Position numbers and translations under genes: made by a program
Shown: positions 1 through 42,624 of the stretch, one piece after another
Layout of the letters: every line of letters begins with the position of its first letter
How positions within the stretch are numbered: the stretch's first letter is position 1
Notes under the pieces: generated by a model
The model's database searches: none
Told to the model about the DNA's origin: nothing
Seen by the model: only the letters and a program-made list of their open reading frames with translations
Assembly: GCA_016704525.1 (NCBI GenBank)
Contig: JADIZX010000009.1
Span: 1-42,624, forward strand
Origin: Myxococcales bacterium
Lineage (GTDB): Bacteria > Myxococcota_A > Polyangia > Polyangiales > Polyangiaceae
Direction: 5' to 3'
Length of the DNA: 42,624 bases

Positions 1-330
1 GTGCTCCGCGGGTATCCGTCGGGCTTCCAGGTGGGGCAGCACTACACGCTCCTCAACACCGAGTACCGCTTCCCCATCTGGAACTTCGACCGCGGCTCCT
101 CCACGCTGCCGTTCTTCCTGAACCGCCTCACGGGCGCCGTGTTCTTCGACTACGGCGCGGCCTTCGACACCTTCGAGGACGCGAAATACAAGAGCGGCAC
201 AGGCGGCGAGCTCTGGCTCGACACGTTCCTCGGCTACGGGCTCCCGCTCACGTTCCGCCTCGGCTACGCGCGCGGCCTCGCGAGCGAGGGCACCGACAAG
301 GTGTACGTGGTCGGGGCGATTCCATACTAA
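1..330 (+). CDS. 3' fragment of an Omp85/BamA-family outer-membrane beta-barrel protein (gene begins before the window)
   Basis: The ORF is open from base 1. Its C-terminal motifs (RFPIWNFDRG, GAVFFDYGAAFD, alternating hydrophobic strands) are typical of the surface-antigen D15 barrel. Stop at 330. Confidence 0.5.
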   Translation: MLRGYPSGFQVGQHYTLLNTEYRFPIWNFDRGSSTLPFFLNRLTGAVFFDYGAAFDTFEDAKYKSGTGGELWLDTFLGYGLPLTFRLGYARGLASEGTDKVYVVGAIPY

Positions 331-405
331 CGACCTTGCAGAGCCATGGGGGTCCGGCCGCCGCAGAACTTGCCTTTTCGCGCGCGGCATAGAATGGGTA
401 GGGGC

Positions 406-954
406 ATGCGTCCTCTGGTCCTCGCGCTGCTCCTCTCGGCCTCGGCCGCCCCCGCGCTCACCCTCGGTGCGACCGGGTGTGCTGGGCAGTCACGCCCGGC
501 CCGCATGCGCGAGGCGGCCTCCGAGCTGAACCTGAACGCGCGCTTCGGCCGCATGGAAATGGCGAGCGAGCACGTGGCGCCCGAGGCACGCGAGGCGTTC
601 TTCAAGCGGCGCTCCGTGTGGGGCGGGCGCGTGCGCATCGTCGACTCCGAGCTCGTCGGCATCCGCTTCGAGAAGGACGACTCCGAGGCGCGGGCCACCG
701 TGGCGGTCGCGTGGCAGCCGGTCGACGACGGCGACCTGCGCACCACAACAGTCACCCAGACCTTCAAAGACAAGCGAAACGGCTGGCTCCTCGTGTCGGA
801 AGAGGTCGCGGGCGGCGACGTGGGCCTGTTCGGCGGGAAGGCGGCGGCGCCGAAGGACGTCCCCAAGAGCGCGCCCCGCAAGAACCAGTTCGACACGATC
901 CGCCTCGGTCAGGGCGAGCCCACGAAGCCCTCGGGCGACGACTCGGCGCCCTGA
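406..954 (+). CDS. hypothetical lipoprotein
   Basis: ATG at 406 is preceded by a G-rich SD (gggtagggg). The signal peptide MRPLVLALLLSASAAPALTLGATGC has a lipobox Cys. No recognisable catalytic motif. High GC3 in frame. Confidence 0.55.
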   Translation: MRPLVLALLLSASAAPALTLGATGCAGQSRPARMREAASELNLNARFGRMEMASEHVAPEAREAFFKRRSVWGGRVRIVDSELVGIRFEKDDSEARATVAVAWQPVDDGDLRTTTVTQTFKDKRNGWLLVSEEVAGGDVGLFGGKAAAPKDVPKSAPRKNQFDTIRLGQGEPTKPSGDDSAP

Positions 955-963
955 CAGCTACTC

Positions 964-1764
964 CTACTTCTGGAAGCAGTAGAACCGTCTCTTCAGGCTG
1001 CACGGCCGACCACCGAGCGAGGTCCAGTCGGTCGGGAGGAACGACGGGATGCGCCGCGCGTTGCCGGTCGTGCCAAAGTCGTTCGCTGCGGCGGAGGTCC
1101 AGCGCGCGCAGTTGTTGCTGAGCGAGGCCGAGCCGTCGCCGTTGGTCCCGGTCCACACCCACGCCACGACGGAGTTCTCGTCGAAATCGACCTGGGCGCC
1201 GGAGCCGGTGCGGTCCATTTGCACACGCGGGCCCTGGGTCAGGAGCTCCGCCTTTGACGCGGCCACGAGGACCGGCGCGCTGCCGTCCACCCCGCCGGGG
1301 AGCGCATAGGCGAAGTCCGAGATGCGCGAGGCCGCGTTGAACTTGGTGCCCGTCGCGGTCTCCCAGGAGAGCCACGCGACGTAGGTGCCGGGCAGCGAGT
1401 TGGCGCGCGCCTCGGTGGCGCACACCGCGTCTGCGGCGACCCACGGATCGCCCGCGCCCGCGAAGGCTCCGTCGACCTTGGCGTCGGTCACGAAGACGAG
1501 ATGTGCGGGGCTCCCTGCCGCGTCCGGCGCGGGCGCGTCGGGGACGGAGGTGTCGGGGACGGAGGTGTCGGGGACGGCGCTGTCATTCGGAGGGGGCGCC
1601 GCGTCGCTCGGAGCGGTCGCTGTGGTGGTCGCGCTCGGCGAGGGGGCCGCGTCAGTCTTTTGCGCCGTGGGTTCGTCGCCGACGCAGGCACCGAGGAGCC
1701 ACGCAGCGGCGAGCGCGGAGACGGAGATCGAGGGCAGGAAACTGGGCACGCGGCGAAGGAGCAT
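964..1764 (-). CDS. secreted lipoprotein with a DTSVPD tandem repeat and a Cys-containing C-terminal domain
   Basis: Internal ATG at 1764 has an SD (aggggg). Signal peptide and lipobox: MLLRRVPSFLPSISVSALAAAWLLGAC. Short repeats (PDTSVPDTSVPD), then a globular domain with paired Cys (AVCA, NNCARW, RPCS, FYCF). This is reminiscent of DUF1554-type domains, but that assignment is from memory only. Confidence 0.55.
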   Translation of the reverse strand: MLLRRVPSFLPSISVSALAAAWLLGACVGDEPTAQKTDAAPSPSATTTATAPSDAAPPPNDSAVPDTSVPDTSVPDAPAPDAAGSPAHLVFVTDAKVDGAFAGAGDPWVAADAVCATEARANSLPGTYVAWLSWETATGTKFNAASRISDFAYALPGGVDGSAPVLVAASKAELLTQGPRVQMDRTGSGAQVDFDENSVVAWVWTGTNGDGSASLSNNCARWTSAAANDFGTTGNARRIPSFLPTDWTSLGGRPCSLKRRFYCFQK

Positions 1765-1922
1765 CCCCCCTACGGTAGTAGCGCGAGGCGCGGACGGCAA
1801 ACGGCTCGGCGAGGCTCGCGGCGCCTGGTCGCGATGGCTCGCAGACTTCGCCTCGCGGGGTCGTGCTCGGGTCGCACGAGTAGCGAGTGCCTAGCGGACG
1901 CGGCTCCGCGCGTCCTCGGACA

Positions 1923-2303
1923 TCACCGGATGACGCAGGCCCCCGCGACGCACGCGGCGACCTTGTTCCCGCAGGGATCGGCGAAGCATCGAACCCCGGG
2001 ACCGGCGCAGGTCGGGTCTGGAGCGCTCTGGGTGAGGGCTCGGCAGTCGCAGCCCGTGCAGTAGTCGGAGAAGAGGCGACAGTCCGCGTCGGTCACGCAA
2101 CCGGGGTCGGCGACGCAGACCGCGCGGCGCTTCTGCACCTCGCAGTGGGTGCCCGAGGCGCAGCGCACGAGCGCGCAAGCGTTGGTCCCCTTGAGGGCCT
2201 CTTCGCTCGTGCCGGTACCCTCGTCGACCTCGGCCGCGCAGCCAACGACCGCGAGCGCGGTCACGACACCGAAACAGACACTCCCGAAAACTCGCTGCAT
2301 CAT
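1923..2303 (-). CDS. small cysteine-rich lipoprotein (hypothetical)
   Basis: ATGATG start with a strong SD (ggggagg). Signal and lipobox: VVTALAVVGC. 17 Cys in 126 aa, in a C-x-C-rich pattern. Confidence 0.6.
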   Translation of the reverse strand: MMQRVFGSVCFGVVTALAVVGCAAEVDEGTGTSEEALKGTNACALVRCASGTHCEVQKRRAVCVADPGCVTDADCRLFSDYCTGCDCRALTQSAPDPTCAGPGVRCFADPCGNKVAACVAGACVIR

Positions 2304-2790
2304 GGTGAAGCCTCCCCAACGCGCTAGGCGCGCCCGAGCTGTAGCGCACGCCGGGCCGGCGTCAAGCAGCGAAAGACCGGCTCATGGATGGCTCACCACC
2401 TGGGTCAAGGCGCCTTCCTCGTTTAAGCGAAGGCCCAAGGCCCCCCCAGACGAAGCCCTCCTCTCGAACGCCGCGGTGCCCGACTGACGCTCGACCTCCG
2501 AGACGACCTCGGCCTTCGACCTCGAGGCCGACACGAGCGGGAGGGTCTTCAGTGTCTGCTCTAGCTTGGGCACGGTGTTCGTGGTCGAGCTCGTCTTTGA
2601 GATAGGCGTGGCACCGGCGTGCGGCGGGAGCGTCACGTCCTCGCCCAGGCGAGCCTCGAGCACCCGCGCACGGATCGCGCGCCCGGATCGAGAAATCAGG
2701 CCGGCGCACGGTGGCACGCCGGTCCCCACGCGGTTTCCCGGGAACTGCGGGGGAAGGCGGCTGGCACGACGCCTGCACTAGCGAACCTCT

Positions 2791-3150
2791 ATGAAACAGA
2801 TCCTATCTATTATGTTCGTCGGCATGTTGGTGGCCTGCGGCGGCGTGGCGATCGAGTCCGCGTCCGACTCGGGGGCGGCCGACTCGGCCCCCACGAGCGA
2901 CGCTTCGGCTGCGCGCGACTCGGCCTCCGACGCGCGGGGCCCAAAGGACGCGGCGATCGAGACCGACGACGCAGGCTGCCCGGTCGACTTCGCCGCGGCC
3001 GCGGGCACGCCGTGCAGCCCGCCGGGGCGCGGCTGCGGGACCTGCACCGATCCTTGCCAATTCTGCCGCGTGCTCCGCTGTCAGCTCGGCAAGTGGGAGA
3101 ACCTCGAGGTGTTCCCGCTCCCCTGCGACGCGAGCGCCGAGGGCGGCTGA
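2791..3150 (+). CDS. small cysteine-rich lipoprotein (hypothetical)
   Basis: Signal and lipobox: MKQILSIMFVGMLVAC. Ser/Asp/Ala-rich linker, then 10 Cys in the last 60 aa. Transcribed divergently from the 1923-2303 gene. Confidence 0.55.
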   Translation: MKQILSIMFVGMLVACGGVAIESASDSGAADSAPTSDASAARDSASDARGPKDAAIETDDAGCPVDFAAAAGTPCSPPGRGCGTCTDPCQFCRVLRCQLGKWENLEVFPLPCDASAEGG

Positions 3151-3345
3151 GGGGGCGCGTCGGCAGAGCCAGGGGTCGGCCGCGTCGCTCACGGGCGGGC
3201 CCTCACCCCTCGCGGGCCCTCACCCCTCGCGGGCCCTCACCCCTCGCGGGCCCTCACCCCTCGCGGGCCCTCACCCCTCGCGAAACGGCACGAGCCCCAC
3301 GCGCCCCTCTCCCACGAGGGGAGAGACGCGTCCGCGACCGCGATC
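3150..3345. repeat. partial copies of the MITE-like element family, joined by five tandem 18-bp repeats (gggccctcacccctcgcg, 3199-3289)
   Basis: A right end (agtcggccgcg.cgctcacgggcgg) is joined to five reiterations of the terminal-repeat motif. This is followed by a left end and the first hairpin (cccctctcccacgaggggagag). The same motifs occur at 9215-9395 and 11455-12425. Confidence 0.7.
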
Positions 3346-3383
3346 CCCGAGGCGACGGTGGCGGCGCCCCGTAGCATGGGACG

Positions 3384-3770
3384 TCAGGATGTGAGAACAC
3401 TGACGCCGATGGCGTGTGCGGCGAGCGCCTCAAGATCGTGCGCGTCGGACGTAAGAACAGTGCCATCCGGCTCGGCATAGGCAACGACGAGGGCGTCCAC
3501 GGCGGAGCTTGTCTTGGCAAGCCGACGAAGTTGAGCGGCGCGACGGGCGAGCGATTCGGGGAGATGTTCGATGATGTCGCAGGTCTTAAGGAACTGATTC
3601 GCTGGGGCATCTCGTCCGGCGTGACCCTGAAGACACTCGACGAGCACGACCGCGGGAACGCGAGGAGGCCACTGACCGGTGCGCAGGAAGGCCCGAATCC
3701 GAGTGTTGGTGTCCTTGGACTGGCGCGCGAGGAGGGAAACTCCGCCAGAATCGAGAACGAGAGTATTCAT
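3384..3770 (-). CDS. PIN-domain (VapC-like) toxin
   Basis: Sequence MNTLVLDSGGVSLLAR... carries the conserved acidic residues of a PIN fold: D near the N-terminus, E in VVLVECLQ, D in AVDALVV, and D in TSDAHD. SD ggaagg. The start lies in a 4-nt ATGA overlap with the upstream gene. Confidence 0.7.
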   Translation of the reverse strand: MNTLVLDSGGVSLLARQSKDTNTRIRAFLRTGQWPPRVPAVVLVECLQGHAGRDAPANQFLKTCDIIEHLPESLARRAAQLRRLAKTSSAVDALVVAYAEPDGTVLTSDAHDLEALAAHAIGVSVLTS

Positions 3771-4015
3771 CCGACCTTCCGAGTGGACCGGCGGGCGCCC
3801 TTGCGAACCCACGCGTCGGCGCGGGCCTGTTCCGCCGGTGTCGGCTCGCCGAACTTGTCGGTGAGGCTCGCGAGGTACTTCTCCGTCTCGGCGAGCAGCT
3901 CCTGCCGGCGCAGCTCGGCGGCGAGCGCCTTCTGCAAGATCTCCGAAACCGGCAGACCGCTGGCCTTGACCTGCTGGTAGAGCTGCTCGGGAAGGTAGAC
4001 CTGCATGCGCGCCAT
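3767..4015 (-). CDS. ribbon-helix-helix (CopG/Arc-like) antitoxin
   Basis: MARMQVYLPEQLYQQVKASGLPVSEILQKALAAEL is a typical RHH N-terminal beta-strand plus helix. Its stop overlaps the PIN start (ATGA). The start could instead be the next in-frame ATG (MQVYL, 4006). Confidence 0.6.
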   Translation of the reverse strand: MARMQVYLPEQLYQQVKASGLPVSEILQKALAAELRRQELLAETEKYLASLTDKFGEPTPAEQARADAWVRKGARRSTRKVG

Positions 4016-4149
4016 ACGCCTAAGTATACACCGAGCGAGCACGGCCTGCACGTGCGCAGGCTCGGCGCAGAATTGGCGATGGAGGTGTGGGTCAGGTGTG
4101 GGTCGGACCCGACGCCACACCTTGAGCTCGGGCCGCGCTCCGGTCCACG

Positions 4150-4514
4150 CTACTGAAGTACCACCTGTCCACCCCAATCTCCCGTTCCGCCCGACGACAC
4201 GCTCAGGCTAATGTCGAAGGCTCCGGCGTCGAAGGACTTGCTCTCATAGGTGCCGGCTCCAATCAGATACGAGCCGACCGGCAGCTTCGTGAGCGTCGCA
4301 GTCGGCACGGTAGCTGTCCCATCGGCGAAGTCGTACTCGCACGAGAGCACATGCACGGGGTATCCTCCCGTCTTCCAAAGCGTGAAGCCGATCTTGCCGA
4401 CCTCCCCGGATCCTCCGCTCCACGAAAGGACGATATCCTGATTGCGGGGGAGGCGTTGACCGCTCACGAGGACCGGCCCGGTGACCGTAAAACTCTTGGG
4501 TGTTCGGAGGGTCT

Positions 4515-4540
<26 letters not shown>
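4150..4540 (-). CDS. C-terminal domain (about 130 aa) of a protein whose upstream part is replaced by the G/C-only tract
   Basis: Well-behaved coding sequence (FTVTGPVLVSG...GSYLIGAGTYESKSFDAGAFDISLSVSSGGTGDWGGQVVLQ, beta-rich) ends at a stop at 4150. Upstream of about 4540 the frame continues into sequence that codes only Gly/Pro/Ala/Arg. The true N-terminus is unknown. Confidence 0.35.
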
Positions 4541-5849
<1,309 letters not shown>

Positions 5850-5854
<5 letters not shown>

Positions 5855-7376
5855 TCTCGGCGGCGCGGAGGCGGGCGAGCATGACCGCGGCGGGCTCGTC
5901 GGTGGGGTCCTGGGGGACGAGCTCGCCGCGGAAGGCCTTGGCGAGGAGGGGAGCCCTTCGAGGCTCCGGCGAGGGCCTCGTAGAGTTCGGCGCTCGTCAA
6001 CTCCTGTACCGGGATTGCCGCGAGGGCACGCCGCCTCAGTCGGTCGCGGAGGACGGTCTGTTCACCGGCCGGCGTGAGCGGCATGGGGAAGCGCCCGCAT
6101 GGCTCCGATGTTGACATGTGGTGCTGCGGACAACCACACTTGAGCATCTAGGAACCGCCGCGCTCGCCCATGCGATGCCCTAGTTGAACGCCATCACATG
6201 CGGATCGACGAACGACACGACCTGGTGGGCGACGCGCAAGGATCGCGCGCAGATAACGGGGGGGGGGCCGGGGGGGGGGGGGCGGTCGGCTAACGATCGG
6301 GGATGGCACATGCCGTGCCGAGGCGCTCGCCTCCGCGAACGACGAGATGTCCCGGGGGCCAGGCGGACTTCGCCAATTCCGCATGGACGTCGGGCGGATG
6401 CAGCGAAGCCCAGAAGGACTCGTAGCGATTCGCCCGGACGGTTCTGGACCGAAGAACGGGAACGCCCTCCGCCACGTAGCCGGGCTCCATCGGGCAGACG
6501 TGCCCGACAGTGATGTCCGGTGAGCGAAGGTCCTCAGCCGATGCCCAACACCACCCCTCCGGCAACTCCGGCAACCCCGTCGCATCGACCGGCTCGGGCT
6601 CCTTGTACTTCCCCTTCCACGCGTCATCCCGCGGGGCCTTCCCCTTGGCGGTCATCTTGGCGAGCTCGGCCTCTTCCCACTTCTTCCGGCGCTCCACGCG
6701 GATGCGCTTCAAGAGCTCGCTCGCGGGCTCCACGTCTCTGTTCTTCGCGCGCCAGTCCTTCGTGAGGTCCCCGCGAAAGGCCGCCGCGAGGATCGACTGG
6801 CGGAGCTTCTCGAGCAGCGGCGGCACGGCGTCGAGCGCCGCGCGGGCGCGACGGGAGCGGGCTTGGAGGGATTCGAGCTTGGCGACGATGCGGCGTTGTT
6901 CGTTGAGGGGGGGACCGGCAAGTCCATTTCCGCAAAGCGCCCGCCCCGAGGTGGCGCGATGTTCGTCGTAATCTGCGCCAACGGAACGAACGCGCCGCTC
7001 TTCAACCAGTTTCGGAATACGCCGAGCGCAAAGGTGGGCTCGACCATCGGGGAGGCCTGAAAGCGGACCAGCGAATTGCTGAAGCAGGCCCCTGGCAGCT
7101 CACCGCGAGACATCGCCGGGCGACCCACCTCTTCGCGTCTGTCCCTCGTTCAGAAGGATGTCCCCCGGGCTGCGCAAGTAGCGCCCACTCCACGCGGCTC
7201 GAAGTGCATCTGCATGACGTCGCTGATGCCGATGCGATCGTTACGTTCGCGACTCGCAGGTACGGGAGCATATTCGGCCCCCGGTGCACGTCGGGAGAGC
7301 GCTGGCGGCCAAGCTGGACCTTGCCCGCCTCGCGAACTTTGACTTGGCACCATCCGCTCGGAAGCTCCTTCGTCAC
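5850..7376 (-). pseudogene. hsdS: Type I restriction-modification specificity subunit HsdS, disrupted by at least 3-4 frameshifts
   Basis: The start overlaps the hsdM stop (ATGA at 7373-7376). TRD1 begins MTKELPSGWCQVKVREAGKVQ. The central conserved repeat (LNEQRRIVAKLESL...PPLLEKLRQSILAAAFRGDL...EPASELLKRIRVER) lies in another frame. TRD2 begins LPELPEGWCWASAEDL. The C-terminal conserved repeat (LLAKAFRGELVPQDPTDEPAAVMLARLRAAE, 5870-5960) is in a third frame. The frame breaks coincide with G7 (6907-6913) and G10CCG14 (6263-6290) tracts. Confidence 0.75.
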
Positions 7377-8809
7377 GCCCCCAGCTCCTCTTGAAGCGCC
7401 GCCATCTCCTCCAGCGCCACCTGCAGCTGCGCAACAATCTCCGCGGCGATCTCCTCCGGCTCCGGGAGATCCGCGTGGTCGGTCACGCTCTCATCCCGCA
7501 GCCACGAGATATCCAGGTTCTCCCCCCGCTTCGCGATCTCCTCCCGCGTGAACTTCCGGAACCGCCCCGTCTCGCCCTGATCCTTCCGCTTGCTCTTCCC
7601 CAGCGGATCCGCCCCGTAGGCCTTCTCGAACTCCGCGAAGTGCGCGCGCGTGAACGGCGTGCGCTTGCCGAACGAGGGCATGTTGGTGCGCAGGTCGTAG
7701 AACCACACGGCCTTGGTGTTGCCCTTGTCCTGCTTCTTCTCCCCCCGCGTGAAGAAGAGCACGTTGGTCTTCACGCCCTGCGCGTAGAAGATGCCCGTGG
7801 GCAGTCGCAGGATGGTGTGCAAGTCGCACTTGTCCATCAGGTCAGCGCGCACCTGCTTGCCCACGCCCTCCTCGAAGAGCACGTTGTCCGGGAGCACCAC
7901 CGCCGCGCGCCCGCCGGGCACGAGGCCTCGGTAGATGTGCTGGAGGAACACGAGTTGCTTGTTGCTCGTGGGGTACGTGAGGTCGTCGCGCGTGGGGGCG
8001 CCGCCGCCCTTCTTGGTGCCGAAGGGGGGATTCGTGAGGATCACGTTCGCCTTCGGCAGGTTGGCGCCCGAGGGGCCGAGCGTGTCGCCGAGCACGAGGT
8101 CGCCCTCGATGTCGTGGAGCATGGCGTTCATGAGCGCCAGGCGCTGCACGTCGGCCACGAGCTCCATCCCCTGGAAGGCCTCGCGTCGCTGGAAGTTCTG
8201 CTTGGCCACGGGCAAGTCGTGGAGATCGTCGGTGTTCGCCTTCACGTACCTGTCGGCGTTGATGAGGAATCCCCCGGTGCCGATCGCGGGATCTTGGATG
8301 ATTTCGCCCGGCTGGGGCTTCACGAGGGCGACCATGCTCTCGATGAGCGCGCGCGGCGTGAAGTATTGCCCCGCGCCGCTCTTGGTCTCCTCCGCGTTCT
8401 TCTCGAGCAGGCCCTCGTAGAGGTCCCCGAGCCCCTCGGACTTGGCGCTGTACCAGTCGAGCGCGTCGATCGCCTCGACCACCGTGCGCAGGTTCCGCGG
8501 CTGCCGGAACGAGGTGCCCGCGTTGGCGAAGATCGCCTGCACGCGCCCCGAGCCTTTGCCGCCGAGATCGATGAGGAGCTTCTTGTAGAAGTCGAGCAGC
8601 TCCACGCCCTCTTTGTTGACGAGATCGCCCCAGCGATAGCCCTTGGGGAGCTGGTCCTCGGTGCCTGTCTCCTTGGTCATCTTGAGGAAGAGGAGATAGG
8701 TGAGCTCGGTCACGTACTGGAGATACGTGATGCCGTCGTCACGGAGGACGTGGCAGAGGTTCCAGAGCTTCTGGACGATGTCGTTCGTGGTCGGCGCGGC
8801 GGGTGGCAT
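7373..8809 (-). CDS. hsdM: Type I restriction-modification DNA methyltransferase subunit HsdM (N6-adenine)
   Basis: HsdM N-terminal domain (NDIVQKLWNLCHVLRDDGITYLQYVTELTYLLFLK). SAM-binding motif (DPAIGTGGFL). Catalytic NPPF (VILTNPPFG). Internal ATG at 8809 chosen; the 5' extension of the ORF looks Arg-rich and non-coding. Confidence 0.9.
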   Translation of the reverse strand: MPPAAPTTNDIVQKLWNLCHVLRDDGITYLQYVTELTYLLFLKMTKETGTEDQLPKGYRWGDLVNKEGVELLDFYKKLLIDLGGKGSGRVQAIFANAGTSFRQPRNLRTVVEAIDALDWYSAKSEGLGDLYEGLLEKNAEETKSGAGQYFTPRALIESMVALVKPQPGEIIQDPAIGTGGFLINADRYVKANTDDLHDLPVAKQNFQRREAFQGMELVADVQRLALMNAMLHDIEGDLVLGDTLGPSGANLPKANVILTNPPFGTKKGGGAPTRDDLTYPTSNKQLVFLQHIYRGLVPGGRAAVVLPDNVLFEEGVGKQVRADLMDKCDLHTILRLPTGIFYAQGVKTNVLFFTRGEKKQDKGNTKAVWFYDLRTNMPSFGKRTPFTRAHFAEFEKAYGADPLGKSKRKDQGETGRFRKFTREEIAKRGENLDISWLRDESVTDHADLPEPEEIAAEIVAQLQVALEEMAALQEELGA

Positions 8810-8933
8810 GTCGGGGGCGAAGGTAGCATGGGCGCGCGCCTCGCCGGCCTGTGCCCTGCCCGGCCCGCCTACTCCTGCGTCGAGCGAGGGATCTGGACCA
8901 CCCACAGGCGCGTGGCCCAGCGGAGCGAGAGCT

Positions 8934-9176
8934 TCAGCGCTCGCGAGCGCGATGCACGTCCTCGGGGGCGATCCCGAGGTCACGACCGGACAGGATGTCC
9001 TCGATCCTCCGATCGACCTCAGGCGGCACCGTCTCACCCGAGGTGTCCTCCGGCGCGCGCACCATCACCAGGACGGCGGGGTGGCTGCGCATGTCCTCGG
9101 GCCACTGCTCGAGCGCCACGCGCTCCGCCTCGGTGGTCTCGGCGGTGTCGAGCTTGCGCGCGGTGTTCGGCGACAT
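8934..9176 (-). CDS. small acidic hypothetical protein (80 aa) immediately upstream of hsdM
   Basis: Strong GC3 bias in frame. 18 Asp/Glu versus 11 Arg/Lys. No motif I recognise. Same strand as hsdM with a 125-bp gap. Confidence 0.4.
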   Translation of the reverse strand: MSPNTARKLDTAETTEAERVALEQWPEDMRSHPAVLVMVRAPEDTSGETVPPEVDRRIEDILSGRDLGIAPEDVHRARER

Positions 9177-9214
9177 GGTCGAGGTCTAGCACGCGTCGGC
9201 GAGGGCGCGCGCGG

Positions 9215-9395
9215 TGAGCGCCCGCGACGCTCGCGGCCCTCACCCCCTCGCGCAGCGGCACGAGACCCACGTGCCCCTCTCCCACAAGGGGAGAGGGGCC
9301 CTTTCCGGAGCAGCTCGTGTGGCCCCTCTCCCCTGGTGGGAGAGGGGCACAAGTCGCCCGCGCCGCTCACGGGCGGGGTGAGGGCTCGCGGGCGT
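9215..9395. repeat. single copy of the MITE-like palindromic element: terminal inverted repeats gggccctcaccccctcgcg / cgcgggcggggtgagggc with two internal hairpins
   Basis: cccctctcccacaaggggagagggg and cccctctcccctggtgggagagggg are perfect hairpins. The flanking ends are inverted complements of each other. Homologous to the units at 11455-12425. Confidence 0.75.
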
Positions 9396-9531
9396 GGTGG
9401 GTGGGTCGCCCTTGTCTTCCGGGCTCGACGCTGAGCTGACGGCCCTTGGCGGCGGCGAACACCGGGCGCCCCGCGCGCCCAGATCGCTCGAGCGCACGGC
9501 AGGTCGGAGCAGGACGTGCTATTTTTCGAGA

Positions 9532-9777
9532 ATGGACAACGGGCCCGAGGCCCGCGCCGCGCGGCGCCGGGCGACCTGGAACTGGGAATGCCGAGTCGCG
9601 AAGACCTTCGCGGAGCACGAGCAGGACGGCCTCGATTTTTGGGCGGATGCGCCAAGCTCGGCGAAGCTCGACGCCATGTGGGACCTCATCGTCGAGGCTT
9701 GGTTGCTCGGAGGAAAGCGTGGACCTGCACCCCGATTTCAGGGATCTGTTGTCGCAATTCGCCGCTTCGAGCGTTGA
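9532..9777 (+). CDS. small hypothetical protein (82 aa), 5' partner of the nucleotidyltransferase gene
   Basis: ATG at 9532 follows an unusually AT-rich stretch (ctatttttcgagaATG). MDNGPEARAARRRATWNWECRVAKTFAEHEQDGLDFWADAPSSAKLDAMWDLIVEAWLLGG... It overlaps the next gene's start by 59 nt. The start is uncertain, since the ORF is open from 9394. Confidence 0.35.
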   Translation: MDNGPEARAARRRATWNWECRVAKTFAEHEQDGLDFWADAPSSAKLDAMWDLIVEAWLLGGKRGPAPRFQGSVVAIRRFER

Positions 9778-10141
9778 CTACTTGATGATCGGTGGCTGGG
9801 CGGTGAGCTTCCACAGCGAGCCGCGCTATACTAAAGATCTCGATCTGCTCTTGGTCGGGAGTGACGACAATCTCGCGAGAGCGGCGGAGGCCCTCGGCGC
9901 CTTCGGGGCGCCACGTTCGGTCATCGACCTGCTGCTCGCGCTCGGGCCGGAGGAGTTCAGCTCACTCGTCGCCGTCGCAGGCCAGACGCTCGAACGCGTC
10001 CCCGCGGCTCACGCGAGTCCATCGAGGATCCCTCGCGACCTCCGCAAGCGCCGCGCGGTCCTCGTCGCCAAGCGCGGGCCCCTCCTCCGCGGACGCGAAC
10101 GCGAGGGAGACGGCCTTCTTTGCGGTGGGAGCCATGACTGA
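9719..10141 (+). CDS. minimal nucleotidyltransferase-fold (MNT/AbiEii-like) protein
   Basis: GTG at 9719 with SD ggagga 4-5 nt upstream. The motif YLMIGGWAVSFHSEPRYTKDLDLLLVG matches the GG-x(9-13)-D-h-D-h signature of Pol-beta-superfamily minimal NTases. Preceded by FRDLLSQFAASSVDY. 140 aa. Confidence 0.55.
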   Translation: MDLHPDFRDLLSQFAASSVDYLMIGGWAVSFHSEPRYTKDLDLLLVGSDDNLARAAEALGAFGAPRSVIDLLLALGPEEFSSLVAVAGQTLERVPAAHASPSRIPRDLRKRRAVLVAKRGPLLRGREREGDGLLCGGSHD

Positions 10142-10294
10142 GGAGTAGCGCGTCAGGGCGCGCCCGTCACCCACGCCCCGCGACACGTCCGAGAGGCAGC
10201 TCTGACGCCGTCGGTGAGCTGCGTGCCGCGGAGGCGCGCCCGTCACGGACCGCTCGGGTTGCTCGGTCACGGCGCCGGAGGTATCGTGCTCCGC

Positions 10295-11398
10295 ATGAGC
10301 GCGGGGTCTCCGTTGGGGTGTGCGCTACGCGAGCAGCGTGACGCCCTCGGCTGTTCAGCCGAGCGACTCGCCGCGCTCTCCGAGCTGCCCGTCGACAGAG
10401 TGCTCGCCCTCGAGCAAGGCGCGCAGGCGACGACCCGTGAAATCGCGAAGCTGGCGTCAGCCCTCGCCGTGGATCCCGCCGCGCTGTGGCGAGGCGAGGT
10501 CAGCCTGCCTCGAACGACCGCGCGATTCCGTGCGCCGAGCGGCGTCGCGTCCCTCGCGGAGGGCGACGCGCGGCTGCTCGCGCGGGCCGCAGAGGCGGGG
10601 CGCGTCCTCGCGCATCTGCGCTCGCTGCGCGGCGAGGAGGCGGCGTCCGTCGTGGCCCGGAGGAGGGTGTCCGGCGTCGCCGGGTGGCCCGAGCCCTGGG
10701 ACCAGGGCTACCGGCTTGGCGCGAGGCTGCGAGCCGACCTCGGGCCCGGCAAGGCGCCAATTCCTTCGGTGCAGCGCCTTCTCGAGGAGCACGGCGTGCA
10801 CGTCGCCTGGAGCGCGTTCGAGAGCGGCGACGTGATCGCGGCCAGTCTCTACGAGCCCGGCGCGGCGCCCGTCATCCTGCTCAATACGAGGTCGCCGAGG
10901 GCGAGGGCGAGGCTCTCACGCCGAGCTGTCCTGGCTCATGAGCTCTGCCATCTCGTGGTCGACGGCGGCGAGACGGACCTGCTCACGCTCGTCTCCCGCG
11001 GCGTCGACGCGACCGAGGTCGAGCAACGGGCGAACGGCTTTGCCCCTAGCTTCATCGTGCCCGGAGGGTGGATATCGCCCCACACCACCGACGTCCGACA
11101 GCTCGCTCTCGACGTCGCCACGGAGTGGGGGCTGAGCTTCGAGGGCGCTCTCTGGCACTTGAAGAATGCGCAGCACATCGGGGCGAGGGATGTCGAAGAG
11201 GAGCTGCGGCGGGAGGCCGTCGTCATTCCAGAGGGTGCGTTCGAGGGCGACATCGAGCGCCGAGAGCCGGCGCATCTCCGTCTGGACGTGACGATCGGTC
11301 CCCTCGCATACGGGGCGCTCTCCGACGTGACACTCGGCGCCTTCGAGGCCGACATGATCTCCCGAGGTCGCGCCGTCGAGATCCTCGCGCTCGCATGA
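10295..11398 (+). CDS. XRE-family HTH fused to an ImmA/IrrE-family zinc metallopeptidase (COG2856/DUF955-type)
   Basis: N-terminal HTH (LREQRDALGCSAERLAALSELPVDRVLALEQG). HEXXH zinc motif (VLAHELCHLVVDG). Internal ATG at 10295 chosen; the ORF is open from 10214. Confidence 0.7.
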   Translation: MSAGSPLGCALREQRDALGCSAERLAALSELPVDRVLALEQGAQATTREIAKLASALAVDPAALWRGEVSLPRTTARFRAPSGVASLAEGDARLLARAAEAGRVLAHLRSLRGEEAASVVARRRVSGVAGWPEPWDQGYRLGARLRADLGPGKAPIPSVQRLLEEHGVHVAWSAFESGDVIAASLYEPGAAPVILLNTRSPRARARLSRRAVLAHELCHLVVDGGETDLLTLVSRGVDATEVEQRANGFAPSFIVPGGWISPHTTDVRQLALDVATEWGLSFEGALWHLKNAQHIGARDVEEELRREAVVIPEGAFEGDIERREPAHLRLDVTIGPLAYGALSDVTLGAFEADMISRGRAVEILALA

Positions 11399-11454
11399 CG
11401 TGGCGTGAGCCCCGAAGGGGCGAGCGCAGGTCGATGGCGAGCCCGAGCCGTAGG

Positions 11455-12425
11455 CACGCGGGCCCTCACCCCCTCGCGAATCGGCACGAGCCCCACGTGC
11501 CCCTCTCCCACAAGGGGAGAGGGGCCCCTTTCCCGAGCAACTCGTGTGGCCCCTCTCCCCTGGTGGGAGAGGGGCACGAGTCGGCCGCGACGCTCGCGGG
11601 CGGGGTGAGGGCTCACGGGCGGGGTGAGGGCTCACGGGCGGGCAGAGGGCTCGCGCGCGGGCAGAGGGCTCGCGGGGCGGCTCACGTCGGGCGCGACTCT
11701 CGCGGGCCCTCACCCCCTCGCGAATCGGCACGAGCCCCACGTGCCCCTCTCCCACAAGGGGAGAGGGGCCCCTTTCCCGAGCAACTCGTGTGGCCCCTCT
11801 CCCCTGGTGGGAGAGGGGCACGAGTCGGCCGCGACGCTCGCGGGCGGGGTGAGGGCTCGCGGGCGGGGGTGAGGGCTCGCGGGCGGGCAGAAGGCTCGCG
11901 GGCGGGCAGAGGGCTCGCGGGGCGGCTCACGTCGGGCGCGACTCTCGCGGGCCCTCACCCCCCCTCGCGAATCGGCACGAGCCCCGTGCCCCTCTCCCAC
12001 AAGGGGAGGGGCCCCTTTCCCGAGCAACTCGTGTGGCCCCTCTCCCCTGGTGGGAGAGGGGCACGAGTCGGCCGCGACGCTCGCGGGCGGGGTGAGGGCT
12101 CGCGGGCGGGGTGAGGGCTCGCGGGCGGGCAGAAGGCTCGCGCGCGGGCAGAGGGCTCGCGGGGCGGCTCACGTCGGGCGCGACTCTCGCGGGCCCTCAC
12201 CCCCTCGCGAATCGGCACGAGCCCCACGTGCCCCTCTCCCACAAGGGGAGAGGGCCCCTTTCCCGAGCAACTCGCGTGGCCCCTCTCCCCTGGTGGGAGA
12301 GGGGCACGAGTCGGCCGCGACGCTCGCGGGCGGGGTGAGGGCTCGCGGCCGGGGTGAGGGCTCGCGGCCGGCTTGAGGGCTCACGGGCGGCGTGAAGGCT
12401 CACGGGCGGGGTGAGGGCTCACGGC
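11455..12425. repeat. array of four tandem units (period about 243 bp) of the MITE-like palindromic element
   Basis: Units begin at about 11461, 11704, 11950 and 12190. Each has the left TIR, hairpin 1 (cccctctcccacaaggggagagggg), hairpin 2 (cccctctcccctggtgggagagggg), the right TIR, and variable gggcgggcagagggctcgcg sub-repeats. Units are contiguous with no unique spacers. Confidence 0.85.
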
Positions 12426-12759
12426 CGGCCAGCCACTCCCGAAAGCGCTCGAGCACCGCTTCCACGTCTTCCTCCACGTCGGCGGCCGTGACTCGCCAAA
12501 CACGCAGCCCGGAGGCCTCGAGAGCGCTCTGTCGGTCACGGTCGGCCTCGACCCGATCGTCGTGGATGGGCCCGTCGACCTCGACCACGACTCGGAGCTC
12601 GGAGCAGTAGAAGTCGACGACGAACCTGCCCATCGGCTGCTGCCTCCTCCACTTCGTCCCGGCGAACCGCCCGAGTCGCAGCGCCTCCCAGAGGACCGTC
12701 TCCGATCGCGTCTGAGTCCTCCGCAGCCCCCGGGCTCGCTCCGTCATTCTCCGCGCCAT
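12400..12759 (-). CDS. DUF559 (Vsr-like) endonuclease-domain protein
   Basis: TQTRSETVLWEALRLGRFAGTKWRRQQPMGRFVVDFYCSELRVVVEVDGPIHD...SGLRVWRV matches the DUF559/very-short-patch-repair-like fold. It lies 28 bp downstream of hsdR on the same strand. Its last about 8 codons run into the repeat array, so the true stop is uncertain. Confidence 0.7.
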   Translation of the reverse strand: MARRMTERARGLRRTQTRSETVLWEALRLGRFAGTKWRRQQPMGRFVVDFYCSELRVVVEVDGPIHDDRVEADRDRQSALEASGLRVWRVTAADVEEDVEAVLERFREWLAGREPSPRP

Positions 12760-12786
12760 CGACCTCTCGCGTCACGCGCCCGCCAT

Positions 12787-15700
12787 CTATCCCACGTCCC
12801 TCCACACCTCTTCCGCCAGCTCACCCAGCAACATCTCGAGCTTCCCGTCGAACACCTTGTTCAGCCGCGCGAAGCCGCCGTCGGTCTTGAACTGTCCCGC
12901 ATCCAGCGAGGCCTTGTCCACCACGGTCTCGAGCTTCACCTGCTTGGCGATGCGGTCGAGCCACTTGGCCTGGGGCTCGGTGAGCTTGTGGGCCTTCCGG
13001 AGCCGCGCCACCGCGCGATCCACGCGCTCGCCGTAGGGCACGAGCGGTGAGCCGAGCGCGGCCTGGCGGATGTAGCCGACGATGGTCGCGGCGACGTCCT
13101 CGTTCTTCTGCTCTTTCCATGCGGTCTGCACCGACTTTTCGCCGTAGCCCTCCTCGTCGAGCGCGAGCTTGAGCGCCTTCAGGTCCGCGCGCGTGAGATC
13201 GCGCGGGCGCTGGACCACGACCAGCAGCGCGGGGAGCTTGTTCATGTGGCGCGTCACGAAGTCGCGGAACGACTCGAGGTAGTCGGCGGGCGGGCGGCTC
13301 CCGTGCTTGCCATAGCCGCGCGTCACCTCGCGGAGGCCGTCGGCGTGCTCGGACACGAGCACCTTGTACTCGCCGCCGCCCACGGTGCGGTCGAGGAACG
13401 GCGCGAGCGAGGGGTGGGCCCGCAGGTAGGCGGCCGCGTCGAGCACCGTGCCGTGCTTGAGGAGCTGCGTGAGCTCGCGGAGGTCCATGCCCGCCGCGCC
13501 CTGGAAGGGCTCCTGCGCGTCTCCCTGGAGCGCCCGCTTCTTGCGCTGGAGCTTGGCGAGGAGCTCCTCGAGCGACAGGCGCCGGTGCTCGTCGTTCGTG
13601 CCCTCGAGGATCTCCTTCGTGAGCTGCTCAAAGGTCACCTTCGGGTTGACCACGACCGGCTTCATGTCGGTCACGCTCTCGAGCGCGGCGTAGAGATCCA
13701 CGGCGTCGAAGACGCGAAAGCGCTCCTTGCCTATCTCGGGGCACAGGCGCGTCGCGCGGCCCATCATCTGCTCGTAGAGGATGCGGCTCCGCACGCGGCG
13801 CAGAAAGACCAGGTTGGCGATCTTCGGCACGTCGATGCCCGTCGTGAGGAGATCGACCGTGACGGCGATGTTCGGGTGGCGCTCGTTCCGGTAGCGCCGA
13901 ATGGCCTCGAGCGGCCGGTCGGTGGTCCCCGTGATCTTGAGCACCGCGTCGTCGTCGACCTCGCCGAACTTCTTCGTGAGCTCCTCCTTCAGCAGCGTGA
14001 CGACCATGTCGGCGTGCTCGTCGGTGGCGCAGAAGATGAGGGTCTTCTCGTCCTCGCTCGGATCGATGTGGTTCTGGACGAGCTCGGCGAGCACGACGCG
14101 GTTCCAGCCCTCGGTGATGACGCGGCGGTTGAAGGCGTCGATCTCGAAGTCGACGTTCTCGGCGAGCTTCTCCTTCTGGAGCGTCTGCGCCTTGCGATCG
14201 AGGACGAGCACCTCCTCGTGGGCCTCGTAGTGAATGCCGTCGTGCGCCTGGTGCGTGACGATGCGAATGGGCGGCTCGTGGTCCACCAGGAAGCCGTCCA
14301 CGACGGCCTCGCGGTAGCCGTAGGAGTACACCGGGGCGCCGAAAATTTCGCTCGTGTGGAGCGCGGGCGTGGCGGTGAGGCCGATCTTGGTGGCGTCGAA
14401 GTGGTCGAGCACGCGCCGGTACTTCGAGATGTAGTCGTCCTCGTCGCGAAACTCGAGATCACGCTCGGAGAGCTCGCGGTCGAGCAAATACCCTCGATGG
14501 CACTCGTCCACCACGACGCAGTCGTACTGGTCGACGGGCGGGATGTTGGCCTCGCTCGCGTCGTCGTGAGGGCCGAGCACGCGCTTCACCATGGCCTGGA
14601 TCGTGGCCAGCTGGAGCTTGGTCTCGCGGTCCGGCTTGAGATCGCCGAGCTCCTTCACGTCGAAGATGTCGGTGAAGGTCTGCAGGTTCTCGAGGCGGAG
14701 ATCCTTGAGCGCGTCCCCGGTCTGGCGGCCGAGCGCGCTCCGGTCGACGAGGAAGAGCACGCGCCGGAAGCGCTTCGTCTTGAGGAGGCGGTACACGAGG
14801 CCGATGCACGTGCGCGTCTTGCCGGTGCCGGTCGCCATGGCGAGCAAGAGCTCGCGCTGCCCCTTCTCGAGGCCCGCCTCGACCGCGAGGATGGCCTTCC
14901 GCTGGTACTCGCGGTCGATGTACGGCATCGGCTCGACCTGGAGCTTCGCGTGCGCTTCGTCCACGTCCTGGCGCAGGAGGTCGACGAGCCCGTCGGGCGT
15001 GTACCAGCCCTCGAGGGCGGTCGGATGGTTCTGGGGCCGGCGCGCGTCGAGAAACCAGATGCCGCTCTTCGCGTGGAACTGCCGGAGGTACGCGCGGCCG
15101 TTCGTGGCGAAGAGGAACGGCACTTTGTGCGCTCCCCACGGGCTCCCCTCGGGGAGAGACTCGCCGCCCTTCACGAGGTATCCCGCGGAGTACCGCTTGG
15201 CCTGGGGAATGACCCCCGACACGTCCTTGTGCTTGCGCTTCGCCTCCACCACGCCGACCACCTGGAGGCCGGCGAAGAGCACGTAGTCGGCCCAGCCTTC
15301 CCGGCCGTCCACGCGCGTGGGCCACTCGGCGATCGCGAGGTTCTTGCCCTTCGTGGGGCGCGCCCCTCGCTCGAACGTGAGCCCTTGGGAGTCGGCCTCC
15401 CAGCCCGCCGCGCGGAGCTGATGGTCAATCAGCCGCCGCGTGGCGGCTTCGTCAAGGTGGATGTCCTCGCTCGCCTTGTGGGCGACGCCGATGCTCTGCG
15501 CGAGCGCGGCCGGAGGCATCGCGACCGCGGCGGCCTGGAGGGCCGCGAGCTCCTCCGCGAGCTTCTTGTTCTGGGCGAGGAGCGCGGCGCTCTTCTTCGC
15601 CTCGGCCTCGAGCTGCTCCTTCGCGAGCTCCTCCCAGATCGCCGCGTCGTCACGCGCCTTCTGCGCGCGCTGCTCGGCAGTCGTGCGCCCCGCGAGCTCG

Positions 15701-16259
15701 GCCTCGGCGGCCTCGCGCGCCTCCTCGATCGCCCGCTGGGCGGCCTCGAGATCCTTCGTGCGCGCGCGGACGTCGTCGCGCAGGCGCTGGAGCTCGTCCT
15801 CGAGGGCGGCCTCGGGGCGCTGCGGGGGAGAGGGCGGCACGAACGGGCCCGGATCGAACTTGCGGTTGTTGCCGAAGCTCCGCTGAAACCAGACCCCCAG
15901 CTCGCGCGCCATGCGGAGCTGGTGGAGCGCCTCGCCGTGGTCTCCCCGGCCCTCGTGCACCGCGGCGTTGCCGACCCGCCGGAGATCGTGAAAGAGCGAG
16001 CGCTGCGTGGCGCCGATGACGTTCCGCTCCCAGAGCCGATCGATGAGCTGCTGCTGCCCGTCCTGAGGCCCCACGAAGAGCCCGACCTTGGCCGCCGCGC
16101 GCTGCGCGAGCTGCTCACCGAACGCGCGGAGCTTGAAGAGCGTGACCGAGGGATCCCCCGCGAAGTGCTCCTCGGCCTGCGTCGCGAGCGCCACGAGCCG
16201 CGCGTCGTGGTGCGCGAGATAGGCGAAGTTGGGTGACGGAGCGGGCGGCGCGGGAGGCA
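12787..16259 (-). CDS. hsdR: Type I restriction enzyme R subunit HsdR (1157 aa), with an N-terminal DUF4145-like domain and a long coiled-coil
   Basis: ATG at 16259 (MPPAPPAPSPNFAYLAHHDARLV...) chosen; the 1383-aa ORF upstream of it is Arg/Gly junk. Helicase motif I (LLAMATGTGKTRT), motif II (VVVDECHRG), motif III (GLTATP) and HsdR-type C-terminal region are present. Coiled-coil EDELQRLRDDVRARTKDLEAAQRAIEEAREAAE... Confidence 0.9.
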
Positions 16260-16553
16260 TGGGCGGAACGTGGAGGATACACGGATCGAGGGGTGGGTTC
16301 CCAGGGGATCGGGCCAGATCTCCGACTCCTTCCACGGAGCGAGCGTCATCGACGAGTCGACCGCGCCGATGCTTCGCGCGGCTCGAGGGACGCCGGCACG
16401 CGCGGGCGCGGATCGACGTGCGCACCGGCGTTGCCAAGCCAGCGCCAACCGGCGACGCTCGGCGTCGCGCTGCCCGACTGGGATCACCGCTACGAGGCGG
16501 CATCCGTTGAGCTCGTCGTCTCTGCGGACGCGAGGAACGTGACGCGGACATCT

Positions 16554-17624
16554 TCACCCCGACAGGACATCCTCCAGCGTCGCGGCGGTGAGCACCCGCT
16601 CCGCCCAGGTGTCGAGCGTGGCAGCGTCCGCGGCGTCGAGTCGCGCGTTCGCACCCTCGGGGAGCGCACCGAACCGGAGAGCGAGCTGCTTGCGCAACAT
16701 GACGCGTCGACCTTGGACCTCTCCGACGATGATTCCTCGTGCCTCTCCCTTTTGCATCAACTCTTCGCCTGCGGTCATGAGCGTCTCCTTCAAGCGTTCG
16801 TCCGGGAGCGCCCCACGAAGCTGTTCCAGTACGATCCGCGACTCCGCGGGGTGGACCATCATCACATAGCGCAGGACGGTGTCCAGCGCCGCCCTCCCGT
16901 GTGGCGCCATCATGATCTCGAGCGCCACGTCCGCCCACGCGCCCAGATGGCGCACGAGCTCCTCAGGGTCGCGCGCGCGGCGGAAGCAATAGAGCACCAG
17001 CCGGCCGAGCGCGGACATCGCGCGCGCGCGAAGCGCTTCGTCGGTCTCGGTGACGAGCTCGTCGAGCACGAAGCGATGGCGCAGCACGTGCGCGCCCGCG
17101 GCCCGGAGGGTCGCTTCGTCGAGATCGTACAGCTCCTCGAGCGAACGCGCGGCCGTCCAGCCAGCGTCGCCGTGGTGAAGGACGACAGGGACGAGCGCGG
17201 GGAGCACCGTCGCGCCGGGGTTCTCCTTCAGCCACGACTCCCAGATGCGAACGGCATAGACCACCAGCCGAAAGGGCATGAGCGGGTGCGGGGTGCTCTG
17301 ATGCTCGTAAAGGAGATAGAGACGGGCCTCGCGACCCGAGAGCGACACGCGGAACAGAAGATCGGTGTGGCGGCTCTTGAGCTCGGCGTCCACGAACGAG
17401 CCAGGGACGGCCTCGAGCGTGTCCCAGGAGAACCGCGCCGCGAGCCCCTTCGGGAGCGCCGTGCGGAGCGCTCCCTCGGCGTGCCGCGGGTCCGAGAACG
17501 TGGACTTGAAGAGGGCGTCGTGGGGGCTCGGGGGCACGTGCCCAAGATGGCAAAGTCGAGGCCAGCGCGAGCAGGCAGGAATCCTCGGGCGGCGTGGGGG
17601 CGCCGATTGTCCGGGACGGCTCAT
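16554..17624 (-). CDS. Rpn-family recombination-promoting nuclease / putative transposase (PD-(D/E)xK, YhgA-like)
   Basis: HDALFKSTFSDPRHAEGALRTALP...FVDAELKSRHTDLLFRVSLSGREARLYLLYEHQST...FRLVVYAVRIWESW is the hallmark N-terminal nuclease core of the Rpn/transposase_31 family, with a DUF4351-like C-terminus. The start is uncertain: ATG at 17624 leaves an atypical 34-aa leader, and a GTG near 17546 is possible. Confidence 0.7.
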   Translation of the reverse strand: MSRPGQSAPPRRPRIPACSRWPRLCHLGHVPPSPHDALFKSTFSDPRHAEGALRTALPKGLAARFSWDTLEAVPGSFVDAELKSRHTDLLFRVSLSGREARLYLLYEHQSTPHPLMPFRLVVYAVRIWESWLKENPGATVLPALVPVVLHHGDAGWTAARSLEELYDLDEATLRAAGAHVLRHRFVLDELVTETDEALRARAMSALGRLVLYCFRRARDPEELVRHLGAWADVALEIMMAPHGRAALDTVLRYVMMVHPAESRIVLEQLRGALPDERLKETLMTAGEELMQKGEARGIIVGEVQGRRVMLRKQLALRFGALPEGANARLDAADAATLDTWAERVLTAATLEDVLSG

Positions 17625-18208
17625 GGGGTGTCCTGGACGGCGCCCCATGCGCGGCCTCCCGGTCGAGGGAGGCGAGGTGATATCGTCAGCGCGTCAGAAG
17701 GGTCACGGACGACACGCCAGCGTCGATCCCAAGCTCGCGCGCCAGAGCGACCAGGCACGCGACGACTCGCCCACGGTTGACGCGCACATAGCGTGTGCCG
17801 TTGGACCTGGAGCGCGGAGCAGGGGCGCCGTCCATTCGCTTGCCCACGAATGCCGCGCGACGGCGCCCGATAAGAGGTGGGGGGGTTCCACCCGGACGGT
17901 TTCTTACGTCACGGTCTCTTGCAGGCGCTGACGCCGTGCAGCGCCGTGCAGGCCACCTGGCACGGCGGCGGGGGAGTGGCGCCCGGCGTCGCAATTCTGC
18001 CGTGGAGCACGACGTGAGCCCGCGTTGCCCCCCGCTCCGCTTGCTGGGCGCCCAGGAGACCCCGGCGCCCCGACACCCACAACCCACCGCCGCCCTGAAC
18101 GCCCGCCCCTCCCCACCGCCCACCACCACCCCTTTTCTTCCCCCGTCCCTTGCTCGCCGGCCCCCTTGAAGTAGGGTGACGTGGGCGAAATCGCTCGAAA
18201 GGCACCCC

Positions 18209-19837
18209 ATGAAGTCATCGTCTGGATCCCTCGCGCGCGGGCTCTCGCTCTTTGCGTTCCCCGCGCTCCTCTCGCTCGGCGCTTGGCTCCCCGGCTGCTC
18301 GGCCACGATCGACGAGGGCACGCCCACCGCGACCGACGAGGACGACCTCACGAGCCTCACGGCGCGCTCCCGCGAGCTGCGGTTCGAGGGGCTCGTCTAC
18401 GTCGAGGTGGGCGCGAGCGACGCGACCATCCTGAAGGCGGCGCGCGCGCAGAGCCAGTCGGCGTTCGGCGCGCTCCTCGCCCTCGAGATCTCGGTCGAGA
18501 GCCGCGAGCTGAAGGACATCAGCCCGACCACCTTCAAGAAGCGCGAGGTCACGGTCTTCGACACCAACAACCCGGGCGACCGCGGCAAGGCCCAGCTCGA
18601 GGTGAAGTACCAGTACCGCGACAACGCGGTCGTCCCCACGGCGCTCTCGCGGCGCACGTCGCTGCCGCTCGCCGTCCTTGGCGGCGCGTTCGACACCGAG
18701 GCGAACCGCGCCACCATCGTGGCCGCGTGCACCAAGAACGACAAGGAGGCGCGCGACGACGCCGCCTCGGGCCTGCTCTGGTACGACTTCAACCCGAGCA
18801 AGGCCTCGTGCAAGGCCGCGATCACCGACGAGCAAGAGAAGGTCGACGCCGACCGCGCGAAGCTCGCCGACGCGCGCACGCAGGTGCCGCGATCGCAGCT
18901 CGACAGGCTCTATGTGCCGGCCACCATGAGCCTCGGCGCCGCGAAGACGACACGCGGCTCCACCTACCCCGAGTACGACAAGCTCTTCTCCCAGGGCGTC
19001 ACGCCGGGCAAGCTCACGATCGGCGCGCTCACCGGTCGCCTCGCCCACGACCACGTCGAGGCCACCAAAGACGACGGCTACTATGAGTGGATGGACATGC
19101 TCGGCGTGGTGTTCGAGGCCCACCCGGGCTTCACCCTCACCAAGATCGATCCCCCGGAGGACATCACCACGGTGACCGTGGGCAGCAAGCGCCTCGAGGG
19201 GCTCAAGTTCGCCGACGTCATCCAGTGGACGGTCTACGACATCGGCTACCCGAGCGGCCTCACCGCGGCCGAGAAGACCGAGCTGCGCGTCAAGATGGCC
19301 CAGAAGCTCGACAACCACTGGCTCACCTTCGAGATGCCCACGAAGGTGTCGATCAACGGCGGCGCCGCGAAGGAATTCGGCATCGTCCTGAACACGAGCT
19401 TCGGCGCCGAGGAGGGGGCGACTCCCTACAAGCGCGCCATCAAGACCAGCGACGTGTTCGTGTTCAACGGCCACTCGTACATTGGCCGCGGCCCGCTCGA
19501 CCCCGCGAACTTCCGCGCCAGCGACTTCCCCTCCACCTACCAGCTGCTCTTCATCGACAGCTGTGTATCCTACAACTATTACAACGAGGGGTATTTTCTC
19601 GTGAAGCCCGGCGGCACGAAGGTGCTCGACACCATCACGAACGGCATCGAGGCCCCCGAATACCAGAGCGGCATGGCCGAGGGGCAGCTCATCGCGAAGC
19701 TCATCGACGGCTCGATGCCGAGCTACCAGACCCTGCTGCGCGAGGCGAAGGCGACCGACCCCATGCGCGTCGTCGACGGCGAGGTCGACAACACGTACAG
19801 CCCCACCCGCACCCCCATCAAGCTGGTGCGCCCGTGA
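18209..19837 (+). CDS. large lipoprotein (542 aa) with a possible clan-CD-like His/Cys dyad (hypothetical)
   Basis: ATG at 18209. Signal and lipobox: MKSSSGSLARGLSLFAFPALLSLGAWLPGC. C-terminal region has VFVFNGHSYIG followed about 30 aa later by LLFIDSCVSYNYY. That spacing resembles the His-Gly...Cys catalytic dyads of caspase/gingipain-like peptidases. This is pattern-based only. Confidence 0.55.
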   Translation: MKSSSGSLARGLSLFAFPALLSLGAWLPGCSATIDEGTPTATDEDDLTSLTARSRELRFEGLVYVEVGASDATILKAARAQSQSAFGALLALEISVESRELKDISPTTFKKREVTVFDTNNPGDRGKAQLEVKYQYRDNAVVPTALSRRTSLPLAVLGGAFDTEANRATIVAACTKNDKEARDDAASGLLWYDFNPSKASCKAAITDEQEKVDADRAKLADARTQVPRSQLDRLYVPATMSLGAAKTTRGSTYPEYDKLFSQGVTPGKLTIGALTGRLAHDHVEATKDDGYYEWMDMLGVVFEAHPGFTLTKIDPPEDITTVTVGSKRLEGLKFADVIQWTVYDIGYPSGLTAAEKTELRVKMAQKLDNHWLTFEMPTKVSINGGAAKEFGIVLNTSFGAEEGATPYKRAIKTSDVFVFNGHSYIGRGPLDPANFRASDFPSTYQLLFIDSCVSYNYYNEGYFLVKPGGTKVLDTITNGIEAPEYQSGMAEGQLIAKLIDGSMPSYQTLLREAKATDPMRVVDGEVDNTYSPTRTPIKLVRP

Positions 19838-20220
19838 GCGGCGATGAGAAGGAGACCCCGGCGATCGCGCCGGCGCAGGCCGAGGCCGACGAGGACCGCG
19901 CGGCCATCTTGGCGCGCAGGAGCCGCTTCGTGACCGCGGCGCTCGCGGGCCTGGCGGGCGCGTCGCTCGTGGCGGCGTGCAGCACCGACTCGATGACCGG
20001 CGACGCCGGCTCGCCGGGGGACGCGTCGTCGGAGACGTCGCCTCAGCCGTGCCTCAGCGTCGCCATCGACGCGACCCCGCAGCCGTGCCTCACCCCGCTG
20101 CCCCCGGACGCCTCGCCCGACGCGAGACCGGACGCGAGGCCCGACGCGAGCCCCGACGCGACCCCGCAGCCGTGCCTCGCCCCGCTCCCGCCCGACGCGG
20201 GCGACGCGAGCGACCAGTAG
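19835..20220 (+). CDS. small lipoprotein with TPQPCL repeats, translationally coupled to the upstream gene
   Basis: GTG start at 19835 overlaps the stop of the 18209-19837 gene (GTGA). FVTAALAGLAGASLVAAC lipobox. PQPCL occurs three times (TPQPCL twice) with D-A-[SR]-P-D repeats. Confidence 0.45.
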
Positions 20221-20475
20221 CGACGCGCGCCGTCCGTCGAGCGGCGCGGGCTTCGGCGCTCCCGCGGTGGTCGGGCTCGGGCGGCAGGCGCACGAACAGC
20301 CTCTCAGCACCGCGTCGACACACGGGCCTGCGTGTAGAACGGATCGATCTCCCCGACCCACTCGGGAGGAGGCAAGGGACCACCGCCCGAGGCCGTCGAG
20401 CGAGGTCGCCCCCCCCGCTCGATCAGGCAGAGTTGCAGCTCCTCTTCGAGCCCTCAGGACGGCGAGCCCGCGCGC

Positions 20476-21414
20476 TCACGCTCCTGCAAGGTAAAACGCG
20501 TAGAGCAGGCCCTTCGCGAGCTCGCGCGCCTTGCGCTCGCAGAGGTGCCCGGCGCCGTCGCCGTCGATCCCCTGCCCCTTGCTCGCGCACCCCGGGGTCG
20601 ATCGGTTCGCCTGGCAGATGCGCCACACGCCGCCCTGTTCGCAGCGCTTGCCGGCGTCGAGGCTCTCGACGTCTTGGAGATCGAAGATCACGTCGTCTTT
20701 GAAGGTGGCGAGCATGTAGGCGCGGAGCCGCTGCTTGGGCGGGTTCTCGGCGACGCTGTAGACGAGCGGCGGGGTGATGTGGACGAAGCGCGCCCCCTGC
20801 GCCTTCACGTCGCGGACGAGGCGCGCGTATTCGGTCTGCACCTTGGGGAGGTCCTCGTCGCGCACGTCGGCGTAGCCAAAGCTGAACGCGACGATCTTCG
20901 CGGCGCCGCCGGTGACCTTCAGCGAGCGCCGCACGACGTCGAATTTCTTGAAGGGCTCGCCGTTCGGCACGTTGCCGACGTCGGTGAAGATGCCGCCGTT
21001 CGGGCCATTCACCAGCGAGCGACTCTCGGGCCCGAAGTACTCGAACTTGAAGCCGTTGGCCTCGCACCCGTCCTCGAGGTCCTGACCGACCGATTGGTGC
21101 AAATAGAGAATGGGCGCGCGCTTCACGCGGTCGCGCTCGGCGGCGGAGAGCGCCCCCCACGACGCGAGACCCGGGAGCCCCACGACCGCGCCGCCCGTCG
21201 CGCTCGCGTTCGCGCGGGCTGCGGGCGCGGGCGCGGGCGCAGTCGGGGTCGCGGCGAGCGGCGTTCCCGGAGCGATGGGGGACGCGGGTGGCGGCGGCGA
21301 CGCAGGCGCGGGCGGCTCGACCTGAGAGGCGGTGGACGTGCGGCCGCACGCGCCGAGGGAGAGCGGGAGCGCGAGCGCCGCGAGCGCGGCGCAGCGGGAC
21401 AGGGTCGACCTCAT
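20476..21414 (-). CDS. hypothetical lipoprotein (312 aa)
   Basis: ATG at 21414 with SD ggggtga. Signal and lipobox: LAALALPLSLGAC. Pro/Ala-rich linker, then a globular domain. Confidence 0.55.
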   Translation of the reverse strand: MRSTLSRCAALAALALPLSLGACGRTSTASQVEPPAPASPPPPASPIAPGTPLAATPTAPAPAPAARANASATGGAVVGLPGLASWGALSAAERDRVKRAPILYLHQSVGQDLEDGCEANGFKFEYFGPESRSLVNGPNGGIFTDVGNVPNGEPFKKFDVVRRSLKVTGGAAKIVAFSFGYADVRDEDLPKVQTEYARLVRDVKAQGARFVHITPPLVYSVAENPPKQRLRAYMLATFKDDVIFDLQDVESLDAGKRCEQGGVWRICQANRSTPGCASKGQGIDGDGAGHLCERKARELAKGLLYAFYLAGA

Positions 21415-21489
21415 TCACCCCACACTAGCAGTGGACCGGCGATCGCGGGGTACCCGGCCCTCCCGGCGCACCTCCGGCACACCTCCGCC

Positions 21490-22834
21490 TCAGAACCACG
21501 CGGTGAGCCCGAGCGTCACGGTGTCTTGCGAGCGCGCGTTGGCCTCGAACGGGGTCCCGTCGCCGTCGCCGGTGACCGCGCCCCGGTAGAAGATGTCCCC
21601 CGCCGCGGCGTCGTGCCGGTACTCGAGCTTCGCGGAGACATGCGGCACCGGACGGACGTCGACGGTCGCGGTGCTGGAGCTCATCCACGACGCGGGGATG
21701 GCGATGGGGTCGGCGACGTCGAGCCCTTGCTTTGCGCGCTTCTCTCCGAACATGGCCTGCCGCCCGGCGAGGTAGAGCCAGCTCGTCGCCTTCACGCGGG
21801 CCGCGAGGATGCCCGCGAGCCACGCGGAGGTGCCGAATCGATTGGGCTCTACGCCCCCGTCGACGTCGGCGAGGAGCTCGAGGAACGGCGTGGCCTTCAC
21901 CTTCAGCGAGGCGTCGAGGAGGTGCCGCCACGCGCGCCCCTCGAGCGCGCCCGTGGGGCGCTCGACGCCGGTAAAATACTGCGTGGCGAACGCCACGGTT
22001 TCGGAGGGTGTGTAGTTGTACTCGAGCGCGATCGACTTCTCGGCGTTGTTGTCGAGCGCGTTGTTCCAGCCGTTGTACACGCCGGCCCGCACGGTGTGCT
22101 GCTTCGAGAGCTCGTATCCCGCGCGAACCCCGGAGTGATAAAAAGGGAGCGCGTAGAAAAGGTGCGAGTGCGACCAGGTCCAGTTCTCGTGAGTGGGCAT
22201 CGACTCGGGCCCGATGGGCGAGGTAAAGAGCCCCGCCTCGAGCCGCAGGGCCTTGGTGGGGCCCCAGCCGAGATAGGCCTTCTGAATGTGCTTGAAGACC
22301 TCCACTCCACCCGGGCTGGTGCCCGAGGAGCCACGCAGAGCGGGCTCGCTGGCTCCGTAGTAGGTCTCGCCCACCTGGCCAAACTGGATGGCCCCAGAGG
22401 CGTACACGGCGTCGTACTCCCACCCGAGGTCGGCGACGAGGTTCTGGAGCGTGATGGCGTTGTGGCGGTTGTCGAACGCGCGGAAGTTCGTGAGGCCGTT
22501 CGAGGGGTCGTTGAAGTTGTAGGAGTAATACGCCTCGACGTACCCGCCGAGGGTGAACTTGGACTCGGGCGCGCGGGCGGCGCGGGGCGGCTCGTCGGCG
22601 CGGGCGAGGCCGTGGGAGGCGCGACAGGCGGCGCGATCGTCGGAGGCGGCGCGCTCGTCGGAGGCGGCGTGCTCGTCGGAGGCGGCGTGCCGGGCGACGG
22701 GTTGGCCGCGGACGCCGCGGCGTCGGCAGCGGCCCCAGGATCGAGCGGTGGCTGGGCAGCGGCGGGGCGAGCCTGAGCCAGGGCGGCAAGGCACCCAAGG
22801 AAGGCGATCGGGGCGGCGCGCTTGCGGTAGCTCA
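21490..22834 (-). CDS. outer-membrane beta-barrel (porin-like) protein; signal peptide and mature domain lie in different frames (frameshift inside a 21-bp tandem repeat, about 22580-22720)
   Basis: The mature domain (ESKFTLGGYVEAYYSYNFNDPSNGLTNFRAFDNRHN ... TVTLGLTAWF, terminal aromatic) is in the frame of ORF 21490-22914. A convincing signal peptide (VSYRKRAAPIAFLGCLAALAQARPAAAQ, GTG at 22834) is in the frame of ORF 21903-23285. The repeat cgtcggaggcggcg[tc]gctc x3 (PPPTS[TA]) separates them. Confidence 0.6.
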
Positions 22835-22932
22835 CGCGACCACCGTAGCTCGGCCGAGGGTCTCCTCGCCTGCCCTTCGGCGAGTCCACCTGCGAGACCG
22901 ACGCGCCGCCACATCCCGCTGCCTCGGAGCGC

Positions 22933-22962
22933 TTGACAAGGCCCCGAGAATCGACCAATTTC
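22933..22962 (+). promoter_or_regulatory. putative sigma70-type promoter of tRNA-Ser (-35 TTGACA at 22933-22938)
   Basis: A perfect TTGACA hexamer lies 31 nt upstream of the tRNA 5' end. A weak -10 candidate (ccaatt) is about 17 nt downstream of it. Confidence 0.3.
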
Positions 22963-22968
22963 GCCGGC

Positions 22969-23053
22969 GGAGAGCTGACCGAGTGGCCGAAGGTGCCTGA
23001 TTCGAAATCAGGTGTAGGGAAACCTACCAAGGGTTCGAATCCCTTGCTCTCCG
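22969..23053 (+). tRNA. tRNA-Ser (anticodon CGA), class II with a long variable arm
   Basis: Manual fold: acceptor GGAGAGC/GCTCTCC, D-stem ACC/GGT, anticodon stem CCTGA/TCAGG, loop TTCGAAA (anticodon CGA), variable arm TAGG-GAAA-CCTA, T-stem AGGG/CCCT with TTCGAATC loop, discriminator G. The 3' CCA is not encoded (genomic CAA). Confidence 0.85.
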
Positions 23054-23117
23054 CAAGTTGCCACGACCCGAGGGGGGTTGGTCGAGCTCGTTGAGGCTCG
23101 ACCGCCGTGCCAGTTCC

Positions 23118-23591
23118 ATGACGATTCGCCTGATCGACACGGCGCTCCTCGACGAGCTGACGGAAGAGGCGAAGGCCTCCCCGCGCGGGCGCAAGAACCG
23201 CAACTTCCACCCCGCCGATCCCTTCCCGGCGCACCGCCTGCTGAACGCGATCGAGCCCTCGAGCTACGTCGCGCCGCACCGGCACCTGTCACCCATGAAG
23301 GGCGAGACGCTCGTCGTCGTGCGCGGCGCGCTCGGCTTCGTCGCGCTCGACGACGAGGGCGCCGTGGTGAGCGCGGTGCGCCTCTCGGCGGCCGGCGAGG
23401 CCGTGGGCTGCGACGTGCCGCACGGCCTGTTCCACACGGTCGTGGCGCTCGAGCCCGGCACGGTGTTCTTCGAGGCGAAGGCCGGCCCCTACACCCCGCT
23501 CGGGGACGCAGAGCGCGCGCCGTGGGCGCCCGCCGAGGGTGAGCCGGGCGTGCCGGCCTACCTCGCCAGGCTCCGCGCGCTGTTCCCGTAG
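23118..23591 (+). CDS. WbuC-family cupin-fold metalloprotein
   Basis: MTIRLIDTALLDELTEEAKASPRGRKNRNFHPADPFPAHRLLNAIEPSSYVAPHRH...ETLVVVRGALGFVAL is characteristic of the WbuC cupin family. ATG at 23118. Confidence 0.6.
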   Translation: MTIRLIDTALLDELTEEAKASPRGRKNRNFHPADPFPAHRLLNAIEPSSYVAPHRHLSPMKGETLVVVRGALGFVALDDEGAVVSAVRLSAAGEAVGCDVPHGLFHTVVALEPGTVFFEAKAGPYTPLGDAERAPWAPAEGEPGVPAYLARLRALFP

Positions 23592-23677
23592 CCGCGGGGG
23601 CTCCCGCGGAGGCCGCGGCGGGCCGCGCCTCGCGAAGAGCTTGCGGCGCAGGGCAGAGGTCGCGTAGCACGCTCGCG

Positions 23678-24268
23678 ATGCCCCGCTCCACCCGCTCCAC
23701 CCGCTCCACCCGCTCGCCTCGCTCCGCGTCACTGGTCCTCGCGCTGACGCTCGCTGCGTCGACGCTCACGGCGTGTGGGGCGCCGCCCACCCCGGGCTCC
23801 GCCGTGATCTCGCCTACCGCCCCGCCGCCCGCCGAGCCGCCGCCTCCGCCTCCGCTCCCGCCCGCGGAGGCCGCAAAGTGCCCGAACGTGGAGCTCGGCG
23901 CGCTCCCCGGCGAGCCGGTCGTGGGCGAGTGGGTCACCACGCCGAGCTGCCTGCGGTACACCGTGCTGCGGCCCGGCGCCGGCGCGCAGCCGCGGACGCG
24001 GCTCTCGACGGTGCGTGCACACTACACAGGATGGCTGACCGACGGCACGCAGTTCGACAGCTCGCGCTCGCGCGGCAAGCCGTTCGATTTCCGCCTGAGC
24101 CAGGTCATCCCCGGGTGGACCGAGGCGATGCTCGGGATGCGCGCGGGCGAGAAGCGGAAGCTCGTCATCCCCTACAAGCTCGCGTACGGGCGAGAGGGCA
24201 ACGGCAACATCCCGCCCAAGGCGACCCTCGTGTTCGACGTCGAGCTCATCGACGTGCTCGTGGAGTAA
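23678..24268 (+). CDS. FKBP-type peptidyl-prolyl cis-trans isomerase lipoprotein
   Basis: Signal and lipobox: LVLALTLAASTLTAC. FKBP domain (YTGWLTDGTQFDSSRSRGKPFDFRLSQVIPGWTEAMLGMRAGEKRKLVIPYKLAYG...TLVFDVELIDV). Confidence 0.85.
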   Translation: MPRSTRSTRSTRSPRSASLVLALTLAASTLTACGAPPTPGSAVISPTAPPPAEPPPPPPLPPAEAAKCPNVELGALPGEPVVGEWVTTPSCLRYTVLRPGAGAQPRTRLSTVRAHYTGWLTDGTQFDSSRSRGKPFDFRLSQVIPGWTEAMLGMRAGEKRKLVIPYKLAYGREGNGNIPPKATLVFDVELIDVLVE

Positions 24269-24285
24269 GCAAGGAGCCGGGGACT

Positions 24286-24801
24286 GTGAGCGAAACGAAG
24301 TTCCGGATGGGCCGGCTCGATCACGTGCACGTTCGCGTGCCCAACCGAGCCGAGGCGGCGCGGTGGTACGCCGAGCACCTTGGGTTCGAGCCCGTGGAGA
24401 GGTTCGACTTCTGGGCAAAGGCCTTCGAGGGCGGTCCCCTGCAGCTCTCGGCCGACGGCGGGCACACGATGCTCGCGCTGTTCGAGGCGAGCGAGGGACA
24501 CCCGATGATCCCGCAGAAGACCGGCGTCGCGTTCAGCCTGGACGCGGCCGCGTTCATCGCCTTCGCGCGCTCGCTCCCGGGCGCCATCCAGAGCCCCTCG
24601 GGCGAGCCGCTCCGCGTGGGCGACATCGTCGACTTCGACCTGTGCTGGGCCTACAACCTCGCCGATCCCTGGGGCAATCAGTACGAGCTCAACTGCTACG
24701 ACTACGCGCGCGTCCAGGCCGAGCTCATCGAGGCGGACGGCGTCGAGCCGGTGCGCTACTGGCCGCGTGCGCTGTTCACGAACGCCCCGCGCGTCCTGTG
24801 A
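24286..24801 (+). CDS. VOC-family (glyoxalase/bleomycin-resistance fold) protein
   Basis: GTG at 24286 with SD aaggag 8 nt upstream. LDHVHVRVPNRAEAARWYAEHLGFEPV is a typical VOC beta-alpha-beta-beta-beta start. 18 bp after the FKBP gene, so likely co-transcribed. Confidence 0.65.
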   Translation: MSETKFRMGRLDHVHVRVPNRAEAARWYAEHLGFEPVERFDFWAKAFEGGPLQLSADGGHTMLALFEASEGHPMIPQKTGVAFSLDAAAFIAFARSLPGAIQSPSGEPLRVGDIVDFDLCWAYNLADPWGNQYELNCYDYARVQAELIEADGVEPVRYWPRALFTNAPRVL

Positions 24802-24838
24802 TCGGCGAGGGCTGGCCGGCGCGGCGACGTCGGCTACG

Positions 24839-25588
24839 ATGACGCAGGTGACGGACCCCGCGAGCCAGAACGCGATGCCCCCCGCGAGCCAGAACAGGGC
24901 GAACGAACGACGCGATCCGTACCGTGCGGGCGCCCTGCCGACGATCCGCATCGCGCCCGATCGCAGGCCCCTCTTCTACTCGCTGACGCTCGCGCTCGGT
25001 GTCGCCCTCGGGGTCGCCGGCCTCCGCGTCGTCGAACACCTGCGCACGCCGGCGAAGGGGGTCTCGGTGACACCCGCCGGGGTCGGGCTCGAGGGGCGCC
25101 GCGTGGTGCTGCCCGAGGTCTCCGCCACACAAGGCGGGCGCGCCCCCGCGCCCCCGGGCGGGCCGCTCGTGGTGCACGTGTGGCTCCAGGGGTGCGCCGA
25201 CTGCATGCCCGCGTTCGAGGCGATGCGCGCGATCGACCAGCAGGGCGGGCTCGGCGTGCCGCAGGTGAACGTCGCGTATGGCTCGGCCGATCCGGCTTGG
25301 GCTGCGCGGTACGGTGTGCACGAGCGCCTCGTGCTCGACTCGGGCAGCGCGCTCGTGAGCCCGCTCGGCATCAGCAGCTTCACGACCCTCGTCCTCGACG
25401 AGCACCACGTCGTGCGCTTCGTCGATCGACCCGACCGCCCCGGCTACCTCCACCGCGTGCAGGGCGCCTTCCGCGCGCTCACCAGCGCTCCGCCGTCGAA
25501 GGACTCGCCGGTGGAGCTCGAGGGACCAGGGCCCGGCTTGGGGCCGAAGGTGGGCCGGTCGCCCGTGGTGCCCCAGCAGCAGCTCTGA
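24839..25588 (+). CDS. membrane-anchored thioredoxin-fold protein (TlpA/redoxin-like thiol-disulfide oxidoreductase)
   Basis: One TM helix (LFYSLTLALGVALGVAGLRVV). CxxC motif (WLQGCADCMPAF). ATG at 24839. Confidence 0.6.
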   Translation: MTQVTDPASQNAMPPASQNRANERRDPYRAGALPTIRIAPDRRPLFYSLTLALGVALGVAGLRVVEHLRTPAKGVSVTPAGVGLEGRRVVLPEVSATQGGRAPAPPGGPLVVHVWLQGCADCMPAFEAMRAIDQQGGLGVPQVNVAYGSADPAWAARYGVHERLVLDSGSALVSPLGISSFTTLVLDEHHVVRFVDRPDRPGYLHRVQGAFRALTSAPPSKDSPVELEGPGPGLGPKVGRSPVVPQQQL

Positions 25589-25683
25589 GCGAAGCGTGGG
25601 CGCTGCGGCGACGGCGACGGCGAGCATCAAGACAGAAACGTCTTATCTATCAAGGTCGCGAGGTCTCGCCGTGGTGCTCCGGC

Positions 25684-26331
25684 TCACTTCTTCGCCTTGA
25701 CCGACAGCTTCACCACGACGTCGTCGCGGATGAGGTCGTCCTTCTTCCCGGGATAGGTGAGCTCGAAGTCTCTTCGATTGAGGGAGAACTCGGCCTCCAC
25801 CGAGGCGCCCTCTCCCTCGATCTTGATGGTCGCGGGGAACGTCACGGCCTTGGTCACGCCGTGGAGCGCGAGGTTGCCAGTCACCGTGTGCGTAGCCCCC
25901 TTGTCGCCGCCCGCCTTCACCGCGGTCGAGTCGAAGGTGATGTTGGCGAACTTGCCGACGTCGAAGAACTCGGGCGACTTCAGGTGACCGGTCAGCTTCT
26001 CGGCGTCGCTCGTGATCGAGGCGGCGTCGATGTCGACGTGAACGGAGCTCTTCTCCGGCGCGCCATCGACGAGCCGTACCGTGCCCTTGAGGTCGCTGAA
26101 CCCGCCCTCGTGCTTGCCAGTCACCTTCGAGCCGACCCACGCGATCTTCGAGCCCGTCGCCGAGGAGAACTTGAGCTCGGTGGCACCCGACGAAGGCGCG
26201 GCGACCGTGACGGCCTGCGACGCGGCGGTGGTGGCCCGGCTCTTGTCCTTCGCGGGGTCGTCGCACCCCACCGCGGTCAGCGTCGCCAGCACCGCCAGCG
26301 CGAGGGCTGCGCGCAGCGCGACCGCGCTCAT
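25684..26331 (-). CDS. YceI-family periplasmic protein (lipoprotein)
   Basis: Signal and lipobox: LALAVLATLTAVGC. YceI core (SKIAWVGSKVTGKHEGGFSDLKGTV ... TGNLALHGVTKAVTFP). The start overlaps the stop of the upstream YceI gene (ATGA). Confidence 0.75.
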   Translation of the reverse strand: MSAVALRAALALAVLATLTAVGCDDPAKDKSRATTAASQAVTVAAPSSGATELKFSSATGSKIAWVGSKVTGKHEGGFSDLKGTVRLVDGAPEKSSVHVDIDAASITSDAEKLTGHLKSPEFFDVGKFANITFDSTAVKAGGDKGATHTVTGNLALHGVTKAVTFPATIKIEGEGASVEAEFSLNRRDFELTYPGKKDDLIRDDVVVKLSVKAKK

Positions 26332-26867
26332 TTCTGCCTCACGAGGGAGACGTCGAGCGAGAGCGTGACCTCGTCGCCGACGAGCACGCCGCCGGCCTCG
26401 AGGGCCGAGTTCCACGTCATGCCGAACTCCGAACGCTTGATCTTGGTCTTCGCCTCCGCGCCGATTCGGGTGTTGCCCCACGGGTCGACGTGCTCGGGTG
26501 TGGGTCCGTCCACCTCCAGGACGACCTCGCGCGTGGTCCCGCGGAGGGTGAGATCGCCCACGAGCTCGAGCTTCGCGCCGGCCCGGCGCACGGCCTTCGA
26601 CGTGAAGGTGATCGCGGGGTGGCGGTCCACGTCGAAGAAGTCGGCGCTGCGCAGGTGCGCGTCGCGCTTCTCGTCCCGCGTGTCGATCGACGCGACGTCG
26701 ATCGACGCCTCCACCGAGGCCCCCTCGAGGTTCGCCGGATCGAACGTGGCGCGGCCGGAGAGCTTCTGAAAGCCGCCCCGAACGTTCGTGATCATCATGT
26801 GTCGCACGGAGAAGGTGGCGCTCGAGTGGGAGGGGTCGAGCGTCCAGGTGGGCGTGTTCGTCGTCAT
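26328..26867 (-). CDS. YceI-family protein (cytoplasmic/periplasmic paralogue)
   Basis: MTTNTPTWTLDPSHSSATFSVRHMMITNVRGGFQKLSGRATFD...LTLRGTTREVVLEV is a canonical YceI. Internal ATG at 26867. Confidence 0.75.
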   Translation of the reverse strand: MTTNTPTWTLDPSHSSATFSVRHMMITNVRGGFQKLSGRATFDPANLEGASVEASIDVASIDTRDEKRDAHLRSADFFDVDRHPAITFTSKAVRRAGAKLELVGDLTLRGTTREVVLEVDGPTPEHVDPWGNTRIGAEAKTKIKRSEFGMTWNSALEAGGVLVGDEVTLSLDVSLVRQK

Positions 26868-27220
26868 TGCGTGGTTCCTTCCGGTGTTTCGGACCACGCC
26901 ACTATGGGCCTCTCGGTGCCTCGCGTTTAGACAGCGCCAGCTGAACGAATCGTTCCGTTTCTACGCACAATGCGAGAGCACTTGTGCGATGCTGAGCACA
27001 ACTCCGGACTGCGCAAATCCGCCCTTCCGGGGGTTCGCCCGAGCGCGGCGGCACTCGGGATGAAGACCGCGTTGGAGCTTCGGACGACGTTGGCCGCGGG
27101 AGCGGACAAGCCGGAGGGGTGAATCGGCCAGCTTTGTGGCCGAGAGGGGGCGCCCGGGGGGGGGGGGGCAGCCGTTCGCGCAGCGAACTGCGTACCGAGA
27201 GGGAACCTCTCGCAGGAGTG

Positions 27221-28978
27221 TTAGCTCGCCTCGCGGGCGGGCTCGCCGAGGCGACGCGCGGACGCCTTGGGCGGCGGCCACGCGGGACGCGCCTCGCCGC
27301 TCGCGAGCGCATTGCCCACGAGCGGCGGGGTGCGCAGCGACACCACGCCGTCGGGGAAGAAGTCGTCGAAGCGGAGCGTGCGCGCGCGCTCGAGCCGTTC
27401 GGCCACTGCCGCCGCGCGATCGAACGCGAGCCCCACGCCATGCACGCGCAGATCGCCCTCGAGCCTGTGGCGCAGGTGCGTGAGGCGCTTCAGCGTGGAG
27501 AGGTACGCGCCGCGCCAGATCTCCAGGTAGGGCCGGTGGTCCATCGGGTTCTGCGAGATGAGGCGCCGCAGCCGGTTGGCGGGCACGAACGTGTACGTGC
27601 TCACGTCGGGGTGCTTGCGCAGCACCGAGTTTCGCGTGGCCTCGTAGCGCGTATAGGAGATGGTGCGCACGTCCTGGTCGATGTTGTAGAGGAGGCCGCG
27701 GCGATCGTTGTAGCCGGGCGTCCGCGCGACGTACGGGAGGAACGGGTCGAGCACGAAGATGAGCGTCGCGCCCCGGCGCATGGCCTCGACGAAGTTCGAC
27801 GTGCGGGTGATCGCGCCGTCTTCGTAGTAGCGGCCGCCGATGGGGGTCGCCGAGAACGCGGGGTTGATGCTCAGCGAGGCCTGGATCGCTCGGCTGATCG
27901 GCACGTCGCTGTGCGTCTCGTCGCCGAACAGCACGTGCGTGCGGGCGTCTTGGTCGGTCGCGCCCACGAAGAGCCGGCCGCCGAGGCGCGCGAAGTCGTT
28001 GGTGGCGCCGGGCGCGGTGAGGATGGCGCGGAGCGTGGTCTCGAAGCGGTCGGCCCGGAACGGCGGCGCGACGAGGTCGACGTAGTCGAACAACAGCTGC
28101 TCGCGCGAGAGCCCGCGCGCGCGGCGCAGGGGTCGCGTGAGGCCTGTCCACGCGGTCTTGGCGGCGAAGCCGAGGCGCCGCGCGAAGCCGGAGACGTCGA
28201 GGTGCCCGAGCCGAAAGATGCGCAGATCGAGGGGCGCGATGCGGCCGCCGGGGTGGCCGGCGATGGCGGCCATGAACTCGTCGACCGAGTAGCCCATCGC
28301 GATGGGGCCGTTCACGACGGCGCCCGCGCTGATGCCGAAGTACATGTCGAAGCCGTTGGCGCCGCCGGCGTCGAGGCAGTCGTCTAGGCACTTCATGACG
28401 CCGAGCTCGAAGAAGATCCCGGTGATACCGCCGCCCGCCGCGCAGAGCGCCCGCTTGCCGGTCTTGCGCTCGGTGAGGGCGCGGCGCGCCTCGGCGAGGA
28501 ACACGGCGCCCCACACGCCGTCGGCGCCCGCCTCGCGCTCCGCAGAGAAGGACTCGTGCCGCACCACGCGCCCGACGCCGCGCGCGCCGAGCTCGAGGAC
28601 GAGGCGGTCGGTGGCGGCGCAGGCGGCCCCGGAGAGCAGCACCACGATGCGGTGGAACGCGTAGCGGTCTTCCACGTCCTCGGTGGCGTCGAGGCGGTCG
28701 AGCACGTCGAACACGCCCGCGGCTCGCGCGGCGCGGTCGGCGCCGTCGGCCCCGCGGAGGTCGAGCACGAGGAGGTTCACGTACGACCGGTGCAGCTCCG
28801 CGACGAGCTCGCCTACCTCGGGCCGGCTCACGAGGTCGCAGGCGAGCCCTTCCCATACGACCGTGCCCGCAGCGACCGACGCGTGCTCCGCCGAGGAGAG
28901 CGACCGGACGAAGCCCTCGAACTGCGCCTCGGAGGGGCCGTGATAGAGAATTCGCTTGGGTTTTTCAGCGGTTGGCAC
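27221..28978 (-). CDS. patatin-like phospholipase-family protein with an N-terminal regulatory domain
   Basis: Glycine-rich oxyanion loop (CAAGGGITGIFFELGV). GxSxG nucleophile elbow (GISAG). Catalytic Asp in DGA (YYEDGAI). The overlapping 631-aa ORF in another frame is Arg-rich and rejected. Confidence 0.8.
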   Translation of the reverse strand: MPTAEKPKRILYHGPSEAQFEGFVRSLSSAEHASVAAGTVVWEGLACDLVSRPEVGELVAELHRSYVNLLVLDLRGADGADRAARAAGVFDVLDRLDATEDVEDRYAFHRIVVLLSGAACAATDRLVLELGARGVGRVVRHESFSAEREAGADGVWGAVFLAEARRALTERKTGKRALCAAGGGITGIFFELGVMKCLDDCLDAGGANGFDMYFGISAGAVVNGPIAMGYSVDEFMAAIAGHPGGRIAPLDLRIFRLGHLDVSGFARRLGFAAKTAWTGLTRPLRRARGLSREQLLFDYVDLVAPPFRADRFETTLRAILTAPGATNDFARLGGRLFVGATDQDARTHVLFGDETHSDVPISRAIQASLSINPAFSATPIGGRYYEDGAITRTSNFVEAMRRGATLIFVLDPFLPYVARTPGYNDRRGLLYNIDQDVRTISYTRYEATRNSVLRKHPDVSTYTFVPANRLRRLISQNPMDHRPYLEIWRGAYLSTLKRLTHLRHRLEGDLRVHGVGLAFDRAAAVAERLERARTLRFDDFFPDGVVSLRTPPLVGNALASGEARPAWPPPKASARRLGEPAREAS

Positions 28979-29112
28979 CGAGGGAAGCCTACCTCAGGCG
29001 GTGGTCCGCGTGAACCTGAAGGTGAGCCCCGAAGGCGCGAACGGAGGGTCGATGGCGACCCCGAGCCGGAGGCGAGGTGGCGACCTGACCGACATTCCCA
29101 CGGAAGGCGCGC

Positions 29113-29805
29113 CTACTCGGTGACGAGGCCCGCCTCGCGCGCCTGCCTCGCGCGCCGCCGGTCGAGCAGCGTGCGCAGCGCGGGTGGGAGGCCCTGAGAC
29201 ACCTGGTCCTCGGACACGTCGCCGCACTGCCGGCCGACCTCTCTCGCCGCGACCGCGAGGAGGATGGCCTGCCCGATCGACAGCAGGGCGTACGCGCCGA
29301 CGAACAGCGCGAGCGGGCCGAGCTCGCGCGAGTCGAGGGCGAGCGCCGTCGCCGAGGCGAGCACGAGCAGCACGTTGAAGTAGAACGACACGGCCGCCGC
29401 GCGCGCGGCCGACACCGCCCCGACGGGATCGCAGCGGAGCAGCTTGGACCCCGACAGCCAGAGCCACGCCGCGAGGACGAGCCCCGGGATGCTGAGGAGC
29501 CCCGCGCCCATCGCGACCAAGCCGAGGAGCGCCCACGCGAGCCCCGGCAGGAACATGGAGCCCATCACGAAGCAGCTCAGCGCGGCGAGCCGCACCACCC
29601 CCGGCGCGCGCTCGAGATGACCCGTGAAGACCGGGCCGCCCGAGCGGTAGGCGCTGCGGTCGAGCACCTCGGGCGCCTTCCGGAAGGTCTGCCACGTAGG
29701 GCGGGTCTTCGCCTCCTCGCGGAGGTACACGACGGCGCCCGCCAAAGGCGCGGCGTGGGTGATCGCGAACGCGCTGACGAGCCCGAAAAATATGCCGTCC
29801 GACAT
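29113..29805 (-). CDS. hypothetical integral membrane protein (about 6 TM helices)
   Basis: Internal ATG at 29805 (MSDGIFFGLVSAFAITHAAPLAGAVVY...). Multiple hydrophobic helices. The upstream part of the ORF is Arg/Gly-rich junk. Confidence 0.5.
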   Translation of the reverse strand: MSDGIFFGLVSAFAITHAAPLAGAVVYLREEAKTRPTWQTFRKAPEVLDRSAYRSGGPVFTGHLERAPGVVRLAALSCFVMGSMFLPGLAWALLGLVAMGAGLLSIPGLVLAAWLWLSGSKLLRCDPVGAVSAARAAAVSFYFNVLLVLASATALALDSRELGPLALFVGAYALLSIGQAILLAVAAREVGRQCGDVSEDQVSQGLPPALRTLLDRRRARQAREAGLVTE

Positions 29806-30007
29806 GGTTCCCGTCCAATCGTGAGCGACGCGGAGAGCTCCCTGGGCCGGCGCTCCGCCCGTTCCCCCACCAGAGACGCTAGGGGTCGACCGCGCGCAGA
29901 GCAAGGCGGCGGGCGCGCCGCGCCTGCCCTCCCGGAACGCCCCCGGGTGCGACGGCATTCCGCCCCGCCCGCCGCAGAAATCGCCCGGGCCGTGACGGGG
30001 CGCGGGT

Positions 30008-30862
30008 ATGCTGCGATCCCCCATGATCGACAGTGCCTCCTCCGTCCGCGCCCGGCTCGAAGAGACCGTCAGCGCCGTGCGCGCCAAGTCCTCCCACCAA
30101 CCTCGCGTCGGCCTCGTCCTCGGGAGCGGCCTCGGCGCCTTCGGTGACACGCTCGACGACTTGGTAAAGATTCCTTACCATGAGCTGCCCCACCTCCCGC
30201 AGTCGAAGGTGGTCGGCCACTCGGGGAACCTCTGCTTCGGCAAGGTGAACGGCGTGCCGGTCGTGTGCATGCAGGGGCGCATTCACCTCTACGAGGGGCA
30301 CTCGGTGGAGGCCGTGGTGCACGGCGCGCGCACGCTCGCGAGGCTCGGGGTCGAGTCGGTGCTCATCACGAACGCCGCCGGCGGCATCGAGCCGGAGTGG
30401 GCGCCGGGCGATCTCATGGTGCTCACCGACCACCTGAACCTCACGGGGCACAACCCGCTCGTGGGCCCCAACGACGACGCGCTCGGCCCGCGCTTCCCGG
30501 ACATGTCGGCCGCGTACGACCCGAAGCTCCGCGGCGCCGCGCACCACGCCGCCCGCGAGGCGGGGTTCTCCTTGCGCGAGGGCGTGTACGCCGGCCTGCT
30601 CGGGCCGACGTACGAGACCCCCGCCGAGGTGCGCATGCTCCGCGCCCTGGGCGCGCAAGCGGTGGGCATGAGCACCGTGCTCGAGACCATCGCCCTCCGG
30701 CACATGAAGGTGCGGGTGGGCGCGCTGTCCTGCATCACCAACCTGGCCGCCGGCCTCTCGAAGACCGAGCTCGATCACTCCGAGGTCGAGCAGACCGCGC
30801 GCGGCGCGCGCGAGCGGCTCACGGCGCTGCTGCGCGGCTGGATCCAAGGGGCCGCGGCGTGA
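30008..30862 (+). CDS. purine nucleoside phosphorylase (PNP/MTAP family, trimeric type)
   Basis: Conserved phosphate-binding (LGSGLG) and catalytic-region (VGMSTVLETIALRHMKVRVGALSCITNLAAG) motifs. The start may be the ATG at 30023. Confidence 0.85.
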   Translation: MLRSPMIDSASSVRARLEETVSAVRAKSSHQPRVGLVLGSGLGAFGDTLDDLVKIPYHELPHLPQSKVVGHSGNLCFGKVNGVPVVCMQGRIHLYEGHSVEAVVHGARTLARLGVESVLITNAAGGIEPEWAPGDLMVLTDHLNLTGHNPLVGPNDDALGPRFPDMSAAYDPKLRGAAHHAAREAGFSLREGVYAGLLGPTYETPAEVRMLRALGAQAVGMSTVLETIALRHMKVRVGALSCITNLAAGLSKTELDHSEVEQTARGARERLTALLRGWIQGAAA

Positions 30863-31314
30863 GCGGCGAGCCCACCCGGCCCCAGGTCGATCTCCTCGCC
30901 GCGCTCGTCGCCGAGGCCCGCGTGGCCCAGGCGCGCGCGTACGCGCCGTACTCGGGCTTCCACGTGGGCGCCGCGCTGCTCACGAAGAGCGGCCGGGTGT
31001 TCGTGGGGTGCAACGTGGAGAACGCGTCGTACCCCGCGGGCATCTGCGCCGAGCGCACCGCCATCGTCTCCATGATCGCCGCCGGCGAGCGCGACCCCGT
31101 GGCGATGGCGATCGTCACGCCGGGCAAGCGCGGCGGCTCGCCGTGCGGCATCTGCCGGCAGACCCTGAGCGAGTTCGCGCGCGACATGCCAATCGCGCTC
31201 GTGGGCGTGGACGGCGACAAGGAGGCGCGGCGTGACACGCGGCTCGCGGCGCTCTTGCCGGACGCGTTCGACTTCGAGCCCGAGCACGACCCGCGCTCGC
31301 GCAAGAGCCCCTGA
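30859..31314 (+). CDS. cdd: cytidine deaminase (homotetrameric type)
   Basis: GTG start overlaps the PNP stop (GTGA). Zinc motifs (CAERTAI and PCGICRQ). 151 aa. Confidence 0.85.
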   Translation: MSGEPTRPQVDLLAALVAEARVAQARAYAPYSGFHVGAALLTKSGRVFVGCNVENASYPAGICAERTAIVSMIAAGERDPVAMAIVTPGKRGGSPCGICRQTLSEFARDMPIALVGVDGDKEARRDTRLAALLPDAFDFEPEHDPRSRKSP

Positions 31315-31370
31315 CCCCCGGGCGAGCCCAGGGCCGGCGCAAACGTGCAGGTTGCACACAAATGCGTCGC

Positions 31371-32600
31371 TCAGAAGAAGCGCAGGCCAAACCCGATGGG
31401 CGCGTAGAGCACGCGGTTGTCGTTGGCGGGGTTCGCGAAATAGTAGCCAATGCTCGCTGTGATGAGCCACTGGCCATAGGGCTTCGTGGCCACCGAGAAG
31501 GCGAGGTCGAAGGTGGGCGAGAACACGATGTTCGTCGCCAGCTTGGTCGTCCCGGTGCAGCTCTGCGCCTGCCCGCCGAGCAGGCCAACCCCGAGCCACG
31601 CCCAGTCGAGCGCGCGCACGGAGATCGCCGGGCCCATGGAGAGGAAGTTCGAGCCCGCCACGCTGCCACACTCCGACCCGATGGCGGTGAGCGCGCGGAC
31701 GAGGATCTCGGCGCGGCGCGTGAACGCGTAGCCGCCCTCGACCGCGAGCCCGATGGAGGCGCCGGTCGCGCTCGCCTCCTGCGGGCCCTTGTCGGCCTTG
31801 AAGAAGGCGTAGGGGACCGCGACGAAGTGGGCGCCGAACACGAAGCCGTCGGGCGCCGGAGCCGGCGGAGTCTTCGGAGGCACGGGCGGCGTAGGCGCGG
31901 GCACCTCGGCCGGCGGGGGGCGTGACGCCGGCGCGCGCGGCGCAGGCATCGCAAGACTGGGCCGCTTGAACCTGAGCGTCTCCGACGCGCGGGGCTCCAG
32001 TGTGAGATCGCGCTCTTCGCGGTACTCATCGGCCTCCACGACGACGTGGTGGGCGCCCGCGCCGAGGAGCACGGCGGTGGGGGTGCGCTCCTGCAGCTGC
32101 GCACCGTCGATGAAGACGCGCATGCCGGGCGGCTCGCTCTCGACGCGGAGGCGCGCCGCGCGCGCCTTCAGCTGTGCGGCGGCGACCGCGGCGGCGGTGG
32201 CGAACTCGCCCCGCTCGCCCTCGTCGGCGATGTACCGCTCATAGCCGTCGACGGCGGCCTGGACGCGCCCGAGCCGCTCGTCGCAGAGCGCGAGGTTGTA
32301 GACGATGACCGGAGCGTGGTGGAGCTGCTCCGCCTCGGCGAAGCGCTGTCGTGCGCCGAGGACGTCGCCACCCTGGTAGAGCTTCACTCCCTCCTGGAAG
32401 AGAGAGCGCGCCCGCTCCACCGCCCCGGTGCCCGGCGCGGCCCGCGACTCCTCGGCGCGGGCTGCGCGGGGCGCGGCGGCGCCCCAGGTGAAGGTGGAGG
32501 CGCACGCGCACGCCACGAGCCAGCGCCCGAGGCGGGCGGTGCGCGCGCCGACCACGGCCCCTCCCGCCCTCGCACGCACCGCATTCACGCGAGCGACCAC
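31371..32600 (-). CDS. secreted TPR-like + PEGA-domain protein with a C-terminal beta-barrel-like region
   Basis: Signal peptide (RLGRWLVACACASTFTWGAAAP). TPR-like helices (ARSLFQEGVKLYQGGDVLGARQRFAEAEQL). PEGA motif (LRVESEPPGMRVFIDGAQLQERTPTAVLLGAGAHHVVVEADEY). C-terminus ends GFGLRFF. Confidence 0.6.
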   Translation of the reverse strand: MVARVNAVRARAGGAVVGARTARLGRWLVACACASTFTWGAAAPRAARAEESRAAPGTGAVERARSLFQEGVKLYQGGDVLGARQRFAEAEQLHHAPVIVYNLALCDERLGRVQAAVDGYERYIADEGERGEFATAAAVAAAQLKARAARLRVESEPPGMRVFIDGAQLQERTPTAVLLGAGAHHVVVEADEYREERDLTLEPRASETLRFKRPSLAMPAPRAPASRPPPAEVPAPTPPVPPKTPPAPAPDGFVFGAHFVAVPYAFFKADKGPQEASATGASIGLAVEGGYAFTRRAEILVRALTAIGSECGSVAGSNFLSMGPAISVRALDWAWLGVGLLGGQAQSCTGTTKLATNIVFSPTFDLAFSVATKPYGQWLITASIGYYFANPANDNRVLYAPIGFGLRFF

Positions 32601-32658
32601 GCCTGGAAGCTAGCAGGCGCGACGCGGCGCGGGCCGAAAAACGCGCCCTCGCGCGACT

Positions 32659-34101
32659 CTACTTCTCCACCTTGCAGTCGAGATCCTCGCTCACGAGCTC
32701 TCCGCCCGCGGCGCCGCCGTCACGCACGTAGACGACGGTGAACCCGCCACGCGGCTTCGCGAACAGGCGCGCCTCGGACGCCTTCTCGTCGTCCTTCGAC
32801 ACGGCGTACGCGCGCCCCTGCGAGCGGAAATCGGCGCTGATCGGCATGATCTCGAGGGTGCCCTTCCCCTTCTCGACGTCGTCGAGGTAGGCGATCCAGC
32901 GCTGGCCCTTGTCGTCGCGGAGGAACTCGGGGCGCGAGGCCGTGTGCGCCGCGGAGTCTTCGTCGGTCACGTTCGTGAACCCCGCGGGCAGCTTGCCGCC
33001 CGCGACGCGCGCGCCGCGGAGGGTCTGCACGCCCTTGCCGGTCGCCTGGGCCGCCACGAGCACGGTGTCGGCGCCGTCGCGGGCGATGTCGGGCATCTGG
33101 AAGTAGCCGGGGTAGCTCTTCGGCGCGCCCATCGGCTTCTTGTCGTGCGACATGAACGACGCGACGAGCGAGCCGCCCGCGCGCGCGGCCACGAAGAACG
33201 AGCCGTCCCCCAGCTCGTCGGAGATGGGCGTGTCGTAGTCGATTCGCTTGAACGGGCTCGCGCTCATCGGCGTGGCGTGCACGAGGCCCTCGCTGTTCGG
33301 CGTGGCGATGGTGAGCTCCGCCTGGGGCTTGGCGTCCGCTCCGTCCATGCGGACCTTGAAGCTCGACACGACGACCCACTCCTCGTTGCGCTTGGGGTCG
33401 AAGAACGTACGGCAGTCGCGCACCTCGCGGTAGGGCGAGGCCGCCGTGACGTGGTGGGCGGCGACGAACGCCGGCACCGGGTCTTTCGAGGTCTTTGGAT
33501 CATCGAGCACCGCCGGGCCTTCCCAGTCGACCCAGCGCTCGGTGATGTCGGTGGGGCCGCACACGACGTGGCGCTGCTTCGGGCCCGCCGGGTCGGCGCC
33601 CTTGACCTCGTCGCGGAAGTCGACGAACGCCCGCACGTTCGCGCCCTCGATCTTCACGGGCGTCACGCGCCAGACGATGCGCGTCCCCTCGCCGGCCTTC
33701 GGGGCCTTGGCGAACTTCGAGCCGGGGTTCACTGTGACCTTCTTTAGGCCGCCCGCCGCCCCCTCCTTCACGACGAGCACGTACGGCGTGTTACCGAGCG
33801 CGAGCCCGACGACGTCGGTGCCGTCGGGGAGCTCCTCCGCCGTGAGCCCCGTGAGCGTGTTGACGCCCTTGGTCCACACCTTCTGGTTCTGCACCGTGCA
33901 GGTGGGCTTCAGCTCGGGCGCGCTCGGCGCGCTGGACGCGCTCGCCGTCGCGACGGGGCTGCCCGACCCCGCCGCGCTCGCCGTGGCCGACGAAGCGGTG
34001 GCGCCGCCGCCGGTGTCGTCCTTCTTCTTGGGGCAGCCCAGGAGGGCCGTCATGGAGAGCAGTGACACGACGGAGAGCAACAGCGGAGCGGGTCTTTGCA
34101 T
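32659..34101 (-). CDS. hypothetical lipoprotein (480 aa)
   Basis: Signal and lipobox: LLSVVSLLSMTALLGC. Ser/Ala-rich linker. No recognised catalytic motif. Confidence 0.55.
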   Translation of the reverse strand: MQRPAPLLLSVVSLLSMTALLGCPKKKDDTGGGATASSATASAAGSGSPVATASASSAPSAPELKPTCTVQNQKVWTKGVNTLTGLTAEELPDGTDVVGLALGNTPYVLVVKEGAAGGLKKVTVNPGSKFAKAPKAGEGTRIVWRVTPVKIEGANVRAFVDFRDEVKGADPAGPKQRHVVCGPTDITERWVDWEGPAVLDDPKTSKDPVPAFVAAHHVTAASPYREVRDCRTFFDPKRNEEWVVVSSFKVRMDGADAKPQAELTIATPNSEGLVHATPMSASPFKRIDYDTPISDELGDGSFFVAARAGGSLVASFMSHDKKPMGAPKSYPGYFQMPDIARDGADTVLVAAQATGKGVQTLRGARVAGGKLPAGFTNVTDEDSAAHTASRPEFLRDDKGQRWIAYLDDVEKGKGTLEIMPISADFRSQGRAYAVSKDDEKASEARLFAKPRGGFTVVYVRDGGAAGGELVSEDLDCKVEK

Positions 34102-34150
34102 CGGGCGATGCTACCAAGGTTGCCCGCTCGCGCGTCAACCCCAACGCGCC

Positions 34151-36439
34151 TCAGTCCGGACGGTTCTTGCGGCGTCGCGTCGTCTTCGGCACCTTGCCCT
34201 CGAGCGGAGAACGCTGCGCAGTGGGCATCATGTGGAAGCGGCTCCCTGGCCGGGCCGCGACCTCCGCGACGCGGACCACCTCTCGGGTGAGCTCTTGGAA
34301 GCGGTACTGCGAGCGGAACGCGGGCGCGCCCGCCTTTGGCTGGACCCGCTGGTAGCGCCCGTCGCTCTGGAGGGCCCACGACTTGGCCGTGTCCTGGCTC
34401 GAGATCGAGAGCATGTCCGCGAGCTTCGCGCGCAGGGTGGGCTCCTCGATGGGGATCATCACCTCGACCCGCCGGTGGAAGTTTCGCGGCATCCAGTCGG
34501 CGCTCGAGAGATAGACCTCCTCTTTTCCGCCGTTGGAGAAGCGAAACACGCGACCGTGCTCCAGGTACCGATCGACGATGGCGCGCACCTCGATGTTTTC
34601 GCTCACGTTCGGGACACCGGGTCGCAGGCAGCAGATACCGCGAATGAGCAAGGTGATCTGCACGCCTGCCTGGGAGGCGCGGTAGAGGGCCTCGATCACG
34701 TCTTCGTCGACGAGCGAGTTCATCTTGGCCACGATGCGCGCCGGCTTCCCGTGGCGAGCCTGCTCGGCCTCGCGCGCGATGAGGCCCAGCACCGCCTCGT
34801 GGAGGCCGAGGGGCGCGACGATGAGCGAGTTCCACTTCGCCGGCGCGCTGTAGCCGGTGAGCAGGTTGAAGAGCGACGACGCGTCTTCCCCGATGCTGGT
34901 GCGGCACGTGAGGAGCGAAACGTCGGTGTAGTGCCTCGCGGTCCCCGGGTTGTAGTTGCCAGTCGACAGGTGCACGTACCGCCGCAGTCCGGCGCGCTCC
35001 CGCCGGACGATGAGCAGGCACTTCGCGTGGGTCTTGAGGCCCATGAGGCCATAGACCACGTGCACGCCGCTCTGCTCGAGGGTGCGGGCCCACTGGATGT
35101 TGGACTCTTCGTCGAAGCGGGCCTTCAGCTCGACGATGGCGGTGACCTGCTTGCCCGACTCCGCGGCCCGCGCGAGCGCCTTGACGATGGGAGAGTCGCC
35201 GCCGGCGCGGTAGAGGGTCTGCTTGATAGCCAACACGTCGGGGTCTTCGGCCGCGCGGCTGACGAGCTCGACGATCGGATCGAACGACTCGTAGGGGTGG
35301 TGAAGCAGGATGTCGCCGTCGCGGATGGCAGCGAAGATGTCCTCCGCGTCGCGCAGCGGCGGCACGGCGAGCGGCACGTACGGCTCATCGCGCAGGTTGC
35401 GCCGCTCCTCGCGCGCGAACAGCGCGAGGAGATCGCTCACGTTCAGGACCGCCGTCGTGCGGTAGACGTCGCGCGCGGGGTCGAGCTTCAGGGCCTTCAC
35501 CAGCTTGGAGAGCGACGCCTCGGTGTACTCTCCGGACACCTCCAGCCTGACGGCGTTGCCGCGCTCGCGGCGGCGGAGCTCCTGCTGAATCGTCTGGAGG
35601 AGATCTTCCGCCTCCTCCTCGTCGATCTCGATGTCGAAGTTGCGTGTCACGCGGAACGCGTAGACCCCCTTCAGCCGCACCCCTGGGAAGATCATGTCGA
35701 CGTGCCGCGCGACGATGTCCTCGAGCAGCACGAACGCGTGCGGCGCGACGACGCCGGCGGCGCTCGGGACCGGGCCCACCATCATGAGGCGAGGCAACAT
35801 CGTGGGCACTTGCACGACGCCGAAGTTCACGTCGCCCGAGCCGTCGCGCGAGAACATGACGCCGAGGTTCAGGCTCTTGTTGCGCACGTGAGGGAACGGG
35901 TGCCCCGGGTCGATCGCGATGGGCGTGAGGACCGGGAAGATCTCGCTGTGGAACCGCTCGTCGAGGCGGGCGAGCGCGTCCTCGGGGAGCTCCGCGGGCT
36001 TCAGCCACGCGTAGCCCTGCTCGGCCAGGGCGGGCAGGAGGTGGTGCTTCAGCACCTCGTCCTGGTGGAGCATCATCTCGTGCACTCGCTCGGAGATGCG
36101 GGTGATCTGATCGGCCACGCTCATGCCGTCGGGCGCGATCTCGCCGACCGCGCCGGTGAGCTGCTGCTTCAGGCCAGCCACCCGGACCATGAAGAACTCG
36201 TCGAGGTTCGACGTGACGATCGCGTGGAATTTCAGGCGCTCGAGGAGCGGCACGGTCTCGGTCTCGGCCTCGGCCAGCACGCGCGCGTTGAACTCGAGCC
36301 AGGACAGCTCGCGGTTCAGATAGAGGTGCGGGGCGCGCAGGTCGTCGGCCTCGCGGCTCGCCGGTGGCATCGACGCGGAGGTCGAGTGCGGTCCGGCGGG
36401 CGACGTGGTGGAGAGCGGCGCCGGCTCGATGGGATCCAT
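34151..36439 (-). CDS. ppk: polyphosphate kinase 1
   Basis: PPK1 N-domain (LYLNRELSWLEFNARVLAEAE...LKFHAIVTSNLDEFFMVRVAGLK) plus two PLD-like C-domains. The start may be the internal ATG near 36370 (MPPASREADD...). Confidence 0.9.
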   Translation of the reverse strand: MDPIEPAPLSTTSPAGPHSTSASMPPASREADDLRAPHLYLNRELSWLEFNARVLAEAETETVPLLERLKFHAIVTSNLDEFFMVRVAGLKQQLTGAVGEIAPDGMSVADQITRISERVHEMMLHQDEVLKHHLLPALAEQGYAWLKPAELPEDALARLDERFHSEIFPVLTPIAIDPGHPFPHVRNKSLNLGVMFSRDGSGDVNFGVVQVPTMLPRLMMVGPVPSAAGVVAPHAFVLLEDIVARHVDMIFPGVRLKGVYAFRVTRNFDIEIDEEEAEDLLQTIQQELRRRERGNAVRLEVSGEYTEASLSKLVKALKLDPARDVYRTTAVLNVSDLLALFAREERRNLRDEPYVPLAVPPLRDAEDIFAAIRDGDILLHHPYESFDPIVELVSRAAEDPDVLAIKQTLYRAGGDSPIVKALARAAESGKQVTAIVELKARFDEESNIQWARTLEQSGVHVVYGLMGLKTHAKCLLIVRRERAGLRRYVHLSTGNYNPGTARHYTDVSLLTCRTSIGEDASSLFNLLTGYSAPAKWNSLIVAPLGLHEAVLGLIAREAEQARHGKPARIVAKMNSLVDEDVIEALYRASQAGVQITLLIRGICCLRPGVPNVSENIEVRAIVDRYLEHGRVFRFSNGGKEEVYLSSADWMPRNFHRRVEVMIPIEEPTLRAKLADMLSISSQDTAKSWALQSDGRYQRVQPKAGAPAFRSQYRFQELTREVVRVAEVAARPGSRFHMMPTAQRSPLEGKVPKTTRRRKNRPD

Positions 36440-36510
36440 GCGTGGTCCGTTCTACAAGAACGCTTTCGGAACACCAACTTGCGCGCAACCTGGCCCGACC
36501 TGCGTCGGGG

Positions 36511-38391
36511 TCACGGGGAGGGCGCGACCGCGGGGGCCGACGGCTGGTCGAAGCGCGGCGCTCCGACAGCGCGGTCGTTCCGCAAGAAGACCCGCGTGCC
36601 CCTGAAGTTCGCCGTCTCCGTGTAGCTCGCGAAGACCCACGCCGCGCTCTCGGGGCAGTGCTCCTTGAAATCGCGGACCGACTCCTGCCAGGTGATGAGC
36701 GGCGCTTTGTCGTGAAACACGAACGCGGCCGGCGGCTTCGCGCGGAGGCGCGCGAGGAAGTCGCGCTCGTGCTCGTCGCGGAGGGCCACGATCTGGCGGG
36801 CCTGCACGGGGTTGGGGTGGAGGCCGACGGGATCCGGCAGGTTGCCGCCCGCGAGCGCGGCGTCCGGGTTGAGGTCGTAGGCGTAAATGTAGGGCGTCGC
36901 GCTGAGTCGCTGGGCGAGGAAGAGGACGTAGGGGTCCATGCCGTAGGTCTGGACGCGCTCGTCCGGTTGGGTCGTGAGGCGCAGGTACGAGGCGGCCTGA
37001 CGGAGCTCCCACGGGAAGAAGTCGCTCGTCTGGAAGTACACGAGGTAGTCGTGCGACGTGCGCTCGATGGGGTCCCGGGCCTTCGTGAGGAGCCAGAGGC
37101 CCTGCACGTACGGCGAAATCGGCATCAACGTGGCGACCCGCAGCGCGAGCGCGGCGCCCGCAGCGATGGGCAGGAGGCGATCGGGACGCCGCCGGGGCAC
37201 GCGGAAGGTGCGCTCGGCGTACCAGCAGACGAGCAGCACCCACTGGAGGCTCACCCCCGCGCTCACCGGGTGGAAGTGGTAGGGGAACCCTTTGCGCTGC
37301 GCGAGCACGCTCGCGAGGCCGCACAGCGGGGCGAGCGCGATGGCGAGCGCCCGGCGCGGCAGCGTGCCCGTCGCGATGAGGCTCACCATCACCGCGCTCG
37401 TCGCGACCGCCGCCGCGGCGAGGGTGGAGAAGCCATCGAGGCCGAGGATCTCGTAGGGGGTGCGCGGCCAGATGAACCGGTACATGAGCGGCACGTCGAC
37501 GAGGTAGGTGCGGAAGAACACCACCAGGTCCCCGAGGACCGCGAGGTAGAGCAGCTGCGTGGCCGCGCCGAGCGCCGCGCCGACCGCGAAGGCGAAGAGC
37601 CGTCGCTTGCGGGGAGTGGGCACGTCGTCCACGAGGAGGGTCGCGATCTGAACGACCGTGAACAGGGCGTACGTGGGCTTGCCGAACCACAAGATGAGCG
37701 AGAGCGCGCCCGCCCACACGAGCGCAGCGCGCCCAGGGAACCCGGCCCCCTCCCCCGCGCGGCTGATGGCGGCGTCGCACTCGCCGTTCCGCATGCGGTC
37801 TTGGGCGACGAGCTGGAGGCCGAGGGAGGTCAGCAGGAACCAGTCGCAGAAGCTCTCTCGCTGGGCCAAATCCCAAAAGATATAGAGGAGATACTGACCA
37901 CTCAACACCACCCAGGCGGCCAGCGCCCAGCCGGACCGCGACGCGATCTCGCGGACCCACCGGGCGGCCGAGCCCTGCCCGGAAGGGTTCGGCCTCGCCC
38001 GCCGCCCGATCCCGGGGATGCACGCGCCCACGAACGCGAAGGCGACGCCGCTCACGACGAGATCGAGGACATGGAAGACGTGCTCGTCGGCGCCTCCCAG
38101 CTTGAGAAACGCGATGTGGACCAGGTGGGTCAGCGGGCCGTTGACGTCGCGCACGTCGCGGTAGTCCACGTCGCCCTTCAGCACGGCCCAGGCGATGTAC
38201 TGGAAGATCCCCTGGTCGCGCCCGAGCGACACGAGGGTCGCCCGGCGGGTGGCGTCGACCACCCAGTAGAGCGGGGGGAGCGCCACGACCAGCGCGGGGA
38301 GCAGCACCCGGAGGGCTCGCTGCGCCCCGAGGACGAGGCTCTTCTTGCGGGGGCTCGCGGGCATGTCGGCGCCCGGCGTGCTTCCCATCAT
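36511..38391 (-). CDS. GT39/ArnT-like membrane glycosyltransferase (PMT_2-type, dolichyl-phosphate-mannose-protein mannosyltransferase family)
   Basis: Internal ATGATG at 38391. Many TM helices. N-terminal loop with DQGIFQYIAWAVLKG...YRDV..NGPL is typical of GT-C fold PMT_2/ArnT enzymes. The 5' extension of the 847-aa ORF is antisense to the DHH gene and was rejected. Confidence 0.65.
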   Translation of the reverse strand: MMGSTPGADMPASPRKKSLVLGAQRALRVLLPALVVALPPLYWVVDATRRATLVSLGRDQGIFQYIAWAVLKGDVDYRDVRDVNGPLTHLVHIAFLKLGGADEHVFHVLDLVVSGVAFAFVGACIPGIGRRARPNPSGQGSAARWVREIASRSGWALAAWVVLSGQYLLYIFWDLAQRESFCDWFLLTSLGLQLVAQDRMRNGECDAAISRAGEGAGFPGRAALVWAGALSLILWFGKPTYALFTVVQIATLLVDDVPTPRKRRLFAFAVGAALGAATQLLYLAVLGDLVVFFRTYLVDVPLMYRFIWPRTPYEILGLDGFSTLAAAAVATSAVMVSLIATGTLPRRALAIALAPLCGLASVLAQRKGFPYHFHPVSAGVSLQWVLLVCWYAERTFRVPRRRPDRLLPIAAGAALALRVATLMPISPYVQGLWLLTKARDPIERTSHDYLVYFQTSDFFPWELRQAASYLRLTTQPDERVQTYGMDPYVLFLAQRLSATPYIYAYDLNPDAALAGGNLPDPVGLHPNPVQARQIVALRDEHERDFLARLRAKPPAAFVFHDKAPLITWQESVRDFKEHCPESAAWVFASYTETANFRGTRVFLRNDRAVGAPRFDQPSAPAVAPSP

Positions 38392-38511
38392 TGGCCCGGA
38401 GAAGCAAGCGCGGGCCACGCCCCCACCCCCGTGGGGCTGAACACCTGCGACGTGCCCGCAAAGAAGGGCTCGCGTCCCGACCCCAAGAGGGAGCACAATT
38501 CCGCTCCACTC

Positions 38512-39633
38512 ATGAGCGAAGCTGTTCGGCGCCTCAACGTCCCTCAAGCCGGTCCTGCGGAGCGCGCCCGCGCCCTGGCCGAGACCCTCGAGCTGGCTCG
38601 GGGCAAGCATCTGCTGGTCTCGCTGCGCGGCCACCCCGATCCCGACGGGATCGCCTCCGCGCTCGCGCTGTCGCACATCGCGCTCCGGCTCGGTGTGGGG
38701 CACGTGACGGTGGGTTACACCCACGATCTGTCGCACCGCGAGAACCGCGCGCTGGTGAAGCTGCTCAACATCGAGCTCAGAAAGATGCGTAGTGTCGCGG
38801 AGATAGGTCAGGTCGACTACCTCGCGTTCGTCGACTCCCACGACATCGATCCCGACCTCGGGGGCGCCGAGGGCATCGAGGTGCTCGCGATCGTAGACCA
38901 CCACCGCGCGCAGACCCCCCCCAAGGCCCGCTTCGTGGACATGCGCCTCGACGTAGGGGCCACGGCGACGATGCTCTCGGAGTACCTCCAGGAGCTGGCG
39001 CCGCTCGACAACTCGAGCGAGGAAGACCGCCGCGTGGCGACCGCGCTCATGCACGGTCTCGCGACCGACACCGACGACTTCCAGCTCGCCAAGGGCATCG
39101 ACTTCCGGGCCGCGGCCTACCTCACCGAAATGTGCGACAAAGACCTACTCACCGACCTCAGCCGGCGCCTCATCGCGCCCGAGGCGATGGACGTCATCGC
39201 CCGCGCGCTCGCGTCGCTCACGGTCCGGAGAAACTTCGCCATGGCCGGGGTCGGGTTCGTCTCCGACGGCGATCGCGACACGGTCGCGCAGGCCGCCGAC
39301 TTCCTCGTACGCCGCGAGGACATCGACACCGTGGTGGTGTACGGCGTCGTCGGCGAGCGGTTCATCGAAGGATCGCTGCGCACGCATTCGGCGAGCGTCG
39401 ACCCCGCCGCCTGGCTCGAGAAGGCGTTCGGGCACGACGACCGCGGGCGCGCGTACGGCGGCGGCCGCCGCGACAAGGGCGGCTTCCGCATCCCGATCGG
39501 GTTCCTTGGCCGCTCGACCGACCGCGCGCAGCTCTGGCAGCTCGTGGAGCACGCGATGCGGCAGGCGCTCGTGCGCCAGCTCGGCGACGAGGCCATCCCC
39601 CAGCTCCCGCCCTCTGTCCAGACTCCGGGCTGA
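38512..39633 (+). CDS. DHH-family phosphoesterase (NrnA-like oligoribonuclease / pAp phosphatase)
   Basis: DHH motif (LAIVDHHRAQ). DHHA1-type C-terminal region (GGGRRDKGGFRIP). It is the real C-terminal part of a 1089-aa spurious ORF. Confidence 0.75.
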   Translation: MSEAVRRLNVPQAGPAERARALAETLELARGKHLLVSLRGHPDPDGIASALALSHIALRLGVGHVTVGYTHDLSHRENRALVKLLNIELRKMRSVAEIGQVDYLAFVDSHDIDPDLGGAEGIEVLAIVDHHRAQTPPKARFVDMRLDVGATATMLSEYLQELAPLDNSSEEDRRVATALMHGLATDTDDFQLAKGIDFRAAAYLTEMCDKDLLTDLSRRLIAPEAMDVIARALASLTVRRNFAMAGVGFVSDGDRDTVAQAADFLVRREDIDTVVVYGVVGERFIEGSLRTHSASVDPAAWLEKAFGHDDRGRAYGGGRRDKGGFRIPIGFLGRSTDRAQLWQLVEHAMRQALVRQLGDEAIPQLPPSVQTPG

Positions 39634-39640
39634 AGGGTCG

Positions 39641-40603
39641 GTGGCCCGCCTCCGCGTCGCCTTCGTCGGGCTGCCGCTCGCGGCGCTCCTGCTCGCCGCG
39701 GACGGCCACGACGTGGTGTACGCGGGCATTTGCCGGGATCGCGCGCCGGGCACCCGCCGGCTTCGGGCGCGACTCGGCCGGGGCCGCGTGTTCGTGAAGC
39801 CAAGCCTCACCGCCCACGCCGACCGCGTGCGGGCCCTCGCGCCCGACGTCGTGGTGAGCTGGTTCTGGACTCGCAAGGTGCCGGCCTCGTTCCGGGAGGC
39901 CGCCCGCCTCGCGGCGTTCGGCGTGCACCCGTCGCTCCTGCCTCGCCATCGCGGCGGAGACCCGTATTTCGCAGCCATCGATGCCGGGGACACGGTGACC
40001 GGCGTCACCGCACACCTCCTCGAAGACGCCTACGACACGGGGCACGTTCTCGGGCGGCGCGCGCTCACGCTCGACCCGTCGTGGAGCGCGTGGCGGCTGG
40101 CGAAGCGCCTCGATCGCCCCTCGCTCTCGCTGCTCCGGGAGGTGACCCGCGCCTACGCGGAGGGCCGGCCGCCCACGCCCGAGCCTCAAGACGAGGCGCT
40201 CGCGACCGAGGCAGGGCTGCTCTCGGAGGAAGACCTCGAGCTCGATCTGTCCATGACGGCGGAGCAGCTGGCCCGGCGCGTGCGGGCGGCGAGCCCGTAC
40301 CCGGGCGCGTACCTGTTCGTGGGCGAGGCGCTCCTCACCATCGTCCGCGCCGAGGCGACGCCGGCCGCGCCGCACGGTCTTCAGCCCGGCGAGATCGCCG
40401 TGGATCCGGGGGGCGCGGCGATCGTCAAGACCCGCGATGGCGGCCTCCGTCTGCTCGCGGCGCGCCTCGCTGACGACGACGACGACGCGCCGGACGAAGC
40501 GGGCGAGCGCGAGCCGGGGCCGGAGCGGGAGCTGGATCGTGGCGAGATCGCCGATCTCGTGCGCGCGCTCGCGCGTGGAGGCGAGGAAAGACGGTTCCCT
40601 TGA
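39641..40603 (+). CDS. formyltransferase-family protein (Fmt/PurN-like fold)
   Basis: GTG at 39641 with SD gaaggg. LRVAFVGLP...VVVSWFWTRKVP...HPSLLPRHRGGDP... is the formyl-transferase N-domain signature. Not the canonical Fmt N-terminus, so the substrate is unassigned. Confidence 0.6.
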   Translation: MARLRVAFVGLPLAALLLAADGHDVVYAGICRDRAPGTRRLRARLGRGRVFVKPSLTAHADRVRALAPDVVVSWFWTRKVPASFREAARLAAFGVHPSLLPRHRGGDPYFAAIDAGDTVTGVTAHLLEDAYDTGHVLGRRALTLDPSWSAWRLAKRLDRPSLSLLREVTRAYAEGRPPTPEPQDEALATEAGLLSEEDLELDLSMTAEQLARRVRAASPYPGAYLFVGEALLTIVRAEATPAAPHGLQPGEIAVDPGGAAIVKTRDGGLRLLAARLADDDDDAPDEAGEREPGPERELDRGEIADLVRALARGGEERRFP

Positions 40604-40717
40604 ACCGAAGGCTTACGTAGACTGAGGCGCTCGACCATTCGCGCCCCCTCGGCCCCGCAAGAGAGCCATCGGGTATTGACTGCCCACGCTGGGATCAGAG
40701 CCTCAGGAGAGTGCCCC

Positions 40718-42071
40718 GTGTCCGACCCCGTGACCACTTCGCGTTCTGCCCGTGAATCCTTGGCTCGTGGCCTCGCCGCGCTCCAGGTCGACCCAAGCAC
40801 TCCGCCCGCCATCCTCGAGATAGCAGAGCCCATCGCGCTCGCCATGGGCTCGCTCCACAAAATCGAGAGCTCGCAAGGGGCAGCGCTCGTGCCCAACGCG
40901 GAGACCGCGCTCGGTCACGTGCGGGCCGCGCTGTCGCAGCTCCAGGCGCAGACCTCCGGCCACCCCTCGGTGCCCAACGCCATGGAGGCGGTCGCGGCGT
41001 CGCTCGGCCTCGTGCACCAGCTCTCGAAGATGGTGACCGGGCCGTCGGTCGCGCCGGCCGGCCGCGCCGGCCGCGCCCGTGCAAGTCGCCCCCGTCGCCC
41101 CCGTCGCCCCCGCCGCCCCCGCCGCCCCCACCGCCCCCGCCGCGGCAGCGGTCCCACGCCTCGGGACCCAGCCGCTCGCTCCGGCGATGGCCCCGCGGCC
41201 CGTGGCGGCCCCGCAGGCCCCGATGGCGCAAGCCCCGATGGCCCCGCAAGCCCCGATGGCCCCGCAAGCCCCGATGGCCCCGCAAGCCCCGATGGCCCCG
41301 CAAGCCCCGACGGCCCCGCAAGCCCCGGCGTTCGCTCACCAGCCCGTGGCTCACCAGCCCGCTCCCCAGCAGGCCCCGCAGTTCGCCCCCCCGCCCGTGG
41401 CTCACCAGCCCGCTCCCCAGCAGGCCCCGCTGCAGGCGCCGCCGCAAGCGTTCGCGCCCCAGCCCATGGCCCAGCAGCCCGCGCCTCCGCAGGCGTTCGC
41501 GCCCCAGCCCGTCGCGGCCCCCCAGTTCGCTCCCGCGCAGCAGCCCGCTCCGCAGTTTGCCGCGCCTCCGCAGCAGCAGCCCACGCTGGCGCAGACCGTG
41601 GCGCTCGGCCAGCCCCAGCCCCAGGGTATGCAGCACACGCTCCCGGTAGCCCCCCAGGCCGCGCCGGACCCGTTCGCGGCGCCCCGCGGCTCCGCTCCCG
41701 CGCCTGCGCCCGCCGCCGCCGGAGGCCCAGGCCGGCCGGTGCCGGTGCTGAACGCCGACCTCGGCGCCCACAGCCCCACGAACTTCTACAAGGGGCTCTC
41801 GGGCAACGACGTCGTCGATCACGGCGGCCTGTTCGTTGCAACCTACATGATCCCGAAGATCGGCAGCCCAGTGCGGCTGCACGTCTCGCTGCCCGGCGGG
41901 TATGAGTTCGACGCGGAGGCGATCGTGCGCTGGGCGCGGGACCAGGCCGGCAGCTCGGAGAGCGCGCTCCCCGGCTTCGGCGCGCAGTTCACGAACATCT
42001 CGCCGGAAGCGCGCCAGCTCATTTACCGCTACGTGCGCAACCGCGAGCCGCTCTTCCACGACGACCTGTAG
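40718..42071 (+). CDS. PilZ-domain protein with a novel N-terminal domain and a Pro/Ala/Gln-rich repetitive linker; apparent frameshift at about 41034-41075
   Basis: GTG at 40718 with SD aggaga 8 nt upstream. The N-domain (about 110 aa) is in frame 2. From about 41079 the sensible frame is frame 0 (APMAPQ x5 encoded by an 18-bp tandem repeat at 41218-41325). It ends in a PilZ domain (GLFVATYMIPKIGSPVRLHVSLPGGYEFDAEAIVRWARD...GFGAQFTNISPEARQLIYRYV). Frame 2 continues as Arg-rich nonsense. Confidence 0.6.
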
Positions 42072-42102
42072 AGCACCCGTAGTTGCGTAGCAGGCGGCTC
42101 GA

Positions 42103-42552
42103 GTGAGCGTCCCGCGCCTCTCCCCGGCGGAGGCTCTGGCCCTATTGCATGAGGGTTACACGTACCTGGACGTGCGCTCCGAGAGCGAGTTCGCCGAGGG
42201 CCACCCCGAGGGCGCGGTCAACGTGCCCTGGCGCGTGGACGGCCCGATCGGCACCCTGCCGAACGAGGCCTTCCTCGACGTGGTCGCCCGCGCCTTCGGC
42301 GAGGAGGCGCGGCTCGTCGTGGGCTGCCACTCCGGCGGCCGCTCCCGGCAGGCCGCTGCGGCCCTCGCCGCCCAAGGGTTCCGCGCGATCGTCGAGCAAC
42401 GCGCGGGCTGGGACGGCGCGCGCGGCGCGTTCGGCGAGATCGTCGAGCCCGGGTGGCGGCGCCAGGGTCTCACGCGCTCCACCGCGGGCACCTCGTACGC
42501 GGCGCTGCTCGCGTCCTTGGAGCGCGCGCTCCCCGTGGCGCCAGCCCCCTGA
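42103..42552 (+). CDS. rhodanese-domain sulfurtransferase
   Basis: GTG start. Single rhodanese domain with the active-site Cys loop (VVGCHSGGRSRQAA). Confidence 0.7.
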   Translation: MSVPRLSPAEALALLHEGYTYLDVRSESEFAEGHPEGAVNVPWRVDGPIGTLPNEAFLDVVARAFGEEARLVVGCHSGGRSRQAAAALAAQGFRAIVEQRAGWDGARGAFGEIVEPGWRRQGLTRSTAGTSYAALLASLERALPVAPAP

Positions 42553-42624
42553 CGCGGCCTCAGCTCCGTGACGCCGTGCGCTCGCGGAGCCTCAGCGGCG
42601 GGCGCGCTCGTAGTCGGCTGCCGC

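Follow-up and report, generated by a model that had tools for sequence, protein, structure and literature searches.

A Type I restriction-modification (R-M) locus of the EcoKI-like kind, carried on the chromosome of a soil myxobacterium (Polyangiaceae, Myxococcota) in a metagenome-derived genome, most probably (about 0.8) has a naturally variable R-M spacer in which palindromic repeats and the remains of toxin-antitoxin cassettes have accumulated. In the window, by which we mean the whole stretch of 42,624 nt analysed, a gap of 3,977 nt (8810-12786) lies between hsdR and hsdM-hsdS, and it holds a DUF559 gene, an array of four 243-bp repeats, an XRE-M78 gene, a pair formed by a small ORF and a nucleotidyltransferase (NTase) gene, and an 80-aa acidic ORF. 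The split is also present in two independent public assemblies, here L001 (GCA_963852875.1) and L082 (GCA_016720545.1). An earlier note on this DNA had described about 4 kb of cargo separating hsdR from hsdM-hsdS, and the separation and every listed element could be confirmed, but not the picture of an intact set of defence genes, as the NTase is truncated at its 3' end and the XRE-M78 gene is orphaned. Furthermore, the small ORF, NTase and XRE-M78 genes are on the plus strand, antisense to hsd, which corrects the same note and means that there was no ‘insertion into an operon’.

The hsd genes and the G/C-only stretch

On the minus strand, hsdR (12787-16260) is intact and encodes a restriction/translocase subunit of 1157 aa with an N-terminal DUF4145 extension. 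We moved its start from 16259, as given previously, to 16260, because 12787-16259 amounts to 3473 nt, which is not divisible by 3 and does not agree with the ORF frame. The protein matches NCBIfam NF008521 over its full length (residues 10-1155; 1484 bits, cut-off 729) as well as the PADLOC profile REase_I (9.5e-252), has the Pfam domains DUF4145, HSDR_N, ResIII, Helicase_C and EcoEI_R_C, and shows the motifs GTGKT, DECH and D...EAK. The dN/dS of hsdR was 0.11 in comparison to L001, and likewise to L016. Upstream of hsdR, at an intergenic distance of 293 nt, there is a gene for an Rpn/YhgA-like PD-(D/E)xK nuclease (16554-17648, minus strand; Pfam Transposase_31, 4.9e-40), for which the NCBIfam Rpn-family matches fall below their cut-offs; among the fetched loci it was found in L001 and L082 only, several of the loci, including L016, ending before the region upstream of hsdR.

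The methyltransferase gene hsdM (7373-8809, minus strand) is intact too and encodes an N6-adenine methyltransferase of the EcoKI type, with Pfam matches to N6_Mtase (8.5e-74) and HsdM_N, a PADLOC match to MTase_I (2.6e-221, 734 bits) and EcoKI M as its best match among solved structures (2.3e-169). Between the window and L001 we counted 16 synonymous and no non-synonymous differences in hsdM. Both hsdR and hsdM are under purifying selection, and we predict that the two genes are still functional.

In the window, sequence quality is too low over the specificity gene hsdS (5841-7376, minus strand), whose start codon overlaps the hsdM stop (GTGA), to judge its state. The earlier note had taken hsdS as a plain gene, missing both the damage and the run into non-biological sequence. 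The gene has at least six frame changes, with HsdS motifs scattered across all three frames in a six-frame reading, and its 3' end is lost in a stretch made up of G and C; in comparison to L001, a 98.7%-identical relative, about 10 indels fall within 6907-7243. The half of hsdS that holds the first target-recognition domain matches Methylase_S in L001 (27 bits, cut-off 22), and the second domain of the window is unlike those of both L001 and L082.

The G/C-only stretch (4540-5840) has a GC content of 0.95-1.00 and is 1301 nt long; the corresponding part of L001, with which both flanks are collinear, is natural sequence of 1303 nt, and the two agree at only 58% of the G/C positions. L082 also has natural sequence at this place, and a tRNA-Pro call by ARAGORN inside the stretch is spurious. 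The sequence at 4540-5840 is non-biological, an assembly or consensus artefact in the place of the 3' end of hsdS, the intergenic DNA behind it and the following gene's 5' part.

These defects bear on the possibility that the whole locus is a decaying relic, in which hsdS would truly be a pseudogene, the locus would no longer restrict or modify, and the erosion of the spacer would be part of the same process. The number of frame changes in the window would fit such a process, as would at least one frameshift in the hsdS of L001 and the frameshifts of L082 in hsdM, hsdR, XRE-M78 and Rpn. We nevertheless think it unlikely, given that strong purifying selection acts on hsdM and hsdR, neither of which is broken. 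Moreover, the hsdS indels of the window differ in position from those of L001 and cluster beside the consensus failure, and therefore the damage fits an assembly error at a strain-variable gene. Near-identical strains have swapped whole target-recognition domains, as is expected of a specificity gene that is in use.

Contents of the spacer

The 80-aa acidic ORF (8934-9176, minus strand) is upstream of hsdM and co-directional with it, and its GC3/GC2 phase agrees with the minus-strand frame. It had no Pfam, PADLOC or NCBIfam match and a single matching cluster among 1.84 billion representatives; L001 and L082 encode the same protein (100% identity), and in L016 it is fragmented. The ORF is a lineage-restricted ORFan.

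The small ORF (9532-9777, plus strand; 81 aa) lies upstream of the NTase gene and overlaps it as a conserved partner: homologues with 35-84% identity overlap the NTase 5' ends in L016, L083, L084 and L091-L095, and no family was matched in profile searches. The NTase itself, a DUF6036/AbiEii-like minimal nucleotidyltransferase, is represented by codons 1-81 only (9719-9961, plus strand). Its open frame runs on to 10141 (9719-10141), but beyond 9961 it is no longer homologous to the family, whose members have about 150-157 aa; most homologues align just to the first 57-59% of the query, and the conserved C-terminal half is absent from the window copy. The intact allele P0003, which L016, L083 and L084 carry as well, passes the Pfam thresholds of both AbiEii and DUF6036. 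In place of the NTase 3' half there is a translocated segment with a 57-aa ORF (segment 9959-10230, minus strand; ORF 9962-10135), which matches positions 5157-5410 of L016, located there between the acidic ORF and hsdM. The counterpart in L084, 342 nt that include the NTase 3' end, is missing from the window, and the GC3 phase switches at about 9960.

The next gene (10286-11398, plus strand) encodes a full-length fusion of an XRE helix-turn-helix domain and an M78 (ImmA/IrrE) zinc peptidase (Pfam Peptidase_M78, 6e-10; HTH_31/HTH_3) with a HELCH (HExxH) motif, and it belongs to a family of 362-370 aa covered to 97-98%. In PADLOC it is matched by 14 profiles of RmrA, the RosmerTA antitoxin (best 1.4e-20, over residues 18-284). 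In L085, L087, L089 and L090 it is followed, with a 4-nt overlap, by a partner gene of 171-174 aa. We searched the window for this conserved partner of about 173 aa and it was absent, the first 3 codons (MTW, 11395-11403) being all that is left; neither Pfam nor PADLOC has a profile that matches the partner family. The dN/dS of the XRE-M78 gene was 0.26 in comparison to L083.

Beginning 27 nt past the hsdR stop and co-directional with hsdR, the DUF559 gene (12400-12759, minus strand) encodes a 119-aa protein with a Vsr-like endonuclease fold (Pfam DUF559, 1.8e-31; NCBIfam PRK09767 at 1.8e-23, under the cut-off). L016 keeps only 23 codons of it and L082 a degenerate copy, and a DUF559 gene also lies between hsdR and hsdM in L046 and L051.

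The palindromic repeats, of families D1 and D2 in the spacer, occur in three places in the window and in 6 metagenome contigs. The larger element is a tandem array of four 243-bp units (11454-12430; in TRF, period 243, 3.8 copies, 96% matches, 11457-12371), in each of which 19-bp sub-repeats come after a long imperfect palindrome; the predicted folding energy of one unit is -169.7 kcal/mol (z = -6.7). With XRE-M78 on one side and hsdR-DUF559 on the other, both units pointing towards it, the array takes the position that the partner gene has in the relatives. A solitary unit (about 9211-9400), with two CCCCTCTCCC-N5-GGGAGAGGGG hairpins, separates the divergent acidic ORF-hsdM and small ORF-NTase units. 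The hairpin motif has 11 occurrences, against 0.07 expected, and no Rfam family matched the repeat unit. Palindromic intergenic repeats of bacteria include REP/BIME, ERIC and Correia-type MITEs, which the repeat of the window resembles in its long imperfect palindrome and its location between transcription units, and from which it differs in the four-unit tandem array with 19-bp sub-repeats.

Variation of the spacer among related loci

The order hsdR-hsdM-hsdS is kept in all 75 related loci, with an R-M gap that ranges from 1 to 5197 bp (30 loci below 150 bp, 22 between 150 and 1000 bp and 23 above 1 kb). The premise that hsdR usually adjoins hsdMS does not apply to this family, as the gap is at least 290 bp in 60% of its loci. 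The gaps of the relatives contain ORFs for Fic with DUF4172 (4 members), DUF4258 (3) and AAA_21/AAA_15 (2), and further matches to HipA, GmrSD, HepT plus NTP_transf_2 (HepT/MNT), DUF4917, DUF559 and Uma2; among the closest relatives, the cargo is two PQQ-like propeller proteins in L004, DUF4917 in L015, an AAA_21 ATPase in L017 and unknowns in L002.

Even where the hsdR/hsdM flanks are 94-99% identical to the window, as in L016 and L082, the state of the spacer is different. L016 has an intact NTase, no XRE-M78 gene, the shortened DUF559 and one repeat unit; L082 has the XRE-M78 gene followed by its frameshifted partner, and no array. L083 and L084 are two short contigs with the cassette only, consisting of an intact NTase plus XRE-M78 with repeats on the flanks. 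Since gap size and cargo vary, and four near-identical relatives differ in the spacer, the comparison with relatives, the check proposed in the earlier note, supports the R-M spacer as a variable insertion and recombination hotspot across the family. This is the part of the earlier interpretation that stands, as the genes in the gap vary even between its nearest relatives, while its adjacency premise, the intact cargo and the insertion into an operon do not.

Comparison with known systems

HsdM2-HsdS1 methylates a bipartite target and, with two HsdR subunits, becomes a translocating nuclease, powered by ATP, whose substrate is unmethylated DNA. The locus resembles EcoKI (Type IA, Escherichia coli K-12) in its R-M-S order, in an HsdM closest to EcoKI M and in an HsdR of about 1150 aa with an N-terminal extension and a full-length NF008521 match, and we would call it Type IA-like. 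It is unlike EcoKI, where the R-M spacer is short, in its 4-kb spacer, its myxobacterial host and its 70% GC. In EcoKI there are two promoters, one of which is located in the R-M interval, and hsdR is followed by a terminator (PMC12707154), an arrangement that would make the R-M junction tolerant of insertions. If hsdR and hsdMS are likewise separate transcription units here, the spacer could take up DNA without breaking either. As R and MS are transcribed separately in EcoKI, the split would have no clear regulatory consequence and the question whether hsdR and hsdMS are still co-regulated appears largely moot.

Three units can be proposed. Two are on the minus strand, one with hsdR and DUF559, possibly also Rpn, and the other with the acidic ORF, hsdM and hsdS; the third, on the plus strand, consists of the small ORF, the NTase remnant and XRE-M78. 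This plus-strand unit runs towards hsdR-DUF559, with the repeat array between them, and away from acidic ORF-hsdM-hsdS, with the solitary repeat between them. Consensus scans, which inform little in a 70% GC genome, located no promoter or terminator, and thus we infer this model. The 4-kb spacer contains what is left of two small toxin-antitoxin-like cassettes, one formed by the small ORF and the DUF6036/AbiEii-like NTase, since truncated, and the other by the RmrA-like XRE-M78 and its 173-aa partner, since lost. The palindromic repeat has been amplified in tandem and now occupies the place of the lost partner gene, with the intact DUF559 after hsdR and the ORFan before hsdM completing the spacer.

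Both cassettes have known counterparts. The intact NTase allele is similar to AbiE/MenAT (DUF1814 NTases) in that it reaches the Pfam AbiEii threshold (27.9 bits vs 22.5) and in that its gene and that of a small protein upstream overlap as a conserved pair. However, at about 152 aa it is half the length of the 238-position Pfam profile and fits DUF6036 equally well, its partner is not of the AbiEi type and matches no family, and the NTase of the window is truncated. Similarly, XRE-M78 and its overlapping partner make up an operon of two genes in the relatives, as in RosmerTA (RmrT toxin and RmrA HTH/M78 antitoxin), but the window is without the partner gene, and the relatives' putative toxin partner is without a Pfam or PADLOC match. 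Antitoxins of the RmrA type have many different toxins as partners, and either gene may come first (PMC10440598).

Earlier work has documented embedded genes in Type I systems, among them PrrC in EcoprrI, TgvAB in the Type I locus of Vibrio cholerae VPI-2 (PMC11411939), DarTG2 with RptR in an EPEC Type I locus (PMC12255303) and the cases of a guilt-by-embedding survey (Payne et al., 2024, bioRxiv 10.1101/2024.01.29.577857). As in the family studied here, foreign small modules of variable content lie between the hsd genes, and toxin-antitoxin and nuclease families dominate. The described genes are intact, co-oriented and shown to defend, whereas in the window three are antisense, one is truncated and one orphaned.

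It could be argued that the NTase pair, XRE-M78 and DUF559 form a working defence island that co-operates with the Type I system in the manner of PrrC, TgvAB or DarTG2, given that embedded defence genes are common and often functional, that XRE-M78 matches RmrA and has a dN/dS of 0.26, and that DUF559 is intact, close to hsdR and recurrent in other gaps. We consider this improbable. The NTase is without its C-terminal half and XRE-M78 without its partner; PADLOC, the type of defence-system search proposed in the earlier note, returned the RmrA-like antitoxin but neither a toxin nor a complete system in the spacer; three genes are antisense to hsd, against 96.7% co-orientation among embedded genes (Payne et al., 10.1101/2024.01.29.577857); and the gene set is not kept in near-identical relatives. 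A working defence module is not to be expected from this cargo, although part of it may retain function because XRE-M78 is constrained and the small ORF intact. That the split itself is an assembly artefact, with truly adjacent hsdR and hsdMS and 4 kb wrongly joined through repeats, is hardly credible, for even though the window holds 1.3 kb of non-biological sequence and clustered indels, and the spacer is bounded by repeats at which short-read assemblies break (as at the ends of L083 and L084), the same order and junctions recur in the two public assemblies, on contigs of 814 kb and 618 kb, and the G/C-only stretch equals the natural sequence in size with collinear flanks.

The preferred reading of a variable spacer with broken cassettes would make the locus a further, largely decayed case of an already described pattern. 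In the Hma search of Payne et al. (10.1101/2024.01.29.577857), three embedded genes were allowed at most, and if the limit for Type I was similar, a locus like the present one could escape such surveys, as its 5-6 ORFs and repeats exceed three.

The hsd locus and the gap between its genes

The earlier note had described a Type I restriction-modification (R-M) locus in which about 4 kb of cargo separates hsdR from hsdM and hsdS, and had read this as an insertion hotspot. The split is real: hsdM (7373-8809, minus strand) and hsdR (12787-16260, minus strand) are both intact, the spacer between them measures 3,977 nt, and the genes and repeats named for it were confirmed, the frame of hsdR requiring an end at 16260, one base more than the 16259 first proposed. 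A misassembly is ruled out as the source of the split, since two independent assemblies concur. HsdR matches NCBIfam NF008521 over its full length (1484 bits, where the cut-off is 729) and, with the Pfam domains HSDR_N, ResIII, Helicase_C and EcoEI_R_C and the motifs GTGKT, DECH and D..EAK, combines the PD-(D/E)xK nuclease and the SF2 helicase/translocase motor of a Type I restriction subunit. HsdM has the N6-adenine methyltransferase domain (N6_Mtase, 8.5e-74) and HsdM_N (9.3e-09) expected of its counterpart, and its sequence includes NPPFG and DPAIGTGGF. Of the proteins with a solved structure, EcoKI M resembles it most (2.3e-169, 567 bits), ahead of StySJI (323 bits) and EcoR124II (57 bits). 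A search of the PDB matched no EcoKI HsdR chain.

The protein sequence of HsdM is identical on L001, an 814-kb contig of a Polyangiaceae-type metagenome-assembled genome (GCA_963852875.1) that shares 98.7% identity with the window across 12.3 kb, with substitutions scattered throughout. Between the two hsdM genes there are 16 synonymous differences and none that is non-synonymous, and hsdR has the same dN/dS of 0.11 whether compared with L001 or with L016, a 6.8-kb contig whose hsdR and hsdM DNA is 94% identical to that of the window; these values show that the R and M subunits are maintained. HsdR residues 10-204, the N-terminal DUF4145 region, also match the PADLOC candidate PDC-M16A (9.4e-23), so that HsdR has this domain in common with another candidate defence protein.

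Scanning with HsdM yielded 80 loci from Myxococcota, Planctomycetota, Cyanobacteria, Xanthomonadales, Firmicutes and an archaeon. Both genes are present in 75 of these, always with hsdR upstream of hsdM and in the same direction, and the gap between them is below 150 bp in 30, 150-1000 bp in 22 and above 1 kb in 23, with a maximum of 5.2 kb. ORFs in these gaps belong to families as varied as Fic with DUF4172, DUF4258, AAA_21, AAA_15, DUF4357, DUF4917, HipA, GmrSD, HepT with NTP_transf_2, DUF559 and Uma2. The closest relatives each have a different gap content, and near-identical relatives, which include L082 (GCA_016720545.1), carry the same spacer in four different versions, the outcome that had been named as support for the hotspot. 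The observation stands with corrections, and its interpretation is supported in part. In one further locus (L005, 3634-9959) HsdR matches cover 6.3 kb as compared with 3.4 kb, which may reflect an insertion within hsdR or a second copy.

Genes lying between core genes, with a content that varies among homologous systems, are what Payne et al. (2024, bioRxiv 10.1101/2024.01.29.577857) define as embedded. Their survey reports that such genes are frequent in BREX, DISARM and Type I systems and that 96.7% of them point in the direction of the host system. Individual cases in Type I loci were already documented, among them PrrC, TgvAB in Vibrio cholerae (PMC11411939) and DarTG2 with RptR in EPEC (PMC12255303). 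The present locus is another example of this known kind and leaves the current understanding of Type I systems unchanged. What sets it apart from the published cases is the orientation of the small ORF, the nucleotidyltransferase (NTase) gene and the XRE-M78 gene of the spacer, which all run on the plus strand, antisense to hsd, together with the truncated (NTase) or orphaned state of the cargo and the addition of tandem palindromic repeats. It provides a well-documented example from Myxococcota of a phenomenon so far described mostly in Proteobacteria, namely that the hsdR/hsdMS junction of EcoKI-like Type I systems gathers and turns over small toxin-antitoxin (TA) and defence cassettes. On a practical matter, finders that permit few embedded genes (three for the Hma search of Payne et al. 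2024) may break this locus up and report an ‘orphan’ hsdR apart from hsdMS.

Two gene pairs and a palindromic repeat

The locus is also of value for two conserved, uncharacterised gene pairs. The first consists of a small ORF of 81 aa (9532-9777, plus strand) and the NTase gene whose start it overlaps. Members of the NTase family are about 150-157 aa long and DUF6036/AbiEii-like; homology of the window copy to this family is limited to residues 1-81, the conserved C-terminal half (RVD..., DLI..KR..GR..D) is missing, and the copy falls short of the full nucleotidyltransferase, with its whole set of catalytic carboxylates, of AbiE and MenAT systems. The intact allele P0003, found on L016 and on two short contigs that hold the cassette only (L083 and L084), has an N-terminus identical to that of the window NTase and a normal C-terminus, and exceeds the Pfam threshold for AbiEii. 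The 270-nt segment that replaces the 3' half of the gene in the window (9959-10230) adjoins hsdM in L016.

A word-indexed homologue search with the small ORF returned two proteins, and tblastn searches beside NTase genes revealed homologues overlapping NTase starts in distant genomes. Going by this conservation the small ORF is a real gene, and together with the DUF6036/AbiEii-like NTase it looks like an uncharacterised two-gene module. Searched against Pfam, PADLOC and NCBIfam, it matches no family at all, AbiEi/MenA-type antitoxins included, and the same three collections gave no match for the NTase remnant or a 57-aa ORF. On distant Myxococcota contigs the homologues lie at 2862-3023 (L091), 2880-3053 (L092), 357-530 (L093) and 6001-6252 (L094); public gene calls omit the small ORF in three of five fetched loci (L091-L093) and include it in L094 and L095.

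The second pair is represented in the window by an XRE-HTH/M78 fusion gene (10286-11398, plus strand), full length with respect to its own family and bearing Peptidase_M78 and HTH_31/HTH_3 domains. This is the combination of HTH and M78 zinc peptidase that characterises RmrA, the antitoxin of RosmerTA, and the PADLOC run that the earlier note had proposed for the cargo did return an RmrA-like match (1.4e-20), while no cargo ORF matched RmrT, the adjacent toxin. Antitoxins of the RmrA type are known to have many toxin partners, with either gene order (PMC10440598). In four unrelated contexts a conserved gene of 171-174 aa follows XRE-M78 with a 4-nt overlap, and the RmrA-like protein and this partner are, on sequence grounds, a candidate RosmerTA-like pair in which the partner would be an uncharacterised toxin. 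The window retains only the first three partner codons, followed by the repeat array; L082 has kept the whole partner gene, frameshifted, and lacks the array. The pairs are located at 4001-5625 (L085), 4001-5619 (L087), 4001-5634 (L089) and 157-1790 (L090), and occur among housekeeping genes as well as in R-M loci. The partner family has no Pfam or PADLOC match, and a guess from a few motifs that it is PIN-like found no backing in either.

The array at 11457-12371 comprises 3.8 contiguous units of 243 bp that are 96% identical; as there are no unique spacers between them, it is not a CRISPR. Each unit is a long imperfect palindrome, with the inverted pairs I6, I8, I11 and I16 that are expected of MITE or REP elements, and its predicted fold (-169.7 kcal/mol) has a z of -6.7. 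Across the 42.6 kb of the window the repeat occurs at three sites (3175-3330, 9211-9400 and 11454-12430), and it is also present on six metagenome contigs. An Rfam scan of the whole window matched a tRNA-Ser only and did not match the repeat unit. The copy at 3175-3330, outside the R-M locus, is partial; at this place a 34-nt indel, beside short tandem duplications, distinguishes the window from L001.

The spacer further holds an acidic ORF of 80 aa, whose phase is coding-like. An exhaustive HMMER search of 1.84 billion representatives recovered only its own cluster, and PADLOC, NCBIfam and Pfam gave no matches. The DUF559 gene (12400-12759) and, on the far side of hsdR, the Rpn-like gene (16554-17648) are both present.

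Transcription of the locus and the role of XRE-M78

EcoKI has one promoter before hsdR, a second between hsdR and hsdM, and a terminator after hsdR (PMC12707154). This layout explains the tolerance of the junction for insertions and makes the question raised in the earlier note, whether hsdR is still co-regulated with hsdMS, less pressing. In the window, gene orientation alone would divide the locus into three transcription units, two of them converging at the array and two diverging at the solitary repeat. As the spacer genes are antisense, hsdR read-through across the spacer to hsdM would be unlikely. A consensus scan of 5800-18000 found one promoter-like and three terminator-like sites, no more than in shuffled sequence; such scans are of little use in GC-rich DNA, and the window has a GC content of about 70%.

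We regard as improbable a joint reading in which XRE-M78 would have been kept and co-opted after the loss of its toxin, to regulate hsdMS or hsdR-DUF559 in response to stress or phage, with the palindromic repeats deleting and shuffling cassettes at the R-M junction. In its favour, XRE-M78 is still constrained (dN/dS 0.26), and it is divergent from the unit of acidic ORF and hsdM, with a palindromic repeat in between. In a weaker version, the small-ORF/NTase and XRE-M78/173-aa pairs could be two uncharacterised TA families, largely missed by gene callers, that can be mined from R-M spacers.

Strain variation in hsdS and the quality of the sequence

The start of hsdS, at 7376, overlaps the stop of hsdM. 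No single frame reads through the gene: HsdS motifs are present in three different frames, and its 3' end lies inside a stretch of nearly pure G and C (4540-5840, 1301 nt). Relative to L001, where the counterpart of the first target-recognition domain (TRD1) exceeds the Methylase_S threshold, there are about ten indels within 6907-7243. The broken frame could be taken as true decay of the gene. The indel positions differ between the window and L001 and cluster beside the G/C-only stretch, and whole TRDs have been exchanged: TRD1 is common to the window and L001 and different in L082, and TRD2 is common to L001 and L082 and different in the window. On these grounds errors in the assembly of a strain-variable gene seem to us more likely than decay. 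The exchange spans 5985-7250 in the window, 11434-12968 in L001 and 6439-7526 in L082, in genomes that are otherwise 97-99% identical. Given the exchanged TRDs, the strains should differ in recognition sequence, and such hsdS variation among near-identical strains adds to the value of the locus.

In L001 and L082 the place of the G/C-only stretch is taken by ordinary sequence, which runs from the 3' end of hsdS across an intergenic region into the first part of the adjoining gene and is of nearly the same length (1303 nt in L001). We treat 4540-5840 as a non-biological artefact of assembly or consensus, and these 1.3 kb serve as a warning about data quality. A simple mask, with A and T replaced in the natural sequence, does not account for it, as G/C positions agree at 58% compared with 50% by chance. 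ARAGORN calls a false tRNA-Pro inside it (5320-5416), and a second G-run is found at 6258-6285.

The left flank (355-4540) differs from L001 by 5 mismatches in 4.2 kb and the hsd region (6543-18811) by 125 in 12.3 kb, with dS of 0.04-0.05 in hsdR and hsdM; the Rpn and DUF559 genes are far closer to L001 (dS ~0.01). This contrast between conserved flank, Rpn and DUF559 and divergent hsdR and hsdM suggests that the hsd genes have been allelically exchanged.

No integrase was found when ten more large ORFs from the first ~29 kb, all outside the locus (346-954, 3767-4177 and eight in 18176-28978), were scanned with Pfam. A tRNA-Ser(CGA) lies at 22969-23054 and a patatin-like phospholipase gene at 27221-28978; the genes around them are otherwise those of an ordinary chromosome (porin, FKBP, YceI). 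Just left of the G/C-only stretch, a small ORF on the minus strand (~3767-4015), starting MARMQVYLPEQLYQQVKASGLPVSEILQKALAAELRRQE, has a weak match to CcdA (7e-4, below the cut-off) and may encode a ribbon-helix-helix antitoxin.

Follow-up and report, generated by a model that had tools for sequence, protein, structure and literature searches.

A Type I restriction-modification locus with a fragmented hsdS

The stretch of DNA analyzed here (the window) comprises 42,624 nucleotides from a Myxococcales bacterium, has a G+C content of about 70%, and carries on its minus strand a three-gene Type I restriction-modification system consisting of hsdR, hsdM and hsdS (Table 1). The genes are arranged in the order hsdR, a 3.7-kb insert, hsdM and hsdS, such that hsdS lies 5.4 kb from hsdR and begins with a GTG codon at 7376 that overlaps the hsdM stop by 4 nt (GTGA). 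Across the 17 related loci that we checked, hsdS likewise follows hsdM. The hsdR product contains the Pfam domains ResIII, SWI2_SNF2, Helicase_C, EcoEI_R_C and HSDR_N, and the gene aligns with that of locus L017 at 94% identity with 2 gaps in 3.6 kb.

Six-frame translation of hsdS yields an N-terminal piece, TRD1, a central conserved region, TRD2 and a C-terminal conserved region, in that order. The product stitched together from these parts matches HsdS proteins of 500–540 aa (E=7e-193, coverage up to 99%), and these matched proteins carry the precomputed Pfam annotation PF01420. Two TRDs separated by conserved regions, with hsdM adjoining and hsdR nearby, identify the gene as hsdS. A preliminary description of this DNA had recognized the four conserved HsdS pieces in different frames; translation and homologue alignment bear this out and show that all three frames are involved. 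Searches of the whole window by tblastn and blastn with hsdS and its conserved regions found no further copies or fragments of the gene. A local hsdS shufflon or invertible system, considered as a candidate, was ruled out, given that the window search matches only hsdS itself.

Exact-protein look-ups led to several assemblies and contigs with 98–99.9% identity to the window, namely, two independent long-read assemblies of the same species, GCA_963852875.1 (loci L081 and L087) and GCA_016720545.1 (locus L088), and the wastewater Illumina contigs L082–L086. The hsdM product has an identical copy encoded at L087, and neither hsdM nor hsdR shows a single indel within the gene relative to this locus. 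Over 20 kb away from hsdS, comparison of the window with the Illumina contigs detected 0 indels in 7.5 kb (L085), 0 in 4.5 kb (L086) and 1 event in 11.6 kb (L082). With so few indels, the assembly is generally good, and the damage to hsdS is therefore local.

Table 1. Features of the Type I locus and its surroundings, in window coordinates
Feature	Position	Strand	Description
hsdR	12787–16938	−	intact; maximal ORF 1383 aa, called as 1157 aa in a sister assembly
hsdM	7373–8809	−	intact, 478 aa, ATG at 8809; Pfam N6_Mtase, HsdM_N
hsdS remnant	5845–7376	−	two TRDs and two conserved regions, three frames, about 14 lesions
TRD1	6914–7245	−	six indels private to the window (including the adjoining G7 deletion at 6913), 19 substitutions
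Central conserved region of hsdS	6543–6906	−	clean, single frame
TRD2	5958–6542	−	allele other than that of L087 and L088; at least 8 lesions
C-terminal conserved region of hsdS	5845–5950	−	LLAKAFRGELVPQDPTDEPAAVMLARLRAAE, clean
TRD1 and junction lesions	7243 (−4 nt), 7184 (−1), 7134 (−2), 6954 (+1), 6942 (−1), 6913 (−1, G7)		
TRD2 lesions	6418, 6401, ~6293, 6258–6282 (tract), 6180–6182 (in-frame TAG), 6152, ~6090, ~5958		
G7 (C7 on the coding strand)	6907–6913	+	in conserved PVPPL codons; one base short relative to L087 and L088
G10CCG13 tract	6258–6282	+	inside TRD2; read as a G/C-collapse artefact
G/C-only tract	4540–5841		1.3 kb, 95–98% G+C, runs up to G47
G13	27156–27168	+	intergenic, 53 nt past the end of a patatin-family gene (stop codon)

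Lesions and G tracts in hsdS

Lesions were called by frameshift-aware protein-to-DNA alignment, using the homologues P0002 (which shares TRD1 with the window) and P0031 and P0057 (which share TRD2), together with DNA alignment to L087. A GC3 frame-plot over the whole window was too coarse for frameshifts, and direct comparison with the other assemblies was used. We identified approximately 14 lesions across the 1.5 kb of hsdS, compared with zero in hsdM (1.4 kb) and zero in hsdR (4.1 kb). Every hsdS lesion falls in TRD1 or TRD2, and the other parts of the gene are lesion-free: 130 nt at the N-terminal end, 364 nt in the centre and 106 nt at the C-terminal end. The lesions at 6418 and 6401 form a compensating pair, with PSGLR restored. 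The TAG at 6290–6292, which ends a 178-aa ORF, is caused by a shift directly upstream of the long G tract, not inside it; this ORF (6290–6826) is the GenBank protein MBK6463039.1 (IPF92_18840), identical to the window down to the out-of-frame ESFWASLH.

According to the preliminary description, hsdS is broken exactly at G homopolymers. The G7 run does coincide with a frame change, but only 2 of the approximately 14 lesions lie at G runs of at least 7. The 12 further lesions are located away from the two G tracts, five of them in TRD1 upstream of G7, and TRD2 carries at least six in addition to the long G tract. Because both TRDs carry these additional lesions, no length of either G tract restores any ORF. 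For the same reason, the truncated protein consisting of TRD1 and the central repeat that had been envisaged as a functional product is not possible: TRD1 is shifted five times upstream of G7 and, therefore, no such half protein can be produced.

The G7 run is located at exactly 6907–6913, as initially described, but the long tract, first given as G10CCG14 at 6263–6290, in fact consists of G10 (6258–6267), CC and G13 (6270–6282). Outside the G/C-only tract, runs of 7 occur five times in the window and runs of 8 twice, and dinucleotide shuffles of the whole window, G/C-only tract included, lead one to expect about 20 G7/C7 matches. The initial view that the G tracts are far above the genome background thus holds for G10 and G13, which are exceptional, but not for G7. 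Only three runs of at least 10 occur outside the G/C-only tract: the G10 and G13 in hsdS and the G13 at 27156–27168. In 17 related hsdS genes, from Polyangiaceae and other loci, G/C runs reach at most 7. The related hsdS genes mostly give one alignment in one frame; L001 gives two pieces in different frames, and there are a few partial matches.

The same locus in related assemblies

At the site of G7, both L087 (11904–11911) and L088 (6054–6061) read C8, in frame and encoding PVPPL or ALPPL, with the codons GTC CCC CCC CTC and CTC CCC CCC CTC, respectively; the conserved P-P-L opens the central region. The C run at this motif is 5 or shorter in 28 of 31 related sites and reaches 8 in the other 3, so that C8 is a by-product of synonymous codon choice and not a conserved repeat. 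The central region that follows is 99.5% identical and gap-free relative to L088 and differs from L087 by 1–2 substitutions, with the sole indel (6739) being L087's own lesion.

L087 carries the entire TRD1 in one frame, and the TRD1 indels are accordingly private to the window; L088 is comparable at the G7 site only, given that its TRD1 differs from that of the window. At the protein level, the TRD1 sequences of the window and L087 differ at 18 positions, comprising 11 substitutions, 5 residues lost at frameshifts and 2 out-of-frame residues, and in 16 of these 18 the L087 residue is that of all or most of 8 homologues. The private substitutions, which strike family-invariant residues, include D→G, E→G, L→R, Y→S, T→S and F→L, and most of the codon changes behind them are AT→GC (for example, GAC→GGC, GAA→GGA, TAT→TCT and CTC→CGC). 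The ratio of AT→GC to GC→AT substitutions is 11:4 in hsdS, compared with 3:8 in hsdM and 15:0 at the left edge of the G/C-only tract, a bias that supports linking the hsdS damage to the same apparent G/C-biased corruption as the adjoining tract.

The assemblies also differ in their combinations of TRDs. TRD1-W occurs with TRD2-A in the window and with TRD2-B in L087. TRD2-B is also present in L088, next to a variant TRD1, and in the JGI fragment P0131, which carries another TRD1 and reads in a single frame throughout; one central region is thus joined to different TRDs in the window, L087, L088, P0131 and P0031. The TRD2 frameshifts of L087 are probably errors too, because the Illumina-derived P0131 is intact and in one frame across them. 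In L089 and L090, hsdS is disrupted by a 2-kb insertion.

The TRD2 allele of the window has no DNA match in L087 (window positions 6123–6543). The closest proteins are P0031, P0057, P0075 and P0065, and in P0031 and P0057 the residues PD and CA are separated by 5–6 ordinary residues (ELVDAN or ELDDAN), compared with about 14 Pro/Ala/Gly codons in the window; neither of these two homologues has a Pro/Gly run at the site of G10CCG13. Searches for independent DNA of this allele were negative: the protein search matched only the window's own fragment P0121, a degenerate DNA pattern for the allele had no match in JGI metagenomes, and a search for contigs encoding P0121 returned no record. The block lies 420 nt from the G/C-only tract. 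Judging by its composition, its position and the protein homologues, G10CCG13 would be the same artefact as the G/C-only tract and the G13 at 27156.

For the latter run, the Illumina contig L083, which is 99.7% identical to the window overall, reads AGTCGTGCTAGCCCTGTCCCGTAGGGGGCGC, an ordinary mixed sequence, and L081 gives a third version. Because this G13 is not a homopolymer in the Illumina contig, the long G runs in this assembly appear to be local G/C collapses of ordinary sequence.

The G/C-only tract covers the hsdS stop, extends over a spacer and takes in the first two thirds of a gene for a 310-aa product. The preliminary description considered it grossly artefactual, and this is confirmed by L087 and L088, both of which have normal sequence with 66% GC at the same place. 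Between the same flanks lie 1,246 nt in L087 (12944–14190), 1,225 nt in L088 (7091–8315) and 1,231–1,242 nt in the window. When A and T were treated as wildcards, the tract was found to retain the G/C skeleton of the normal sequence, with alignment scores of 392 (L087) and 400 (L088) compared with 190.8±22.4 for 200 random segments. At roughly 80% of the aligned positions, a real G is kept as G and a real C as C, and real A and T are replaced by G or C about equally. Single recoding rules, such as the A→C/T→G replacement of an Illumina two-colour channel loss or A→G/T→C transitions, were rejected as they all score about equally; none fits, because the signal comes only from the retained G/C positions, with A and T replaced at random. 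A chimeric join of two contigs was rejected as well, given that the window is collinear with L087 and L088 on either side of the tract, at matching spacing; the synteny of the left flank, for which there was no match among 80 related loci, was resolved only via L087. The corruption does not simply fade with distance from the tract: the adjoining C-terminal ~110 nt of hsdS are clean. No known mutational process swaps every A and T over 1.2 kb while the flanks remain 98% identical, and for this reason we treat the tract as a consensus artefact.

Origin of the hsdS damage

Taken from these sequence comparisons, the broken hsdS very probably results from local consensus corruption of a long-read MAG over an ordinary gene, and not from phase switching. 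A segment of ~2.7 kb (4540–7245) would have suffered local mis-assembly or mis-polishing. Where the damage is greatest (4540–5841), the consensus would have kept most of the G and C and turned essentially every A or T into G or C; hsdS would show a milder form of the same process, with indels of 1–4 nt, AT→GC changes at conserved residues and a 25-nt G/C-only block, and a genuine C8 run would have lost one base to give the G7 of the window. The true gene would most likely be an ordinary, intact Type I hsdS with two TRDs. Normal sequence is present at the same place in L087 and L088 for the tract, in L083 and L081 for the G13, and in L087 for the TRD1 indels. The preliminary description rated homopolymer indel errors as at least as likely as phase variation; the comparisons favor this assessment and sharpen it to local G/C collapse combined with indels, with the adjoining tract included.

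The trigger might have been poor read support or read pile-ups from co-occurring strains with differing TRD alleles. Where reads of several alleles pile up on one draft, the consensus would be poor across the TRDs and remain clean in the conserved regions; we infer this trigger because the lesions are confined to the TRDs and the sister assemblies carry different TRDs. Mixed alleles could account in this way for the damage to hsdS, but not for the G/C-only tract.

The accession of the sister MAG that contains L088 (JADKKK01) is consistent with the block used by an activated-sludge MAG study (PMC8012365), and the window MAG probably comes from the same study, which would make it an R9.4.1 nanopore assembly with polishing. 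The workflow outlined in that study consists of Guppy flip-flop R9.4.1 reads, CANU, Racon, two rounds of Medaka 0.6.5 and a final Racon step with HiSeq X reads (PMC8012365). As described in a report on this chemistry, R9.4.1 assemblies need short-read polishing against indels in homopolymer regions (PMC9262707). If the same chemistry applies here, the reading of C8 as C7 is a probable case of a typical residual error. The one-base deletion in C8, the frameshifts private to one assembly and their clustering where strains differ all resemble R9.4.1 nanopore errors, whereas the G/C-only recoding with a preserved G/C skeleton over 1.2 kb is unlike the known errors of this type. Such recoding is not a failure mode known from the literature, and the HiSeq X platform is not known for poly-G artefacts.

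Phasevarions, in which Type I hsdS or hsdM genes carry simple-sequence repeats, occur in Neisseria, Haemophilus, Helicobacter, Campylobacter and mycoplasmas, and slipped-strand phase variation, with tract lengths switching hsdS among full-length, half-size and off states, was the other interpretation initially proposed. The window gene resembles phase-variable hsdS genes in that a homopolymer lies at the junction of TRD1 and the central region, where truncation would give a half-size HsdS, and in that the length of this run differs by one base between assemblies, being 7 in the window and 8 in L087 and L088; moreover, the G10 and G13 runs far exceed the background. Unlike in such genes, however, the rest of the window gene is not intact: the 12 further lesions break it whatever the tract lengths, and the five TRD1 shifts upstream of G7 bar a product made up of TRD1 and the central region. 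Nor are the tracts conserved in relatives, as C8 arises from synonymous PPL codons at a site where the C run mostly does not exceed 5 and no run longer than 7 occurs among the related hsdS genes; the Illumina assembly lacks the comparable G13 at 27156. In a further departure from phase-variable systems, the long tracts of the window are best explained as artefacts, and the window contains no second hsdS or recombinase-type shufflon. The difference between 7 and 8 bases is equally expected from nanopore homopolymer error, going by the account of such errors in PMC9262707, and phase variation at C8 would account for 1 of the 14 lesions. Slipped-strand switching of this gene is thus highly improbable. 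A narrower version, in which C8 is slip-prone in this Polyangiaceae lineage and the 7-base state of the window is a real OFF variant, atop TRD reassortment among wastewater strains, is no less improbable.

It is also unlikely, albeit less so than phase variation, that hsdS is a genuine decayed pseudogene, with real frameshifts and substitutions accumulated after inactivation and the adjoining G/C tract being an unrelated artefact. The substitution of conserved residues is what would be expected once selection is lost, relatives with a disrupted hsdS exist (the 2-kb insertion in L089 and L090), and L087 and the IPQ09 MAG also have hsdS frameshifts, located elsewhere in the gene, which could mean real decay in the species. 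However, P0131 reads through in a single frame at the TRD2 shifts of L087, and the long-read frameshifts at that place are probably errors. Furthermore, the decay is not uniform, with 0–2 substitutions in 364 nt of conserved sequence versus 6 indels and 19 substitutions in 330 nt of TRD1; the indel-to-substitution ratio is very high; and the AT→GC direction of the substitutions is that of the adjoining artefact.

These observations have implications for how such loci are read. A 1.3-kb G/C tract, runs of G10–G13 and clusters of TRD indels mimic contingency loci and pseudogenes, and long G/C runs are not to be taken as biology unless the reads agree, either in this MAG or, possibly, in its sister MAGs from the same pipeline. 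If phase variation were true, it would extend phasevarions, that is, Type I specificity switched by simple-sequence repeats, to Myxococcota. The preferred explanation, consensus corruption, implies otherwise: the breakage of hsdS is an artefact over an ordinary gene, not a real feature. In domain order, the 4-nt overlap with hsdM, the EcoEI_R_C domain of hsdR and TRD reassortment, the gene is like an ordinary two-TRD Type I specificity subunit, with nothing unusual about it once the corruption is set aside. The underlying biology, as it appears from the compared sequences, is that of an ordinary Type I system in which TRDs reassort between strains.

Assembly artefacts and assembly differences

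The 1.3-kb G/C-only tract at window positions 4540-5841 is a non-random sequence. The true sequence is seen in two sister assemblies, the locus of GCA_963852875.1 (L087) and that of the IPQ09 MAG (L088). The tract retains the G/C skeleton of this sequence, with a score of 392-400 vs 191±22 for controls, while each A or T is represented by G or C throughout. The same artefact occurs on a small scale at the intergenic G13 run (27156-27168), which stands in place of approximately 31 nt of ordinary mixed sequence in a wastewater Illumina contig (L083); a second locus of GCA_963852875.1 (L081) carries a third sequence version at this site.

In L088 (4100-6000), the hsdM gene was not called, although the DNA aligns at 97% to hsdM of the window, and this assembly probably contains frameshifts in hsdM too. 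Within a Pro/Ala-rich, short-repeat coding region (window 41050-41290), indels differ between all assemblies (L081 and the wastewater contigs L082 and L084); these are either genuine differences in repeat number or noise from the assembly process.

The insert between hsdR and hsdM

A 3.7-kb insert separates hsdR and hsdM and contains a tandem repeat, each unit of which includes 19-nt sub-repeats (GCTCGCGGGCGGGCAGAGG). This repeat is also found in L087 and in a locus from a relative (L017), where the hsdR-hsdM spacer is far shorter, about 1.45 kb. A related copy lies near 9220-9400 in the window. The genes on the opposite strand (9446-11398) possibly constitute a defence or toxin-antitoxin-like insert within the R-M operon.

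Features located between hsdR and hsdM in the window
Feature	Position	Strand	Description
AbiEii-like ORF (weak)	9446-10141	+	opposite strand to hsdR and hsdM
HTH + Peptidase_M78 (IrrE-like) gene	10214-11398	+	opposite strand to hsdR and hsdM
Tandem repeat	11457-12429		243-nt unit x 3.8

Interruption and allelic variation of hsdS

In another taxon, represented by 7 contigs, some >1 Mb, hsdS (L089, 3001-6000; L090, 2749-5750) ends after the central region, and the C-terminal conserved piece is located ~2 kb downstream of that end. An opposite-strand ORF of 478 aa, without any Pfam match, separates the two pieces. This hsdS is broken by an insertion, not by a repeat.

A near-identical hsdS central conserved region is shared by the window, L087 (11434-12970), L088 (about 5770-7090), an Illumina-derived JGI HsdS fragment (P0131) and an HsdS homologue with the TRD2 type of the window (P0031). 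Because the TRD1 and TRD2 alleles joined to this one central region differ between the assemblies from wastewater, these comparisons indicate that hsdS TRDs reassort among co-occurring strains.

Follow-up and report, generated by a model that had tools for sequence, protein, structure and literature searches.

Remnants of two small gene modules, one with the stub of a MenT1-like nucleotidyltransferase, inside a Type I restriction-modification locus of a Myxococcales bacterium

The window, i.e., the whole 42,624-nt stretch of DNA that we analysed, carries a small gene module flanked by the hsdM and hsdR genes of one Type I restriction-modification (R-M) locus, in keeping with the Type I island in which the initial annotation, made from the sequence alone, had placed it. 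The features of the locus are as follows:

7373–8809, minus strand: hsdM of the Type I R-M locus (N6_Mtase 8.5e-74, HsdM_N)
9520–9531, plus strand: AT-rich patch tatttttcgaga, directly 5′ of the ORF1 ATG
9532–9777, plus strand: ORF1, intact, 81 aa (ATG at 9532, stop at 9775–9777)
9709–9714, plus strand: GGAGGA, SD-like site for the nucleotidyltransferase (NTase) start, inside ORF1 (codons Gly-Gly)
9719–9777, plus strand: dual-coding overlap of ORF1 and NTase, 59 nt in two frames
9719–9959, plus strand: NTase remnant, GTG start and residues 1–80, MenT1-like (AbiEii/DUF6036)
9958–9965: deletion junction, with a 2-nt CA microhomology at 9958–9959
9960–10141, plus strand: spurious 3′ part of the “140-aa” ORF, 59–60 codons antisense to the minus-strand gene
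9962–10135, minus strand: real 57-aa gene (MAPTAKK...DGDE; homologues P0162–P0167)
10295–11398, plus strand: neighbouring RmrA-like gene, outside the module, with XRE-type HTH and Peptidase_M78 (ImmA/IrrE) by Pfam (PADLOC RmrA 1.4e-20)
12787–16938, minus strand: hsdR (EcoEI_R_C, ResIII and HSDR_N matches); the coordinates are the outer ORF limits, and the true start is probably further in

Two overlapping genes had been described here, an 82-aa protein and a 140-aa minimal NTase; both ORFs are present, but the first measures 81 aa and the second does not encode a complete NTase. The GTG start at 9719 was confirmed, with the GGAGGA motif 4 nt upstream, and it lies 59 nt within the first gene, as claimed, in an out-of-frame overlap. 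The arrangement had been called classic translational coupling, from which it departs, since an overlap of 53–59 nt (the lengths found across the family) differs from a stop/start-coupled junction. The AT-rich patch in front of ORF1 has a GC content of 0.57 vs 0.715 for the window and is kept as TATCTTTCGAGA in the relatives L004 and L005. It had been proposed as a promoter; a simple scan of positions 9150–10350 returned no sigma-70 consensus promoter, and that proposal is therefore unsupported. The patch could act as a non-SD initiation region, or its TATTTT could be a −10-like element giving a near-leaderless transcript. The RmrA-like gene adjoins the module only in the window and in L004–L006 and is absent from L007 and the other ~95 loci, and a role of the NTase as the RmrT toxin of that neighbour (Rosmer) was rejected because the adjacency is lineage-specific.

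The “140-aa” ORF, from the GTG at 9719 to 10141, turned out to be a chimera that is NTase over residues 1–80 only. Its N-terminus is of the Pol-beta type and belongs to the AbiEii/MenT/DUF6036 group, to which extent the minimal-NTase call stands, but homology to the family ends at residue 80: the family HMM matches positions 1–83 only, and in the protein alignment residues 81–140 are unrelated to the conserved C-terminal half. The signature reported as GG-x12-DLDL is present (G25, G26 and D40-L-D42-L), albeit with a spacer of 13 residues instead of 12. Together with T38 these residues are retained in the stub, whereas the beta-strands and helices of residues 81–150, including K130, R135, D138 and D141, are missing. 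In Pfam searches it scored 17.9 bits against PF08843 (AbiEii), below the gathering cut-off of 22.5, and PF19502 (DUF6036) gave no match at its 23.6-bit threshold. The true C-terminal half was not found by tblastn anywhere in the window, and blastn/tblastn of the window against itself produced neither a copy nor an inverted segment, which excludes its relocation or inversion there. The GC3 phase favours the plus-strand ORF to about 9990 and the minus-strand ORF from about 10050. Since the stub reads on into antisense DNA, the “140-aa” ORF is an artefact; the same ORF is annotated in MAGs (P0001). As judged from these alignments, the window NTase is a pseudogene stub whose catalytic back half was lost to a deletion.

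The outline of that deletion could be drawn from near-identical relatives (L004–L007), which have an intact 150-aa enzyme. The window DNA matches L004/L005 at ~98% identity both before and after a 269-nt segment that is unrelated to them; within 9960–10228 the comparison showed no DNA similarity to either locus. The intact orthologue P0003 is identical through the residues PEEF and then continues into a canonical C-terminal half. Mapped by comparing the window with L007, the junction consists of NTase codon 80 (TTC) plus an A, followed by the first 6–8 nt of a lost 84-aa gene, the start of which reads GTG AGC TG on the minus strand. An identical junction occurs in two other, independent assemblies (L106, GCA_016720545.1, and P0002), which rules out an assembly artefact. 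Comparison with the relatives shows that one deletion, with a 2-nt microhomology, took the NTase from codon 81 on as well as nearly all of the 84-aa gene.

The minus-strand ORF that runs into this junction had been judged spurious, a verdict that did not hold. Its 57-aa core (9962–10135) is 60–87% identical to homologues of 61–62 aa, and a pN/pS of 0.14–0.29 indicates purifying selection. Elsewhere the 61/62-aa gene is followed by the 84-aa gene as a conserved pair, with an ATGA overlap in L007 and L023–L025, and it is the second gene of this pair that the window has lost. The DNA past the junction is 86% identical to a segment elsewhere in L007, which also has an intact NTase. We infer that the two modules were ancestrally convergent, although in L007 the 61/62-aa and 84-aa pair is located elsewhere, upstream of hsdM. 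By its gene order only, the 57-aa gene looks like an orphan antitoxin. The sequence pattern of the deleted 84-aa gene had raised the suspicion of a RelE/ParE protein, which was abandoned when Pfam, NCBIfam, PADLOC and PDB sequence searches gave no match.

MenT1 of Mycobacterium tuberculosis is a tRNA-modifying toxin that adds nucleotides to tRNA 3′ ends, and it is the known protein that the intact enzymes most resemble. The GG...DxD residues, whose conservation the initial annotation had made the touchstone of its NTase call, are invariant in 43 family members and align with the GG...T-R-D-V-D of MenT1. Intact relatives also pass the Pfam thresholds that the window ORF fails, i.e., PF08843 for P0003 (27.9 bits) and PF19502 for L008 (32.1 bits), L011 (26.8 bits) and P0003 (23.7 bits), while PF01909 and PF18765 (MNT) matched neither the window ORFs nor the intact relatives. 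The family profile matches MenT1 (8an4_A) with E=4e-10 over positions 13–149, and the best fold match of the AF2 model of the NTase (pLDDT 93) is likewise MenT1 (8an5_B, E=8e-7, TM 0.69). In the alignment, MenT1 T39, D41, K137 and D152 correspond to T38, D40, K130 and D138/D141 of the family; the D41A, K137A and D152A substitutions abolish MenT1 toxicity (PMC10435456). By profile and by predicted fold, then, the closest relative of the intact family (AbiEii/DUF6036) is MenT1.

The upstream protein, for which no recognisable motif had been reported, indeed has no Pfam, NCBIfam or PADLOC match. An exhaustive search gave 39 representative clusters of the ORF1 family, which were aligned and which contain conserved Arg-rich segments. 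Helices are predicted at residues 4–15, 26–39 and 42–59, followed by a disordered tail at 61–81 (AF2 model, pLDDT 80), and no winged helix is predicted. The pN/pS of ORF1 is 0.56 pooled and 0.23–0.47 in close pairs, compared with 1.15–1.26 in the other frames. Searches against the PDB found no match in sequence or fold, and there is no likeness to AbiEi or to MenA1, the helical antitoxin of 68 aa whose gene precedes that of MenT1 (PMC10435456) and which also induces auto-phosphorylation of MenT1 on T39 (PMC11375011). Given this lack of similarity to MenA1, AbiEi or solved structures, the antitoxin role of ORF1 rests on synteny and on the decay pattern described below, and from these we regard ORF1 as a candidate antitoxin, orphaned in the window. 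A gene of the ORF1 family seems to have been passed over in one RefSeq annotation or more.

The co-occurrence of the two genes across other loci is very strong, which bears out the suggestion that the small upstream gene is the partner of the NTase without any HEPN protein. ORF1 precedes the NTase start in 17/17 genome loci; in ~65/80 metagenome loci ORF1 HMM matches lie upstream of the NTase and overlap its start, and 74/80 have an ORF in the −1 frame, 47 codons or longer, whose end lies 59 or 53 nt beyond that start. The overlap of 59 or 53 nt recurs in 82/88 loci with an intact NTase, at GC contents of 0.33–0.70, which is more than chance; among the Polyangiales loci only L022 departs from 59 nt. 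These bases encode both the ORF1 tail (GPAPRFQGSVVAIRRFER) and the N-terminal helix of the NTase (VDLHPDFRDLLSQFAASSVD). Biases at synonymous sites of the NTase frame preserve the ORF1 residues R-L/F-Q-R/G-S and the ORF1 stop, and they persist after de-duplication (e.g., AGR:CGN 11:2, P=6e-9), which indicates that both frames of the overlap are under selection. Relatives carry purine-rich GGGA/GGAG motifs 5–9 nt upstream of the NTase start. An SD-sequestering hairpin was considered as the cause of the fixed ORF1 stop and rejected: the minimum-energy fold of the window does pair GGAGG with the region 5′ of the ORF1 stop, but its z-score is +0.82, and no consensus RNA structure or covariation was found among 16 relatives. 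Conserved RNA folding thus lends no backing to any particular mechanism of coupling. The pair occurs in Myxococcota, Acidobacteriota, Cyanobacteria plasmids and metagenomes (GC 0.33–0.70), and its contexts vary, from plasmids to the inside of an R-M locus.

The two genes decay unequally. Among 15 independent loci chosen via ORF1, just 8 have an intact NTase, compared with 13 that have an intact ORF1; in the other 7 the NTase is absent or disrupted, and ORF1 is open in 5 of those as well as in the window. When loci were chosen via the NTase, ORF1 was open in 73 of 75 that could be evaluated. These integrity counts combine two samples that were selected in different ways, and they were made on MAGs, where a part of the frameshifts may have arisen in assembly. 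The frequent breakage of the enzyme beside an intact ORF1 suggests that the NTase is the toxin and ORF1 the antitoxin.

Taken together, the alignments show positions 9532–10135 to be what is left of two small modules of two genes each, which faced each other, and it is likely, in our assessment, that the intact form is a toxin-antitoxin (TA)-like pair of the MenAT/AbiE kind. The first module comprised ORF1 (81 aa) and a MenT1-like NTase of ~150 aa starting 59 nt inside it, and the second, on the opposite strand, a 57–62-aa gene followed by the 84-aa gene; the deletion left the two small first genes intact on either side of an 80-residue NTase stub. By analogy with MenT1, the intact NTase would be a toxin, probably one that extends tRNA 3′ ends by added nucleotides. 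ORF1 would represent a new type of small antitoxin whose helical core and RLQR tail bind and block the enzyme, and it might also induce auto-phosphorylation of the NTase on the conserved Thr38. As the same bases encode the tail and the helix, and ribosomes on ORF1 would cross the ribosome-binding site of the toxin, the two genes would be tied both physically and translationally. Because only the presumed antitoxin survives in the window, the locus there probably does nothing or has, at most, an anti-addictive effect.

That the pair has nothing to do with TA is improbable. The NTase would then modify small molecules or antibiotics or serve in housekeeping, with ORF1 as a translated upstream regulator or chaperone that adjusts its expression, for which one may cite further fold matches of the NTase to LnuA, ANT(2'')-Ia and TM1012 (E 1e-4 to 1e-3), a weak Pfam Aminoglyc_resit match in relatives, and the resemblance of a start codon inside an upstream ORF to expression-control arrangements. 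MenT1 is nonetheless the best match by a clear margin, and the match extends to the C-terminal K...D..D region that is specific to DUF1814; decay often strikes the enzyme and spares ORF1; the variable contexts (plasmids, R-M locus) are as in mobile TA/defence modules; and ORF1, conserved and folded in its model, is no leader peptide.

In HEPN/MNT systems the NTase acts as the antitoxin, and the initial annotation had allowed for an MNT-type antitoxin here. With the roles reversed in this manner, the NTase would be protective or regulatory (e.g., by nucleotidylating ORF1 or another target, as MntA does HepT), and the toxin or substrate would be ORF1, which has conserved Arg-rich segments and matches no known fold. 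We consider this very unlikely, since a toxin would not be expected to persist after loss of its antitoxin and ORF1 does outlast the NTase in the loci counted above; moreover, the nearest relative in sequence and fold is the toxin MenT1 and not MntA, and neither HEPN nor the two MNT domains were detected.

An intact functional pair in the window itself, with an 82-aa partner, a complete 140-aa NTase and a minus-strand ORF that is mere noise, is hardly tenable: the ORFs, SD, start codon and GG...DLDL are all in place and MAGs annotate the same ORF, but the ORF lacks the catalytic Lys and Asp, residues 81–140 are foreign to the family, the Pfam score is under the cut-off, the minus-strand gene is conserved under purifying selection, and the DNA past the junction has its counterpart elsewhere in L007, alongside an intact NTase. 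We give equally little credence to an overlap that serves programmed +1 frameshifting into an ORF1-NTase fusion, since the only sequence that reads straight through (...GSAP|DFRDLL...) is P0154, which lies at the end of a contig and can be explained by an indel in the C-run. Many members do have CCC-CGA or CCC-AGA (Pro, rare Arg codon) exactly there, but many others have CTC-CGA or other non-slippery codons, so that the CCCC run lacks conservation. The NTase, moreover, is equipped with a conserved start and an SD-like motif of its own, and the ORF1 residues past the site, like the stop position, are under selection.

For the annotation of this locus, the comparison means that the 140-aa “NTase” becomes a pseudogene stub, that the discarded minus-strand ORF becomes a real gene, and that the hsdM-hsdR interval is a graveyard of two small modules of which the presumed antitoxins alone survive. 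It also exposes a small-protein family without a Pfam, NCBIfam or PADLOC model that is tied to MenT1-like NTases by a deeply conserved overlap; our literature search found no paper mentioning DUF6036 or describing the ORF1 partner family. If the TA pair is true, it would add a third, unrelated antitoxin type for MenT/AbiEii toxins, give DUF6036-type enzymes a function, and offer a clean natural case of two proteins evolving on the same nucleotides. A bolder version, in which ORF1/NTase is a widespread undescribed TA/defence family, the overlap is a genetic and translational interlock and the tail plugs the active site or triggers auto-phosphorylation, is conceivable but rather doubtful. Under such an interlock, loss of the antitoxin 3′ end would destroy the toxin start, and ribosomes translating ORF1 would gate toxin initiation.

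Among known systems, Rosmer (RmrT/RmrA) does not match, as the consistent pairing of its toxin gene with an HTH and ImmA-peptidase antitoxin (RmrA) was not found here. The DUF6036 (PF19502)/DUF2204 (PF09970)/TM1012-type NTases are similar in that intact relatives exceed the PF19502 cut-off and TM1012 structures are among the fold matches, although those enzymes are uncharacterised and have no assigned function or partner. HEPN/MNT (HepT/MntA, type VII TA) shares the minimal Pol-beta NTase, the GG...DxD and the two-gene module; it differs in its HEPN gene, of which there is none here (the NTase stub has ORF1, the 57-aa gene and the RmrA-like gene around it), in the opposite gene order and in the PF01909/PF18765 match that is lacking here. 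With AbiE (AbiEi/AbiEii, type IV TA/abortive infection), the pair has in common the PF08843 matches of intact relatives, the antitoxin-first order and the association with defence loci and plasmids, while it has no AbiEi partner (COG5340, winged-helix plus C-terminal domain) and its NTase falls ~100 residues short of the AbiEii model (238 positions). The Pol-beta motifs I/II that define MenT/AbiEii enzymes (hG[GS]-x9-13-D-h-[DE]-h) are found in the window ORF, whereas the motif III Lys (K137) and motif IV Asp (D152) are absent from it and present in P0003. The closest parallel is MenAT1 (Rv0078B/Rv0078A). Here too there are differences: ORF1 shows no relationship to MenA1, either by sequence or by predicted fold; the NTase has ~150 aa vs 196 aa for MenT1; the 53–59-nt dual-coding overlap is conserved here; and the window copy is without its C-terminal half. 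What the two share is a compact DUF1814/AbiEii-type NTase toxin (putative in our case), conserved T, D, K and D active-site positions in the intact relatives, and a short helical antitoxin (here a candidate) without a DNA-binding domain encoded upstream, with the small gene immediately upstream and co-occurring in 17/17 genome loci and ~65–74 of the 80 metagenome loci.

The small first gene (ORF1) and the overlapping second gene, which has a nucleotidyltransferase fold (NTase), lie within a window of 71.5% GC as follows:

9532-9777, plus strand: ORF1, ATG 9532 to stop 9775-9777, 81 aa
9709-9714, plus strand: GGAGGA, four bases before GTG 9719
9719-10141, plus strand: second ORF, from GTG 9719, an open frame of 140 aa
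9962-10135, minus strand: 57-aa gene

The two plus-strand ORFs share 59 nt, read in different frames, and the second carries G25-G26, 13 residues and D40-L-D42-L. The initial annotation was thus partly confirmed, i.e., in its plus-strand ORFs, GGAGGA/GTG start, overlap and GG...DLDL residues, but not in the length of ORF1 (given as 82 aa) or of the motif spacer (given as 12 residues). Its interpretation was also partly right: the small-protein/NTase pair is a genuine, conserved, non-HEPN module, but what the window holds is a dead remnant of it.

The 140-aa ORF had been read as a complete NTase, which does not hold, since the family match ends at residue 80 and the rest is unrelated. As a database query it retrieved hundreds of ~152-aa proteins with PF19502 (DUF6036), PF08843 (AbiEii) or PF09970, most aligning to only its first 57-59%. 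Agreement with the family runs through ...LALGPEEF (residue 80), beyond which the window shares nothing with the conserved C-half (...VRVD.LR...DLIAAKRAAGRERDLRD); P0003, a 150-aa metagenomic orthologue, is the same as the window to PEEF and then continues into the canonical C-half. The window DNA is ~98% identical to the contigs encoding P0003 (L004/L005) over ~9497-9959 and again from ~10229 onward, and the intervening 269 nt are unrelated to them. The missing C-half was not found in the window by tblastn or blastn. The GC3 phase, with the plus frame best to ~9990 and the minus frame best from ~10050, agrees with a replacement, and on these sequence comparisons the 140-aa ORF is a chimera that begins with a computationally demonstrated, truncated NTase. 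The stub retains T38, D40 and D42 and should be inactive, because the Lys, the C-terminal Asp residues and half of the fold are gone.

The inserted DNA (9958-10195) has a counterpart, at 86% identity, upstream of hsdM in L007, a related MAG contig that additionally holds an intact ORF1-NTase pair. On its minus strand, the L007 segment encodes a 62-aa protein homologous to the window ORF at 9962-10135, followed by an 84-aa ORF with an ATGA overlap, and the pair (61 aa + 84 aa) recurs in the unrelated contigs L023-L025:

L007 1153-1592, minus strand: overlapping pair, 62 aa then 84 aa
L023 2183-2619, plus strand: overlapping pair, 61 aa then 84 aa
Window 9962-10135, minus strand: first gene only

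The pair looks like a toxin-antitoxin pair in architecture and gave no match in Pfam, NCBIfam, PADLOC or PDB. Homologues of the 57-aa gene at 60-87% identity and a pN/pS of 0.14-0.29 show that this predicted gene is real, so that its dismissal as spurious was the wrong way round. Of the 84-aa gene, the window retains just the initial 6-8 nt, joined to NTase codon 80 via a CA microhomology (9958-9959). The simplest history would be a single deletion of the NTase C-half together with the convergent 84-aa gene, and we infer that two modules formerly faced each other at this site. An assembly artefact was ruled out, as the junction is common to P0002 (a database protein) and L106, a Myxococcales MAG contig (GCA_016720545.1) 97.3% identical to the window over 4.2 kb.

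Elsewhere, both the pairing and the overlap show deep conservation. Scanning one genome per species with an ORF1 profile identified 17 loci, all in Polyangiales, Myxococcales or Labilithrix MAGs; the NTase start lies inside the ORF1 end in 17/17, with an overlap of exactly 59 nt except in one decayed locus. A metagenome scan with an NTase profile yielded 80 loci (GC 0.33 to 0.70), and a narrow ORF1 HMM matches directly upstream of the NTase, across its start, in ~65 of them; the partners at the remaining loci are visibly related (...YW...ERL.A.E..R..YG....RLQR...). A -1-frame ORF with at least 47 upstream codons and a fixed stop beyond the first NTase codon (59 nt in 54 loci, 53 nt in 20) is present in 74/80; the second alternative frame is open only over short, irregular lengths. 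Family members occur on plasmids of Acidobacteriota, Bacteroidota and Cyanobacteria, and none was found in the phage collection. On the Acidisarcina polymorpha plasmid pACPOL3 (NZ_CP030844.1, 1350-1947), an ORF1 homologue (MDKTIRRYTSFDEMKADEYRYWQSRP...) extends across the true start of the NTase. The annotation places the start of this NTase (WP_236657655.1) at an in-frame codon further upstream and gives no small partner gene, in a PLSDB gene table known to be incomplete. Annotation may be missing the ORF1 partner family.

A word-indexed search with ORF1 returned two close relatives only, whereas exhaustive phmmer retrieved 39 representative clusters of ~80-110 aa aligning end to end. Outside the NTase overlap, ORF1 has a pN/pS of 0.56 pooled and 0.23-0.47 in closer pairs, against 1.15-1.26 in the remaining two frames. 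ORF1 and its divergent relatives matched nothing in Pfam, NCBIfam or PADLOC, nor did the family profile match PDB sequences, MenA1 (the MenT1 antitoxin) included. Judged by this coding record, ORF1 is a real gene whose family has no existing model. Its AlphaFold model (pLDDT 80) has helices at 4-15, 26-39 and 42-59 and a disordered tail at 61-81.

Within the overlap, each ORF1 codon takes its first base from the third position of an NTase codon and its other two from positions one and two of the following codon, and therefore NTase synonymous choices set ORF1 residues. These choices are strongly skewed:

Synonymous codon choice in the NTase frame of the overlap, with its effect in ORF1
Pro5: CCC/CCA 44, CCG/CCT 4; background 54% CCG/CCT; P=3e-11; ORF1 Arg
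Phe7: TTC 55, TTT 2; background 42% TTT; P=3e-11; ORF1 Gln, not stop
Arg8: AGR 21, CGN 2; background 15% AGR; P=9e-16; ORF1 Gln-Arg/Gly
Lys8: AAA 27, AAG 6; background 51% AAG; P=1e-4; next ORF1 codon Arg (AGA), not Gly (GGA)
Asp9: GAT 38, GAC 11; background 50% GAC; P=7e-5; ORF1 Ser

The ORF1 stop requires T at a third position where T usage is only 20%, yet the +59/+53 stop is present in 82/88 loci. Clustering the loci at 60% identity leaves 39 groups, in which the biases hold (AGR:CGN 11:2, P=6e-9; TTC:TTT 21:2; GAT:GAC 18:4), with the +59 or +53 stop in 35/39. Total divergence in the overlap is low, with a lower pN/pS in the NTase frame (0.66 vs 1.06). Computationally, both frames are under selection, and the skewed choices together with the conserved stop argue that the tail of ORF1, including the R-L/F-Q-R/G-S motif, is translated and important. 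The sister MAG L106 (JADKKK010000003.1, 3814-4060) has an NTase that is dead by the same truncation, and there a premature ORF1 stop at codon 68 and four amino-acid changes clustered in the NTase N-terminus all fall within the overlap, a single case that suggests relaxed constraint after enzyme death. Separately, the ORF1 homologue P0154 (85 aa, at a contig end) continues without a change of frame into NTase N-terminal sequence (...GSAP|DFRDLLEEF...), the two meeting precisely at the overlap's CCCC run; this might reflect a sequencing indel or a natural fusion, or hint at frameshifting.

The surroundings of the remnant, which is situated between hsdM and hsdR, are as follows:

7373-8809, minus strand: hsdM, Type I restriction-modification locus
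10295-11398, plus strand: XRE-HTH + Peptidase_M78 gene, adjoining the remnant, matching PADLOC models for RmrA (1.4e-20)
12787-16938, minus strand: hsdR, Type I restriction-modification locus

In Rosmer defence systems, RmrA acts as the antitoxin. The RmrA-like gene has no obvious RmrT toxin gene next to it, and its linkage to the module is not seen outside this lineage; a 78-aa gene called downstream of it in L004 falls in repeat DNA. A 665-aa candidate ORF near the restriction-modification genes (4150-6147, minus strand) has no Pfam match at E<=0.001. The module GC (0.55-0.63) is below its surroundings, which fits horizontal acquisition. The window also contains a 243-nt unit in 3.8 tandem copies (11457-12371), and every copy includes both 19-nt sub-repeats (GCTCGCGGGCGGGCAGAGG) and CCCCTCTCCC...GGGAGAGGGG elements that are palindromic. 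The repeat is also present at 9205-9400 and 3175-3325; related copies flank the module, and contigs of relatives end or vary within these repeats.

The NTase family was placed by profile and structure comparison. P0003 passes the AbiEii gathering score (27.9 vs 22.5 bits) and relatives pass the DUF6036 threshold, whereas the window ORF reaches neither (AbiEii, 17.9 bits). A profile of 43 family sequences matches the M. tuberculosis NTase toxin MenT1 (8an4_A, E=4e-10) over nearly its full length, and the P0003 AlphaFold model (pLDDT 93.4) has MenT1 (8an5_B, E=8e-7, TM 0.69) as its best solved-structure match, followed by LnuA, TM1012, ANT(2'')-Ia and JHP933. The family-invariant T38, D40, K130 and D138/D141 align to MenT1 active-site T39, D41, K137 and D152, and D41A, K137A and D152A abolish MenT1 toxicity (PMC10435456). 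In L016, which has a locus with a truncated ORF1-linked NTase, a second and divergent paralogue of the enzyme (HMM positions 10-105) is encoded at 158-448 (minus strand), ~1.5 kb upstream of that locus. On the Fibrella plasmid CP155474.1 (1252-3399), a DUF6036-annotated protein of ~635 aa adjoins an AbiEi/AbiEii pair and is preceded by an acidic protein of 75 aa that differs from ORF1 and does not overlap it; more distant NTase-family branches therefore use other partners.

Decay of the pair is asymmetric. Of 15 independent genome loci found via ORF1 (L008-L022), 8 keep an intact NTase and 1 has a frameshifted one; in the other 6 the enzyme is truncated or replaced beyond residues 21-92, two of these loci breaking immediately past the ORF1 stop. 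ORF1 is open in 13/15. At loci selected via an intact NTase, the ORF1 frame is open in 73/75 evaluable cases. Both sets of counts come mostly from MAG assemblies, in two differently selected samples. The window lineage itself comprises truncated (window, L106), frameshifted (L001-L003, P0004) and intact (L004-L007) NTase forms. ORF1 often outlasts the NTase, which seems unable to persist without it, and this is the signature expected of a toxin (NTase) and its antitoxin (ORF1). By analogy with MenAT1 (PMC10435456, PMC11375011), an intact NTase would stop growth by extending tRNA 3' ends, and the ORF1 helices and disordered tail would bind it and block its active site, possibly also triggering auto-phosphorylation of Thr38. 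Speculatively, ORF1 translation across the NTase ribosome-binding site could set the antitoxin-to-toxin ratio; no conserved RNA structure was found for a specific coupling device.

We class the module as a novel MenAT/AbiE variant: its candidate toxin is MenT1-like, its small partner is unrelated and unmodelled, and the 53-59-nt dual-coding overlap is unusual and conserved.

Follow-up and report, generated by a model that had tools for sequence, protein, structure and literature searches.

Organization of the locus

The window, which is the whole stretch of 42,624 nucleotides analysed here from contig JADIZX010000009.1 of a Myxococcales bacterium, contains a type I restriction island with the order hsdM, a single copy of a palindromic element, an AbiEii-like ORF, an ImmA-like gene, a tandem array of the same element, a DUF559 gene, hsdR and a gene for an Rpn/YhgA-like nuclease. 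The hsdM gene for the type I methyltransferase occupies 7373..8809 on the minus strand, and the single complete doublet copy (9220..9395, plus strand) is located upstream of it in the same orientation as the array. To the right of this copy lies a two-gene cassette (9446..11398, plus strand) with a weak AbiEii-like ORF and the HTH-M78 (ImmA/RmrA-like) gene at 10286-11398, bracketed by the single element and the array as direct repeats. The left junction of the array (11399..11461), within which homology with strain L127 ends at 11404, leads into the array proper. As stated in the original prediction, this array of a non-coding inverted-repeat element with two hairpins is positioned between the ImmA-like gene and the DUF559/hsdR operon, whose 3' ends converge on it. 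On the other side, the DUF559 gene (12400..12759, minus strand) follows after 27 nt the hsdR gene for the type I restriction subunit (12787..~16260, minus strand, 1157 aa as called in the related record L125), and the Rpn/YhgA-like nuclease is encoded at 16554-17648 (minus strand). The segment 4541-6542 of the window is an obvious junk stretch.

The DUF559 product is a YcjD-like endonuclease, which matches Pfam PF04480 with an E value of 1.8e-31 and 108.7 bits against a cut-off of 20.6, the NCBIfam YcjD model over the full length and the PDB entry 3hrl with an E value of 6e-15, the last assigning it to the Vsr fold. Its E-x-D-G-x-x-H core is kept (VVEVDGPIH in the alignment). The array supplies, with its outermost sub-repeat and C-block, the last ~9 codons (...GREPSPRP) and the stop codon of this gene, and this fusion of the array to the DUF559 3' end, as well as the BoxC/PIT/TMECO blocks described below, are additions to what had been predicted. 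No DUF559 remnants are present next to the other two copies of the element in the window (at 9220 and 3175). The possibility that each junction between units retains a vestige of the DUF559 3' end was dropped, as the alignment score came from the 19-mers of the sub-repeats and the rest was not significant.

Structure of the element and of the tandem array

Tandem Repeats Finder defines a repeat at 11457-12371 with a period of 243, 3.8 copies, 96% matches and a score of 1719, which bears out the predicted four tandem 243-bp units, and nested 19-bp sub-repeats extend the array to 12428. The window thus contains four head-to-tail units of ~243 bp (11457-12428) and the two further copies that had been proposed, whose limits are now set at 9220-9395 for the full copy (previously 9215-9395) and at 3175-3328 for the partial one (previously 3150-3345), and all these copies share one orientation. 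When up to 2 mismatches were permitted, the hairpin pattern CCCCTCTCCC-N5-GGGAGAGGGG gave 10 matches in the window, all of them at 3304, 9274/9323 and in the array, against an expectation of 0.00 in dinucleotide shuffles.

The limits of the element are marked by the single copy (9220-9395), which reads GCCCTCACCCC, 27-nt linker, hairpin 1, 25-nt spacer, hairpin 2, 29-nt linker and GGGGTGAGGGC. The core of each unit is accordingly a palindrome of ~160 nt with two inverted halves, each consisting of a C-rich/G-rich block (GCCCTCACCCC / GGGGTGAGGGC), a linker of 27-29 nt and a 10-bp hairpin CCCCTCTCCC-N5-GGGAGAGGGG; in generic form this corresponds to a 'third-strand' block (CCCTCACCC or GGGTGAGGG), a linker and a homopyrimidine/homopurine hairpin CCCTCTCCC-loop-GGGAGAGGG. 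Terminal inverted repeats are therefore present as predicted, with a perfect core limited to 11 nt (GCCCTCACCCC / GGGGTGAGGGC) and weaker similarity beyond. The two palindromes of 25 nt had been divided incorrectly and are composed of 10-bp stems with the 5-nt loops ACAAG and CTGGT. Hairpins 1 and 2 have the same stem, and the loop CTGGT is the reverse complement of ACAAG with one mismatch, and hence the whole ~170 nt can be regarded as one imperfect palindrome. The single copy is indeed predicted to fold as one long hairpin, with -147.5 kcal/mol (z -9.8) as RNA and -76.2 kcal/mol (z -7.1) as DNA. In DNA folding the right-hand linker forms a mini-hairpin of its own and the left linker does so weakly, and hairpin 2 together with the linker mini-hairpin reaches -23.1 kcal/mol (z -3.8).

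In the array, all on the plus strand, unit 1 (11462..11705) has the order C-block, linker, hairpin 1, 25-nt spacer, hairpin 2, linker and G-block 19-mers, and is followed by unit 2 (11706..11948), unit 3 (11949..12191) with a degenerate hairpin 1, and unit 4 (12192..12428), whose tail of 5.6 divergent 19-bp sub-repeats runs into the coding end of DUF559. Hairpin 2, CCCCTCTCCC-CTGGT-GGGAGAGGGG, at 11550..11574 and equivalently at 11794-11818, 12037-12061 and 12280-12304, is perfect in all four units as had been claimed. The claim of perfection does not hold for hairpin 1, CCCCTCTCCC-ACAAG-GGGAGAGGGG (11500..11524, with equivalents at 11744-11768 and 12231-12255 and the degenerate one at ~11989-12011), which carries a 2-nt deletion in unit 3 and one mismatch in unit 4. 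The cores are joined by ~4.5 copies of the G-block 19-mer, first GGGGTGAGGG twice and then GGGCAGAGGG twice. The first such run, 4.5 copies of the 19-bp sub-repeat GCTCGCGGGCGGG[GT/CA]GAGG, lies at 11592..11676 on the plus strand and represents repeated G-rich third-strand blocks, and further runs are found at 11836-11921, 12079-12163 and 12322-12428. The partial copy at 3175..3328 (plus strand) is junction-like, comprising a right-arm end, 5.2 C-block repeats of 17 bp (3195-3282, earlier described as a micro-array of 5 x 18 bp at 3199-3289) and a left arm through a degenerate hairpin 1.

ORFs called within the array do not have the GC3 (codon-position GC) pattern of real genes in this genome of 70% GC. 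A chimeric six-frame translation of one unit gave no match among 5.8 billion proteins, implying that ORFs across this unit are absent elsewhere or are not called as genes. With Rfam at the gathering threshold, only a tRNA-Ser was detected in the window, with neither an element family nor a CRISPR repeat, and at E values up to 10 only sub-threshold chance matches were obtained in the array. The earlier exclusion of a CRISPR array is upheld by this result and by the repetition of whole 243-bp units at 96% identity. The array is a real, non-coding repeat block of the BoxC type.

Relation to BoxC/PIT/TMECO repeats

Strongly conserved repeats of the BoxC/PIT/TMECO type were already known in the 1990s and are present in hundreds of genomes, and to our knowledge no function, mechanism of spread or protein partner has been assigned to them. 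Their pattern has been defined as 5'-CCCTCNCCC N3-6 GGGNGAGGG N3 GGGNGAGGG, with 3610 occurrences in 262 proteobacterial genomes and triplex formation in vitro, and TMECO sequences were described as having no link to mobile elements, yet being associated with local instability (Holder 2015, PMC4666352). In the same study, Salmonella is reported to be devoid of TMECO. The hairpin part of this pattern, CCCTCNCCC, a loop of 3-6 nt and GGGNGAGGG, has nine exact matches in the window, one each at 9275 and 9324 and seven in the array, and in all of them the loop is 5 nt long. Like BoxC/PIT/TMECO, the element is intergenic and paired in inverted orientation. The strict pattern, in which exactly 3 nt separate the third block from the hairpin, gave 0 matches in the window; the third block is present at 27-29 nt from the hairpin instead of 3, and hence the element is a variant rather than a strict member of this family. 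Most likely the array represents four tandem copies of a lineage-specific, expanded palindromic repeat of the BoxC/PIT/TMECO type, which as single-stranded DNA may form an intrastrand triplex.

This relationship also bears on the role in transcription termination that had been proposed for the hairpins. A bidirectional terminator, insulator or mRNA-stabilising structure between convergent genes, with repeats kept for their function, would be in accordance with the location of the array between two convergent 3' ends and with the extreme stability of its hairpins, and similar palindromes in duplicate or triplicate at 3' ends are presumed to act in termination (Enterobacter sp. 638 genome paper, PMC2869309). 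However, no T-tract site was found in 11400-12430, PIT/BoxC had neither promoter nor terminator activity in E. coli according to the work as cited in PMC4666352, the copy at 9220 is upstream of hsdM and not at a 3' end, and eight hairpins with ~18 sub-repeats far exceed what termination needs. Such a function is thus unlikely to account for the array, and any terminator or insulator effect would be secondary.

Doublets of this kind were searched for in one genome per species, using two CCCTCTCCC-N5-GGGAGAGGG hairpins 17-42 nt apart, and were found in at least 120 loci of Proteobacteria, Chloroflexota, Cyanobacteria, Planctomycetota, Armatimonadota, Acidobacteriota and others, with 0 matches in viral contigs. 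Among the matches listed, 54 doublets have the layout CCCTCACCCC-n2-8-hairpin...hairpin-n2-8-GGGGTGAGGG, while a subclass of 13 doublets has linkers of 18-40 nt on both sides, most of which fold into mini-hairpins of varying sequence, like the right-hand linker in the window. Clusters with more than three hairpins are rare among the at least 120 loci listed, and the four-doublet array is unusual. A BLAST search of the element against the 120 listed loci matched the hairpin cores only, and hence no close relative of the 160-nt element is present among them. In 39% of 126 doublets, the two loops are reverse complements of each other with at most one mismatch, as compared to 11% of shuffled partners. 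This complementarity and the inverted-doublet organization would also be expected of a REP/REPIN mobilised by a RAYT, an IS200/IS605-like tyrosine transposase. However, no RAYT/Y1/HUH transposase is present among the window ORFs scanned, the sequence has no conserved head of the REP type, and the gene that is flanked encodes DUF559, a different nuclease fold, so that this explanation is scarcely credible.

Structural variation of the array among related strains

The closest comparison is provided by L125 (GCA_963852875.1, contig CAWKVH010000008.1), a public record with an exact Ppk match with the window. Identity between the two is 98.7-99.7%, with ~98.7% over the stretch spanning the array, and since it is below 100% they represent independent versions. 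Differences cluster in hsdS and in the array. The unit number, whose comparison in related sequences had been suggested, is four in both. The inter-hairpin spacer of units 2 and 3 is CATTTGTTTGGCGACT in L125 in place of CCCCTTTCCCGAGCAACT in the window, while units 1 and 4 are identical, and this difference is a block replacement of the gene-conversion type.

As the non-identical L125 also has four units and short-read contigs break inside the array, the copy number is no obvious assembly artefact. Repeat expansion or collapse in a long-read MAG could be suspected, given that the window is from or close to such a MAG, that it contains the obvious junk stretch mentioned above and that units differ in homopolymer length. 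However, the same outer units and the same number of units are found in the window and GCA_963852875.1, and short-read contigs obtained independently run from DUF559 into the array and terminate within it, which makes an artefact very improbable.

Other relatives exhibit further changes at the same position. In the JGI strain L127, the sequence is no longer homologous beyond window position 11404, 50 nt short of the array, and an extra ORF of 171 aa, absent from the window, overlaps the ImmA stop codon. The short-read contigs L128 and L129, which carry DUF559, enter the array from the DUF559 side and end inside it. In L150, a relative with 94% identity, the array after DUF559 is kept with other sub-repeat numbers and a 46-nt insert. 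The single copy at 9220 is conserved in strains L126 and L127. Thus, from the comparisons with L125, L127, the short-read contigs and L150, the array locus is fixed in place and fluid in structure. The original suggestion of a recombination substrate gains support from the spacer block replacement in units 2 and 3 between two strains and from the extra gene and homology break in a third, and local amplification of the element is likewise supported. Together, these sequence comparisons show the array to be a site of conversion and rearrangement, and they support its role as a hotspot within a type I restriction/defence island, at which gene conversion takes place, sub-repeats expand and indels arise.

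Copies of the element were not found in the other ~39 kb available from this genome, leaving three loci within 9.3 kb, and an element-specific 30-mer was detected in JGI metagenomes at this locus of related strains alone, so that any dispersal of the sub-family would be conjectural. This distribution is pertinent to a classical MITE, i.e. a deletion derivative of an insertion sequence with a DDE transposase, mobilised in trans and duplicated four times by chance. The 11-nt perfect terminal inverted repeat, the size of ~160-240 bp, the long hairpin fold, the occurrence at three loci in the window and a short TCGCG direct repeat flanking the single copy are all features of such elements. However, TCGCG is also present inside the left end and within every sub-repeat and is therefore a doubtful target-site duplication; no empty site and no insertion sequence with such ends were found, the only transposase-like gene nearby being that of the Rpn/YhgA nuclease. 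Its ends are BoxC third-strand blocks common across phyla, the only gene seen with such ends is DUF559, and the 30-mer is confined in JGI metagenomes to this locus. A MITE is hence a distinctly improbable source of the array.

Association of DUF559 genes with palindromic repeats in other bacteria

The doublet loci, at least 120 and selected for the palindrome only, were searched by tblastn with the DUF559 protein of the window. Nine DUF559 genes were found in 8 of the 120 listed loci, eight of the nine within ~100 nt of a hairpin, the hosts being Enterobacter, several Alphaproteobacteria, a Dehalococcoidia and a cyanobacterium; no DUF559 was detected in the 8 kb retrieved for each of the remaining 112 listed doublet loci. 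In E. coli K-12, the DUF559 gene ycjD (b1289) has TMECO #9 located 167 nt downstream and a degenerate hairpin at its stop codon, and, in agreement with the window, it is the C-block that encodes the C-terminal residues (...RSPSP) of YcjD. The DUF559 gene of S. meliloti has an inverted doublet on each side.

A sample centred on DUF559 was obtained by tblastn against PLSDB, which gave 33 records, of which 16 (plasmids and chromids) were examined. By eye, all 16 DUF559 genes are flanked by a homopyrimidine/homopurine hairpin and a C-rich/G-rich block. A strict detector, set to accept mismatch-free stems of 7 bp or more whose 5' arm has no bases other than C and T and includes 5 or more C, with loops of 3-8 nt, recognized 12 of these 16 loci and gave 0 matches in 106 kb of control DNA. 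The flanking sequences are lineage-specific, such as CCTCCCCC/GGGGGAGG in three Deinococcus species, CCCCC/GGGGG in Picosynechococcus, CCCCTCCC in a Sphingomonas and CCCTCTCCC in others. On a Deinococcus plasmid, the hairpin occurs within 50 kb exactly twice, once on each side of DUF559, and the gene with inverted ends of ~52 nt constitutes a discrete 494-bp module between paaD and paaZ; the corresponding operon of Deinococcus sp. QL22 lacks this module. On the chromid of Photobacterium sp. GJ3, ~11 doublet units of 148 bp are lined up in tandem after the DUF559 stop codon. In locus L152, with a 56%-identical DUF559 homologue, the motifs are again present, each interrupted by an insertion sequence.

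DUF559 genes are generally embedded in BoxC-type repeats, with the pairing found in at least six bacterial phyla. Among the papers retrieved on DUF559, ycjD, COG2852 and PF04480, none connects them with BoxC or REP-type repeats, and the searchable literature does not report an association of BoxC/PIT/TMECO with mobile elements. The link between DUF559 and the repeats is physical and positional only, and a role of the nuclease in it is suggested by this proximity. The Vsr/DUF559 clan of Pfam includes a proven homing endonuclease, I-Bth0305I. Alternatively, the hairpins on either side may serve to regulate or insulate a nuclease gene whose product could be toxic. Two topologies are observed, with the DUF559 gene either inside a doublet or between doublets, and no single simple element structure fits all cases.

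Co-variation of DUF559 protein clades with the type of flanking motif was also looked for and was not seen. Protein similarity follows host taxonomy, which fits vertical inheritance and not a strictly sequence-specific pair of nuclease and target.

A model for the origin of the array

Each of the explanations as a MITE, a terminator, a REP/RAYT system or an artefact is weaker than that of a DUF559-associated repeat. We consider it rather probable that the array is a selfish repeat of the BoxC type associated with DUF559, which has been locally amplified and acts as a recombination hotspot, with a putative role of the nuclease. DUF559 together with the flanking triplex-motif palindromes would constitute a small selfish module, and gene-less doublets, including the copy at 9220, would be derived from this module, in analogy to the relation between REP sequences and RAYT genes. 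Slippage or unequal exchange during recombination might have given rise to the tandem array beside DUF559, as might recurrent repair of breaks at a structure-prone repeat.

A broader proposal, advanced here only tentatively and with the odds somewhat against it, is that free-standing DUF559 endonucleases are the missing partners of BoxC/PIT palindromes in general. DUF559 and the palindromes would then form a selfish module with doublets as its non-autonomous derivatives, and arrays would arise from the repair of nuclease-induced breaks. The cross-phylum juxtaposition of DUF559 and BoxC gives these repeats a candidate protein partner that can be tested, and E. coli is suited for this purpose with ycjD, 23 TMECO copies and standard genetics. 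For the locus itself, an association with DUF559 accounts for a fast-changing repeat block within a defence island, at which gene conversion and the loss of an adjacent gene are found as well.

Comparison with known systems

Correia elements and the RIME-type rhizobial repeats, which are MITEs, resemble the window element in being small and intergenic, with terminal inverted repeats and a long hairpin fold, whereas a convincing target-site duplication and a DDE transposase partner were not found for the window element. REP/REPIN-RAYT systems share with the DUF559 repeats the short inverted doublets that far outnumber and flank one nuclease gene. However, the nuclease is in this case a Vsr-fold endonuclease instead of an HUH/Y1 transposase, the sequences do not resemble those of REP, and mobilisation is conjectural. 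The EDxHD/Vsr-like homing endonuclease I-Bth0305I belongs to the same Pfam clan as the DUF559 protein of the window, which in contrast is free-standing, ~115 aa long and without an intron or intein.

The array of Photobacterium sp. GJ3 has, like that of the window, doublets of C-block, hairpin ... hairpin and G-block directly after the DUF559 stop codon, and differs in its 148-bp unit, its ~11 copies and its motif CCTCCCCCTT / GGGTGGGG. The element is a variant of a known repeat family, and it is the association of DUF559 with BoxC that is the part worth following. The window element shares with BoxC/PIT/TMECO the three 9-mer blocks and their order, CCCTC(N)CCC, loop, GGG(N)GAGGG and then GGG(T)GAGGG, as well as an intergenic location, often as inverted pairs, and local genomic instability. 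In contrast to BoxC/PIT/TMECO, the element in the window has its third block multiplied as 19-bp sub-repeats and its whole doublets arrayed head to tail four times.

Loss of an Open Reading Frame Downstream of the HTH-M78 Gene

A related strain from JGI (positions 1-564 of its contig) carries an ORF of 171 amino acids that overlaps the stop codon of the HTH-M78 gene in an ATGA arrangement, and this ORF is absent from the window, with the junction located at 11398-11404. No match was found in Pfam for the 171-aa product. When compared with PADLOC, the HTH-M78 protein itself corresponds to RmrA (E 1.4e-20). RmrA is the antitoxin of RosmerTA, and the ORF lost from the window may therefore encode the toxin of this system.

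Divergence Between the Window and a Closely Related Record

The hsdS gene (window 6615-7376, minus strand) is represented in the window by a frame with stop codons, whereas it is intact in the public record GCA_963852875.1, covering the same locus, where it encodes 253 aa. Differences between these two versions are concentrated at 6750-7250, within hsdS, and reflect either a variable specificity subunit or a sequencing error. A second divergence concerns window 4541-6542, which is composed of long poly-C and poly-G runs with a G+C content of ~95%, while the public record has in its place 1970 nt of normal 66% GC (12277-14246). The most likely origin of this stretch is an error of assembly or base calling in the window's version. 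A tRNA-Pro called by ARAGORN at 5320-5416 falls within it and was rejected as a false positive.

Other Features of the Window

Directly upstream of hsdR, an Rpn/YhgA-like recombination-promoting nuclease (Transposase_31) is encoded at 16554-17648 on the minus strand, and a search for its connection with the repeats revealed none. A tRNA-Ser(CGA) gene is located at 22969-23054, ~5 kb past the restriction and defence genes, and may represent the edge of an island; the window ORFs scanned included no integrase. Tandem repeats of 9 bp and 18 bp (GGCCCCGCAAGCCCCGAT x 6.9) at 41087-41327 lie within an ORF (41037-42071) with high GC3 and probably encode a proline-rich repeat protein.

DUF559 Loci in Other Genomes

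In E. coli K-12 (1351040-1351406), the last ~40 nt of ycjD are partly duplicated (ggagacggtgctggagaatattc...) between ycjD and the triplex motif TMECO #9, and units of the Photobacterium array likewise start with sequence found after the DUF559 stop codon. At the locus of a 56%-identical DUF559 homologue (2300-3200 of a 1.8-Mb contig), a DDE_Tnp_1 insertion sequence is present in two copies that split both triplex-type hairpins flanking DUF559, and the palindromes may be its target. On S. meliloti pSymB, the DUF559 locus adjoins an ISRm16 copy, and the gene is flanked by two ~120-bp doublets, one on each side, mutually reverse complementary including their spacers, such that the layout of DUF559 with its doublets resembles a composite transposon.
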